Assembly: GCA_020137815.1 (NCBI GenBank)
Contig: CM035353.1
Coordinates: 5,146,001-5,210,000, forward strand
Direction of reading: 5' to 3'
Source: Hormiphora californensis
Lineage: Eukaryota > Animalia > Ctenophora
Length of the DNA: 64,000 nt
Part shown: in pieces, positions 1 through 64,000 of the stretch
Position numbering within the stretch: the stretch's first letter is position 1
How the letters are laid out: the number at the start of each line of letters is the position of its first letter
Translations under genes and position numbers: made by a program
The notes under the pieces: generated by a model
What the model was told of the DNA's origin: nothing
The model's database searches: none
Seen by the model: only the letters and a program-made list of their open reading frames with translations

Positions 1-645
1 CAAGTTATGACACCACCCCCAAAACAGAAAATTCAGTGTGGCGATAGGTATATCACTGCGCTGGCAAGCGCAAAGGTGGCCCCATCCCCTCCCCCCTAAA
101 ACTTTTCCCGAAAAAGTGGGCCCGCTTGCCAACAGCGTAGATATAACAATTTTGAAGTTTTAGCCCATTTTGGCACTTTTCGACCCCTCCTAACTCCGGA
201 ACCAGATGAGCTAGGAGGCTGAAATTTGGTACTAAGAAGCTTCACATAGACCTCTACTGACGGTAAAAATTTCAAGTAGCTAGCTCATTCCGGTCGCAAG
301 TTATGACACCACCCCCAAAACAGAAAATTCAGTGTGGCGATAGGTATATCACTGCGCTGGCAAGCGCAAAGGTGGCCCCATCCCCTCCCCCCTAAAACTT
401 TTCCCGAAAAAGTGGGCCCGCTTGCCAACAGCGTAGATATAACAATTTTGAAGTTTTAGCCCATTTTGGCACTTTTCGACCCCTCCTAACTCCGGAACCA
501 GATGAGCTAGGAGGCTGAAATTTGGTACTAAGAAGCTTCACATAGACCTCTACTGACGGTAAAAATTTCAAGTAGCTAGCTCATTCCGGTCGCAAGTTAT
601 GACACCACCCCCAAAACAGAAAATTCAGTGTGGCGATAGGTATAT
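1..645 (+). repeat. 296-bp tandem repeat (2.2 copies visible, runs off window start) built from the left end of a Helentron/HINE-like element
   Basis: caagttatgacacc recurs at 1, 297 and 593 with identical units. Each unit contains actgcgctggcaagcgcaaagg, which is also the left end of the element at 51002. Confidence 0.9.
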
Positions 646-1525
646 AGATAGATACATATATATATATATATATATAGATACATATATATATATATAGATA
701 GATATAGACGCTTCACTGTGTAACACTTGTAGCCCGAACCATACTAGCTAGAGACTTGAACCAAGTTTTATCCGTTAGGAAATCGTTCGGGGCATGCATT
801 AGTTAAGGTTTCAAGTGAAAATGTCCACTATGACGGGCGTAATGACGTCACAAAGTGACCAAATATTTTCAAACGCCTCTAGCACCCTCAAGACATTTTC
901 CAATTCCTGATTTGACGCAAAATCGTTGGTGGGAAATTGTCTGAACTTTCAGATACTATATTGCAAATTTTTCTAACTTGTCATTTTCAGACCTTAAAAC
1001 GCGTCGGAACTCAAAAATTTGATGTGAAAATCCACAGAAAAACTCACATTTCGTGCAATAACTTCAGTTCTTAACTACCATGGCCTTTAAAACTTTTCAC
1101 ACGTTTAGTGCTTCATTGGCCGAATAGTCTGTCATAATTTTTTTACGTCGTCGTGACGTCACGTGTGACGTCACGACGTCAAAACGACGTCGAATTTTAA
1201 AAATTTCGTCAAATCAGTTTCATACAACCCAGGTACATTTGAATTACATTTGATGCACTTTAGTTGACAAATAGCTCATAAATGACCTCAAACGACCAAA
1301 AAAGATTACAAATTTAGAGCAAAAACTAATTGAAATTAGTTTGCCAGAAAGGTGGCCCATTTTGAACTTACTCCTTCATTTCCGCCACCTTTGAGTTGAA
1401 GGCGGAAAAGTTTAAGGATACCTCAATGTCTTTGAAGTCTCAACTCAAAGGTGACGGAAATGAAGGAGTAAGTTCAAAATGGGCCACCTTTCTGGCGAAC
1501 TAATTTCAATTAGTTTTTGCTCTAA

Positions 1526-1568
<43 letters not shown>

Positions 1569-2424
1569 TAGACGCTTCACTGTGTAACACTTGTAGCTCG
1601 AACCATACTAGCTAGAGACTTGAACCAAGTTTTATCCGTTAGGAAATCGTTCGGGGCATGCATTAGTTAAGATTTCAAGTGAAAATGTCCACTATGACGG
1701 GCGTAATGACGTCACAAAGTGACGTCATTGAAAAATCTCAGACCAAATATTTTCAAACGCCTCTAGCACCCTCAAGACATTTTCCAATTCCTGATTTGAC
1801 GCAAAATCGTCAGTGGCAAATTGTCTGAACTTTCAGATACTATATCACAAATTTTTCTAACTTGTCATTTTCAGACCTTAAAACGCGTCGGAACTCAAAA
1901 ATTTGATGTGAAAATCCACATACAAACTCACAATTCGTGCAATAACTTCAGTTCTTGACTACCATGGCCTTTAAAACTTTTCACACGTTTAGTGCTTCAT
2001 TGGCCGAATAGTCTGTCATAATTTTTTACGTCATCGCGACGTCACGTGTGACGTCACGACGTCAAAACGACGTCGAATTTTAAAAATTTCGTCAAATCAG
2101 TTTCCTACAACCCAGGATACATTTGAATTACATTTGAACACTTTAGTTGACAATTAGCTTAGTTGTTTGAGGTCATAAATGACCTCAAACGACCAAAAAA
2201 GAATACAAATTTAGAGCAAAAACTAATTGAAATTAGTTCGCCAGAAAGGTGGCCCATTTTGAACTTACTCCTTCATTTCCGTCACCTTTGAGTTGAAGGC
2301 GGAAAAGTTTACGGATACCTCAATGTCTTTGAAGCCTCAACTCAAAGGTGACGGAAATGAAGGAGTAAGTTCAAAATGGGCCACCTTTCTGGCGAACTAA
2401 TTTCAATTAGTTTTTGCTCTAAAT
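646..2424 (+). mobile_element. Two tandem ~870-bp units: (ATAG/AT)n microsatellite + body + terminal ~216-bp palindrome (HINE/DINE-1-like architecture)
   Basis: gatatagacgcttcactgtg at ~701 and ~1565, each after an (ATAG)n/(AT)n tract. Near-perfect palindromes at 1312-1527 and 2209-2424. Confidence 0.75.
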
Positions 2425-2849
2425 ATGCTTATACATTATTCTGATTGAGATCGGAGCAAGAATTAAATAGAGAAGAAAATCGAAAATTTGGGTTTGACCG
2501 GGAATTGAACCAGCTGGGACCTTCTCTGAGGATCCTTGTGGAAACTCCATCTACCAGAATCTGGTAGATCTGGTAACCAGGTTAGGGACCACTTGAACTG
2601 CTTGCTGCCCAAAGGAACCCATCCACGCTGTGTTGACCTTGTTGGCAACGTGTGTGTGCGGTTCCAGATGAATATGCGACAAGGGTAGATTTTTTTTCTT
2701 TTTTCTATAACCACCCCTTCCCGGGCCATTCACTCACTATTTTCATAAGTTTACCGACCGAATTGCTTTTGGGATAGCTTCTCGTGGGTTTATTCCAGGC
2801 ACCCTCTAGAAGAAGAAGAATGTTTAGTTTTTGGTTTGAAGGGTGTTTC

Positions 2850-3120
2850 TGTATATTCAGAGTTGTCCATATGATAATAATAAGGTCGCCCTCACGAGAC
2901 ATAAACTTGTGGATTTAACAATTGCGGTGGTGATATATTATAATCCAACAAGTGTGACAAAGCCTATAACATATCCATTCGATCTTTATCCTTCTACAGC
3001 TACACCCCCATGAGAGCTGCAAATTCGGCAATATGAAACTTGTATCCGCTTAAAATGTATGCCGGGTTAGCGAGAGATCCTTCGCATAATCTCTCTCTGC
3101 ATCTAACAAGAGAAATTACT
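2850..3120 (+). repeat. Diverged dispersed duplicate of 6435-6730 (possibly a decayed exon-bearing segment)
   Basis: Shared blocks ttcagagttgtccat, acaaagcctataacatatcc, acagctacacccccatgaga and gctgcaaattcggcaatatgaa at both loci. Confidence 0.7.
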
Positions 3121-3279
3121 TAATTGAGACTTGGTAGAACATCTTAATCTTAGAAGACTCCGTCCCTAAAATCAATTGGACCATTGGGGATGGTATATAA
3201 GTGATGAAACATCTCCGTTATGAACCGTGTCCGTTATGAAATTGGTTGAGTTTCAATGTGACATCAAGAAAACTAGTTA

Positions 3280-4131
3280 CAGTCGGACCCCGATTTAGTG
3301 GCATCCTCGGGGGAAAGAAATCCTGCCACTAAATTGGGGTGCCACTAAATCGAGGTGAGCCATATTTGGCCCATAAAAATCTATTTTAAGCCCAAAATGC
3401 CATACTAAGACTAAAGACACCCCTAACTGTTATATGCAATATTCATTTATTGATTACATGATCATTTCTGATTAGAAATAGAAAACTATCAAATAAATTT
3501 TTCAAAAAAATTGTGAAAAATTTTCTAAGTTATACCAGCCCGTCCGATGTGTTTCGAATCGGTGCAGCTTCCTGGATGTCCTGTCTAATTAGCGGGTTCG
3601 AAACGAACTGATACGTGATACCATGCCAAATCGGGGCACCCTAAGCGGGTGAGGAAGTATCAACATTTCAAAATAACTTTTTCTCTCAAAATTTATGGGG
3701 AGCACCGATCAAAGCATTGACAATCGTACTGTAAAATTTTGCAAAAAAAGTTTGCAAAAAATTTTTTAAAGGTATACCCGCCACATGACATCCGAATCGT
3801 GTTTCGAATCGGTGCATCTTATCGCATGTCCTGCTGCTAATTAGACGGTTCGGAACGAATCGAAACGTGATCCCCATCGAATCGAAATTTTGACGCTTGG
3901 TGAACTTATATTCAATGGCCCCATGGGGATCACGTATCGGTTCGTTCCGAACCGTCTAATTAGCAGCAGGACATGCGATAAGATTCACTGATTCGAAACA
4001 CGATTCGGAATTTTTGAAAAATTTTCAAAAAAATTTCACAAAAAAAATCAAAAAAATTTTTGGGGGAAAAAAATCATGCCACTAAATCGGGGTGCCACTA
4101 AATCGGGGGCCACTAAATCGGGGTCCGACTG
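3280..4131. mobile_element. Tc1/mariner/pogo-type MITE, family CAGTCGGACCCCGATTTA
   Basis: TIR cagtcggaccccgatttagtggc ... gccactaaatcggggtccgactg, flanked by TA (3278-79, 4132-33). Subterminal repeats; non-coding. Confidence 0.9.
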
Positions 4132-4538
4132 TAGTTGATCAACTAAACTAAAACTGTTTGAAAACAAAATAAGCAATTTGCAAGACTTTGAAACAAATAC
4201 TGCTAATCTAAAAACGAAACTCAGCTCCTCACAGTTCCTCAACAGTCCGTCATACACATTTTTATATAGAATTTTATATTTTTATATTTTTATATTATTT
4301 TTATTTTTATATTTTTATATTTTTATATATATATTTACCACCTGCATTAGTGATCCGGCTGCTAATTGTCTTCTGAACTTTCCTCTGTCGCACTCTCCAC
4401 TAATTCATCTTTCTCCCCCACATTCCAGGAGGCTGAGGAATCTCCCCCATCCCCACTATCTCATCCATCTCAAACCGTTTTTCCATTTCCAACTGGTAAC
4501 TACCGTAATGCAGGTCGACCAGGGGCTGCAAGATCTCC

Positions 4539-5762
4539 TTATCGTATGTTACAGACTTGCAATCCAGTAGACACTCTGTCCTCCACCTGCATAGCCAGAC
4601 AATAATTCTCTGTGTCCTCGTTGTACACCCGTCCAGTGGTGATGTCAGTGCAACAACACCAGTAGTTATGATCCGGTGTTCGCTGCGCATGGATCTTGAG
4701 CTGGACCCAGTAGTAATACTGATTACCGGGATATGGGAGGCACTGTATCTCGTAGAGGGGTAAAAATGGTTTTCGCCCCATGTTTGCATCTATCTTCATG
4801 CGGCTTTCCAGCCATTCACTCACTAAAGTGCAATTGCTGCCCAGCTTCCTTGGCCATGTGTAGCATTTTCCAAAGTCAAACTGATCCAAAACCGCAGAGC
4901 CAGTGGTTTCGATTCTAAAGTATGCTGCCTTACCGCCATTCCTTTTAGAATTTATTGGACTCAATCTTTCCACTTTGTTTCCACCCTTTCCACTCCTAGT
5001 GATGTTTTTGCTGACATGTCGAAAGCCATATTGGAGAGGTTGTGCGTTGTACACAAACCACATGATTTGAGGCTGTTCGACTTTGAACCACAAATCAAAT
5101 GTACCCCCTGCTTTGCATGGCGTTTCCAATGTCCCATTCTGGTATTCGACTATGTGGTCCGTTTTACTTTTCCTTTCTGTGGGAGGAGAGAGAGTTAGAG
5201 TGTGTTGTCCGGCACTCACTATAACATCGGGCCGTTGCGGAGAGGCCAACAGTAATTCATATGAGACAACCTAAAACCTACATATAAAAAGAGTTTGTAC
5301 CTGTTATGTATGAAGTAAAGGTATTGCTGTCACAAAACACTGTTGTCGAATAGATCAGGTTGTTTTCGGCCGTGTAATATCCAGCTGAAGAAAGGTGCAG
5401 TTAGCAGTAGTTGACGTTGGTATTTAAATTGGAACAAAACTGTGTAGGTAAGGCCAAGGGAGCGAGTGAACGCCAACTAAGGGTCGAACTGCTCCGAATT
5501 TTCTAATAAATCTACGTCAAAATGCTGAAGGAACGACTATGACGACGTCCAATTCTACTTTAAAACATAATTTGACGTGCTGTTGACCGTTGACTTTATG
5601 CAAACTCAAAACTGGCTTACCTGTGATTGTAGTTCCATCTCCCGCCTTAAAGTTTTCAGAAAAGGACCCAAAGGTGACATAATTTAAATGACTCGACCTC
5701 CAGTATCCTCTCCCTCCAGGTAACACATCACTTGGATCGTGTGGAAGGGTGAACTCGTAAGA
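4539..5762 (-). CDS. Uncharacterised spliced gene (Cys/aromatic-rich, possibly extracellular); exons ~5762-5621, 5384-~5301/5341, 5270-4539
   Basis: Stop-free ORF of ~243 codons starting at an acceptor (ttttag|GTT, 5270). Upstream open exons have canonical ttcag acceptors and a CAG|GTAAG donor (5620). Phase of the middle exon's donor and the start codon are unresolved. Confidence 0.6.
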
Positions 5763-5823
5763 CTGAAAATAAAATCGAAAAATAGAAAATAAAATCAAAG
5801 CAACAACATTTAGGCGGTATACA

Positions 5824-5950
5824 CAGTCGGACCCCGATTTACCGGGAGGATAAACTTCCCCCGATAATCGAAGTGAATGATATTTGATGCACCCCGATTT
5901 ACTGGCAAAACCCTTTCACACGAGTATCCCTGTAAATTGGGGTCCAACTG
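5824..5950. mobile_element. Short degenerate member of the CAGTCGGACCCCG MITE family
   Basis: cagtcggaccccgatttac ... gtaaattggggtccaactg, followed by TA. Confidence 0.75.
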
Positions 5951-6739
5951 TATGTATGCGTTTCCCTGTCATTCGGCGCTGCGCTATCTATACCGTAACG
6001 TCATCAAGCACGTCTTCAACATCACAAAGTAGTCCCTGTCCCGTAGTAACTACAAGTAGAACAATAACCAAACGCTCCACTGGGCGTAGCATCGTAGATG
6101 AATTCTGCGAAATATCTCACAGAATCGGGCTACTCTGTAGCTTTGCTCTATTTAGATGATAGAAATATTAGCAAATTATCTGGTAAAAATTTATTGAACG
6201 ATGCATAGAAGTTCTATGGTCACCAGTCATATTAGAACATTCAACAACAAATTGACCTCTAGATTGTGCGATTTTGCTACAATGGAGGATAATAATGATC
6301 TCAACATAGATTATCGGGTCGCCCTATATTCGAATAGGATCCTAGCCTCTTGAAAGTGAGGCAACGTAGCTATCAAAGGTCACGCCAGTTTGGTGGACGA
6401 ATAACCAGGGCTACAAAAGGATCTTTCCCTGAATTGTATGTTCAGAGTTGTCCATAGATATAAATAAGGCTCCCTCATGAGACATTCAAACATGTACCGA
6501 GCGGTGGTGATATATATAACCCAAAAAGTGTTACAAAGCCTATAACATATCCTTTTGATTTTATTCTTTTACAGCTACACCCCCATGAGATCGAGAGCCT
6601 AGCTGCAAATTCGGCAATATGAATATTTTTATCCGCATAAAATATATATGGTAAGCAAGTTATCCTCCGAACTTCGATATACATACTGAGCTCCAATCAT
6701 CTATCTGCATCTAACAAGAAAAATCACTGCAAAGACTTG

Positions 6740-6843
6740 TCCTACACTGACTGTACACCGCGCGGCCTCGCGTAGCCGCACCGTAGCGTAGCCGCACCGG
6801 GCCTTCGGCCCGGTGCGGAGAGGAGGGTCTCATATGAGACAAG
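6740..6843 (-). mobile_element. Internally deleted copy of the Helentron/HINE-like element at 49773-50130
   Basis: gcaccgggccttcggcccggtgc hairpin plus gaggagggtctc subterminal motif; reverse complement of the ends of 49773-50130. Confidence 0.6.
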
Positions 6844-6890
6844 CAAAGACCTGGTAAAACCAGACTCGTTAGAAATCCCATTGCCAGGTG

Positions 6891-7196
6891 GGTGGGCGGA
6901 CTCTAGTGCTAACGGACTCTTTATCTAAACTCAAGGCGGACTCTATATCTAAAACCGGACTCTTTATCTACAGTTAGACTTTGAAAAAAGTTTAGATAAA
7001 GAGTCCGCCCAGTTTAGACTTTTTAGATATAGAGTCCGCTCTTTGTAGACTTTTTAGATAAAGAGTCCGCCCTGTTTAGACTTTTTAGAGATAGAGTCCT
7101 CCTAGAGTTTAGACTTATTTGGACTCTTTATCTAAATCTAAATTTAGATATAGAGTCCACTGTAGACTTAGAGTGTAGCACTAGAGTCCGCCCACC
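6891..7196. mobile_element. MITE with GG termini and 9-bp TSD (MULE- or Merlin-type)
   Basis: TIR ggtgggcggactctagtgcta ... tagcactagagtccgcccacc; TSD tgccaggtg at 6882-6890 and 7197-7205. Confidence 0.9.
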
Positions 7197-7493
7197 TGCC
7201 AGGTGTCTATGTCACCAATTGGACAAAGTCATTAGAGTAATCCTGCCTCAAGTCCTTTGGTATAAAAACTTATTTTGTTATTGGACCATGCCAGGATTTT
7301 GAGTTGCACATTGGGCGTCCTGGTGGGTTTGGTGTGAAGGTTTGTTTTGTGCTGTTAGGTGACTGCTTTGACCAGTGACTGCGAGAATAGGGTCAGGCTA
7401 ATGCTCTGACAGGTGCTGCTGCACTGCAGCTATGAGCCAACTGGGCCGTGTGGGCTGGGAAGTTGCTCCATGTGTGAGCTCGCAGCATGAGCA

Positions 7494-8935
<1,442 letters not shown>

Positions 8936-9150
8936 TGTGCCTCCTCTTTATCTCGATTACCACCGAGTTTTTTGCGGACGCGGTTTTGTATTATTTACGC
9001 TGCGAATAGCTACCGCGCGCGCGGCTTAGGGTTAAATTTTATTTCGTTTTTAAAGATTTTTTGCGACGCGAGATCCAGATTTTAAATCTTCAGATTTCAA
9101 ATTTATCGGCATTCGGCAAAATGCAAGGGCGTCAGGCGAGGGGAATACAG

Positions 9151-10496
9151 CAGGAAACGACCGAACCGGGTTTTTTTCCACCGAACCGAACCGAACCGAA
9201 TTTGAAAAACTTTTTTACCGAACCGAACCGAACCGAACCGAACCGAATTTCGGTAACCGAACCGAACCGAACCATACAAAACTTTTTCTGTATAAATGTT
9301 TTTCTAAAAAGTCATGGAGAGCACCGATCAAGGTATTGAGAATCATTCTCTGAAATTTTGTTAAAAAATGTTTGAAAAATTTCAAAGTCAATTTTGTGAA
9401 AAAATTTTCAAAGTCAATTTTATCGTAAATTTTCTATGTCAATTTTTGCGTACGAATCGTGTTTCGAATCGGCAATGCTATACGGGAATGGTATTGCTAA
9501 TTAGCAGGATTAAACGAACCATGAATCGTGTCTCTCTAAATTTCCTAATTGGATTTGATGGGGGATCACGTATCAGCACAATCCATCTCGGACCCACTAA
9601 TTACCAACATCACTCCCGTTTAGCATTGTCGATTAGAAACACGATTCGTATACCATAATTTACTTAAAATATTTTTCACAAAAAAATTTCACAAAATTTC
9701 AGGTAATGATTCTCAATACCTTGATCGATGCTCTCCATGAATTTTTAGAGAAACATTTAATTTTGTGAAAAAACTTTGTAAAATATTTCAAAGTCAATTT
9801 CGGAAAAAAAATCTATGTCAATTTTGCCGTACGAATCGTGTTGCGAATCGGTGATGCTATGCGGCAGTGCTCTCGCTAATTAGCAGGATTTATTGAAACA
9901 TGAATCGTTTCCCCTAAACTTCCTAATTAGATTTGATGGGGGATCACGTATCAGCATAATCCATCTCGGACCCACTAATTAGCAACATCACTCCCGCTTA
10001 GCAATACCGATTCGAAACACGATTCGTACGCAAAAATTGACATAGAAATTTTCCATAAAATTGACTTTGAAATATTTTCCAAACTTTTTTACAAAATTTC
10101 AGAGAATGATTCTTAACACCTTGATCGGTGCTATCCATGAATTTTTTGAAAAAAAAGTTTCTGAATTTGTTGACCCTCTCATGAGGACACGATTCGACGG
10201 GAAGTCAGGTATCAAATCAATCCATATCGAACCCGCTAACTAGCGAAATCATTTCCACATAGCACCACCGATTTGAAATAGGGTTAATACGGCGAAATTG
10301 ACATTGAAATCCATACAATTTTCGTGAAATAATTGAAAAATTTTGCATGAAAAAGCCCAATTTCTGGGCATTTTTTGACCAAAAAATTCGGTGGTTCGGC
10401 CAAAATTTCCTACCGAACCGAACCGAACCGAACCGCCCAAAAAACACCGAATTTCCGAACCGAACCGAACCGAACCGAATATTCGGTCGCTTCCTG
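9151..10496. mobile_element. hAT-type MITE with (AACCG)n subterminal repeats
   Basis: TIR caggaaacgaccgaa ... ttcggtcgcttcctg; 8-bp TSD gaatacag at 9143-9150 and 10497-10504. Confidence 0.9.
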
Positions 10497-10634
10497 GAAT
10501 ACAGGATAATCTTGAGAGTTTCGTTATGATATCCATCGGCATTAATTAGTCAGTCTGTATTCGTACACACATATTATTTCAAGTGTTCCAGGGGGTGAAC
10601 CTGGACATCATGAAGCCGGAAGGCAGAAAAGGTA

Positions 10635-10930
10635 GTGGAGAGTGTGGCTGAGGCTCTGATTAATGCACGGTCTGAGGAAAAATGCCAGGAACTGTTTGAA
10701 GCTCTACCCAGGAACCTGACTGGGTACCCTGCGGACACCATGAAGACGAAGCGGCTAGATGCACTGGAAAATTATGAGGTGGAAAGTGGAGTTCGGGTGC
10801 GTGAGCATGCTTGGGTACCATAAATTCTCGAGGATATATTATGAGGTGGTCGACAATATCTTGGGGAATATGTCAACACGTTTCTCCTCACTGCCAAAAC
10901 TTCGGTTCTTCTCCCTCCTCAAAAAGGACT
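10635..10930 (+). pseudogene. Fragment resembling the C-terminal half of a hAT transposase
   Basis: Frameshifted peptide ...FSRIYYEVVDNILGNMSTRFSSLPKLRFFSLL, similar by eye to the hAT segment before the dimerisation domain. Confidence 0.4.
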
Positions 10931-10939
10931 CTCCCCTGG

Positions 10940-12112
10940 ATCAAATCAGTCGGGCAAGAGGAATGTTGAACTTCTCAAGTCTCAACGGGAAGCAGTCCAT
11001 GGCTCTCTACTATGACGGGCAACGCAACAAAGTAGACAGCTATGAGGAGGGTGCCTTTAAAAGCTCCATGGAGGACAACTGTTGTTTTCTTTGATGATAA
11101 GGAGGCGGAACAGGAGTACAGAATGTCTCCTGACGGTACCGGGGCAGCTGTTTCGTCAACTGTTGTGGACTACTGCAAGGATCATGGAGTCCACACTGAC
11201 AAGGTGGTAGTCATCGTCAACTCCACAACTGCTAACACGGGGTACGGGGATGGCTCAATGGCCCGTATGCAGAGTCTCCTGGGTCGGACCCTTCTATGGA
11301 ATGTCTGCCTGCTCCACCACGTCGAGCTCCCCATGAAACACCTGTTTGTGAAGCTTGGCATCTTAACCAAGTCTAACAGCACGCGGTGAGGGCCTGAAAA
11401 CGATCCTACGTGGCCCACTATCGGCGAAGATCTAGGTACGAATGTGTGGGAGAGGCCCATCGCCAAGTACCAGCCAATAGACTGTTATATCGAGGAGTTG
11501 AACGCTGGTCGCTGAACAACTGGGGAGATTGAGCAATGACGCCCACTACACCTATCTTATATGTTCGGCAGTTACTAAAGGTAAGAAGAGCTCTAAAAAT
11601 TAGAATTCAACATGTTACCCCCTCTCAGCACTGTTGACTGGCTCCCTAAACTTACCTTATTTCCAGATCCAACAGAGTTCCCAGATAAGCTGATCAGTAG
11701 GAGGATAGGTAAAATGGATAACTCGCGTTGGTACACAACAGCCGCCCGTCTCATCCGATAGTACATTTCCACTGAAGCTCCTGGTCACCATGTCTTGAAC
11801 AAACTGGCTAACTTCGTTGTTTGAGTCTACTTCAAGGTACATGCTAGAAATTAGGGGAGAAGGGATTGTTTAAATTTCAAGAATTAAGAAAGTAATTATG
11901 TACTTATTTATTATATTTATTATCAGAAATAAGCAATACAACTATAACAGGTTTTGACAGCGATACGAAGGAGTCCAACCATCGAGAAAGGAGCCTGCCA
12001 TCTGCTCTACGAACTGAAATGTGCTCAGGAGGCAGACTATGATGATGAGAAAACTGTAGTGCTGGGCAACATCAAGTACAACAGTTATTACTGCCATCCT
12101 CACATGATGAAG
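10940..12112 (+). pseudogene. Decayed, intron-containing DDE transposase (hAT-related, hATm-like)
   Basis: Motifs in the expected order across frameshifts and stops: LYYDG; NSTTANTGYGDG...LLWNVCLLHHVELPMKHLF; SRWYTTAARLIR; NSYYCHP. gtaag donors at 11581 and 12113. Confidence 0.6.
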
Positions 12113-12283
12113 GTAAGCATGGAATTGACAGCCTTTTGCGAAGTTTCAGTTGTGTGTGCCAAACAAAGGCCGCGAAGCAGAGGTGTCTTCGATACCGACG
12201 ATACAGCCACATGTATTTGTTATAATGTTATAATGTTCTAATTTTCTGAATACATGCACCTATAAATCCCGCCCGGGATCAAG

Positions 12284-12424
12284 TAGTGGAAGCTCTTACG
12301 GTTTTTCCCATGCGTGCGGTGCTTGCGTGGCTCAAATCCTGAGCTGTGATTGACTCAAATTTCGAGCGCACGAAATTCCAGCCAATCAGAGCGCGCATGG
12401 GAAAAACTGTAAGAGCTTCCACTA
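12284..12424. mobile_element. Small palindromic MITE
   Basis: tagtggaagctcttacggtttttcccatgcg ... cgcatgggaaaaactgtaagagcttccacta. Confidence 0.75.
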
Positions 12425-12683
12425 ATGTGCATCTAAAACTTCTACTATCATTATTTGGATCAATCTATATACCTCAGCAGTCAGCGCTCAGACCGAAAGT
12501 AGTAGAGTGGCCAGCTCATGCCTCATATATAATGGGCCTGGCAGGGTACTCAAAACAGCCATTATTACTTAACTCTAGCATGTGCAGCTAGGGAAGGTCA
12601 CCGGGGTAGCCAGACAAAATAACAGGGGAATAAATAAAGCTTGCTAGTGAATTTCCTCAGTCCCCCTGTTTTGCTATCAACTA

Positions 12684-13643
12684 CCGTGTGGGCCAATAAA
12701 AAGGGAGGGTCTTAAATCTTAGATTTCTCGGGCATCTTAATTCCAATGGTTCTGAAATTTTGACACAATGTTGTTGAGCTTATGCCAGATATGTGTACAG
12801 AGTTTCAAGTCCAAAAATGCAGAAATTCATTAATGAACCGAAATTCCTTTTTTTATTGTTAATTGGAGGTTTTCCCTTGTTCCAAGTCGATTTGGATCGC
12901 AAAATTGCAGCCACTCAATAGTATTAACATTTATCAATGGCAATCTGAAATTTCATTGAAAATGAATAAAGTTTAGTGGGTGAAATTAATGAATTAAAAA
13001 TGATCATTTTTTCAAAAAACATATTTTCGCTGAAAATGAGAAATTTGTACTGTAGAGATGAAATCAAAACCTAGCTGGGTTATGCTTTAATCATTTAAGT
13101 TCATTTTGGTATGAAAAACTGTTTAATTTAAAAAAATTAATTTTTTTAAATTTTAAATTTTTCGTTAATAACTGCATAAATTAACATTTAACCGATAGTT
13201 CATTAACAAACCGTTAGTTGAGACATTAGTAAATCGAAACCTTGCTAATGGAAGCTTACCAATGCCTATACTGATTGGTAACAACAAGCGTCATGTGACC
13301 TCCATGTAAGCAAGAAAAAACGTAATCAGGATGTGACAAAATCATGTTAGCAAGATTACAATATGTCTCGAATTTCCTTTGTTGTACCCAGTATCACATA
13401 TCCGGCGTGGAGTGCAAAAGAGGTCCCTAAAAAACGGGAAAAAAAACGAATAGACCAAACCTACATTGGCTTAAAATCATGAATTTAGGTTCATTAATGA
13501 ATTTTTGCATTTTTGGACTTGAAACTCTGTACACATATCTGGCATAAGCTCATGAACATTGTGTCAAAATTTCAGAACCATTGGAATTAAGGTGCCGGAG
13601 AAATCTAAGATTTAAGACCCTCCCTTTTTATTGGCCCACGCGG
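12684..13643. mobile_element. Non-autonomous DNA transposon, ~155-bp TIRs, TA TSD
   Basis: ccgtgtgggccaataaaaagggaggg ... ccctcccttttattggcccacgcgg, with TA on both sides. Confidence 0.88.
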
Positions 13644-13649
13644 TATGAA

Positions 13650-13706
13650 TTATTTTATCTTATTATCTTATTATCTTATTATCTTATTATCTTATTATCT
13701 TATTAT
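13650..13706 (+). repeat. (TCTTATTA)n minisatellite
   Basis: About 6 copies of the 8-mer. Confidence 0.9.
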
Positions 13707-14003
13707 ATATATTTCTTGTTGGGGTAACGTCCAGTTGTTATAGAGGTGGGTCGCTGTCACAAACGGAAGGTCCTGCAGGGGATCTCTCGGGGGATCTCTC
13801 GGGGGCCTGGGCCTTCAATTCAGGGCTGAAAAAGAATAAAAAATTCTTTAATGGATTACTATTCAAAATGTATTACTATGTACCTGAAACGTAATACTTA
13901 TTGACCCCTCTCATTGTTATACTGAAGCTATTAAACTCACCACACACTGACCCTATGCCCGTATTCCTCACATTTCCAAGATTTAATTTCTTGGTCCGAT
14001 TTC

Positions 14004-14321
14004 GGTAGTATGGCATACTGCCTACGGAACGTTTGAGGACACATTACGGACACATTGAGGACAGGTTGTGGACAGGTTGAGGACACATTGTGGACAGGTT
14101 GTGGACACATTGAGGACCTGTCCTCAATGTGTCCACGATTGATGTGCAATCGTTACTCAATGTGTCCTCAATGTGTCCTCAATGTGTCCTCAACCTGTCC
14201 ACAACCTGTCCACAATGTGTCCTCAACCTGTCCTCAACCTGTCCACAACCTGTCCTCAATGTGTCCTCAATGTGCCCGTAATGTGTCCTCAAACGTTCCG
14301 TAGGCAGTATGTCATACTACC
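14004..14321. mobile_element. Palindromic MITE with internal 11-bp repeats, GG termini, 8-bp TSD (Merlin-like)
   Basis: TIR ggtagtatggcatactgcctacggaacgtttgagg; TSD ccgatttc at 13996-14003 and 14322-14329. Confidence 0.85.
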
Positions 14322-15653
14322 CCGATTTCTTGGTGTATTTCTTTGGTTTGTTCCGTCTGTACCGTCTGTCCAAGTTCCCTGCCGCCTCCATCATTCTCTC
14401 TATGTAATTCATGATTTCACTACAATATGGGGATGGGAAATATGTTACATTGATACAGAGATAATTCCAAATTGTTTACTGTAACGGGACAACACTGATA
14501 ATAATCGTTTATTATTGTGCCCAGGACTTGGGAACCTGAGAGTTAGTTTACACCCACCAATGCAGTTGGTACCACATTGATGAATGCCCTCACTCATTCA
14601 CAATCAAAAGTAAATTAACTGGTGGGAGGATATTAAGCAATTATCGATTTAGGTTCTTTCAACCATATTCACAACATACCGCCATAGAAATAAAGCATGA
14701 ACGGTCTTCAAACAGCTATTCAGCATCTCCCTCTTCAACTGATGATCTACCGCTGGTAGTGAAACATTTGTTTTCTGTTAAAACACTCGTGTTTGTAAGT
14801 ATTTGTAATTTACATAATATATTTTCTTTTGCCCAAGTTCTCTTGAACTTGGTGGCATCAATCTTATGTTCCTTGTAGTGGAACAGAAATCTTTTACAGA
14901 GGCGTTCTATTTCTATGTCTGTGCAGTAGGTGAGTGCTTGTTTCTGTAACGATAAAACGACCAGATTTTTCAGAGATTTCCAAGTCACTTTCCGTAATTT
15001 TTTCTGGCGATGAAGGTCGGGACATGAACTTGGTGGCATCAATTTCTTCAAGATATTGCCCAATAAAACACCCATCCTCCTGCTTGATAATCTCAAATAG
15101 CCACACTGAGCGGTTACTAGATTCTGACGGGTTAACGGTTACCATATTCTCGACATCCTCTTCAGATCCACCTTCGTATCGTATGGGGCTGGTTATATCG
15201 ATGAAATATTTTTGCTAACAATACATTATTAAACTCAGCTCTAATAAACTAATATACTGGTACAGTGGTAAATATAACAGTGGTACATGCCGCATCATAC
15301 TGGTACAATGGTATAGTATGGCATCCCCAGATGCTGATGATATCCCTGCCCATAGTCCACCAGCAGCTCTGCCCCAGCCGGAATGTCCACAACCATGTAT
15401 TACTGACAGCAGTGATCATGGAGTCCGATACCACCCTATCCAGCTCCTCCCGGTCAGCGATGGGGGGTCCTCCGTCCAGTTTCTTCAGATTTCCTGCTAG
15501 GATTTTGTCAGGAGTCCCGGTCCATTGGTACTCCAATTATATCCTCCATCCAGACATTACTAGCAGTGGATGGGTTTTCAACATTTCAAAATAAAAAACA
15601 AAATAACGTCATGAAAACAAACAAACGGATGAAGAGCGGGGTAGAGCGGTTAA

Positions 15654-16254
15654 GGCCAGAGGGGGGGGGGGGGGTCCGAGGGTTTAAAAAGTCACTTTCG
15701 GCCTAATCTAATGTTAACCTCATTTATCCATGAACCACAATAGCTACAAAGCTAAATTTAGTACTGAATGAAAGATCTAGTTACAAGGTCAGCTCAAACG
15801 AAGTTTCAGACCTCTACACCTAATGGTTGGAAAGAAATCTGAGGTTAACTTGATCCTCAAAAACTATGTTTTTCTTGAATATCTCGGATGAAATTTGGGC
15901 CAGTCTATGTCGTTTCATTTGAGAACCACTCATCCGTTAACCTCAGAACTTGGCAGGGATGTTCTTTGGATAGTCCTCTACAAAAGTGATGTAGCGATTT
16001 TTGATATCTGCCCCCGTTCAAAAATTATGAGGTTAACAATAGAGCCCGGTCGGCTAAAAATGCACTGTTAACCTCATAATTTTTGAACGGGGGCAGATAT
16101 TAAAAATCGCTACATCACTTTTGTATTCCTTGCGTATTCTTTGCGTAATCCTTGCGTAATCCTTGCGTAATCCTTGCGTATACCTTGCGTAATCCTTGCG
16201 TAATCCTTGCGCTTTTTAGAAAATGGAGAACCCCGCGAGTACCCCCCTCTGGCC
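15654..16254. mobile_element. TTAA-flanked MITE with GG..CC termini (Kolobok-like), with an internal (CCTTGCGTAAT)n array
   Basis: ttaa|ggccagaggggg ... cccctctggcc|ttaa; 11-bp repeats at ~16125-16212. Confidence 0.8.
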
Positions 16255-16258
16255 TTAA

Positions 16259-17648
16259 GGGTACGCTAACCAAAATTTTTTTTCGAGTGCAGGGAAATCT
16301 CTCACCGTAGGGTTGTAGGCCATGCCAAGGAGACCTCAAATATGCAATTTGAGCTCTCAAGTCGAATTCATATTTTTGCTACAGCTGTTTAAAAAATGTC
16401 ATGTAAATACGTTTTTGGCATCTCAAAAAATTTTTTTTAAAGATAGGAGCATGAAAATTTGGGGATCTGAAGAGGACATGAAGGTGAATAACCACAAAAA
16501 TTTTTTTTGCAATCCGAGCTGATTTCCGGTCCTGAGATGGATTTCTTTTTTTCCACTTTAACGCCCTATTTGGCAAAGTTCCGAAAACATGTGAAAGCTG
16601 TAAATTGGTGAAAAGTTGCGTCTAACGATTATCTAAGTGGCCATAAATTTTGGGCGTGTCCTTATTTGAGACAAGCTGTACAGAGTTTTTTTTGTGAAAG
16701 CCGTCATTTCAGAAATAAATAAATTCCCTGTATCTCAAAAACGGCTGATCGTAGAGACCTGAGACTATGCTTAAACGATTCAGAAGGTCCGATTTTGGGG
16801 GGGTCTTCTGAGAGACATTTTGCTCCTACTTCAACCGTTTTTGCTGTAATTGCGAAAAACAAAAACCCATCTTCGCCATCGTGGATTTTTTGTGATTTTG
16901 TTTTTGGTGATTATAGGGACCCATATGGACCAAATAGTGAAGGAATTAGCTTGTTACACATTTTTCCATAGTTTCGGTCCTTTCTTAGCCAAAATTCCCT
17001 AATTACAGGATATTGGAGTTTAGCTTTTGCCCTTTTCATAGAATTTGTTTTTCGCAATTACAGCAAAAACGGTTGAAGTAGGAGCAAAATGTCTCTCAGA
17101 AGACCCCCCCAAAATCGGACCTTCTGAATCGTTTAAGCATAGTCTCAGGTCTCTACGATCAGCCGTTTTTGAGATACAGGGAATTTATTTATTTCTGAAA
17201 TGACGGCTTTCACAAAAAAAACTCTGTACAGCTTGTCTCAAATAAGGACACGCCCAAAATTTATGGCCACTTAGATAATCGTTAGACGCAACTTTTCACC
17301 AATTTACAGCTTTCACATGTTTTCGGAACTTTGCCAAATAGGGCGTTAAAGTGGAAAAAAAGAAATCCATCTCAGGACCGGAAATCAGCTCGGATTGCAA
17401 AAAAATTTTTTGTGGTTATTCACCTTCATGTCCTCTTCAAATCCCCAAATTTTCATGCTCCTATCTATAAAAAATTTTTTTTGAGATGCCAAAAACGTAT
17501 TTACATGACATTTTTTAAACAGCTGTAGCAAAAATATGAATTCGACTTGAGAGCTCAAATTGCATATTTGAGGTCTCCTTGGCATGGCCTACAACCCTAC
17601 GGTGAGAGATTTCCCTGCACTCGAAAAAAAATTTTGGTTAGCGTACCC
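16259..17648. mobile_element. 1.39-kb foldback MITE, ~600-bp TIRs, TTAA TSD (Kolobok-like), copy 1
   Basis: ttaa|gggtacgctaaccaaaa ... ttttggttagcgtaccc|ttaa; ~180-bp unique spacer. Confidence 0.93.
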
Positions 17649-18989
17649 TTAATATGGGGATTGATTTTAGAGGTAGACGAGAGAGGGACAACAATCTAGA
17701 TTGTTGATAATTTAGTAGGCCACTGTAGGTCATGTTTTCTGCGCCATCGCTCCGTTAATTTTACCAAATCGCCATATTATCGTTTAACTTACTCATGGAC
17801 CTGACCAGGGATATTTATGCCATTAGGGAACCCTTCAAGTAGACTTATTGTTTGAGTTGTGAGCACTACATTGAGTATATAATATCTTCATTGAAAGCGT
17901 GTTGAAAGCGGCACATTATTACCCCCTAACAGCTAACTTTAACTTGATGCTCTCGTCGCTCACCTTTCGTTGCAGCCATGCATATATTCTGTAGAGGTAC
18001 TTAGCATCATTGCTCAGTGGCCTCCATTGTTCCGGCTGCAGCTCCTCAAGGTCGGGTGCCCTTATGGGGATGTACCTAATAACCTCCCACAGGTCCGTTG
18101 ATAGTTCTTCCCCGATTGTGTCCCAACCATTGGGGCCTTCCGCAGAACGGGGGCGTGTCCAGGGGCGGCCGCGGTAATCCGGCAGGTGGCGGGAATCCGG
18201 CGGGGGGCGGGACCTGCGTGGACGCTTTTAAGCCTGAGTGTTTGTGCAGTTTGTTTTAGTGGATCAGGCACACATTGAACTGCAGTGTCATCTCCGCCAG
18301 AGACTGGAAATGTATCAGCGCTCCTCCTTTCCGTCCCGTGTTAGCGGTGATAGCATAAGACGCAACCATTCTTTGTAATAACTTCTTCAGAGAAATAATA
18401 AAGAGTTTCTTTGAAACTGGCTGTGTGTACTGTGAAGCTGGGCTATCGCCGATCCACGCTGCACGACATTGTCAACTGACTTGTCCCCCCGAAGCAGTGC
18501 AGAGATTAGGTTGTTAACATGCTCGGAACAATCGTCGAGTGCAATTCTATGCCCAACTCCACATCGCAAATCTAACGGGGAAATTATTGCATAATCCCCC
18601 TGGTAAATAATAAAGAGCTGCAACGATAATGTTAGTTTAATACTTTCTCGAGTTCGATAAATCGCAGAATACAGAACTGCATTATCCGTGATAGTGGACA
18701 CGTATAATAGAAGTGCATTGAAAACTGCATAATTGTCAGCATTGTCAGATTCAGCAAACCCAGCATTCCGGCCCCTGGCAATTAGTATCATTATCACCGT
18801 AAAGAAGTAACATGTTTTGTCATTCTTCTCCGTCATCTCCATGTCCTCAATTACCTTGTTAATCTTCCCGTCGAACTAGACAGATTGTGCGGACAGTCCC
18901 TTCATGTCAGTAATATAGACCTTGCCTCAGCAGGGCACCATTACAATATGTTTAAATTATCCTTTATTCCACAGAGTATAGGATCCACA

Positions 18990-19944
18990 CTCGCCCCAAT
19001 AATTGAGAGTGGAACTCTGTTTGACGTTACATATCATGAATTACATATATTATTATTCTACTCTTCTATTATTATGCCTGCTCTCGTCTGTGGGAGCAGC
19101 TTCCCTGAATACCTTTGCTGCCCGCTGGTAAGTTACCACCCCAACAAACACGACCGGACATTTTCCTCCTCCTGGAACCGTGAGTGGTTAACAAAGCGGA
19201 GCCAGTTGCTGCTTTTGGGGTTGCCCCCATCCACAATGTGGGTCCCGTTGTTACCCCTCACCTTCCACGCATAACCCGAATCCTTCCCCGCTTGCTCCAC
19301 AGCCTTGTACTGGCTGGAAGTCAGCCTCTTCCCCTTGTAGTTTCCTATTAACAGGGGATCACTGAAAGCAGTGCTGAACATTCGACCACCCCAGAATCCC
19401 TCATTAAACCCTCGACCTGGCTAAAGAATTTTATCCCTGGCACAAATAGAAAAGAACCAACCACAAACTTCACCAACCCCTTTTTATAAGACTATAGTTG
19501 GTACAGGGGTGATGTACAGGGGTGATGTAACTGCGTAATTGTTCAAAATAAGCAGTTTTTTGGTTGTCACCCCTCACCTTCCAGGCATAGCCCGAATCCT
19601 TCCCCGCTTGCTCCACAGCCTTGTACTTGCTTGTACTGGCTGGACGCCAGCCTCTTCCTTTTTAGTTTCCTATTGATATAGGTTATTATGTATGTGACCA
19701 CGATAAACAGATACCAAAGAAAGTGGAAAAATATTTCTTTCTCTTACCGAGAACCAGGCCGCATTCAATGTCTTTTGTCGAAAAAAAACGCTAAGCCCAG
19801 CCTGTGGTATTCATATGGACTTTTTTATCTCCGCATAATATATCATGTGTCCCTGGGTCCGTATCCTCCTCCCGGCAGGGTGTCAGATCCCCATGCTCCT
19901 CACAGGGGCCAATCGTCCTTCTTTTATTAGGGATTCTACTCTTC
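18990..19944 (-). pseudogene. PR/SET-domain (PRDM-like) pseudogene
   Basis: Exon IPQAGLSVF(frameshift)STKDIECGLVLG|gtaag, then GNYKGKRL...GYAWKV...HIVDGGNPKSSNWLRFVNHSRFQEEEN (PR/SET signature). Has stops and frameshifts; partial duplicate exon at ~19560-19675. Confidence 0.75.
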
Positions 19945-20009
19945 TGAAAATATGTATTATGAACTACATTATATTATAATGTTGTTTGAATTGTTCATAC
20001 TATTATTTT

Positions 20010-20085
20010 TTCCCTGCCCGGGTGAATGCCGAAGGCATTCACCCGGATGCCTTTTTACTTTGTAAAAAGGCATAGCAGGGTTAGA
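20010..20085 (+). mobile_element. Helentron/HINE-like terminus (paired hairpins inside a short inverted repeat)
   Basis: ccctgc + hairpin cgggtgaatgcc-gaa-ggcattcacccg + hairpin atgccttttta...taaaaaggcat + gcaggg. Confidence 0.45.
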
Positions 20086-20574
20086 ATTCGAAAACGACAT
20101 TTTGGTATACTAACTAAATTGGTAGAGGGACCTTTTTGGTCACACTTTCGTTGCGAGGGGCAACCCGGTACCACCCGGTGTACTCAGCGTAGCAACTGAG
20201 CCGTGCGCACATCAACAAGGTGCTCCTTTATCAAAACTTACAATGACACAGTTTGATGGACGTGTATGCGTGTGCCACTCAACAAAACATGAATAGCGCT
20301 GCCGCGTGTTTCGCGTGTCACATACACATTGTCAATGTCATCTTGCGAGTCGAGTGTGAGAGGTTAGATAAGTAGTTAAGTTGGAATGTCAAAAGCTGGT
20401 TAGCAAGTGTCATGTGAGTAAACTAAGCTATGTGAGAAGTATACTGACAGCTAGATCGTATGCATCTCACATTACATTATGACCAAGCCTTGATCCTGTT
20501 GAGAGTGACACGTGAAACGGTAGGGCAGGGAAACACAGCATTATGAATACATAATGCAATGATACTTGTTTATT

Positions 20575-20880
20575 TTATAAAAAGGTACAACAGCACAAAA
20601 TGTTGTTGGATAACGGGTCAAGTCTCTGAACCTGTTTCGGCATGTGGAGCAGAACATGGAAATTGTTCGTCGTAAATCCAGGTCCAAAGATCCGGAGAAC
20701 CTCCTTAAAAAAGTTGTCAATCTGTTCTTCCGCTGTTTCGATGTCAGCTGTTGACGGTGACGTGCCGGAGGGCAGGATGGTGGCACTAGGTGAAACCAAG
20801 CACAAGCTGTTGAGACAGAGGGAGCCCTTCAGGAAGAACGCAATGTGGCCAGTTTCAGTCACAGTGTCCGTTCCTACATT
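20575..20880 (-). pseudogene. CACTA/EnSpm-like transposase C-terminal fragment
   Basis: AEEQIDNFFKEVLRIFGPGFTTNNFHVLLHMPKQVQRLDPL fits the F..(Y/F)G...T.N.H.LLH...V...GPL motif. Confidence 0.65.
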
Positions 20881-20917
20881 CCCCTGTATTCTTTTGCGTT
20901 TCAATGTTAATATTTAA

Positions 20918-21370
20918 AGGTTGACAAGATACCTAAAACTTTTCGTATATCGTCTTATTTTGATTTATCATTAATTTTCAGCATTTTTTTCAGAATTTTT
21001 TGTCGGCTAGAAAAAAATTCGAAATAGGGGGTCTACCGATATTGTCAGCACTGGTTTTACTGGGCACACTCACTGCGTCTCGCAAATTGAAATTCACGTT
21101 TCCAGTTCCTCAAAAGATAAAGACTTGATCTTGGTTGCGTTGGATTGGTCTCAATAAGACCTTTCCAACGCTACCAAAACGGTTTCTGTATCTCATCAGG
21201 AACCGGAGATATTACGTTATCAATTTTAAAAAAAAGGCACACTCATTTGTCAGTAGACCCCCTATTTTGCACATATTTCTAGCCGACAAAAAATGCTGAA
21301 AAAATGCTGAAAATTAATGATAAATCAAAATAAGACGATATACGAAAAGTTTTAGGTATCTTGTCAACCT
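20918..21370. mobile_element. TTAA-flanked MITE with AG..CT termini (Kolobok-like)
   Basis: ttaa|aggttgacaagatacctaaaac ... gttttaggtatcttgtcaacct|ttaa; TIR ~90 bp. Confidence 0.9.
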
Positions 21371-21620
21371 TTAAAGTAAAAAAGTCATAATATTATTCAT
21401 ATCGAACGATATCTCTCAGATTAGTTAAGATCATTAAGAATTGAACGAGTGGTTTTAGTATGAACTGATCAAAATCGCAGCCAGAGGTTTTCAAGAAAAT
21501 CAAAGGGGTTAAAATATTTTTAAATCTAACGACAGTTGGTTATCATCACAGGGTACATACTCGATATAGACGAATTCGTGGTCTGCACACCATCACTATT
21601 AATATTTAAAGTAATAAAAG

Positions 21621-21990
21621 TCATAATATTATTAAAATTGAATGATATCTCTCACTTTGATTGATGTTGTTGTCTCTCACTTTGATGACCTCATCGATCA
21701 TGGGGCTACGCACCGAACTGGCATTTTCCTTTTGGACTTCACTCATGATTCGTACCATGAAAGGGTAATGCGTACTAATGAAATCCAGAAGTAGCCCCTT
21801 CACGGGAGTACAGTGGAAGAGGAGCCCGCGTTTCATCACATCAGTCCCACATACACACACCATGCCACTGCCAGGATTGACGGGTGCAACAACCCTGTCA
21901 GAGCACTTTTCGTTGGGACACGCTCTAGATACTCCACAGCTTCACGGGCTCTGCTGCACTCAGCTCAGTGTCAAACTTGGCTTTACTTTA
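21621..21990 (-). pseudogene. Cys-rich fragment, probably the N-terminal part of the same CACTA-like transposase
   Basis: RACPNEKC...MVCVCG, on the same strand and upstream of 20575-20880. Confidence 0.35.
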
Positions 21991-21994
21991 TAAC

Positions 21995-22400
21995 CTAGGT
22001 AGCTGGGGACAAGTAGAAAGGGTTTCCTTCTGCAGCTTCAAGGCGGGTTTTAAAAAACAGCCTTCTTGCGTGAGTAAACACTGATTTGGTGGAGCGGATC
22101 TCTGCTATGAATGCTTCCTCTGTTTTTAGCACTTTCTCATGTGGTACCGGTTTACCTTTGTTTTTCTTTTTGAGTGCTTGCTTCAGCGCTTTCTTGTATA
22201 TCCGTTCAGCTTTCCTGCGCCTCGAAGGGCATCGTAGCACTCCTGTGTGAACCATTGCGGTTTATTCGAGAGTTTAATTTCTCTTTCCTCAATTGGAGCC
22301 AGCTCATCCAGTATTTGTCCCAGAGTCGTATTGTAGAGTTGGACACATTCTTCCACGGAATGTGGGAGAGGGAGTTGACAGAGTTTCGATTCTGATAATA
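21995..22400 (-). pseudogene. L2/CR1-type LINE fragment (linker between endonuclease and RT)
   Basis: VQLYNTTLGQILDELAPI...KPQWFT, frameshifting into RRKAERIYKK. Confidence 0.7.
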
Positions 22401-23407
22401 TGATATATAACACCCTCATCTTGGTATTTTTCTGGGGGGTGGGGGCCATTGAATGTCTTAAATCGCTTGAAACTGTGAATTTGAAGTGTTATAAGAGCAC
22501 CGTTCGGTCCTACGTGGGGTCACCTTTCCAGCCAATCAATTGTGAATTGGTAAGATGACCTTCCTGATTCCTTTTGCCCAGTAGCCGGCCGCATTATATG
22601 CCCCGTTTTCCTGCTCTTGTCTTGTTTCAAATTCCAAGAGAAAATGGACAAAGTTTTCTGGGCTGCTGACCCACGGGTCCTTTGTTTGTTGGCTGTAACC
22701 TTCTTCGGGGGAGCCCATCTTGACTGGGGGTCATGGAGATTGCTGGAGGTTTTCTTCTTTTAATAATTAACTAATATAATATAACGAAATTTAATTATAG
22801 ATTATTGGACGTCTTACGAGCAGGTACACCCTCCACCGGAGACTCAATCATTGTCAATCATTGTTTTAGTAACTAGAAAATTGTTTACAACCGAACTGCA
22901 CTATAACTCCGATCTTCGAGGTGTATCCCCGTGACCTTTCACCCCTTTTTTGGTAGGTCCCATCTTCCTTGACGGAAATTTTGACCGGATCAACTCCGTG
23001 TTTTCCTTCCTGTGTGCATTTAAAGACTTTTCCCGGTTTTCAGACAGTAACTCCTCGGCCTGAGAAACCATGCACTGTGCTTTCAAAGATGAGAACACCC
23101 CCGCTCTCTCATTTCTCAACCTACTGACTGGGAAATGTACTGTGTTGATTGAGAGAAAGGTGGTGTTGTGGTAAATATTTATTTTAGTCGAGTTGAACAT
23201 GAATGAAACAAACCGTTTTCAAGTTTAAAAAGGGGTAGTATAAAATATATTATTTGTCCTGCAGCATGTGAAGTAGTGGGGCACACAGTGCCTTGATGTC
23301 CAGGGGTGGCAGATCATATTGTTTATAATGTTAAACAAAAAATCAAAAGAAAACTATTGATATTTTCTTACGTTACGAACGTTTCATGGCAATTAAAAGA
23401 CCAATCT

Positions 23408-24200
23408 TCAGACGATATAGGATTTATAATGTTTGATAGTGTCGTTGGTGTTGCTGTATCTGGAAGGGAGTTGCTGGAGATTGGCCGCGAGGTGCCGAAT
23501 GTAATTGATGTTACTGGGCGGCAGGTTTGCAAACTCTCGTCCCAAGTCTACTGCTTCCCTGATAGCATTGTTTCTCTTTATACATAAAACGGGTAAGGGT
23601 ACTTGGTTTGCTGGAGTGTGGGAGCTAGCTGCGGCTCTAGCAGCGCTGTCTGCAAGTTCATTCCCTAAACAACCTGAATGACCCCGTACCCAGTGTAGTT
23701 CTACTTTTCCAATTCGAAGCACTAGCTTGTCCAGGGTGGTTGCTGTTTGGTGTAATTCTAGCATTGTGGTGAGAAAAGGGCTTGCCAATTTCCTGAGTAC
23801 TGCCTGGCTATCTGAGAAGATATAAAGTCCTGTGCAGAAGTTTCCTGGGATGAGTAATTCCTGTTGTGTACCCGCCTCTAACTCAGAATGGCGATCAGTG
23901 GTGGACGGCCACTAATCACTCTTACCCAGACACAGCCTACTCTGTCCTCCGCGAATAGGGACCCACCTGTGAACAGGTGTGTCGCTCCGTTAAAATCGAT
24001 CCTATAGATCCCATCCTGAATGATAACCTGGAAGCGACGGTCAAGGTTGGAGGAGTGATGCTTCTTTACCTCCGTCAGGGGATTGCGCATGAATCGGGCA
24101 GCCTCCATATTGGCTCTCGAACATACCACTGAGGATAGTGGAGTTATATTGGCGAGGTTAAATATCCCAAACTCAAAGGCAAAACCATTGAGATACACGG
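23408..24200 (-). pseudogene. Non-LTR retrotransposon RNase H fragment (R1/I group)
   Basis: HLFTGGS ... IFSDSQAVL ... VELHWVRGHSGCLGNELADSAAR. Confidence 0.8.
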
Positions 24201-25173
24201 CTACACGTTTTGTTCGACACCGAGGGCTTAGAAACAGACATACCGCTCATTTTAGACGGGCCATTCCCGCTCTTGACTTGTATGTAACGCGCCGAGACTC
24301 CTGTGATATAAAAGTGCAGGGCGCGTAGGCAATGCGCAAAGTTTTAGCTGCCCGCGCGCAGGTCCTTCTCCTTCTCATTTTGCCGCCATTTCTCTAAATG
24401 CCTTCTTGCCTTGGAGTTGGAACGTCGTTTCTTGTCTCCTGTTTGTATGTGTTCTGGTGCCTTTTTGTGTTCCTTGTCTGGTAGTGATTGACTGATTTTC
24501 GGTTCCTACATGAATCTTTTAGGCATGTTTTAATGTTTCGAGCTTGTAGTTTCTCAGTTCTCTCTCATATCTGATATTTTAGTTTGGTAAAATGACTTTA
24601 TAAACTTGATTAAAGGCTAACTGAAAGATCGGTATATTAATCAGTAGTTATTAACAGACAACAGTCCATTCTATATGGCGTAGTTGGAAATAACAGTGTA
24701 TAGCTGTTCTGTGTCTTGGGTCCGGTGTCCTGGTGGGTAGGTGGCCTGGGAGGAAACGGGTCATCTTCGCAATTACGGGTGGCCGTAGAGTACCTACATC
24801 TGGCCTCGCAATATCATATTATAAAAGAAAACACGGTGACTTTTGGGGCTGTGGCATTGCCACCACAGTTGAATTTAATTCGAATGGCTCATTTCCCCAA
24901 TATATTTTGTTAATATTTTGTCGACCATTAGTTGTCTTTTGCAGCCTATGCAGCTTGCTGAAATAAGAAATACCTTCTCAGCATTTGCAGTTTCTGTTGT
25001 GTATTTTTGCTGAAACTTGGAGCTAAGTATGTGCAGCAGACCACTTATCCAGACCCTCACTAGAAATTCCCCATCACAATCCCCGTCCCGGGTCCCCCTC
25101 CCCGTTTCTGATACGTTCCATCACACTTTATTGTGATCTAAGGTTCCCCTCGCAAATCTCCTGAGCTATAAAT

Positions 25174-25379
25174 GGGGGGGGGGGGGGGGGGTCCAGCCCT
25201 AAAAAAGCTAACGGTACCCTGATTTTGGTCTATGGCCTTTTTTAACTTTTTTTAGCCCCTATTTTCTTTAAAAAAATTCAAAGCTATTTTTCAATGTCCT
25301 GAAAGAGCACAAAAAAGCTAAAGGTACCCTAATTCTGGCCGATGGCTTAGCTTTTTAGGGCTGGACCCCCCCCCCCCCC
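25174..25379. mobile_element. Small MITE with polyG/polyC ends; partial copy at ~48600-48688
   Basis: (g)n tccagccctaaaaaagctaa ... ttagctttttagggctgga (c)n. Confidence 0.75.
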
Positions 25380-27729
25380 AATTGCCCCTCCACCTATTAT
25401 CTACAACATTTATAGATCATTATTAACCATTATGATGCAATAATAATGTATATATTTAGGGGGGATGTCTCATGTCTTGATTTGTATCGAAAATAACAAC
25501 GATGCCAACATTGGGTACGTGTGTACTATCCCCCCGTTCTGGTATGTTCCATCACTCTTGATAGTAATCTGTACGAGCTGGCAGCCGTCAGAATCATGTT
25601 GGTTAGTTTCACGATAGCAACAGGACCACTAGTGCAGCTCCAATATAGCATGTCATATTAAGCAGGAAAACACTGTGGCTGGGCCCAATTCTTTTCAGCA
25701 AAGTGGACTGCTACCATCAAATGCTCCTCCAACATATTGCCTGTGCCTGGGAATCTTTTCTTCAGTGTTGCCACAGCCAGGTCTGCTTATCCCGACCATG
25801 TATTGTCACTGGCACTAGGGTTTCCCATATTAAACACCTGTGACAGGTCGGTTCCTTCATCGCTATCAGGGACTTTCAGGCACAAAATCACACGTTTCCT
25901 GGAAATGCTGATGTGCTCTCTTCTTCCCCTTCCTTCCTTGGCCACGTTTTCACCCTCTCCAAAATTTGGACGTAGACAAGATAATTGCCATCAGGTCATA
26001 CAGGATCGACAGGTCGTGCTGGAGGAACTTCAGGTCTTTCAGAAGTTTTGGTGTCCGCAGCTTCACGCCCATTTCACCTGCCAGTTCAATCGCCAACTCG
26101 TTTATCTTGGGGTCACGGAAAAACTTGACCACTGCCGCCATATCCTCATGCACTTTCTTCAGTTCAGGGAATGCCTTCAGGGTGTGACGTGTCTGAAGCT
26201 GAGCTCATTCATATATGGGCCCCGTCCCATACCCAGAAGATCTCACTCTTCTTGCCCAACTTTTCGGCAACATGTTCAGCAAAGTGGACTGCTACCATCA
26301 AACTGTTTCTTTAGTTTTTGAAAATCGAGCTAAAACATGCTAGTCGCTAGACATATTAATACTAGTAATAGTATTAATATAATTAATAGTTATTAATTAT
26401 ATTAATACTATTTTCACATATTAATACTATTTTCACTAATGTGCTAGTTAGCAGCTAACGGTGTAGCAGTGTGCGTGACAACTTTTTTCGTCATAGAAAC
26501 TATCTCTCTGTCATAGAAACAACTTTAAGTTATCTATTTGAATGAATGGGGGTAGAAGGATTAGGGAACATGGCGGGGTGGAGCAGTGTTTTTGGAGTAG
26601 GGTGGAAAACTTTGGAAGGGGGGGGGGGGGGTCACTACAGAGCCTCAGGGCTATCCATCATACTTTCGCACTCACACTTACCCTGGCCGAGCCGGGGTCA
26701 ACGTCATGAAGGCGGTTAGGAAGTTGTTTCTTATTTCGGAAAAACTCATGTCTTCTAAAGTCCAAGAACGCCCTAACAGCTAGTTAGCAGCTAACGGTGT
26801 AGCAGTGTGCGTGATGAAATGCAACTAACACAAACCTTTGTGTACGGGTATAGTTTTGTATCTGAACAAGATAATCTCAGTTTGTCCTTCTTTTCTGAGA
26901 GGCCACGCCTCTAGAACAACTTTTTTCGTCATAGAAACTATCTCTCTGTCATAGAAACAACTTTAAGTTATCTATTTGAATGAATGGGGGGGGGGGGGTT
27001 GGTAGAAGTTTTTGAAGTAAACTTCAAAAAGAAACTGAGGGTGAAGAGAAGACTTTCCAGGGCCTTTGCCGCAGATGTTATATGTTTTAGGAGGCATCCT
27101 GTTACCAATGATGGCTATTCAGAGGTCAGTGCCCCATTTTTAAGTGTGCACACTACCTCACGTTGAGGATTTTTTACTTCCTCTGAAATCTAAATCACGA
27201 GTTTGTATTTAGATAACAAGAACACAATCATATTATGACAAAAAATACACCCTGTAAATGTATGAATTATATATATATATATAATATATATCGGTCGGTA
27301 GATGGACCGGGATGGATGGTATGAACTATTTGTTTCGTGAACTTACCCTCCACCAATGCCATCATGTGTGACATGAAAATAAATACTCGTCTTCCAATGG
27401 AAACAATATCATATTCCGTAAATATCATTACCAAATTAAAACAAGTTGGTTTCAAACAAATGTTTCGATCACAAAGATCTCTTCAGTGGCATGTGTTCCA
27501 TTGTAGTGTGAAAATATCAATACCATAAATATCAATACCCTAAAAGATGAGAAAATGAAGAAAAAAGAAGTTGCAGGCTGAAAATCAGTACTGGTCTAAC
27601 ACACAAAAGATGATAAATACCAATTCTTTCACTATTATAAATTGTATGATACTTCAAAAGATAATAAAAGAAGATCAATTTAACGTGTTTCATGCGTCAT
27701 CATCGTCTGGAAGTCCCTCGTTTCCTATA

Positions 27730-28465
27730 CAGTCGGACCCCGATTTACCGGGATCCTCGGGGGAAGCCATTTTGCCCGGTAAATCGGGGTGCCCGGTATA
27801 TCGGGGTAGAGCATATTTGACCCATAAATTCTACTTTTGTCCAAAATTCTATACCAAGACACCTCTGACTGTATAGTATACATTTATTGATGACAATATG
27901 ATCATTGCTTCTGTCATTAGAAATATAAAATTTTATAAATTTTTAAAAAACTGTAAAAACTTTTTCTAAGGTAAACCACCCCGACCGAGTCCGAATCGTG
28001 TTTCGAATCGGTGCATCTTATCGCATGTCCTGCCGCTAATTAGACGGTTCGAAACGAACCGATACGTGATACCATGCCGAATCTGGGCACCTTAAGCGGG
28101 GTGAGGAAGTATCAAAGTTTCAAAATAACTTTTTCTCTGAAAATTGACAGGGAGCATCAATCAAAGCATTGACAATGATTCTGTAAAATTTTGCAAAAAA
28201 AGTTATGAAATTTTTCTAAGGTATAGTGTATACCAGCCACGTTCGAATCGTGTTTCGAATCGGTGCATCTTATCACGTGCCCTGCTGCTAATTAGACGGT
28301 TCGAAACGAACCGATACGTGATCCCTATTAGACCTAGCAAATTGCAAATGCAAGTTTACCAACCGGCCAAACTTCGAAAACTTTCCAAAAAAATCGGGGG
28401 AAAGAAATCCTCCCGGTAAATCGGGGTTCCGGTAAATCGGGGCCCGGTAAATCGGGGTCCGACTG
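27730..28465. mobile_element. Tc1/mariner/pogo-type MITE, CAGTCGGACCCCG family
   Basis: TA|cagtcggaccccgatttaccggg ... cccggtaaatcggggtccgactg|TA; internal similarity to 3280-4131. Confidence 0.9.
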
Positions 28466-29342
28466 TAACTCTCTTCATACTCATACTCTTCACGAAAAGG
28501 TTTCCCTTGGGCAGTCTCCACTCTTGATTGAAGATAACATTGCCACAGAAAGAAAATGAGAGTCTAACAGTGAACCACAAAATTATCAATTCCCGCCAAA
28601 AAGCATAATTTTCAAGAACAAAAAGCGTAGTCCGACTTCATGAAATAAACAAAAAAAATGTACGTATGAATCTAAGCAATTTAATTTCTTGTAACAACAT
28701 GTCTCATGTCAAAGAATAATCATCAGACAAATGAATCAAATAAGATGTTAACATTAACAGACAATATTTTTATAACGTTTCGGCGTAAAAAGCCTTTTTA
28801 AAGTAATAAAACGGAAAATGAAAATGGCAAAAAGATGAGAAAAAGATAGAAGAAACTTATAATACCATTCTTATGATGCTCTTTATTGTTTACAATATGA
28901 TTTGATTTGATTTGAAAAAGATATTAAAAGACATTAAACATATACCCGACTGACTCTTACTAATATAGTTAAGCAGCCTATGGCGCGAGTGCTTACGTCT
29001 TAAAAAAAACTCAACTAAAAATATATACAAAATGATATACATACTATAATAATGAAGGTTTACAAATTAAAATCAGCGGTGGTTTTTACGGTCTATACAA
29101 ATGTTTCATGGTGTTTCACAAGGAGACACAAAACTTCAGTAGACAAAGATCGATCAGCACTGTCAACTAGTCGGTTTGTGGTGACTAATTATTCTCTCAT
29201 CCTATCGAGTGCTTCCAAGGATGTTTTGCTCCTGTCTTTATTCTCGAGATTGCTCATTGCTAACCTGAAGTTTTTTTAAAGAAGCGTAAGTGGGGGACAT
29301 TTATGTTTATATATCAACACTACTGCAGTTTATTCTTCTTAA

Positions 29343-30732
29343 GGGTACGCTAACCAAAAATTTTTTTCGAGTGCAGGGAAATCTCTCACCGTAGGGTTGT
29401 AGGCCATGCCAAGGAGACCTCAAATATGCAATTTGAGCTCTCAAGTCGAATTCATATTTTTGCTACAGCTGCTTGAAAAATGAACTGAAAATAAGTTTTT
29501 GGCATCTTAAAAATACATTTGTAAAGATAGGATCATAAAAATTTGTGGATTTGAAGAGGACAAAGAGGAGAGTAGCCACAAAAAATTTTTTTGAAATCCG
29601 AGCTGATTTCCGGTCCTGAGATGGATTTCTTTTTTTTTACTTTAACGCCATATTTGGCCAAGTTCCGAAAATATGTGAAAGCTGTAAATTGGTCAAAAGT
29701 TGCGTCTAACGATTCTCTATATGGCCATAAATTTTGGGCGTGTCCTTATTTGAGATAAGCTGTACAGAGTTTTTTTTGTGAAAGCCGTCATTTCAGAAAT
29801 AAATAAATTCCCTGTATCTCAAAAACGGCTGATCGTAGAGACCTGAGACTATGATTAAAAGATTCAGAAGGTCCGATTTTGGGGGGGTCTTCTGAGAGAC
29901 ATTTTGCTCCTACTTCAACCGTTTTTGCTGTAATTGCGAAAAACAAAAACCCATCTTCGCCATTGTGGATTTTTTGTGATTTTGTTTTTGGTGATTATAG
30001 GGACCCATATGGACCAAATAGTGAAGGAATTAGCTTGTTACACATTTTTCCATAGTTTCGGTCCTTTCTTAGCCAAAATTCCCTAATTACAGGATATTGG
30101 AGTTTAGCTTTTGCCCTTTTCATAGAATTTGTTTTTCGCAATTACAGCAAAAACGGTTGAAGTAGGAGCAAAATGTCTCTCAGAAGACCCCCCCAAAATC
30201 GGACCTTCTGAATCGTTTAAGCATAGTCTCAGGTCTCTACGATCAGCCGTTTTTGAGATACAGGGAATTTATTTATTTCTGAAATGACGGCTTTCACAAA
30301 AAAAACTCTGTACAGCTTATCTCAAATAAGGACACGCCCAAAATTTATGGCCACTTAGATAATCGTTAGACGCAACTTTTCACCAATTTACAGCTTTCAC
30401 ATATTTTCGGAACTTTGCCAAATAGGGCGTTAAAGTTGAAAAAAAGAAATCCATCTCAGGACCGGAAATCAGCTCGGATTTCAAAAAAATTTTTTGTGGC
30501 TACTCTCCTCTTTGTCCTCTTCAAATCCACAAATTTTTATGATCCTATCTTTACAAATGTATTTTTAAGATGCCAAAAACGTTTTTACAGGACATTTTTT
30601 AAACAGCTGTAGCAAAAATATGAATTCGACTTGAGGGCTAAAATTGCATATTTGAGGTCTCCTTGGTATGGCCTACAACCCTACGGTGAGAGATTTCCCT
30701 GCACTCGAAAAAAAATTTTGGTTAGCGTACCC
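29343..30732. mobile_element. 1.39-kb foldback TTAA MITE, copy 2
   Basis: Same TIRs and spacer as 16259-17648; TTAA on both sides. Confidence 0.93.
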
Positions 30733-32040
30733 TTAATCTGTTATTAAACAATGGGGCCTCCATCCAGCTCCTGGTAGCCCGATGAGAGATTAATGTAAGA
30801 CAAAGATGGTAAAACATTCAATTTACCTCGTAATTTACAGTCGCCGTATCACTAGTTTTACCTATCAATACCCCCGGGTAACTCCTGTTGCTGATTGCAT
30901 TTCCAACAATTATAACATGACCCTTATTATAGAGCACATCTCTGGGGGAGATATGGGCCAGCAGATGCTGCTAATTTTTCTTTTCAAGCTGTGTTATTTT
31001 CTGTGCTATTTTCTGATGGAATAAACTTATCTAAATATCATTATCGGGGTAGGCAGAACAATAGGAATAATCCCGTTGGTTCTCGCCGACCTCCTCCTTC
31101 TCCCTCTGCTAATTCCCTCTAGATACCCCATAGAATATCTAGATGAGGGTCAGTCCTAACTCACTCCCCATCCGAATTGACCCACTGCCTACCCCTCCAG
31201 TTATTCTTCTTCTTCTTCTGGGAGGACGCTGGCTAGTGCGAAGCACTAGCCAGTAAGGGGTGGGTGCCATGAGGCTCCCGTTCCCCGTCCTGGGTGGTGT
31301 GGCTGGTATGTTGCCAACTGCTTCGGCCCAAGGAGACTTGGGGAGCTGGTGCCATACCAGGTCACAAGGGAAACCTCCCTTTAAGGGGTGGTTTCAGGGG
31401 GGTGAAGTATCTCCATCGCCTTCTTATAGAACGAGATCGTTTTTCTAAGGGGTTGATGGTGTCTAATTTCGTACATGCTGAGGCCCAGCCTGTCAAAGGA
31501 TTCCTGTCGGAGTTTCCAAAGGGCGGGGCATTCAGTAAGTACATGCTTTATTGTCTCGTCTTCCATCCCACATGCTGCACAGGTTGTGGTCTCGACTTTT
31601 TTTAATTTTTTCATGTGGTAGTTAAGGTGGCAGTGCCCTGTGAGTAGGTGTGTCGCCGCCCTTAGGTCTGTTCTATTAAGTTTTTGAAGAGGTCTCTCAT
31701 ATCTTTCGGTCCACATCATGTCCATATGTTTGGTTTGTTTGATGGGTCCGGTTTTAACCTTCTCCCTGAGGGCTGCATAGGCTGCCGCTTTGGGAATCGG
31801 TATGAGAGTAACTTCTTCGATTTCCTGAGCACCCCTTTTTGCCAAGATGTCTGCTATTTCGTTTCCATCGTACCCTTGATGGGCCGGGATCCATCTAATC
31901 ATGACATCGTTGAATATGGCTAGGGTGTTCAGATTTTTGATAGTCTTTATCGTGGTTTTTGATCTGCATGTCGTGGAGTCTAGGGTCTTTATTGTCCCTT
32001 GACTGTCACAGTTTATGAGTATTCGCTCGTTAGCTGTTCC

Positions 32041-32783
32041 GGGGGGTACGTCACCTTTTTTTTGCCCACTGCCCACATTATTCTTAAATTTTGAATTTGC
32101 CCACATGGGCAAAAGTGGGCAAAAGTAGGCAAAAGTAGGCAAAAAATTTAAATCCATAAAAAATATATGCTATCAACCAGGTAATCGTCTGTGACAAAGG
32201 TTTTTCACCACCAATGTCCTCCTAGAGGTCCCCCCTATCGATTCCAACCGATAATTTATTTGCTCAGGGTTGATAAGGCTCCATATCCAACTGGGAAAAT
32301 GGGCAAAATATGTTGGCAAAATTAGGAAAATTGGTCATTTTAGGCACGTTTCTCACATGGTTGGAGTGGAAAATTTTTCTGGTTTTTCTGGGACCCCATT
32401 GGAGTACAATGCAAGTGGAAAACCTTTGTTATGTATCAGTTCCCTAAATAGCCCCAAAATGACGAAAAATCACTGGCCTTTGCCTAATTTTGCCTAATTT
32501 TTTTGCCCACTTTTGTCCAGTCGGACATGGAGCCTTATCAACCCTAAGTCATAAGTAAGTACATTAATATTCGGTTGGAATCGATAGAGGGGACCTCTTG
32601 GAAGACATTGGAGGTGAAAAACATTTGTCACAGAGGGTTTTCTGGTAAATTTTTGATGGTTATAATATTTTTGCCCACTTTTTGCCCACTTTGCCCACAT
32701 TATACCTGTTTTTTGAGATTTTGGTTTGCCCATGTGGGCAAATGTGGGCAAAAGTGGGCAAAATAAAAGGTGACGACCCCCCC
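32041..32783. mobile_element. MITE with GG termini, 8(-9)-bp TSD and TTTGCCCAC subterminal repeats (Merlin/MULE-like), inserted in the RNase H coding region
   Basis: TIR ggggggtacgtcacctttt ... aaaaggtgacgacccccc; TSD gctgttcc at 32033-32040 and 32784-32791. Confidence 0.88.
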
Positions 32784-35620
32784 GCTGTTCCCCTATCCAG
32801 GAGATATTGAGCCGTCTGTTGTATGGCATACATTTCTGCCGCCGGGACAGTTCCTTCGGGGCCTAGGTTATACGAATTTCGAGCTAGCTCTGTTTCGCCA
32901 GAGTGGATAATGTATCCTGCACCGGCATTGTTGTTAATTTTTGACCCATCAGTGTGTGCAACTATCGTGTACTTGTCTCCATCCTCCAAAAACGTCTCCC
33001 TTTCTGGGATCTCTAACGAGAATTCCCTGTCTAGGGTGAGTTCCGGGGTTGTGAGATCGTGACATCTGCCCTCTGCTTCCAGAGTTCTGAGATCACGTGA
33101 TACCGTATTGGCATGCGAAGTGAACACTTTTGGGGTCTTTAGGTCTGATTTTATTGGCCCTTCCCATTCTCCCGTTGCCATTAGGGTGTATGCAGTTTTG
33201 GCTGCACAGTACCTCAGATGGTCGGTGATCGGGGCGGTGTTTGTGATTGTGTCTAGGGCTGTTGATGGCGTCGAGGGCATGGCCCCAGTTACCATCTTGA
33301 GTGCTAGCCTCTGTACCCTTATCATGTTTTCTTTGTTTGTTTTGGTTCGCATTGCATTAGCCCAGACCATTGCCCCGTAGCATAAGGTGGGTCTCACTAT
33401 TGCAGTGTATATCCATAGGGCCGTTTTAGGGTTTAGTCCCCACGTGGGTCCCACCACTTTACGGCACTGCATCAGGATATTTTTTGCTTTTTTTATTTGT
33501 TTGTTTACGTGATCGTTCCAGTTCAGTTTGCTGTCAAGGGTAATCCCTAGAAACTTCGTGGATTCGGACACTTTGATAGGGTTACCCTGAATTTTGATCG
33601 GGTTTCCAATTTTCACATTTTTTCGATGGGTGAATATGACTACATGCGATTTCAGGGCACTTAGTTTGAGCCCTACTGTCTTACACCAGGCGTTTATGGA
33701 ATTAAGCCCCTTCTGGGTCGCGTCCCTTAGAGGGAGTATGTCCGCAGAGGGTCCATTTCTTCCGGAGGGCATTGTGGTTGCTACTATATGACATAAGTCA
33801 TCCGCAAAGCCCTGTAGTTCACCTGGTATATTCTTTTTGCTATGGTTTAGTAGATCGTCCATTACCAGGTTCCATAGGAACGGGGAAAGTATTCCTCCCT
33901 GGGGACAACCCCGGGTGGCTCTTATAGTAAGGGACTCTTCCATTAGGTTCGTGGTTATTTCGCGGTTTGAGATCATGTAGGTGATCCAGACAGCTGTTCT
34001 TTTGTCGCGTAGCTTTGCATGAAGGGCTCTTTCCATAGCTTGGAATGCCACATTATCGAAGGCTCCCTCGATGTCCAAGAACGTACCCAGGGCAATGCCC
34101 TTGTGCATGAGGGTGCCTTCGAGTTTGCGTACTACTTTATGGAGGGCTGTTTCTGTTGAAACGCCTCTTCTAAATCCATATTGCGACTTGTTTAATTTTT
34201 TGTGTACTTTTTGGTCTACCTCAATGTGCCATAGAATTAACCGTTCCATGAGTTTGTGGAGGTTTGACGCAAGGGTTATTGTTCGGTATGATTTAGGCAT
34301 CCGATAGTCATCCTTTCCTGGCTTGGGCAGGTAGATGGCTTCTGCTTCCTGCCAGGATTTGGGGGTTACCCCTAGACTGTACGATGCCTTAGCTATCTTT
34401 GCAAATGGTCCAGCAATAATGTCTGCTACTTTTTGCATCATGATGGGCCTGATGCCATCCGGCCCAGCAGCTGTTAAGGGTTTAAATTCCCTCAGCGCCT
34501 TGATGATACGTGTTTTCGAGAATGTTTTTTCATCAGACCACTCCCCTTCTGGGGCTTCAGTTTTGTCCTTGAGGGAGGGTCTAGTTGAGTGGTCCTCGCC
34601 AAAGTGAACCTCTGCCATTATCTGGAGGGTTTCTTTAGGGGACTGTGATAGTTCACCATTTGCGTCAAAGATACAGCTGAGATTATAATCTTTACTGTTC
34701 TTGAGCACTTGGCTAACCTTCTGGGCATCTGAATATGCATCGAGATCTTCAGCCCATATTTTCCAGTTTTTAAATTTAGACTGGTTTTTGGTTTTTGTGT
34801 ATTTGTTTCGAGCTGTTTTTGCTGAGTCCCAGTCCTGATGCACTTTCGTGGTCTGGGCGTGTCTCAGTTTATCAAACATTTCTTCCCTAGCTGCCTTGAC
34901 CTCCCCACTGAGCCACGGGGGGTCTTTGGAGTGGGCGGAAACGTATGTTTTTGGGGTACACTTGTAGTATGCCCACAGCATCAGTTCTATTAGTTTTTCG
35001 TTGGCTGTTTCAAGTTCTTCGGCGTTTGATATTACCATTTCTGTCAGGCCTGTTTCTTCTAGGCCCTTTTCCACAAGTTGTCTATATAGGGCCCAGTTTG
35101 TTTTCTTAATATTGTAGAATGAGCGGATCTTGCTACCGTCCATGTCCCTCAACACAAATGTGATGGGTACGTGGTCGGATCTGCATTTTCCTTCTACTGT
35201 CTGCCAGTCTTGTATCATGTCCAGTGCATGGTTGTTGGTCATGGTAAGATCTAGCACATTTTTTCTTGTTCCATTGTCGAAAGTGTGGGGGCAATTCACG
35301 TTCGATACATGCAGATCAAGATCTACAATGGCATCTAATAGTGCATCTCCCCTTTTCTTCCCAATAGGATCTTTAACCAGTGCCCCCCAACTAGTGTTGT
35401 GGGCGTTGGTATCAGATCCAATTACTAGTTTCAGGTTATTTCTTTTTGCGTGGGCTGCCAACTCTCCTAGTAATTTAGGAGGGCATTCTAGCTCTCTGTC
35501 CATGTACATTGAGCATAAAATGACTGATTTGGTGCCCAGTTTGACAAGGATAGTGACTGTGTCCCTGTCAGTGAATTTGTCAAGGAGAAATACGTTCCTC
35601 CCTAGGTTACTATTGATTAA

Positions 35621-37009
35621 GGGTACGCTAACCAAAATGTTTTTTCGAGTGCAGGGAAATCTCTCACCGTAGGGTTGTAGGCCATGCCAAGGAGACCTCA
35701 AATATGCAATTTGAGCTCTCAAGTCGAATTCATATTTTTGCTACAGCTGCTTGAAAAATGAACTGAAAATAAGCTTTTGGCATCTCAAAAAATTTTTTTC
35801 AAAGATAGGAGCATGAAAATTTGGGGATTTGAAGAGGACATGAAGGTGAATAACCACAAAAATTTTTTTTGCAATCCGAGCTGATTTCTGGTCCTGAGAT
35901 GGATTTCTTTTTTTCCACTTTAACGCCCTATTTGGCAAAGTTCCGAAAACATGTGAAAGCTGTAAATTGGTGAAAAGTTGCGTCTAACAATTATCTAAGT
36001 GGCCATAAATTTTGGGCGTGTCCTTATTTGAGATAAGCTGTACGGAGTTTTTTTGTGAAAGCCGTCATTTCAGAAATAAATAAATTCCCTGTATCTCAAA
36101 AACGGCTGATCGTAGAGACCTGAGACTATGCTTAAACGATTCAGAAGGTCCGATTTTGGGGGGGTCTTCTGAGAGACATTTTGCTCCTACTTCAACCGTT
36201 TTTGCTGTAATTGCGAAAAACAAATTCTATGAAAAGGGCAAAAGCCAAACTCCAATATCCTGTAATTAGGGAATTTTAGCTAATGAAGGACCGAAACTAT
36301 GGAAAACTGTTTAACAAGCTAATTCCTTCACTATTTGGTCCATATGGGTCCCTATAATCATCAAAAACAAAATCACAAAAAATCCACGATGGCGAAGATG
36401 GGTTATTGTTTTTCGCAATTACAGCAAAAACGGTTGAAGTAGGAGCAAAATGTCTCTCAGAAGACCCCCCCAAAATCGGACCTTCTGAATCGTTTAAGCA
36501 TAGTCTCAGGTCTCTACGATCAGCCGTTTTTGAGATACAGGGAATTTATTTATTACTGAAATGACGGCTTTCACAAAAAAAACTCCGTACAGCTTATCTC
36601 AAATAAGGACACGCCCAAAATTTATGGCCACTTAGGTAATCGTTAGACGCAACTTTTCACCAATTTACAGCTTTCACATGTTTTCGGAACTTTGCCAAAT
36701 AGGGCGTTAAAGTGGAAAAAAAGAAATCCATCTCAGGACCGGAAATTAGCTCGAATTGCAAAAAAAAATTTTGTGGTTATTCACCTTCATGTCCTCTTCA
36801 AATCCCCAAATTTTCATGCTCCTATCTTTGAAAAAAATTTTTTGAGATGCCAAAAACTTATTTTCAGTTCATTTTTCAAGCAGCTGTAGCAAAAATATGA
36901 ATTCGACTTGAGAGCTCAAATTGCATATTTGAGGTCTCCTTGGCATGGCCTACAACCCTACGGTGAGAGATTTCCCTGCACTCGAAAAAAAATTTTGGTT
37001 AGCGTACCC
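35621..37009. mobile_element. 1.39-kb foldback TTAA MITE, copy 3 (spacer inverted relative to copies 1 and 2), inserted in the LINE endonuclease
   Basis: TTAA at 35617-20 and 37010-13; same TIRs as copies 1 and 2. Confidence 0.93.
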
Positions 37010-39184
37010 TTAAGATGCTCGCACGTGGTCTCTGAGCCCTTTTGTCATATAGGGCAGAGAATCCTCCGCTGGCTCTAACTTTAGATGTTTTCCCTATAAT
37101 AGGTGGCTCTTGGGCTAGGATAATTTGTGATCGTGTTTGGTTACAGGTGATTATGTCATCCCATGCTTCATGACTTTTATGGAGGTTAATTTGTGTTACT
37201 CTGATGTTTTTACTTATTTTCTTGGCTGCTGAGGGTCCTGGAGGCGGCCCTAGACTCTGCTGCCCCTCCTTCTGGGGTGGGGGCGGCAGATTGTCTTGGG
37301 CTCCACGGGCAGTGTTGGACCTCCCTGTCCCTTCCTTTCGGAGGGTCATTTGGATTCCACCTGCACTATTCGGGGCTGCGATTTGACTCTTCTGCCCTTT
37401 CCCTGTCGCTACACTGCCCGAATCTCCATCATTTAGAAGGTCAGCTTCTCTTACGGTTATTACCCCGACCCTTCGCTTCCCCCTCCCTCGTCCTCTATAG
37501 CTATGGTTTACCATATCTGAATGAGTGAGTGAATGACAAAGTGATCAGTGAGCATTATACACTTGAATTGTTCATACTTTATTTTTTACTAAACAGTGTC
37601 AAGCGACTCAAAGTTAGGCCTTATATTTCTCTAAAGCATGGTAATTTCAAGAAATTGACAATTTTTGTTGTCTTAACTAGTAACACCTTTGCTGGCCCAT
37701 CGCTGAGTCGCAGTACCCTGGAAGCTAGTCCACCTGTCATGGTTGCCATTTCCCTCGTGGCCAGCTCTGTGGTGGTTACGGGGGTGATAAACTGCAGGGC
37801 AGCTATTTTGAATGTCCACTGGCGGTGTATCTGAGTTAACTTGGGTAGGGGGATCCCGCACTTGCCCTCTGCCCAGTCGAGGAGGCCAATAAAGTTGTCG
37901 AGCAGATCGTGTCCACCACGGAGCTTCTCCTGGATGGTGTGGGGGGGGTGTGGGTTCGGTTGAGGAATATCCTCCCCTCATCTCTTACCCCCTTGACTTG
38001 TCGTACCGGTTCTTTCTGGCACTGATACTGTCGACTCCAGAGTCTCCTCTCCACTTGCCGCAGCAGCTCTGGTAGCACGCTGGTCCTCATTCAAAAACAC
38101 AATTGAGTCCATATACTCGAACATACCCTCGAACTCCTTTAACTTTAGACTGACAAATAAAAAACGCATGAAATTTGATACACTGATCAGATATACAAAA
38201 TTATCTTTTTCACTATGTATAATTAGCCGCAGATGACAGATCAGGAGATGATATCATTAGTTCTATACCACATCTAAATGACCTTTTGAGTAGATAAAGA
38301 GGTGTTAGAAAAATGCTATTCTTGTTAGTAACGAAAATAGTTGTTTTATCATACCTGATATATGAGTTTGACACCGTTAAAATGTCCCCGTGTGGCCGAG
38401 TTCATGTTCAACCCTGACATGAAATCTGATCTAGATTGATCCTGAATTTCTGTATCAACAAAACACAGCTGGCGAAACTTTGGAGGCTCGTTTGATGCTA
38501 GGAGAGGTCCAATGTTGTGATACATTTTCCCTTGAATTGTAATGGTCGTACGGTCATACGAGTTCTTGTTTGGCCCAGTTGTTACAAGTGTCTCGATGCG
38601 GTAGGTGCTCTACACATACCTCAAACAACTCGTCCACGCAATACCCCAGCACGGTTTCAACCTCGCTTCTTTGTGATGAGGTCAACCACTCTTCCTACCA
38701 TCTGATTTTCTTAACGGGAGGAGGGGGAAGTGTTTTAGAGACCCTTCTGGGGTTCTATCAGAGACCTAGAGTCGGCTGTCAAATTCCTCCTCTAATTCCA
38801 TGTGAAACAATATTTGAATGGAGTGAGTGAATGGCAAGTTGTCGCCTCCCACTGTGTACGGACACTCCTCAAAATGTAAATAAATGCATGTTGTTCCAGA
38901 TCGAAATATAATAGTACCTTCCACATGATTAAATACCTTCATTAATTCAACCCATGCTTGTTGTATTTTTCAACAGGGTGTATTATACTAAGACATGTGC
39001 TGAACTAATTCCTGTCGGCTGTCGAATTCCTATTACCTTACCGCATTTGAGTTACTCGTTTCTGGGCTCGATGGTTGAAACGGACAGGGCGATGCTGGTA
39101 GTAATTTGAGCCTCGTCTAAAGTGTTGTCAGACTGGGACACAGAAAAGTAGGATGTGATAAGATTAAATTCTTTTTTGGGTACA

Positions 39185-39260
39185 GCTGTACTCCATGGTC
39201 CTTGCAATAGTCCACAAGTTGTGGCACAACAGTGGAAGACACAGCTGTGTCCACACATTG
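39185..39260 (-). pseudogene. Short fragment of the transposase family at 10940-12112
   Basis: TAVSSTVV...VDYCKDHGV matches AAVSSTVVDYCKDHGV at ~11145-11190. Confidence 0.6.
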
Positions 39261-42141
39261 TGTCCACAAATTCAGTGACATGTTTCCGGTTTCCCACTCT
39301 CCTATCCAGTTGGCCTCTCCCCGAACCCCCATCATTTGAAACCTTGTCTCTATGTACCTTTATGCGATGGCCAGAGTTTCTTTTGCTTATTTCTCTAATC
39401 CTCGCAAGCTTTTGTAGAGTACATCTGTGGGGGAGGGGATGGGCCAACACTCAGCAGATGCTGCTTAATTTTTTTCAAGCTGTGCGATTTTCTCATAGAA
39501 TAAATTGATCTCAATATATCTTTCTTGCAACAGACAGAACATTCACTACCTATCATTTTTGTCTGCCTACTCTGAGTAGTCAGTGAGATAGGAAATGATT
39601 ATTTTGTACACTTCACAGACCCACTTACTCGTGCCCTCGGCATAATATTCAAACTGTAACTTCTTCATCATTGGCGTGACAACGGAGATAGTGCTCTATT
39701 CACCGAAATGAAGAGCGTAGAATTGTTGATGGTCCTTGTCCCGGAGAGTGCTCTACTTACGGTTGCGAGGAGCTATTAACACAAATTTTATTTCATTTTA
39801 TGAAATACAATTTGACAATTTGTATTGAAACATGTGTAAACTGTTGAACTAAAACTTCCTTGTTTTACTTATCATATATCTCGTGGGATCTCGTGTCATT
39901 ACCGATTTTTCACCTGCTTCAAATACTCTGCCATTTTGTCGTTGTGATTCTTGATGATATCCTTGAATAGGGCTATTAAGTCGGTGTAATGGAATATACC
40001 ATCAGTTTCTGCATGCCCTATCACCTTATTACAACAGTGCCGTGGACAGTATCCAACCGGAACAGTTGATCTTTTATTACAGTCTTTATTGTCGCTAATC
40101 CGGTACTTGATTGGTTTTCAACAGGAAAAGAGTGGTTCCGCACGGAGGCGGACGTGCATTCTCTACCGTCCGGGAGATTCCATTTGATGCCCTGGTGAAT
40201 TATTTTCTCCCCGTTATTAGGGAGTAAAAGAAGATAAATAGATATAACTAAGTAATAAAATTAGTACATTTTTATCAATCATGAAATTCAATGCCGTTGA
40301 GTGTTCATTCTCATGATATATTTCTTCTTCAGCGAAAATCAGATCGTAAATGCACGAGAATAATGAATTCCTTTTCAGGAAGCTGGGTGTACTTCCTTTC
40401 ATCAAAGATCACAAGAGTATCGACCGGAACAATTTTTCTTGATTAAATCCGAGTCTTTACAAAGACTATTGGTATTGCAATGTTTCCATTTGATTCCCTG
40501 ACCCCTGGTTGTACCGTCCGAGGGTGGACCCATTTGATTTCCTGTTGGTTGGCCATGTTCAAATGTCGAGCAGCCAGTCTCTACATAGCCTGGGGGCAGC
40601 CGTGGTGCACAGGGTTTTTAGTTCCTCAAACCAGGGTACCTCCTTCATTCCCTTTATGCCGGGAACTTCATAGAGTTACTATTAATGCTTATTGATATTC
40701 GATCAATCCCAGCTATCCTTAACCTATGATTTCCTTCCTGCTGAGAAGAAAGTTCCATGTTAATTTTCTTCAATTCCCCAACTTGGTGTTGTAATTGGCT
40801 TACTTCCATAGCCTGGTTAACAATCTCTGAACGGCCCCATCCTGGTGAAAAAAATCCATAAACAGTACATAAATATTTAGTTACTGATATCTCCATAATT
40901 TTTAATCGTTAATCCTTATCATAATCGTTCCTTATTCGGCACTATTAAAGGGAGTTTATTCAGAAGAAAATCTCAACTATTCACAACGACACAACGTTTT
41001 ATGTTAGCAGTATGTCCATTCTCCATGGCAGAATCATATTGTTTTTTTTAAATGAAAGCCCGCAGAAAAGCGAACTTTACATGACGTTGTTTGCTTAAAA
41101 TCACCCACTGGTGATCCTTGAACAACTGTAGTAGACATAATTTCCGACATGATGTTGCCCTTTCGGCAATCCTTTCAGTACATAATAAGATATGATAGCG
41201 CTAGATTTATATTTATGAATTGCGAGGAGAACAGGTTTATTTTTCTAAATTTACTTGATATTATTCGACAGCTCCAACGACTCCCATCATATTGATTTAT
41301 AAATGTCTCCCACCCAAAATAGTTCAACCTAATAAAAATATGTCACCCAGTTGTTGTCCCCATCAGTTTTTTCCTAAGTTTGATTTCCGTCAGTTAGAAC
41401 AGAGCTTTTCTAAATCAGCTTTTATAATCAAATTTTGGACAGCTAGTTTTAAAATTGCTTGATGGAATACATGCAGGAACTTTGGAAATGGACGTGGACT
41501 TTCGCGTATGATGAGATAATGAACATAAAGTCGTTCGAGGATCATGTGATTTCGTTACTTACCGACCGGCAATCCTTGGACCTCGGCCTCATTAGCTGCT
41601 TCAGCCAACAGTTTCGTAACCCGATTTTCCGCAATCCTTTCAGCTAAGATATGATAGCGTTACGCTCCAGTTACAAATTGGAAACTGACGCCAGGTTGTA
41701 ACTGGGGCCTTATATTTGAATTTAGAAATTGCCAGTGAAATGAACATAAATTTATTTAGTTACTTACACGTCTTGTGAAAAGATATATGATATGACAGCT
41801 CCATCGACTCCCATCTTCATAAACCATCCAATTTGTGTCCCCATCAGTTTTGATCTAAGCTGGATTTCCGTCCGGGGTCTTGGGATAAAGCCGGGCTGCA
41901 GAGCTCTGTAAAGATCCAGCAAAAGGAAGAGTGGGAAAGAAGAGGAACTTCTGTATACCTCATAGCTGATAATGTGTCCAGTATCTGAACTAGTTGGTCC
42001 AGATCAACGGAGGGGAGCAGGAGCTAGGGGCTTTTATCATCACACAGGTCTGTTGGGATGAGGGAAGGGTTTTAGAGGAGGTAAGAGAAATTAGAGTGGG
42101 AAAAAAGAGAAACTTAGTGATTCATGACTCCTAGATTCTGT

Positions 42142-43369
42142 GGCAGGTCGGAAGAATCTCGACACGCTATTACAGTACTGTAATAACTCACTATTACAGT
42201 ACTGTAATAGCGAGGCCCTGTAATAGCGGCCCCTGTAATAACTCGCTATTACAGTACTGTAATAGCGATACCTTGTAATAGTGATTAGCTATTACAGCAG
42301 TACCCTCGTATCAGTTCACATTGTAAGCGGTTCCGCCGCTAATGAGGTTTACCGAATCGTGAGCAGTACCCCGTATCGGTTGATATTGTAAACAGTTCCG
42401 CCGCTAATGAACTACACTGAATCGTGAACCGATACGGAGTGTACTGCGTATCGGTTCACACACCAAACTAGTGCCCTCTCTATCCCTCTCAGCTATCTCT
42501 CTATCTCTGTCTCTCTCTGTCTCTGTATCTCTGTCTCTCTCCTTTCTCACGTTGCACAAGCATACAATGCTTAAATCATGACATGTGATTCGTTAAGATC
42601 ATGTGCTTATTATAACGGGGGGGGGGGGGGGGGGTATGGTGACAAATGGAGATGCTGACATACCCCAAATGGTCAGATAAGTCACCATGATACCCCCCCC
42701 CCTTTCATGTTAAGCACATGATCTTAACGAATCACGTGTCATGATTTAAGCACGTTAAGGTCGTGCAACGTGAGAAAGAGGGACAGAGACACAAAGAGAT
42801 AGGGACAGTGATAGGGATAGAGCGATAGCTGAAAGAGACAGAGAGGGGATTAGTTTCGTGTGTGAACCGATACGGAGTACACTGATCCGTATCGGTTCAC
42901 GATTCGGTAATCGGTATAGCTCATTAGCGGCGGAACTGTTTACAATATCAACCGATACGGGGTACTGCTCACGATTCGGTAAACCTCATTAGCGGCGGAA
43001 CAATGTGAACTGATACGAGGGTACTGCTGTAATAGCTGATCACTATTACAGGGCATCTCTATTCAATCAATCAATCAATCAATCATAACACCGCTCGGTG
43101 GCGGGGTGCCTCTTTATTACTGGGCAAAATAATAATATTTAATAATGTATATATAAAAATATAAAATATATAAAAATATAAAATAAGTTTGTGAACACGG
43201 CAACTTTGAGGTGGGGTGGAGATCACATTTCATTGGCTTGCTGTCTGGTTTGTTTGTGGAGATAAGGAGAGATGAGGCACAAGAGGGGGAGACAAGTTAG
43301 GGAGAGATGAGAGAAGCACTTTGAGAGAGAAAGGGGGGAGAGAGCGAGAGAGAGAGAAAGGGGGGAGAG

Positions 43370-43442
<73 letters not shown>

Positions 43443-45989
43443 GAGAAATAGGTAGGGAGAGAAATAGGTAGGGAGAGACAGGTAGATACAGGGAGAGAGA
43501 TTATAAAGGGATAGGGCCGAAGGATAGGAGATGTTGGCAGTGAAATTAGTAGAGATAGTCTAGATAGCTGAGATGGTCATTTGATTATTTCCATTGAGAA
43601 ATTTGTTGGTGACCACTCGTCGGTCTCGTTGCTATAGCTATGTGGGAGGCTTTGTAAAGTAAGTAGATATCTAGTTAGTAAATTTTTAAAGGGGTTAAAG
43701 AAGTAGTCCTTGAGATGGCGTTGTGATGTTTTTTATTATTATTATCTGTGTTGAGGGTGGCATTTGCACATGGCACGATATGATTATACAGAATAGGGCC
43801 TATGTAAGCAGCCTGTCTTTTTGATCGCTCTAGTCGGAACTCGGGAACATCGAGTATTTTAATTGGGAGACTAGTGGATCTAGTGTAATACTGGGGCGCA
43901 GAGGTGGGGGATGTTGGAGAGAATAGTAACTGGATGTTGTCAGGAGCAACTTTTAGTCTGGTTTTTTGGATTAAACATAGGATTGATTTTGTGATGATGT
44001 TGGGTAGTGCTAAAAGTTTGTGGGCGGTGAAGATAGGTTTAGTGTGGGAGGGGATGGTACCTGATTTGCTGTCGTAGAAGAGTCTGGATTTGCTATTGAG
44101 GGCCCTGACACCTTTTTTTTGGGCCGAGAATAATGGTTTCAGTGAATTCTGGGATGCGGTTCCCCAAACGGATGCACAGTAGAGCAGATGTGATTCGATA
44201 AAGCTGTTGTAGAGGCACTTGAGAGACTTGAGAGGCAGTACTCCTCGCATTTTGTATAAGATGCCTGCGTTGCGACCTACTTTTGCGGCTAGCGCTGTGA
44301 CATGATGTTTCCAGCTTAAATTAGAGTCTATGATTACCCCGAGGAACTTAGCATGATCGGTCGCTATTATTTTGACGCCTCCGAGATGGATTTGTAGTTC
44401 GGAGACTCGTGATCGATCCCTGTTGGTGAATACGAGAAGCTTTGTTTTGCCTATATTGAGTTTAAGCCCGTTACCGCCAACCCATCTATCCACCGCGAGA
44501 AGAGCTCGGTTGACTCTCTCTTCTAGCTCTTCGAAACTGTCGGCTGATATGATGAGATTGGAATCGTCCGCGAATATGAAGAATTTGGCTAAAGGAACTG
44601 CAGCTGGAAGATCATTAATATAGATAAGAAATAGAGTCGGGCCCAGATTTGAGCCCTGGGGAACGCCGTGTTTTATGACACGATCTTCGGAGTTATTGTT
44701 ATTGACACAGACATATTGCATTCTTTGACGCAAGTAAGACGAGAACCATTCTAGGTTGCTACCTCTGACTCCGTAATGCTCTAATTTATGTAAGAGAAGA
44801 CGGTGATCTACCATATCGAAGGCCTTGCTAAAATCTAATAGGAGTAGTGCGGTTACTTTTTTGCGTTCGAGGGCTCGGATAATGGCATTTTGTGCTTCCA
44901 GAATAGCGTGCTCGCAGGAATGTGACCTTCTGAAACCATATTGTGATGTGAATAAAATATTATTAGTGTTTAAGTGCTTCGTAAGGCGGGTTAACATAAT
45001 TTTTTCATAAATTTTTGAGAATGTGGGAAGTAGAGAGATTGGTCGGTAGTTGGCGATATCTGTGCGTGAGCCCTGTTTGAATAGGGGAATGACTTTGGCT
45101 TTCTTTAATTTACTGGGGAAAATACCCTGGGCGAGGGATGCCGCTACTGTGTGTTGCAGGATATTGGAAATGGGATCTACTGCGGCTTTTAGAGGTGCTA
45201 TTCCCGTGTCGGAGGTTGCTCGTATTTTCAGCGACTTAACAGTCTCTTTTATTTCTAGTACTGTTACGGGTTCTAGCGACATGTTAGATTTACATCTTGT
45301 ATCTGGCGAGAGGCTAGGTTGAGAGCAGGAAGGGTTACTGGAAGAATCTTTTAGTTTCTGTGCTATGTTGGTGAAGTAGTCATTGAACGCCTCAGCTATT
45401 TTCGTGTTGCTGGTTATAGTTTCGCCTTCATAGTCAATCTTACTGATCTGAGCTTTGGCCTTACGTGTTCTATTCAGGAGCTGGTTTATTAATTGCCATT
45501 GCTTTTTGCAATCACTACTATGACGTTCCATGTACTGATTGTAGTAGCGGTGTTTTGCAATACGTATGTGTTTATCTACAAACTTTTTCATACGTGTGTA
45601 ATAAAATTTGTTTTGAGGAGAGGGATGGAGGACAAATTTGCTGTAAAGGCGATTTTTGCGGGCACACGCACAGCGCAGCCAATCAAGAATCCAGGGTTTA
45701 TTCTCCCGTTCCTTGCGTCGCTTTGGTTTACTAAGGGGAAAGCATTTATTGTAGACACGTGTGTATTCTTCATAAAATTTATTGAATTTTTGGTCTGCAT
45801 CTTCTACTAGGTTCAAAAAGTCCCAGTCGATATTATTGATTTCATGGACAAAATTCTGGGTGGCCTGTGTACAGTACTATAATAGCGAGTTATTACAGGG
45901 GCCGCTATTACAGGGCCTCGCTATTACAGTACTGTAATAGTGAGTTATTACAGTACTGTAATAGCGTGTCGAGATTCTTCCGACCTGCC
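42142..45989. mobile_element. Palindromic MITE (~1.04 kb without its insert), GG termini, 8-bp TSD (Merlin-like), carrying a nested LINE
   Basis: TIR ggcaggtcggaagaatctcgacacgctattacag; TSD gattctgt at 42134-42141 and 45990-45997; repeats of ctattacagtactgtaatag. Confidence 0.9.
43063..45870 (-). mobile_element. 5'-truncated CR1/L2-group LINE with intact RT ORF (43675-45816, open to the truncation point)
   Basis: KPW, NYRPISLLPTFSKIYEK, QYGFR, LDFSKAFD, GVPQGSNLGP, FADD, FLGV. (CT)n in the 3' UTR and a (GATT)n tail. Splits host ctatt|acagta with no TSD. Confidence 0.93.
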
Positions 45990-45997
45990 GATTCTGT

Positions 45998-46435
45998 ATT
46001 ATACCTGAACACTGGTGATTGCAGGTGAACTGTCCGAACGCTGGTTCCTACTGCGTTGGGGTAGGAGTTGTGTAGAAACTGAAGATATGTGGCATCGTCT
46101 GCAGGAACTTTTGGGGTCGTGGAATATAACCTATCAGGCCGGGTGTATTCAGGTTTAGGTGACACTAATACTTTCTCAACTGCGTCAGCCTTTTCACGAT
46201 CTTCGATATAGAAGAGCTGCCTGCTAATTATGGAGAGGTACTCCTGTGTGGAGCATTTGTTTTTCTCCGCCTCCGCCACGATGAGCTCACGGACCTGTTG
46301 AGTTCTTCGTCTCTGCTGTCTTTCCCCACAGTCTGGTAAGGGGAGATAAAACTCTCGAGATGGAGATTCTTCTGCGTCCAGGACGCCGTCCACTGTTCCA
46401 GGAGGCTGATCAGATTCAGGTACAGCTGTATTCAA
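45998..46435 (-). pseudogene. Fragment resembling the RAG1/Transib-like transposase N-terminal DNA-binding region
   Basis: ERQQRRRTQQVRELIVAEAEKNK...LSIISRQLFYIEDREKADAVEKVL resembles the RAG1 nonamer-binding/dimerisation segment by eye. No catalytic core present. Confidence 0.4.
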
Positions 46436-46515
46436 AAATTTCGATTGGATCGTGCTGTTCTTATAATGAAACAGATAGCTCTTACAGAGGCGATCAATTT
46501 CAATGTCCGTGTATA

Positions 46516-46768
46516 CCCCCCCCCCTCAATCTGTCTCTCTGTTTACCTGGGCATTAATGAGCTTTAAGCGCCAAAGAGAAATGACCTCGTTTTAGCCCTT
46601 ATTAGGTTTTCGTCGATCTCATCCTGGGGGTGGATCTCATCATGGGGTCGATCTCATCCCGGGGGGTGGATCTCATCCTGGGGGTGGAGTTAGAGGGAAT
46701 ATTAAGTGATATCAAAACACAGCCCCCTCAATCTTTCACTCTCCTCTGTTTACCTGGACCTGGTTACT
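46516..46768. repeat. ~250-bp direct repeat, copy A (copy B at ~47525-47739)
   Basis: Near-identical from ccccaatctgtctctctgt to cctggttact; internal gatctcatcctggggg repeats. Confidence 0.85.
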
Positions 46769-47378
46769 CGTATGGGATTGTTTTAGACATCTCCTTGGCT
46801 TCGTTTAACATGTTGTCTCTTCTGCTATCTTCGAAGGATATAAATCTATGATGCCGCACAATATCATTAAAAACCTTATCTCTATAGGGGTTCCCTGGTG
46901 CTAGAGCTTGGATTTTATCACGATACGCCGAGAGAACTCGATCGAAAGGGTTTCGCACGGTTAACAGTTTAGGAGTTCCTGTAGGTGCTTTAGTTTTGTG
47001 AACTCCCTTCTCTCTCCATTCGCCTGCCCCAATATCGTCACAGATGTTAGCACTAAAGTATGGCGGACAAAAGTGGGCCTCGGTAAAAGAACTGGCAGCT
47101 TTGAAAATGGGGCAATAAACAATACCCTTCTTTTCTGTCTTGTCCAAAAACCATGTTTCACTTGGGACGGAGACTTGTCTGTATTGTTTCAGACTCTTAC
47201 ACCGCTCCTGGACTAATTTCCTGCGCTCTTTAATTAGTTCTAAAAATGTCTCAGAATCGGTGGAACAATTCGTTGGAGGGGGTTTTAACCTTGGTTCACA
47301 CACCGGTTCCGAGATGGGTTCAGTGGGTAGTTGGGCGGGGTTAGTCGGTTCTAACACATCTTTTTGATGTACATACAT
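46769..47378 (-). pseudogene. Truncated carbohydrate sulfotransferase (Sulfotransfer_2, CHST8-14-like) fragment
   Basis: 5'-PSB motif YCPIFKAASS and 3'-PB motif LTVRNPFDRVLSAYRDK; ORF ends at the repeat boundary and lacks the C-terminal half. Confidence 0.8.
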
Positions 47379-48004
47379 TATTAGAGCATATTGTTTTCTT
47401 CACCGGTTCCGAGATAGGATGGTGAAGTAGGAGTGCCCCTAATGGGGGTGAGAGGATTAGGTGGAGTTAATAGAGGGAATAGAACTGAATTGTGGATTTG
47501 GGGTGGAAACGGAGTGTGATACAACCCCCCCCCCCCCAATCTGTCTCTCTGTTCACCTGGGCATTAATGAGCTTTAACGCCAAAGAGAAATGACCTCGTT
47601 TTAGCCCTTTTAGGTTTTCGTCGATCTCATCCTGGGGGTGGATCTCATCCTGGGGGGGGAGTTAGAGGGAATATTAAGTGATATCAAAACACAGCCCCCC
47701 CCCCTCAATCTTTCACTCTCCTCTGTTTACCTGGTTACTGGCCGTCACGGTTCGGGTTGGGTTCCGGTTTGAAACGTATAACATTGTTTCTTTTATCCTT
47801 CAGTGATATTCTTTCTCTGGTAATCAGGAGTCGGTGTGCTCTCATGATCCCAGCATAGGAAGGAAGGAATTTTTAAGGAATTGGTTGGTCTTCATAACTT
47901 CCTCGCCTAAACACTAGTGTAGAACAGCGTTGGTTGGTGTTTGACGGAAGGATTTTATGAGGTCCCCTGCTGTCCAGTCCACGTTGTTATGGGGAAGGTG
48001 GTTT

Positions 48005-48364
48005 AGAAGATATTGGGAGATATGTTGATGCAATTAGCATCAGAATTTGATGCCAGGTTTCTCCAGTACTCAACCTATCTCCCAATATCGTCAGACTCAG
48101 TCTAAACCGCCTGGGAGTGGAGCAAAAACTCTCGGAAGCCAGATTATAGATTTGACTTCAGTGTCAATTTTGACCCACTTCCTGTTGACAGACAAACTTC
48201 TGGGGTATTTTCCAGTATATTAGGATCAATTTGTAGTCTTTTGCGACAAACCGGATGCAAATCGATCCAGTGGATCGCGTGCAACATCCCTTGAAAGAAA
48301 CGACCCTTTTTTGGGGGCGGAGCGGATACCTGTGTGCGGGGTCGCGCCAGGTGTCTGTCACCAA
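48005..48364. mobile_element. Partial (right-half) copy of the TTGGTGAC MITE family
   Basis: Similar to ~51925-52332; ends in gtcaccaa. Confidence 0.8.
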
Positions 48365-49251
48365 GATATAAACGGGCCATATAAACGGTAGAGTATGGTA
48401 AAAAAGGTGCAGGAAATGAAGAAATACAGTCAATAGGCGTCCGGAAGGATGAAAATTCGATGGAAGTGTCGAGATGAATGTTGGTCACGTCACGCAATCC
48501 CCTTGTACATAGCACGTGACGAAGTCGCGCCACCTCCCGACGTAGCTGTCAGCTTCGCTGCCAAAGATGAATGTTGGAAAAACATATAAAAAGGGTTAAA
48601 AAAGGCTAAAAAAGCTAACATAAAAAAGGCCATCAACCAAAATCAGGGTACCATTAGCCTTTTTTAGGGCTGGAGCCCCCCTCCCCCTGTATACCTTCGA
48701 CCTTCAAGTGCATGTGAGGAGGGCTTAATTGCCTTGACCTCACTATAGTGTGTCTGTAAAATAAATACGTTATTGGAGCTGGCACCGTGAGTTGCTTACT
48801 TTATATCCAGGCTGGCCTGAGGCCTCTATTTTTGGTATCTGAATACCACCTTTCTTTCTCTTCCTTTCGATTCCCACGTATATCACTCTAAATTTAGTAT
48901 CGGCAACATGATGTAAGCTTCGTCTAACTAGGCCTAGGGCAGCAGTATAGCACATAGATCAGCTCTAAATTCAAATCGATGATCGAAGGGCGAAGATTGG
49001 GAATTCAATTAACTTGCTGTGATTACATGATAACTGTCTATTGCGGAGCACTGACCCAACTGAATTAATAGTTAATAATAACTAGCAAAACTGGGGCGAT
49101 CGTACCGATCGCAAATCGAGGGGTCTGTTTCTATGTTTTTCTCCCTGCCTGTCTGCTATGTGATGTGATCCCTCTTTTTTCTCTCTTTCTCTCCCTTTTA
49201 TACATGACGTGTTGTGACCCCTCAAGTCGCAAGCAGTTCTCAACACGTGTG

Positions 49252-49485
49252 ATACGTGATACCTACGAATCACGTCGTCACACTGACGGATCACATCGTC
49301 ACACTGACGGATCACGTCGTCACACTGACGGATCACGTCGTCACATTGACGATAGGGTGTTACATTTCCGTGATACCTACGAATCACGTCGTCACACTGA
49401 CGGATCACATCGTCACACTGACGGATCACGTCGTCACACTGACGGATCACGTCGTCACATTGACGATAGGGTGTTACATTTCCGT
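49252..49485 (+). repeat. 21-bp minisatellite arranged as two ~114-bp higher-order units
   Basis: ggatcacgtcgtcacactgac repeats; block duplicated at ~49256 and ~49370. Confidence 0.9.
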
Positions 49486-49772
49486 GCAAATTTGCATTAG
49501 ATATAGTTAGATAAGCGATAGACATGGTAAACTAGTAATCACATCATAATATATTGATTGAACTTGTCGATAGTTGTATCAATACTCGACTTTGTTTGTT
49601 TTATTTATTCCCATGCCTCTCTTGATCTAAGCGGGCCGGCGTCTTTCTTTCTCTTTATGCTTTTGTTTTTAGCTTGCTTAATTTGTCGTTCATGATATAG
49701 CAGCGCTGTTAGAACTAGCATTCTATCATGATCATCTTTGTTCTCTTCAGGTTTTGCGTTGTGCCCTCTTTG

Positions 49773-50130
49773 AGTTGTCTCATATAATGAGACCCTCCTC
49801 TTCGCACCGGGCCTTCGGCCCGGTGCGGCTACGTGATTCCGCGTAGCGAGGAGGGTCTCACCCCAAAGGGTCTACTTGAATCTGAAACGCGCCGCACACA
49901 GCAAATGCTAACGCGCACCAACTCTTCTCTCTCTATAGTATGAACGCGTCTCTCGCTTTTCCCAAGGACCGTGGGAAAGTCGCACGAGCTCTTTTTTACA
50001 AGAACGAATGATTTTGAAGAGTTCAAACTGTGTTTAACGCGCCTCGTTTCATCTTTGCGCGTGATAAAGCAGGGTTTGGGGTATGACTGTACATCGAGGT
50101 TGTGCGATGTACAGTCAGTGTATGACAATC
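49773..50130 (+). mobile_element. Helentron/HINE-like non-autonomous element
   Basis: gagaccctcctc...gaggagggtctc sub-TIRs enclosing a GC hairpin with a cTTCGg loop; second copy at 6740-6843. Confidence 0.55.
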
Positions 50131-50255
50131 TTTGAGATGTTTATTCAAATGATACGGTATTGATTAACAGTACTCTTCGTTACTAATTCTATCACTGTCA
50201 TCAATGTGGTGTGTACTTCAATTCTGTAACTAATTTAATGTACCTTTTTATTTAG

Positions 50256-50321
50256 CAATTAGGCAATAGTTTAAAGACAGAATTGCCGATTGGTGAAATT
50301 TCAACTAATAATATGGCTGGG
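50256..50321 (+). CDS. TRPA-like channel, first visible exon (ATG at 50313; frame open from the acceptor at 50256)
   Basis: tttatttag|CAA...ATG GCT GGG|gttagt; phase 0; 121-nt intron to the ttcag acceptor at 50442. Confidence 0.6.
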
Positions 50322-50442
50322 GTTAGTATTGATATAAATAGGGTATGAATCGTTATACCACCGTTAGATTTAGCGAATTATTGATCTGGTTGAATTCTAT
50401 TCCACTTTTTCCCGTGTGAACACTAAAATGATATAATTTCAG

Positions 50443-50988
50443 GGGGGAGACTACTCGGGTTGGAAGGACCATCAGTTCACCGAGAAAATAGACGGCAACT
50501 GCACTGAAGCACATAGACTGGCTGATAGTGGTGACCACGAGAAACTCGGTCAGCTTTTACAAGTCGCAAAATCTAAGAGACTAACGGAAAAGGTGTTACT
50601 GGCAAGAAATGGTTTTAATTGTACACCACTGATCCGTGCTTGTCATAATAATCACTATAAAACTGTGAAAATGCTACTTGATGCTGCAACAGAGCATTCA
50701 GAAGCTTTACTTAGGGATATGCTCTTGGCAGAGAACGAATATGAAACGGCATTACACTGTGCTAAAAAGACGGGTGACGAGAATTTGGTGAAGCTGCTAC
50801 TGACTACGGCAAATCAGGCGAATACATTACTAGAGGCCATCCTTCTGAAAAAAGATAAAGGGGGGAACACACCGTTGTCCTCACAACGACAGCAACAGTT
50901 GATACAAGCGCTGCGTGATCGTACGGGAATGATGAAGTTGTCGATTGGTGAAATTTCAACTAATAATGTGGCTGAAACTAGTACTGAG
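50443..50988 (+). CDS. TRPA-like channel, duplicated ankyrin-repeat exon (182 codons)
   Basis: Stop-free and paralogous to 60229-~60810. Ends ...ACT GAG|gttagt in phase 0, compatible with the 60229 acceptor. Confidence 0.7.
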
Positions 50989-51655
50989 GTTAGTATTGAT
51001 AACTGCGCTGGCAAGCGCAAAGGTCGCCATCCCCCACCCCCCGAAAGCGCCGCCAGAAACGAAGTTATACGATTATAGACCCCGCTGGCTCAAATAGACG
51101 CCCGCCCCGCGCGAACAATTTGCACTGGTCTATTGGACCGTGCACTGCCGTGAGTTTGTGTCTCGATAGACGCACGCCCTCTCACAGATTTGTGTAAAGA
51201 TCACAAAGAATCACTGGAAACACGATAAAATGACATGACAACACAAGAGGGAGTGTGTGTACAACCAACTAAGCTCTCTGTCTAGATTTGGCGCCCGCCA
51301 GTCTGTTGGCAACTGTTCCTCTTGACCCACAATTAACTGTTATCTCTCCCTGCATTCCACCCTTTTGATTTGTTCAAACGATTGGTACGAGTGTATAGGA
51401 ATGTAGAGAGGCACTTTGTAGCTTCATTTCCAACTATTTGACCCGTTTTGTGTGAGCTCTCTGTTTGAAAACCACGTAAATTGTGCTTGTTTTGCTTCTA
51501 GGTGCCCGCCAGCGGGGTCTATAGAATACAACTCCCTCCCTTGCGTGCAGATATACCTGTAAACCCCTCGCTGACGCTCGGGATTTACAGGGCTGTAACG
51601 CACGGGTCCCGAAGGGACCCGTGCATTACAGCTCAATAGACGCACTGCTCTGCAG

Positions 51656-52332
51656 TTGGTGACATAGACACCGTGCGCGACCAAGATTGAGCTCACACAC
51701 AGGTGTCTGCTCCGCCTCAAAAAGGGTCGTTTCTTTCAAGGGATGTTGCACGCGATCCACTGGACCGATTTGCATCCGGTTTGTCGCAAAAGACTACAAA
51801 TGATCCTAATATACTGGAAAATACCCGAGAAGTTTGTCTGTTAACAGGAAGTGGGTCAAAATTGACACTGAAGTCAAACCTATAATCTGGCTTCCGAGAG
51901 TTTCTGCACTACGCCCATGCGATTTAGAAGATATTGGGAGATATGTTGATGCAATTAGCATCAGCTATTAATGCCGGGTATTTTCCAGTACTCACAAGAG
52001 TTCAACCTATCTTCTGAAACCCTCAGATTCATTCTACACCGTCTGGGAGTGGTGCAAAAAGGCTCGGAAGCCAGATTAGAGATTTGACTTCAGTGTCAAT
52101 TTTGACCCACTTCCTGTTGACAGACAAACTTCTCGGGTATTTTCCAGTAAACTAGGACCAATTTGTAGTCTTTTGCGACAAACCGGATGCAAATCGGTCC
52201 AGTGGATCACGTGCAATTTGGCTTGAAAGACACGACCCTTTTTTAGGGGGCGGAGCGGACACCTATGTGCGAGCTCGATCTCGGTCGCTGCGCGACCTCG
52301 ATCTCGCACGCACTAGGTGTCAATGTCACCAA
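51656..52332. mobile_element. Foldback MITE with 9-bp TSD (MULE-like), TTGGTGAC family
   Basis: ttggtgacatagacacc ... ggtgtcaatgtcaccaa; TSD gctctgcag on both sides. Confidence 0.9.
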
Positions 52333-52916
52333 GCTCTGCAGTGCGTCTATTGATTATCTGCCTGCGCGGGAGGGAGTTATGTACTATATGGATGTTTTGG
52401 CTAAAAACCCAGACTTCAGAAAGCCTGAAAGTGTGGCGCTCTTTCGTCCGATTGACTTGATTTTTGGAATGTATACCTGGCTTGGTGTCTTTGACTTCAG
52501 TTTAGATTTTCAAGTCTCTATCTCATCTGGGACCGAAGTTACAGACTGGTCCCATTTGCTGTAAATTAGTTAGGATAAGGTTATCCATCGTCCTCAGGAA
52601 CGTCCTACAGAACGTCTTAAGGGTACAGTGTACACCTCGGCGAAATTTTTGTCGAGTGCCTGCTTAGCTCTCCATATGGGGTTGTAGGGCATGTCTTTCT
52701 AAACCAAACTTCTTTGAGCTCGTTTTACACCCTGAAGACGGATTCTAATCGAAAAACGAAGACTATACTCCATTTTTTCAACTGTTCACCCCCCAAAGTC
52801 GTGCGCAGAATTGTTTTGCGTGTCTATCAGATGGTAACGTGTAGCGTGCACCACAAAAATTCTAAATTTGACTGAAATTTTGGGGGAACAGTTGAAAAAA
52901 TAGGACTTTATATCAT

Positions 52917-53213
52917 GTCGGTGGGGTGGTGTAGTGGTAGCACACTGACCTCCCATGCGCTAGGTCCAGGGTTCGATTCTGGTCTAGCGCACGTCGTCTA
53001 GCCCACCAAGCTATGATTGGTACGGGGATTTACCCGGATAGTGTACTCGTTGCAAAGGTTCACCTAGTCGTACAGGTGTCACACTAATTAATTAGTGTGT
53101 AACTGTAAGGTACTCACGTGTAGAAATACATGTGTTCATCACTCATCAGTGGCTTGAGGAGCCTGTAAAAGGGACATCAAGCCTACTGCACGAGTTTTCA
53201 TTATTATATTTTA
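52917..53213 (+). mobile_element. tRNA-derived SINE
   Basis: A box tggtgtagtgg, B box ggttcgattc, (TTA)-like tail, TSD ttatatcat at 52908-52916 and 53214-53222. Confidence 0.85.
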
Positions 53214-53285
53214 TTATATCATCGAAAGATAATTTTTTGAACTTTCAGAAGATGTATACATACTAAATTTACAAAACTGGATGTA

Positions 53286-53457
53286 CAGTCGGACCCCGAT
53301 TTAGGGGCCCCCGATTTAGTGGCACCCCGATTTAGGGACAGGATTTTTTTCCCCCGATATAGGAAATTAACCTTATTTGACCCCGATTTAGTGGACACCC
53401 CGATTTAGTGGACAAGAGCCTTTCCCCCGAGGGTGTCCCTAAATCGGGGTCCGACTG
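53286..53457. mobile_element. Short CAGTCGGACCCCG-family MITE
   Basis: Perfect TIRs with TA on both sides. Confidence 0.9.
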
Positions 53458-53717
53458 TATAAGGGTCTTAGACTGTATTATATAAAAATAGATGTGCCGA
53501 TATGGTTATTTTTCGCCATAGCGGACTTAAATCTCATCCAATCGATCTTAAAATTGGTCAGTATCTTCATCTTAACCCTTTGACGGCGAGAAGGATTGGC
53601 TCGATAGAATTGTCTAATTTTTTGTTTATAAGTAGATATTATCAACACAAAACGCCTCGAAAAGGAAATTTGTAATTCCGACATGTAGTTTTTGCTGGGC
53701 CCACTGTAGCATATATG

Positions 53718-54380
53718 AGGCATAAACTCTGGCCACTGGCACGTTATTTCAGATACCTTTCTCCCAGCGCGCCGCTGGGAGAAGGTAGCTGTAGTTTATC
53801 CGCCAGTGGCGGATAAACTGGTTTAAATCACGACGACGATCCCGAGGCGTAGCCGAGGGAGAGGCGGAGGGGTTTAAACCAATAACGTGCCATTGGTCAG
53901 AGTTTATGGGTTATATACCCTGCTTTAGTCGTTTGTTTCAAGTATTACACAATAACAAGAGAGAGAACACTAACGAAAACACACAAAGAGAACTGAGAAA
54001 CAGTCAAAAACATCTCTCAATTGAGTGTATAGTGTTTGGTAACAGTTACTAAGGAGAGAGAGAAAGAAATAACAAGATATGGGGCATGCCAGACATAACA
54101 CAGAGGAATTGAGATAGTGAGAAAGAAGGGGAGATAAAGAGAGAGTAATTGACGGAATGTGTTCTTTCTTTCTCTCCAATGTAGTGTGTAACTCTTGCAA
54201 ATAGTGTTCCCTCTGTATTTCAGTAAGAACTGATCATTTACACTCACTTTGAATGTAACATAGGAGTTAATAATAAATAACCTGCCAGTGGGAAATAATC
54301 TGCCGCTGGACTAGCTGTTTATTGAGAGCGCGCCAGTGGGACTTCTCGCCACTGGCGGGTTATTTAAGTTAGCAGGGTAT
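53718..54380. mobile_element. Non-autonomous element with asymmetric inverted repeats and stacked GC hairpins (Helentron- or Crypton-like)
   Basis: IR cataaactctggccactggcacgttatt / aataacgtgccattggtcagagtttatg encloses three hairpins; ataccctgct (~53915) pairs with agcagggtat (54371). Confidence 0.55.
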
Positions 54381-56152
54381 ATATGATACTATCGTCCGTA
54401 AGGGAATTCTAGTAACAAATCTAAATTGTACAAGTTTGTGGGTATTATGGCATAAATTCATGCTTTCATGAGGTTTGTAGCTACAAGTTCTACAATCGTG
54501 AACGGTTTTTACCAGGAAAAGAACCCAAATTAGAGATTTGTATCATATATGATACTATCGTCCTAATGGTAAATTCTCCTAAAACATACATAATTCGGGC
54601 TAGAAAAGGAGCTAAGAGACAAATCAGGGCACTAAAATGTGTAGAATCATCGCATTAGTGGGGGTAGAGCAAATATTTAGGTCGCTATCTGGATCCCTAA
54701 TGAGATAATTGGATAATTAGCTAATTATCTGTCCCGCGCGTGCTAATTATTCATGAAACTTAATGCTCTGGGAAGGAGTTATGAGACAAATGGGGGCACT
54801 AAAATGTGTAGAATCATCAAATTAGTGGGGGTAGAGCACATATTTAGGTCGCTATCTGGATCTATAATTGAGATAATTGGATAATTAGCTAATTAGTTGC
54901 CCTGGAGCGCTAATAAATGAGACTAGGCGGAGTATACAAGACAAGTGAGGGCACTAAAATGTGTAAAATCATCGCCTTAGTGGGGGTAGAGCTCATAGCT
55001 GAGTTTCTATTCCCACTCCTAATTGAGATAATTGGATAATTAGCTAATTGACGGTTGCACACCGTCCACTTTTCACCAAATCCCGTAGTTTCTAGGTAAT
55101 CCTGAGCTCTTTTGCTCAATCTAAGGATCTTCTGACATCCCCTAATATCCCTAAACCCCTATAACCGTGTGTCCAAACAATAAATATGGGAAACTGTAGT
55201 ACATTAGAGGTTGAACGTGTTGTAGGAGCAATAGGATATAAAAATTATATAGTATTGTAGGTGGATCTTGGATGTATGAGAGGTCTAGGATGGAGCAAGA
55301 GGGTTCTAAAGAGCTGGGCAGTGTCTAGGGTTGTATCGAGCGTATACTATTGTGTAAAACGAGTCAAAGGTGATACAAATGGGGTTAAGGGGTTGTCAGA
55401 AGATCCTTAGATAGAGCAAGAGAGCTCAGGATTACCTAGAAACCACGGGATTTGGTGAAAAGTGGACGGTGTGCAACCGTCAATTAGCTAATTATCCAAT
55501 TATCTCAATTAGGAGTGGGAATAGAAACTCAGCTATGAGCTCTACCCCCGCTAAGGCGATGATTTTACACATTTTAGTGCCCTCACTTGTCTTGTATACT
55601 CCGCCTAGTCTCATTTATTAGCGCTCCAGGGCAACTAATTAGCTAATTATCCAATTATCTCAATTATGGATCCAGATAGCGACCTAAATATGTGCTCTAC
55701 CCCCACTAATTTGATGATTCTACACATTTTAGTGCCCCCATTTGTCTCATAACTCCTTCCCAGAGCAAAGTTTCTTGAATAATTAGCACGCGCGGGACAG
55801 ATAATTAGCTAATTATCCAATTATCTCAATTAGGGATCCAGATAGCGACCTAAATATTTGCTCTACCCCCACTAATGCGATGATTCTACACATTTTAGTG
55901 CCCTGATTTGTCTCTTAGCTCCTTTTCTAGCCCGAATTATGTATGTTTTAGGAGAATTTACCCTTAGGACGATAGTATCATATATGATACAAATCTCTAA
56001 TTTGGGTTCTTTTCCTGGTAAAAACCGTTCACGATTGTAGAACTTGTAGCTACATACCACATGAAAGCATAAATTTATGCCATAGCACCCACAAACTTGT
56101 ACAATTTAAATTTGTTACTAGAATTCCCTTACGGGCGATAGTATCATATATG
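54378..56152. repeat. Large inverted repeat (foldback element): ~765-bp arms, ~245-bp spacer, internal ~135-bp subrepeats
   Basis: 54378-55143 is the near-perfect reverse complement of 55388-56152. Confidence 0.9.
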
Positions 56153-56799
56153 ATACGGCGCCTTAAATGTTAATAACTCATTCAATTTTCAATATTTTTT
56201 GATGCGGCTTTTTGCATTCGGTCGGTTATGTCGAGCACTTTTATTCCTTCAAAGGATTAGTTGTGCCCCCAAAAAACAAAAAAATGAGAAATGTTTTTAA
56301 AAAAAGGCCGAAATTAGCCTCCTTAGAAGGGCTATAAAATTTTTTTCTTGATTTTCTGAGCTGATCTGGACGTGGTTTTAGGTTCATAATCCCTAAAACT
56401 AGCTTGTAACAAAATATGGGCCACCTAGATAAAACATAAGGACTTCCAGGCCGCCTAGAATAGACTGTAGCATATATGCTCTGTCGCCGTCAAAGGGTTA
56501 AGACAAGATATCTTGTTAATCCCGATAATATTACGTCATCATTATGACGTTGTAACGTCGCGTTATGACGTCAAAATGACATCAAAAATGAAATTTTCGT
56601 AGTTTAGCTATTGCTTCGTAGTTTAGCTATTCCTTCGTTTTTCGATTAGAATCCCGATCCGTCTTCAGGAATCAGGGTGTAAAATGAGCTCAAAGAAGTT
56701 TGGTAAGAGTGTAAAAATGACGACTTTAAGACATTCTGTAGGACGTTCCTGCGGATGATGGAAAACCTCACCCGAAGTAAATGCACACACATCCAGTAG

Positions 56800-58563
56800 G
56801 ATAATGTTTTAATTATGCACTGTTCACTGCTGTAGACATCACCCACTCACTTCATACACACACAAACACCCACACACATGACCAAGCCTGTACGACAGGT
56901 TATTGATCACCGGCTGTATTACAGCACGAGAGAGCCGTCACTAGTATCGTGCAGTGATCCGAAGATCATGATAACAATTAATATGACGTGATCAACTGCT
57001 ATAGCCCAACTGTTCATTCTGAGAATTCTGATACAAAGATATTATTTGCCGTACTGATATATGAGGTAACTCCAACCCCCCAGTTTCATCTCCTTGTTTA
57101 ACATGGGAGTTACCAAGGGAATCCACTGGGTTCGATTAATCTAGGCACATACCCACAGTACTATTCGAATTGGCGTATCTTTATATCAGGAATCTCGGAT
57201 AGCAACAATCCTTGTTTGTGTGTGTATGAAGTGAGTGGGTGATGTCTACAGCAGTGAACAGTGCATAATTAAAACATTATCCTTGAAACGTGAGCACTGC
57301 TGATAATAAGAGCCCTGTCTATACGCCTAATCTGTTCAGATAGCAATAAAACACAAGGATTGTTGCTATCCGAGATTCCTGATATAAAGATACGCCAATT
57401 CGAATAGTACTGTGGGTATGTGCCTAGATTAATCGAACCCAGTGGATTCCCTTGGTAACTCCCATGTTAAACAAGGAGATGAAACTGGGGGGTTGGAGTT
57501 ACCTCATATATCAGTACGGCAAATAATATCTTTGTATCAGAATTCTCAGAATGAACAGTTGGGCTATAGCAGTTGATCACGTCATATTAATTGTTATCAT
57601 GATCTTCGGATCACTGCACGATACTAGTGACGGCTCTCTCGTGCTGTAATACAGCCGGTGATCAATAACCTGTCGTACAGGCTTGGTCATGTGTGTGGGT
57701 GTTTGTGTGTGTATGAAGTGAGTGGGTGATGTCTACAGCAGTGAACAGTGCATAATTAAAACATTATCCTTGAAACGTGAGCACTGCTGATAATAAGAGC
57801 CCTGTCTATACGCCTAATCTGTTCAGATAGCAATAAAACACAAGGATTGTTGCTATCCGAGATTCCTGATATAAAGATACGCCAATTCGAATAGTACTGT
57901 GGGTATGTGCCTAGATTAATCGAACCCAGTGGATTCCCTTGGTAACTCCCATGTTAAACAAGGAGATGAAACTGGGGGGTTGGAGTTACCTCATATATCA
58001 GTACGGCAAATAATATCTTTGTATCAGAATTCTCAGAATGAACAGTTGGGCTATAGCAGTTGATCACGTCATATTAATTGTTATCATGATCTTCGGATCA
58101 CTGCACGATACTAGTGACGGCTCTCTCGTGCTGTAATACAGCCGGTGATCAATAACCTGTCGTACAGGCTTGGTCATGTGTGTGGGTGTTTGTGTGTGTA
58201 TGAAGTGAGTGGGTGATGTCTACAGCAGTGAACAGTGCATAATTAAAACATTATCCTTGAAACGTGAGCACTGCTGATAATAAGAGCCCTGTCTATACGC
58301 CTAATCTGTTCAGATAGCAATAAAACACAAGGATTGTTGCTATCCGAGATTCCTGATATAAAGATATGCCAATTCGAATAGTACTGTGGGTATGTGCCTA
58401 GATTAATCGAACCCAGTGGATTCCCTTGGTAACTCCCATGTTAAACAAGGAGATGAAACTGGGGGGTTGGAGTTACCTCATATATCAGTACGGCAAATAA
58501 TATCTTTGTATCAGAATTCTCAGAATGAACAGTTGGGCTATAGCAGTTGATCACGTCATATTA
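56800..58563 (+). mobile_element. Retro-inserted concatemer of a 487-nt structured non-coding unit (415 bp inverted + 2.77 direct copies), 13-bp TSD
   Basis: Period 487 (57215, 57702, 58189); 56800-57214 is the reverse complement of the unit; acacatccagtag at 56787-56799 and 58564-58576. Confidence 0.85.
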
Positions 58564-58576
58564 ACACATCCAGTAG

Positions 58577-59804
58577 TTGGTGACATTGACACCTAGTGCG
58601 TGCACATAGGTGTCCGCTCCGCCCCCTAAAAAAGGGTCGTGTCTTTCAAGCCAAATTGCACGCGATCCACTGGACCGATTTGCATCCGGTTTGTCGCAAA
58701 AGACTACAAATTGATCCTAATATACTGGAAAATACCCGAGAAGTTTGTCTGTCAACAGGAAGTGGGTCAAAATTGACACTGAAGTCAAATCTTTAATCTG
58801 GCTTCTGAGCCTTTTGCACCACTCCCAGACGGTTTAGAATGAATCTGAGGGTATCAGAAGATAGGTTGAACTCCTGTGAGTACTGGAAAATACCCGGAAT
58901 TAATAGCTGATGCTAATTGCATCAACATATCTCCCAATATCTTCTAAATCGCATGGGCGTAGTGCAGAAACTCTCAGAAGCCAGAATATAGATTTGACTT
59001 CAGTGTCAATTTTGACCCACTTCCTGTTGATAAACAAACTTCTCGGGTATTTTCCAGTATATTAGGATCATTTGTAGTCTTTTGCGACGGTGGGCGGACT
59101 CTAGTGCTAACGGACTCTTTATCTAAATCCAAGGCGGACTCTATATCTAAAAACGGACTCTTTATCTACAGTTAGATTTTGAAAAAAATTTAGATAAAGA
59201 GTCCTCCCTGTGTAGACTTTTTAGATAAAGAGTCCGCCCTGTGTAGAATTTTTAGATATAGAGTCCTCTAGTACATTTTGGCGCCAAATCCTCCAATCCG
59301 GACTCTATGTCTAAAATCCTAACCCAACCCAAAACCTAACCCTAACACTAACCCTAACCCTAACCTCGAACCCAAATAACGGCCCTAACACTTCTAAATT
59401 AGTATAGGGGTAGAGCAAACTCTCGTTTCCGGCCTAACGGCCGAAATCTCGAGTTCGCGGCGAAAGGCGGACTCTATATCTAATTTAGATTTATGTAGAT
59501 ATAGAGTCCGCCTTTTGTAGACTTTTTAGATAAAGAGTCCGCCCTGTGTAGACTTTTTAGATATAGAGTCCTCCTAGAGTTTAGACTTATTTGGACTCTT
59601 TATCTAAATCTAAATTTAGATAAAGAGTCCACTGTAGACTTATAGTGTAGCACTAGAGTCCGCACACCTTTTGCGACAAACTGGATGCAAATCGGTCTAG
59701 TGGATCGCGTGCAACATCCCTTGAAAGAAACGACCCTTTTTGGGGCGGAGCAGACACCTGTGTGTGAGCTCAATCTTGGTCGCGCACGGTGTCTATGTCA
59801 CCAA
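58577..59804. mobile_element. TTGGTGAC-family foldback MITE with a nested MITE
   Basis: TIR ttggtgacattgacacc ... ggtgtctatgtcaccaa; TSD atccagtag at 58568-58576 and 59805-59813. Confidence 0.9.
59089..59668. mobile_element. Longer copy of the GGTGGGCGGAC MITE (9-bp TSD) containing (CCCTAA)n-like repeats
   Basis: TSD ttttgcgac at 59080-59088 and 59669-59677; same TIR as 6891-7196. Confidence 0.9.
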
Positions 59805-60228
59805 ATCCAGTAGATCTACCAGCTAGTGAAAACGAGACGTTTCTATCTTTTTTCGTTTGGCGTGAATATGGTTTATATAATCAATAAACCCTTGCTTTTA
59901 ATAGTGGGCGGGTATATCAGACAAACTTTCACCCGCTGATATTTATAAAAAGCGACTCCGATGCGTGCGCTGTGCGTGCGTGCCTGTTACACTGAATCTT
60001 CAGCAAATCGGACCACTGATCTGTAACTTCAGTCCCAGATGAGATAGAGACTTCAAATTTTAAACCGGGTATACATTTCAAGTGAAAGAGAGCCACGCTA
60101 GCGGCTCTTTTTGGGGGAGGGGAATGACAACCTTTACGCTTTCCAGAGTAGTAATAGGGTGTAAATCGAATTGGTTATATTCTATTCCACTTTTTTCCGG
60201 CGGGAACACTAAAATTATATAATTTCAG

Positions 60229-63033
60229 GGGGGAGACTACTCGGGTTGGAAGGACCATCAGTTCACCGAGAAAATAGACGGCAACTGCACTGAAGCACAT
60301 AGACTGGCTGATAGTGGTGACCACGAGAAACTCGGTCAGCTTTTACAAGTCGCAAAATCTAAGGGACTAACGGAAAAGGTGTTACTGGCACGAAATGGTT
60401 TTAATTGTACACCACTGATCCGTGCTTGTTATAATGCAAAGGAAAATGATAGTACAAAGCAATACAAAACTGTGAAAGTGCTACTGGATGCCGCAAAGGA
60501 TTCAGAATATTTGATCAGGGAGATGCTCTTGGCAAGTAACGCTTATCCAGAAACAGCATTCCACTGTGCTGCAAAAAGGGGTCATACGGACGTGGTGAGG
60601 CTGCTACTGACTACGGCAAATCAGGCGAATCAAAAATTACTAGAGAACATCCTCCTGCAAAAAGATAAAGTGGGGCTCACACCATTACACGCTGCTTTCA
60701 ACACTAAGCCTGTAGTTTTTAAGGAGATACTGAATGTGATTCTTTCGAAACCACAACAACAGAAACAATTGATACGAGCGTTGCTTGAGAATGATCGTAC
60801 CGGAATGATGGCGTTGATACAAGCTAATATAATTGGTGATGCACAGCTATTAAGGGACATACTAAAGGCACCGCCCATGGCTTCAGACAACCCGATCAGA
60901 CACATGATGACACAGTTGATAGAAGAGGTACTGGACGAGGACGAATCAAATATAAACGATGTGCTTTTGTCAAAGGAAAAGCATACTAAAAACACACCAC
61001 TCCACAAAGCTTCGTCTGAAGGTGACAGCTTTACTGCCAACCTGGTACTTGATAAAGCGAAAAGCAAAGGATTCCTAACACTACAAGACGTCCTCCTTGC
61101 AGTAAACAAGAACGGCGAAATTCCGCTACATGTCGCCTCAAAATATGACAAAGTTGGTGTGATTGAGCTGATGATGAAGATGGATTCCGTCCTTAAACAA
61201 AACGAGGAGATAGTGGATGAGGAGGCAGGACGTACTGGTTCAAGTGAACCTGATTGCACCGTTTTGAAGCGGAAGATGCTTATAGCTAAAGACAACCAAG
61301 GATATACACCGCTAGACCTTGCCAAAAATAACGATTGTAAAAAAGCGGGGGAATTATTAAAAAAGTTCACGGATAAGGACATAACATATCTGTTGAATGT
61401 TAAAATACGGAATTGGGAAAGTTCAATAGATGATATGATCAAGTTGAACGCGAAACCTGAAAATGATAAACTGTACCTGGATCGCTGTATCGATATTGGT
61501 TCAGGGGATGCAGTAGATAAATGGCTGGTCGCCTTGTACAGAAAGTTTCAGGAGGGACAGAAAGGACATTGTAGTGAGGATTATGATAAAGAAATGGAGT
61601 TTTGGAAAGAAGCTTTGCAACTCGTGTCACCGGAACTTGCTGTTAAACACCTTCCTGAGACTGTAGGTATGGTCTTGGACGCTTCACTAATTGGTGTTGA
61701 ACAAGAAAAACACTGGGTAATAATGAATTTTAAAACGCTAGAAAGATTACAGGAAAACAGAACGCGAACGTTTCTGGATCTCATCGTAGAGGAGTTCGAG
61801 TCTAAAGGAGATTTATCTCATGATAAGTTTCTATCACATCCTGTGGTGGAGCAACTTATCAAGATAAAATGGATGCAAGTTGGACAAATCTGGTTTTTGT
61901 TGTCCCTACTGATGCTTCTTTCCTTTTTGGTAATGCTGATTGTCGCAGCATATCCAACAGCGAAAATTCCGAATGATATAGGGGAATTGATAGCGAAAAA
62001 TGAAACGGATCATATTGAATACCCGACAGAGGCCGAAGTTACAGCCCTGGAAATTGTTCTTTTCACTATGTCCGTATTAAGGTTGATTGGAGAGATTTTT
62101 GATTTTATCTATTCCATTACTGATCATTTTAGCTGTATTGAAGGAGTAGAAAAGAACGCAAAAAGATCAGGGTGCAAGAAAGAAAGAAAATTTTTTCAAA
62201 ATCTTAAAGCCTACTTCTCTAACATAGATAACGTCACTGAGCTTATCCTCTACTTCAGTACAATTGTCTATGTGTGGAGTGGTGAATATCTTTGGTGCAA
62301 AAAGATGTTTGCTTTCGTAGCCGTCACTTCTGGTTTTTGGAACATGTTTCTTATATCTCGATATGTTCCACATATCGGAATTTATTATATCATGTTCCTT
62401 CGAATTTTAAAAACATTTTTTTGGATTATTCCACAAATGGCATTTTTTCTCGTTTCGTTTACAATAGTTTTCACATTCGCGATTAATGATGATATAGTTA
62501 ACTTTGCAAGCAGTGGAAAGCCATATTATTGGGTGTGGACAAGATTTTTTAGTAGTTTGGAGTATGACGTTATTGACATAAACGAAGAAGAGAGAAGCGT
62601 ATATCTGGCACTTGCTACATTTTTCATCTTTGGTTTACTGATTAATCTTATTTTGTTAAACTTAGTAACTGGACTGGCGATAGATGATGTTCAGAAAATC
62701 AGGACTGAGTCAGAGAAACAAGAGAAAATAGGTCAGATTAAAATGATAAGTATCGGAGAAAAAATTTGCTTTTATCTAAATAAAGTAAGTTATCTAGGCA
62801 TTTGTAAATGGATAGAGGCATTAATACCAAGGCAACCCGATGTTTTTAATGGTCCAATGAAAGATTTTTCGGATGAAGGTATTACTAAAATGTATGCCAT
62901 CACCTCTAGAAAGTTCTACAATACTATTGAAAACGGGAAAGTAAAGTTGCAAGAAGAAGTGAAGAAGTTGTCTGATGAAAATGTTAATGTCCTGGTACAG
63001 ATGGCACAAGCTATGACTGTACATAGCGCTTAA
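60229..63033 (+). CDS. TRPA-family cation channel, main exon (ankyrin repeats + six TM segments + TRP-like helix/coiled coil), 934 codons
   Basis: Stop-free from an aatttcag acceptor. Ankyrin motifs (TPLH, TAFHCAA, TPLDLA), pre-S1 LSHPVVEQLIKIKW, S4-S5 GIYYIMFLRILKTF, S6 LLNLVTGLAIDDVQKIR. Confidence 0.92.
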   Translation, partial: GGDYSGWKDHQFTEKIDGNCTEAHRLADSGDHEKLGQLLQVAKSKGLTEKVLLARNGFNCTPLIRACYNAKENDSTKQYKTVKVLLDAAKDSEYLIREMLLASNAYPETAFHCAAKRGHTDVVRLLLTTANQANQKLLENILLQKDKVGLTPLHAAFNTKPVVFKEILNVILSKPQQQKQLIRALLENDRTGMMALIQANIIGDAQLLRDILKAPPMASDNPIRHMMTQLIEEVLDEDESNINDVLLSKEKHTKNTPLHKASSEGDSFTANLVLDKAKSKGFLTLQDVLLAVNKNGEIPLHVASKYDKVGVIELMMKMDSVLKQNEEIVDEEAGRTGSSEPDCTVLKRKMLIAKDNQGYTPLDLAKNNDCKKAGELLKKFTDKDITYLLNVKIRNWESSIDDMIKLNAKPENDKLYLDRCIDIGSGDAVDKWLVALYRKFQEGQKGHCSEDYDKEMEFWKEALQLVSPELAVKHLPETVGMVLDASLIGVEQEKHWVIMNFKTLERLQENRTRTFLDLIVEEFESKGDLSHDKFLSHPVVEQLIKIKWMQVGQIWFLLSLLMLLSFLVMLIVAAYPTAKIPNDIGELIAKNETDHIEYPTEAEVTALEIVLFTMSVLRLIGEIFDFIYSITDHFSCIEGVEKNAKRSGCKKERKFFQNLKAYFSNIDNVTELILYFSTIVYVWSGEYLWCKKMFAFVAVTSGFWNMFLISRYVPHIGIYYIMFLRILKTFFWIIPQMAFFLVSFTIVFTFAINDDIVNFASSGKPYYWVWTRFFSSLEYDVIDINEEERSVYLALATFFIFGLLINLILLNLVTGLAIDDVQKIRTESEKQEKIGQIKMISIGEKICFYLNKVSYLGICKWIEALIPRQPDVFNGPMKDFSDEGITKMYAITSRKFYNTIENGKVKLQEEVKKLSDENVNVLVQMAQAMTVHSA

Positions 63034-63054
63034 TCTTATTTTTGAAGTTGGGGC

Positions 63055-63263
63055 CAGCACACACCTACGGCAAAATTTCAAACCCAGACACACCAGCGAT
63101 TCTCTCCTCTATTCTCATTTGTCATCCAACGCGATAGTTTGACATCTAACGCGAAATTTTAACAGCGCAAGATTGAAGATTGTTACTGTGAGAATAATAA
63201 TAGGAGAGAGGGGTGTGTATGGGTTTAAAATTTTTATTCTAATTTTGCCGTAGGTGTGTGCTG
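63055..63263. mobile_element. Small inverted-repeat element just after the TRPA stop codon
   Basis: cagcacacacctacggcaaaatt ... aattttgccgtaggtgtgtgctg; no clear TSD. Confidence 0.7.
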
Positions 63264-63373
63264 ACACTTAGGCCCATGATCCCTAGGATACTAGGACCTA
63301 TAGGATCAACCCGTCTGGCAGTGACTTGGGCATGTCCCCCCCTGTGAGCGGGGCGAGGCAGTGACGATCTTAA

Positions 63374-63575
63374 AGATTGACAAGATACCTAAAATTTTTC
63401 GTCTATCGTATTTTTTTTCGATTTATCATTAATTTTAAGCATTTTTCAGAACTTTTTATCGTCTAGAAATATGTGCAAAATAGGGGGTCTACTGATAAAT
63501 GAGAGGCACAATTTAAAAATTGATAACGTAATATCTCCTGTTCCTGATTAGATAGAGAAACCGTTTCGGTAGGGT
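63374..63575. mobile_element. Partial copy of the 20918-21370 TTAA MITE family
   Basis: ttaa|agattgacaagatacctaaaa, continuing with similarity to that family. Confidence 0.75.
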
Positions 63576-64000
63576 GGAGACACACTGAAGTTGGCCGGCG
63601 CACTCGTTCAAATCTCAACCGCCATTATAATTTTTGACTGAGAAATAATTTGCAAGAGGCTTATTTCTTTACTGGTACATCTCTCGAAGTGTTCTTTATC
63701 CAAACAGAGTCAATATCACCGTTTTCGGTATTTTCGCCGAATTTGGACAGACTCAGTAGACTCAGTTAGGATAATAGTAGAGTCGATAAGAACACTCACC
63801 TCCTCCGATTTCAGTGAAACTTCTCACATGCTAACATATGATAATGGAGGTACAAATACCGCTTATTTTAGGTCCGAAAAACTTTTGGTTCGTTAATTAT
63901 CGCTAATTGAAAAACGCCAAAAATGGGCTAAAATGGCCCTTAAGGTGGATTTGAAATTTTGGAGTTGGAACTCCAGACTTCGTACAGGTGTCCGCTAGGA

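Follow-up and report, generated by a model that had tools for sequence, protein, structure and literature searches.

The window, i.e. the whole stretch of DNA that was analysed, comprises 64,000 nt from the ctenophore Hormiphora californensis (assembly GCA_020137815.1, contig CM035353.1, positions 5,146,001 to 5,210,000, forward strand). It carries a TRPA/painless-like channel (60223-63033, plus strand), which lies nearly whole in one 936-codon frame and whose sole close relative, probably from the ctenophore Pleurobrachia, is 78% identical. A diverged, partial TRPA-like duplicate (50437-51078, plus strand; 84% over 518 nt) is located 10 kb upstream. A LINE whose 1026-codon open frame encodes both endonuclease and reverse transcriptase (32660-35740, minus strand; RNase H piece at 31381-32169, minus strand) and a second LINE-type reverse transcriptase frame of 733 codons (43675-45876, minus strand) were also found. 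Between the partial duplicate and the channel lies an insertion built from a 487-nt unit (56787-58576), which we analysed here. Its features are as follows, with unit positions numbered from window position 57213:

56787-56799, plus strand: left copy of the 13-bp target-site duplication, the last 2 nt common to the inverted arm
56798-57215, minus strand: inverted arm, 418 nt, RNA-sense 3' end (position 71) toward the left duplication
57213-57215, no strand: junction of the head-to-head inversion (unit positions 141-143 against 1-3), with 3-nt microhomology
57213-57699, plus strand: unit copy 1, 487 nt, 42% GC, non-coding, without known ribozyme
57246-57272, plus strand: look-alike of the motif at positions 352-378 (unit positions 34-60); the left arm ends 11 nt behind it
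57325-57564, plus strand: predicted long branched stem (unit positions 113-352)
57544-57582, plus strand: pile-up motif, candidate recognition element (approximately positions 332-370), just upstream of the ends at 378 and 381
57601-57612, plus strand: hairpin with C(UUCG)G tetraloop, on the plus strand only
57700-58186, plus strand: unit copy 2, no difference from copy 1
58187-58564, plus strand: partial unit copy 3, positions 1-378, 3' end toward the right duplication
58564-58576, plus strand: right copy of the 13-bp duplication, the first base common to the unit
58577-59804, no strand: foldback element, more diverged, starting exactly where the 13-bp duplication ends

Structure of the insertion

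A preliminary description of the locus had reported 2.77 head-to-tail copies of a 487-bp unit, and this array was borne out: it extends over 57213-58564 with a period of 487 and 2.78 copies (2.8 in TRF). The whole array differs by one substitution, which had been placed near 58367; it was found at exactly this position, in partial copy 3, and falls in a CpG. The inverted piece of the unit was confirmed with a length of 418 nt instead of 415 bp; it is 100% complementary to the unit and spans unit positions 141-487 and 1-71. The 13-bp duplication said to bracket the whole is present as well; in the window, its sequence occurs only at 56787 and at 58564, the chance of such a duplication being approximately 3e-6 with 5 nt slack per side. 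Microhomology amounts to 2 nt at the left junction and 3 nt at the inversion, as described previously, and the right junction adds 1 nt. Further copies of the unit were not found elsewhere in the window.

Two claims held in part. An open reading frame of at least 60 aa had been denied, which is correct for ATG-initiated frames (longest: 37 aa) and incorrect for a 65-codon stop-to-stop frame on the minus strand. A coding circle was rejected, as the longest frame read round the circle on both strands has 65 codons. The insertion had also been assigned to a TRPA intron. The TRPA-like frame does lie behind an acceptor-like AG, and no upstream exon of it was found; an insertion site inside a TRPA intron is thus only plausible.

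The unit family in read data

The 487-nt unit is a young multicopy family. The unit or part of it was present in 20 of 24 listed sequencing runs from 12 studies, including two samples of one organism; runs X3, X16, X19 and X20 enter via the run listing alone, X19 and X20 with a small share. It is high-copy in the DNA runs X1 and X5, in support of the dispersed multicopy family that had been predicted. From a flank contig depth of 407 in X5 and joint depths of 9-31 in X1 we infer approximately 100-300 copies, depth not being equal to copy number. Most family copies carry an allele that is 2 nt shorter at unit positions 44-46, while all four window copies carry the minority allele (at most ~23% in X1 and ~1.5% in X5), which suggests that all four derive from a single template source. 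The flank contig of X5 halts exactly at 56799 and thus branches at the end of the duplication, which is consistent with a polymorphic insertion site. With unit motifs, scans of viral collections (performed twice) and of prokaryote genomes gave no match, and all six matches of a metagenome scan were attributable to chance.

Diverged sister sequences, some of them more abundant than the unit, share unit positions 137-180 (58323-58366; runs X8 and RNA run X17) and 332-370 (approximately 58518-58556). More abundant contigs sharing ~332-370 and a diverged sister sharing 137-180 would fit a unit that merely forms part of a longer coding Penelope-like element, as its terminal repeat or a fragment of its end, the locus then being a truncated tandem. 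We regard this as very unlikely, given that the unit closes on itself in run X2, extends over 462 nt in one contig of run X8 and stands here three times in a row without a coding piece.

Polarity of the joints

Both arms of the insertion turn plus-strand 3' ends (unit positions 71 and 378) toward the duplications, and their other ends meet head to head. In the read data, joints were counted among the rows listed, namely 15 of the 26 joint rows and 12 of the 13 filler rows. These contained 12 unit-internal joints from two DNA samples: seven head-to-head inversions (449|482, 378|92, 378|312, 296|78, 203|200, 367|371 and one at ~253), five deletion rows (four distinct) and not a single tail-to-tail joint. 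Six of the seven inversions are clear, the one at ~253 being ambiguous since it was read through filler letters; one deletion row is likewise ambiguous, an 'opposite strands' row taken as a deletion. The ratio of 7:0 corresponds to p = 0.016 if detection is symmetric. A single tail-to-tail joint was read in RNA run X18 at a depth of 2 and may be a library artefact. Head-to-head joints without tail-to-tail counterparts suggest that a single RNA strand, and not DNA, served as template for the cDNAs at the two cut ends. The arm polarity and these joints hence support the earlier proposal of reverse transcription from a plus-strand multimeric or circular RNA, and the recurrence of head-to-head inversions in the family supports priming from both cut strands.

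The same counts bear on repair capture, in which a nick or break at the foldback end would have been patched by template switching from a DNA array or circle of the unit, the 13-bp repeat being a repair duplication. The duplication indeed ends exactly at the first base of the foldback element, which is more diverged and likely older than the insertion, as its arms are ~86% complementary compared to 100% for the unit insertion; microhomology of 1-3 nt at the junctions would fit as well. However, a DNA template offers both strands, yet seven head-to-head and no tail-to-tail joints were found among the rows listed from DNA runs, and the inversion pattern recurs throughout the family. Repair capture thus appears unlikely to us.

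A further possibility is that the RNA owes its mobility to a LINE rather than to a Penelope-like element, with twin priming as proposed for L1. We consider this quite unlikely: the window does contain two LINE-type reverse transcriptase frames, but the unit shows no similarity to the LINEs of the window, and the insertion has neither a poly(A) or repeat tail nor a single 3' end. Multimers are not known as a usual product of SINEs either, which also counts against a LINE. The geometry agrees with the twin-priming model (PMC10760644): L1 5' inversions share with our locus the head-to-head inversion, the microhomology join and the position within a duplication, whereas the insertion here lacks poly(A) and consists of a multimeric unit.

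Insertion ends and candidate start motifs

Genomic 3' ends were found at unit positions 71 and 378 (window) and 381 (run X13; its flank has no match in the window). The best internal repeat of the unit (34-60 versus 352-378) was recovered in 8 of 8 scoring settings, and each of the three ends follows one of its two copies at a distance of 0-11 nt. The post hoc p value for this arrangement is 1.5e-4, or 1.4e-3 when the non-fitting RNA-library ends at 368 and 407 are counted. An ancient internal duplication as origin of the repeat was rejected as not significant, 15-79 of 200 shuffles matching it. In X8, extra contigs pile up on positions ~332-370, with a summed depth of up to 921 versus 146 (depth bins on copy 3, 58498-58553). 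We treat positions 332-378 as a lead, namely a candidate recognition module with a putative function. Loose ends with mixed flanks additionally pile up near positions 55-60 (16 contigs in X1 and nine in X5, among the 18 of 544 loose-end rows listed), which is partly caused by a nearby indel. Taken alone, 5' ends show no clustering (p = 0.44) and 3' ends only a weak one (p = 0.11); pooled, 5 of 17 ends lie within 15 nt (p = 0.015). The claim that copies begin and end at arbitrary phases is therefore doubtful, since three genomic 3' ends and one pile-up lie behind look-alike motifs, albeit in a small number and post hoc.

The position of the ends is also informative with regard to a non-autonomous Helitron-like rolling-circle DNA element, of which concatemers or DNA circles would have been integrated. 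Helitrons end in a hairpin shortly before CTRR, and the unit has a CTAG at positions 412-415 with a hairpin 11 nt in front of it; the presence of the unit in a viral metagenome could be read in the same direction. Helitron insertions are not known to be accompanied by target duplications, though, while our insertion is flanked by 13 bp and ends elsewhere than at a fixed 5' end and a hairpin-CTRR 3' end. No pile of loose ends was seen at 415/416 among the rows listed, whereas the fixed end of another element at 59089 gave one. Moreover, Helitrons have fixed ends and integrate between AT or TT (PMC10288648). We hence judge a Helitron-like origin highly improbable.

RNA features and the question of a circle

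Fold z scores of the unit were -3.7 (plus) and -4.7 (minus) in linear form and -4.9 (plus) and -4.5 (minus) in circular form. As 8 of 34 control windows fold with a z of -3.7 or better, the fold was rejected as sufficient proof of an RNA function. All wobble pairs in the three long helices of the predicted stem are G-U on the plus strand. A UUCG tetraloop is stable and would form on this strand only. A common variant at position 227 preserves pairing, while one at 320 disrupts a pair of the plus-strand fold. In this predicted fold, G-U pairs, UUCG loop and the variant at 227 favour the plus strand as RNA sense. Unit positions 238-291 (57450-57503) could form two mutually exclusive helices (238-247/254-264 or 242-250/283-291), a possible conformational switch.

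Known processing signals were sought in the unit. An exact hammerhead core is absent from both strands, and a relaxed search yielded degenerate pairs without a full fold. Scans for HDV-like, twister, pistol and hairpin ribozymes gave nothing convincing; these motif scans, like that for the hammerhead, used consensus patterns. Rfam ribozymes had no match at E values up to 10, and snoRNA-type Rfam matches were dismissed as sub-threshold only. Back-splicing was rejected given two donor-like sites and no acceptor-like site, and so was a tRNA head (no ARAGORN gene; no plus-strand B box within one mismatch).

In run X2, a random-primed run that we guess to be RNA, the unit closes on itself (515 nt = 485 + 30 nt overlap, depth 7.5). 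Nothing was found there on neighbouring repeats, with 5 of 30 bins covered compared to 14 in the DNA virome X13, X2 having been chosen for its unit content. This pattern suggests that the unit was enriched, be it as RNA or as a circle, but tandem DNA would yield an identical contig. The unit forms one or two contigs in each of three RNA runs, and such contigs cannot separate a circle from tandem DNA. The foldback element is absent from RNA runs X15, X17 and X18; as these were chosen for unit content, its absence was not counted. A contig of RNA run X15 (unit positions 172-368) jumps from 368 to a variant of ~121. It may represent a 247-nt sub-circle that corresponds to the long stem, or else an allele with a deletion.

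A more far-reaching reading would make the unit an abundant, covalently closed RNA circle of ~485 nt in the ctenophore, either ribozyme-free or with a ribozyme of unknown type and one of several related structured circles. Its copying, round and round from both cut strands, would be the work of a Penelope-like reverse transcriptase, and the unit would be an animal retro-circle whose closure requires no hammerhead. We regard this as rather unlikely.

Relation to known mobile elements

Animal retrozymes are defined by a hammerhead and tied to Penelope-like elements (PMC7229834; bioRxiv 10.64898/2026.07.22.740005). Our unit resembles the non-LTR retrozymes of animals as described there: it is short, non-coding and self-paired with less than 50% GC, occurs multicopy in short tandem arrays without LTR and with a long duplication, and its length of 487 nt falls within the retrozyme range of 51-972 bp (bioRxiv 10.64898/2026.07.22.740005). 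Dependence on Penelope-like elements has been proposed for retrozymes as well (PMC7229834; bioRxiv 10.64898/2026.07.22.740005). In contrast to them, the unit lacks a type I hammerhead, their defining motif, and the viroid- and retroviroid-like agents are set apart by RNA-to-RNA replication and by self-cleaving ribozymes, of which no known type was detected on either polarity. Retrozymes are further marked by abundant monomer RNA in linear and circular form, to which the closed contig of X2 and the one or two contigs in each of three RNA runs would have to be compared. The earlier assignment to retrozymes or retroviroids is thus not supported. A tRNA-derived SINE would show a tRNA-like head with A and B boxes and a fixed 3' tail, neither of which was found. 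The element works like a retrozyme or a non-autonomous Penelope-like passenger, yet fails the retrozyme definition.

Its two-armed architecture is already known from Penelope-like elements, for which partial tandems beside an inverted copy have been described as a signature (PMC8557442). Naiad and Chlamys are hammerhead-free, Naiads occur in two ctenophores, and non-autonomous Chlamys elements are arranged head to tail (PMC8557442). Chlamys passengers such as MRC1 are, like our unit, non-autonomous, multicopy and head-to-tail, in a clade mostly without hammerheads; unlike it, MRC1 stems from a green alga and has 3'-end similarity to an autonomous family, which was not found for the unit (PMC8557442). 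In line with this, nine short unit motifs searched for an autonomous partner had no meaningful match in the Naiad/Chlamys supplement (PMC8557442). With a Penelope-like protein in purified form, cleavage and extension of both strands and an internal start were shown, ribozyme cleavage being dispensable (PMC11167929). Naiads and other endonuclease-bearing Penelope-like elements agree with our locus in the partial tandem with an adjacent inverted, truncated copy, the variable duplication, the presumed internal start, the presumed extension of both strands and the occurrence in ctenophores, and differ in that the unit has no coding frame and its target is not a TA microsatellite (PMC8557442, PMC11167929). 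The family adds seven further head-to-head joints to this likeness. The two preferred ends lie far apart here (180/307 nt between the two 3' ends of the window insertion), unlike those of the purified element, which are adjacent (PMC11167929), and in place of the 30-40 nt tail of endonuclease-bearing Penelope-like insertions (PMC8557442, PMC11167929).

We consider the locus to be, with fair probability, a young insertion of a non-autonomous Penelope-like passenger that was reverse-transcribed from plus-strand RNA with several units in a row. This is suggested by the plus-strand 3' ends of both arms facing the duplications, the seven head-to-head and zero tail-to-tail joints among the rows listed, the genomic 3' ends at 71, 378 and 381 behind internal repeat copies, the loose ends near 55-60, the minority allele common to all four copies, the fold with its G-U pairs and UUCG loop, and literature on tandem-plus-inverted, hammerhead-free Penelope-like insertions, on Naiads in ctenophores and on the purified protein. 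Several findings count against it: neither an autonomous partner nor a helper element was found, the two ends are not adjacent, 8 of 34 control windows fold at least as well, the right duplication ends exactly at the likely older foldback element, the minus strand folds about as well as the plus strand (z -4.7) and variant 320 breaks a pair, X18 holds a tail-to-tail read, ends cluster weakly and the internal repeat is matched by shuffles.

Mechanistically, a helper endonuclease would nick both target strands 13 bp apart, and each free end would prime reverse transcription at a preferred internal RNA site, behind 378 and behind the look-alike ending at 60, respectively. One cDNA would cover 2.78 units and the other 0.86 unit, their far ends being joined via the 3-nt microhomology. 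If a passenger was inserted in this way, a read-through multimer from another array would be its probable template and a circle the less probable one.

Why should such an element matter? Definition and detection of animal retrozymes are based on the hammerhead, so that ribozyme-free passengers would be missed by such screens. A ribozyme-free animal tandem passenger or a ctenophore retrozyme was not found among the papers listed in searches of the openly accessible literature. If the family moves like a retrozyme without a hammerhead, this would support a dispensable role of the ribozyme in Penelope-type mobilisation. Its hundreds of young, near-identical copies would allow start sites to be mapped directly and a choice to be made between circular and multimeric templates, a question that concerns retrozymes and Penelope-like elements alike. 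If circles exist, their processing step would be new.

Neighbouring elements

The foldback element next to the insertion has its own 9-bp duplication, consisting of the last 9 bases of the 13-mer, and a foldback sister element likewise carries a 9-bp duplication of its own. Both belong to a high-copy foldback family whose members have terminal repeats in common and are flanked by 9-bp duplications; we take it to be Mutator-like, and it is represented at 58577-59804, 51656-52332, 48002-48364 and near 7210. The copy at 58577 contains a nested element (approximately 59089-59669) with telomere-like 6-mer repeats. A palindromic element of 1.77 kb (54379-56151) has arms that are 98% alike and internal subrepeats of 155-167 bp. 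Perfect short tandem duplications were also observed at 1-645 (296 bp, 2.2 copies) and 49255-49486 (114 bp, two copies). The window further contains a TGTC-type microsatellite of 1.4 kb (7494-8936) and a sulfotransferase-family frame (PF03567; 46764-47399, minus strand).

Follow-up and report, generated by a model that had tools for sequence, protein, structure and literature searches.

The window analysed here, a stretch of 64,000 nt from the genome of the ctenophore Hormiphora californensis, contains at 60379-63033 an uninterrupted 884-aa frame for an ankyrin TRP channel of painless/TRPA-like type. An Atlas search agrees on a TRP-family channel, and a protein of Pleurobrachia bachei, 78% identical, is the sole match at E<=1e-30. 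A truncated partial duplicate of this frame lies about 9.8 kb upstream (50387-51078). Two LINE-type reverse-transcriptase-like frames of 1026 and 733 aa are found at 32660-35740 and 43675-45876 (minus strand). The window further holds a large fold-back element (54379-56151), whose inverted arms are long and which contains internal repeats of 155-166 bp, and three near-identical fold-back elements of ~1.4 kb with 440-610-bp arms (16254-17652, 29337-30738 and 35615-37015), the last of which sits between the longer reverse-transcriptase frame and that enzyme's upstream frame. An identical 296-bp tandem opens the window (1-634), followed by a duplicated unit of ~880 bp containing a strong palindrome (659-2425); no hammerhead core was found in either. 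About 1.6 kb of tetranucleotide microsatellite occupies 7342-9085.

Our subject is a tandem insertion upstream of the TRP frame, built from the following parts:

56787..56799, + strand: left copy of a 13-bp target-site duplication, the final 2 nt of which match the inverted arm too (microhomology)
56798..57215, - strand: inverted, 5'-truncated copy of 418 bp that faces the direct array head-to-head and is 100% complementary to 57353-57770
57213..57215, no strand: 3-nt microhomology at the inversion junction, with its partner at 57353-55 within the side-hairpin loop
57213..58564, + strand: direct head-to-tail array of 2.78 units, with a period of 487 nt and a single mismatch
57215..57701, + strand: the one unit under study, 487 nt, non-coding
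57686..57730, + strand: GT-rich tract, a main contributor to the unit's G/T excess
58564..58576, + strand: right copy of the 13-bp target-site duplication, the first nt of which matches the unit too

With up to two mismatches allowed, a 14-mer spanning the duplication matches only the site at 56787-99 and 58563-76 within the window. Microhomologies at the joins measure 1-3 nt (2 nt at the left end, 1 nt at the right), and the three nucleotides at the inversion junction fit both the inverted arm and the direct array. The insertion ends carry neither a poly(A) nor a simple-repeat tail, and the tandem insertion has no terminal inverted repeats. Its target begins in a short (AC)n stretch and is neither a (TA)n nor a (C)n run. 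Projected onto the unit, the right end is equivalent to 57589-90 and the left end to 57281-83, 307/180 nt apart. The sole mismatch of the array, at 58367 in the third unit, is a C>T change in a CpG, and the longest stop-free frame of the unit is 47 aa on the + strand and 65 aa on the - strand. Adjoining the array, a non-autonomous DNA transposon occupies 58577-59805 and has terminal inverted repeats of ~10 bp; its 9-bp duplication (58568-76, 59806-14) is also the final 9 bp of the 13-bp duplication. Relatives of this transposon lie at 51656-52332, with a 9-bp duplication of its own, and at 48002-48364.

Parts of the stretch are contained in 20 of 24 listed sequencing runs from 12 studies. Seven runs were examined (X1, X2, X4, X5, X6, X16 and X18); X1 and X4 possibly derive from the source sample, while X5, X6, X2 and X18 belong to four other studies. 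They reveal a highly repeated and homogeneous tandem family: 2450 of 3992 contig pieces in X1, 640 of 819 in X5 and 835 of 1173 in X4 are at least 99% alike on the unit. In X1 the summed contig depth reaches 25,778-37,914 in four of five bins of the unit versus 8-23 on the TRP frame, which indicates strong repetition and gives no copy number. Since most copies lack the 2 nt at 57743-44, the usual unit is 485 nt. The rare allele carried here (57743; 57256-58 in stem-loop A, described below) makes up at most ~6% of the depth in X1 (100/1784), yet it is present in all four copies at this locus, the inverted arm included, and therefore points to one uniform template. The head-to-tail joint appears in all four DNA runs (X1, X4, X5 and X6) as well as in X2 and X18. 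Because it is found in independent studies and the third unit carries its own CpG change, an assembly artefact is an unlikely source of the array.

Some runs tell less. In X18 the two contigs both map to the unit, while the adjoining 2.5 kb has none, absent cover being uninformative; one of the two contigs in X2, which may be DNA, lies on the unit, as do two of four in X16, one of them 38 nt long with 6 differences and probably unrelated. Contigs from RNA libraries have depths of 2-7.5, come from mixed seawater libraries and are uninformative on strand, level and circularity. Three further sequences (X4 record 9, X6 record 28 and the X5 loose end at 57631) match the unit at ~80-87% over 40-190 nt and suggest subfamilies that have diverged, or relatives from other species.

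The places where copies stop are informative on how they were made. Ten 3'-side ends are found among the 20 loose ends listed of 292: three continue the unit, two lead into diverged-looking relatives and five into unrelated DNA, at 57574 (3 contigs), 57596 (4), 57598 (5), 57647 (1) and 57775, equivalent to 57288 (2). All but 57647 of these five lie near the two ends of the present copy, again among the 20 of 292 listed. Of the ten 5'-side ends in the same set, four pass into unrelated DNA at 57512-57558, which is what short copies truncated at the 5' end would show. Strand-changing joints elsewhere account for three of the seven joints listed; one X16 contig runs minus-then-plus, in the same geometry as here, and one X18 contig plus-then-minus, in the opposite geometry. 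An X16 contig joins left-flank-like sequence directly to 59805 and looks like an empty site; with 7 differences in 58 nt it is a relative or paralog.

The earlier note on this DNA, made from the letters alone, had described the unit as a branched, viroid-like structure with a plus-strand bias. All 13 of its short motifs are present in 57215-57701, where it had placed them or at most 1 nt off, and its 21-nt helix (57372-92/57527-47) comprises 18 Watson-Crick pairs, one U-G, one C-A and one U-U. Folding in circular mode against shuffles, the check that it had proposed, yielded -150.0 kcal/mol (z -4.6) on the + strand and -130.5 (z -4.1) on the - strand; the linear minimum free energies are -154.8 (z -5.26) and -136.2 (z -4.74). 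In either mode and on either strand, none of 100 shuffles folded as well. The predicted fold is real yet smaller than first claimed, and can be divided as follows:

57285..57585, + strand: rod domain of ~300 nt with the folding signal, z -7.4 on + and -4.5 on -
57325-57392 paired with 57527-57564, + strand: robust core of the rod, with the side hairpin 57339-57370
57438..57503, + strand: apical domain with nested helices 57438-43/57484-89 and 57450-54/57472-76 and a possible crossing helix 57454-62/57495-503, a predicted pseudoknot
57246..57302, + strand: stem-loop A, in which the insertion's left end (equivalent to 57281-83) and a further 3' end (equivalent to 57288) lie; candidate reverse-transcription start site
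57565..57619, + strand: stem-loop B, alternative to the UUCG hairpin 57600-13, containing the right end (57589-90 equivalent) and the 3' ends 57574, 57596 and 57598; candidate main start site

The rod boundaries (57285-57585) were picked post hoc. The remainder of the unit (57586-57771, 186 nt), in which a cluster of four hairpins had been proposed, folds no better than shuffles (z +0.5 on +, -0.6 on -). Ten nested helices were tested on the + strand, and six hold with mean pair probabilities of 0.93-0.99; among the structures predicted at this level are 57325-38/57552-64, the side hairpin 57339-70, 57372-92/57527-47 and the UUCG hairpin 57600-13. The other four fail in the nested + ensemble, 57288/57577, 57296/57568 and 57454/57495 with a probability of 0.0 and 57407/57512 with 0.22. 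Imposing all ten together costs 14.6 kcal/mol (-135.4 vs -150.0). The minus strand favours 57407/57512 (0.81) and 57454/57495 (0.94). As for the pseudoknot or alternative fold suggested at 57438/57484, the helix 57438-43/57484-89 turns out to be nested, and the 9-bp helix 57454/57495 can coexist with it solely as a pseudoknot across it. In its 8-bp form this helix is worth -10.3 kcal/mol as a duplex, and the 15 crossing Watson-Crick pairs of the apical domain, a region picked post hoc, are matched by 7 of 500 shuffles. Stem-loops A and B look alike to the eye, but the idea that they are homologous modules was dropped because, with four scoring schemes, 37-81 of 200 shuffles did equally well.

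The strand bias claimed for the whole unit is compositional: the gap between + and - (-19.5) compares with -18.9 +/- 5.8 in shuffles, 58 of 120 being as extreme, and follows from the G/T excess, of which the tract at 57686-57730 is a main source. For the rod alone a bias does stand, with a gap of -14.0 vs -3.0 +/- 5.0 and 0 of 150 shuffles as extreme, within its post hoc boundaries. The reported preference for G-U over A-C on the + strand has the right direction (3:1 in the helices of the earlier note, 4:1 on strand-neutral diagonals) in numbers too small for a test. At position 57439 a common C>T variant retains pairing, as G-U, on the + strand and abolishes it on the - strand; it constitutes 14-33% of the depth in three genomic runs and is present in X18 too. 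In the genome background, represented by 85 other windows of 301 nt with 10 shuffles each, the fold of the rod is equalled or surpassed in 4 of 85 and its strand gap in 5 of 85. Under DNA parameters, too, the folding of the rod is significant (z -5.6 and -5.0), so that folding alone is no pointer to RNA. As modelled, the rod is real and moderately plus-biased, and selection on its RNA structure is plausible.

These comparisons bear on whether RNA was involved at all. The array could instead be a DNA-level repeat, either a satellite or a rolling-circle DNA, trapped at a break that the adjoining transposon possibly made, with the rod as a decayed inverted repeat that has no RNA role. Fold-back DNA is indeed abundant in this genome (241 inverted pairs, besides the 4 of 85 windows that fold as well), the rod is able to fold as DNA, composition accounts for the strand bias of the whole unit, and the duplications of array and transposon have a common boundary. 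We nevertheless consider this explanation unlikely: terminal inverted repeats are lacking, the 13-bp duplication is longer than the 9 bp of the transposon, dispersed short copies have varied 5' ends and recurring 3' ends, and six of the seven best-folding background windows show a strand gap below 2 kcal/mol, as compared to about 10 for the rod. A + strand RNA intermediate, already implied in the earlier note, is supported mainly by the insertion geometry, since the 13-bp duplication, the head-to-head inverted copy and the microhomologies mark priming from both nicked target strands; the rod-only gap and the 57439 variant add modestly to it.

If an RNA was copied, the next consideration is whether it cuts itself. 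Rfam at gathering thresholds returned nothing in the 64-kb window, and at E<=10 no ribozyme class was found for the array in all permutations. The seven matches obtained at E<=10 belong to two snoRNA models with 16.5-18 bits vs cut-offs of 40-47 and are attributed to chance. Descriptors for hammerhead, HDV and tRNA were based on consensus patterns. A relaxed circular hammerhead search on both strands, allowing the 3-8 swaps that PMC4209133 describes in part of its text, gave no first core having a paired 3-8 position in a workable topology, and a window-wide regular expression found no hammerhead within the array. For an HDV-like descriptor (7-bp P1, P2-P3-L3 order, catalytic C before P2) there were 0 hits on the + strand and 14 loose ones on the - strand, none of canonical dimensions. 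A GAAA/GUC stem was also considered as part of a hammerhead and rejected, as neither a first core nor a stem II follows.

The label 'viroid-like' is not supported. The unit has no Rfam ribozyme and no relaxed hammerhead or HDV match, it is ~66% paired with half of it unstructured relative to shuffles, and its family is near-uniform, not a quasispecies. Among the features that define viroids, neither ribozymes nor a central conserved region, a near-complete rod or branched fold or RNA-only replication was found, and the unit is highly repeated in DNA runs. An endogenised viroid-like replicon with additional RNA-to-RNA replication would share the size, the rod and the UUCG loop, but with no ribozyme on either strand and a near-uniform, highly repeated genomic element in the DNA runs we find this hardly credible. 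Pattern scans with a 20-mer retrieved 0 loci in viral and 0 in metagenome contig collections. Three further patterns matched 6, 5 and 2 loci; all 13 match just the 18-23-nt motif, as expected by chance.

More serious is the possibility of a retrozyme-like element with a true circular RNA. Its monomers would be cut either by an undescribed ribozyme, of which the apical pseudoknot could be an example, or by a nuclease of the host; after ligation, the same Penelope-like enzyme as in the reading favoured below would go round the circle and copy it into cDNA. Perfect head-to-tail joints and a rare allele in four of four copies are expected of one circular template. Size and self-pairing resemble the animal retrozymes as far as PMC7229834 describes them, only 7 of 500 shuffles equal the crossing apical helices, a GAAA-stem-GUC arrangement (57284-93/57577-83) lies immediately before the 3' end, and X2 contains a 515-nt contig closed on itself. 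Against this, the ribozyme searches came back empty down to a workable hammerhead core or a canonical-dimension HDV fold, the GAAA/GUC stem has a pairing probability of 0.0, and a closed contig is found in DNA run X6 too, so that genomic tandems explain it. We therefore regard a circular template as possible but doubtful. A ctenophore circular-RNA retroelement cut and closed by a self-cleaving RNA of undescribed class, for which the pseudoknotted rod tip (57438-57503) would be the candidate, and copied by an enzyme of Penelope-like type that starts at two distinct stem-loops, is a distinctly less probable proposal.

By descriptive features, the tandem family resembles a retrozyme without a ribozyme. 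Animal non-LTR retrozymes are recognised by non-coding head-to-tail units of 150-450 (up to ~970) bp and by duplications longer than 4 bp without LTR, PBS or PPT, both of which are seen here (13 bp in the latter case); the defining type I hammerhead, canonical or minimal, was not found in the unit. A Helenus/TRIM origin was rejected because the 13-bp duplication is too long, animal Helenus TRIMs producing 4 bp according to the parts of PMC10886601 that treat them. Non-autonomous Penelope-like elements (PLEs) are characterised by a partial tandem, an adjacent head-to-head inverted 5'-truncated copy and a long duplication of variable length, and this combination is present. The 30-40-bp tail expected between the two ends is not, as they lie 307/180 nt apart. 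The ends at 57574 vs 57590-98 might represent a short tail of this kind, and the tail is described as optional.

A head-to-head inversion could also come from an ordinary LINE enzyme. In this case the unit would be a SINE-like passenger of an L1-, CR1- or I-type LINE and the inversion a product of twin priming, which, in the L1 insertions covered by PMC2912911, yields the same inversion with 10-17-bp duplications and 2-5-nt microhomologies. Duplication length and microhomologies here agree with such 5'-inverted insertions, and long reverse-transcriptase frames are at hand in the window (32660-35740 and 43675-45876). However, the unit shows no likeness to the window's LINEs by blastn, carries no poly(A) or simple-repeat tail and has no Pol III B box on the + strand at up to two mismatches. 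Also, inversions are rare among L1 passengers (1 Alu and 4 of 477 SVA in the data given in PMC2912911) but recurrent here. A tRNA-derived SINE was rejected as well: ARAGORN made 0 calls at its 100% and 90% settings and 3 at 80%, where 80 of 100 shuffles also yield calls. The tandems, the recurring inversions and the apparently fixed, tail-less 3' ends favour a PLE over a LINE, and we judge a LINE passenger quite improbable.

On balance and with moderate confidence, we interpret the 485-487-nt units as a non-coding tandem family in which no ribozyme can be recognised. It would be a non-autonomous retroelement whose + strand RNA is copied by the reverse transcriptase-endonuclease of a putative Penelope-like helper, probably of the hammerhead-less Naiad type. 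An existing array would be transcribed on the + strand into an RNA longer than one unit, the circle being the rival form, and bound by the helper protein, for which the rod is a likely handle. The helper would nick both target strands 13 bp apart, and reverse transcription could then be primed by each free DNA end at an internal position of the RNA, through 1-2 nt of homology and without poly(A), preferably in stem-loop B (about 57590) and stem-loop A (about 57283). Where the two cDNAs meet through a 3-nt homology, the head-to-head inversion would arise. A single RNA serving both ends would have to be at least ~1.7 kb (3.5 units) long.

Several reported properties of PLEs are in line with this scheme. 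Endonuclease-bearing PLEs form partial tandems with an adjacent inverted 5'-truncated copy and 8-10-bp duplications, to the extent that PMC8557442 and PMC3846280 cover them. In vitro, the excerpted results of PMC11167929 indicate internal, non-homologous initiation from both nicked strands, with hammerhead cleavage dispensable and hammerhead mutants still inserted; the missing poly(A) and the 1-2 nt of end homology fit this mode of initiation. Naiads, which have no canonical hammerhead, occur in the ctenophores Beroe and Mnemiopsis, and multicopy head-to-tail insertions are formed by MRC1 and other non-autonomous Chlamys elements that lack a hammerhead (both from sections of PMC8557442). One non-autonomous Chlamys element also ranked among the most active elements in mutation lines and produced very short 5'-truncated insertions, according to portions of PMC9977147. 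Against the PLE reading stand the distance between the ends in place of a 30-40-nt tail, the X18 contig of opposite geometry, the 9-bp overlap with the duplication of the adjoining transposon, a likeness of A and B that is within chance, the basis of 20 of 292 loose ends, and the fact that two of the three genomic runs (X1 and X4) possibly represent the source sample. By eye and with six 9-12-nt terms, no likeness was found between the unit and the Beroe and Mnemiopsis Naiad consensus sequences.

The tandem insertions of retrozymes are thought to be due to hammerheads that cut and close the RNA. A uniform, highly repeated family with retrozyme-like footprints and no recognisable ribozyme offers a direct test of whether a ribozyme is necessary, and bears on how Penelope-like elements build tandems and inverted heads. 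The 485-nt unit is a convenient in vitro substrate for both self-cleavage and reverse-transcription start sites. In the open-access literature, including the consulted sections of the Hormiphora genome paper (PMC8527503), we came across no account of a ctenophore family of this kind.

How does the unit compare to known systems? Animal non-LTR retrozymes, as characterised in parts of the work of Cervera and de la Pena (2020, PMC7229834) and the preprint of Li et al. (2026, 10.64898/2026.07.22.740005), are likewise small, non-coding and tandem, have a GC content below 50%, long duplications and predicted self-pairing, and are proposed to depend on PLEs. What sets them apart is that every unit carries a type I hammerhead and that their circular RNA is abundant; no hammerhead was found in the present unit, which is known from DNA and strandless contigs. 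The 35 species named in the relevant part of the preprint by Li et al. include no ctenophore. L1 5'-inverted insertions formed by twin priming share the inverted 5' part, the 10-17-bp duplication and the short microhomologies with the array; unlike it, they have a poly(A) tail and a single unit, and inversions of their passengers are rare, as reported in portions of PMC2912911.

Closer parallels are provided by PLEs. Judged from the pertinent sections of Craig et al. (2021, PMC8557442), the Naiads and the non-autonomous Chlamys elements, MRC1 among them, resemble the unit in being non-coding (in the non-autonomous cases) and multicopy head-to-tail, with an inverted 5'-truncated copy and without a canonical hammerhead. 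The non-autonomous Chlamys elements have a 3' end in common with a known autonomous family, whereas the unit, compared with the two ctenophore Naiad consensuses, shows no likeness. Chlamys and Naiad elements have a 30-40-nt tail and (TA)n or (C)n targets, in contrast to the 307/180 nt between the ends of this array and its different target, and no predicted 300-nt rod like that of the unit is described in those sections. The Poseidon PLE of Anolis, studied in vitro by Frangieh et al. (2024, PMC11167929, in its corresponding parts), is protein-coding and has two adjacent start sites, whereas the unit is non-coding and its ends are far apart. In this system both strands are nicked and extended, synthesis starts internally and non-homologously in a stem-loop, and ribozyme cleavage is unneeded, just as we propose for the unit.
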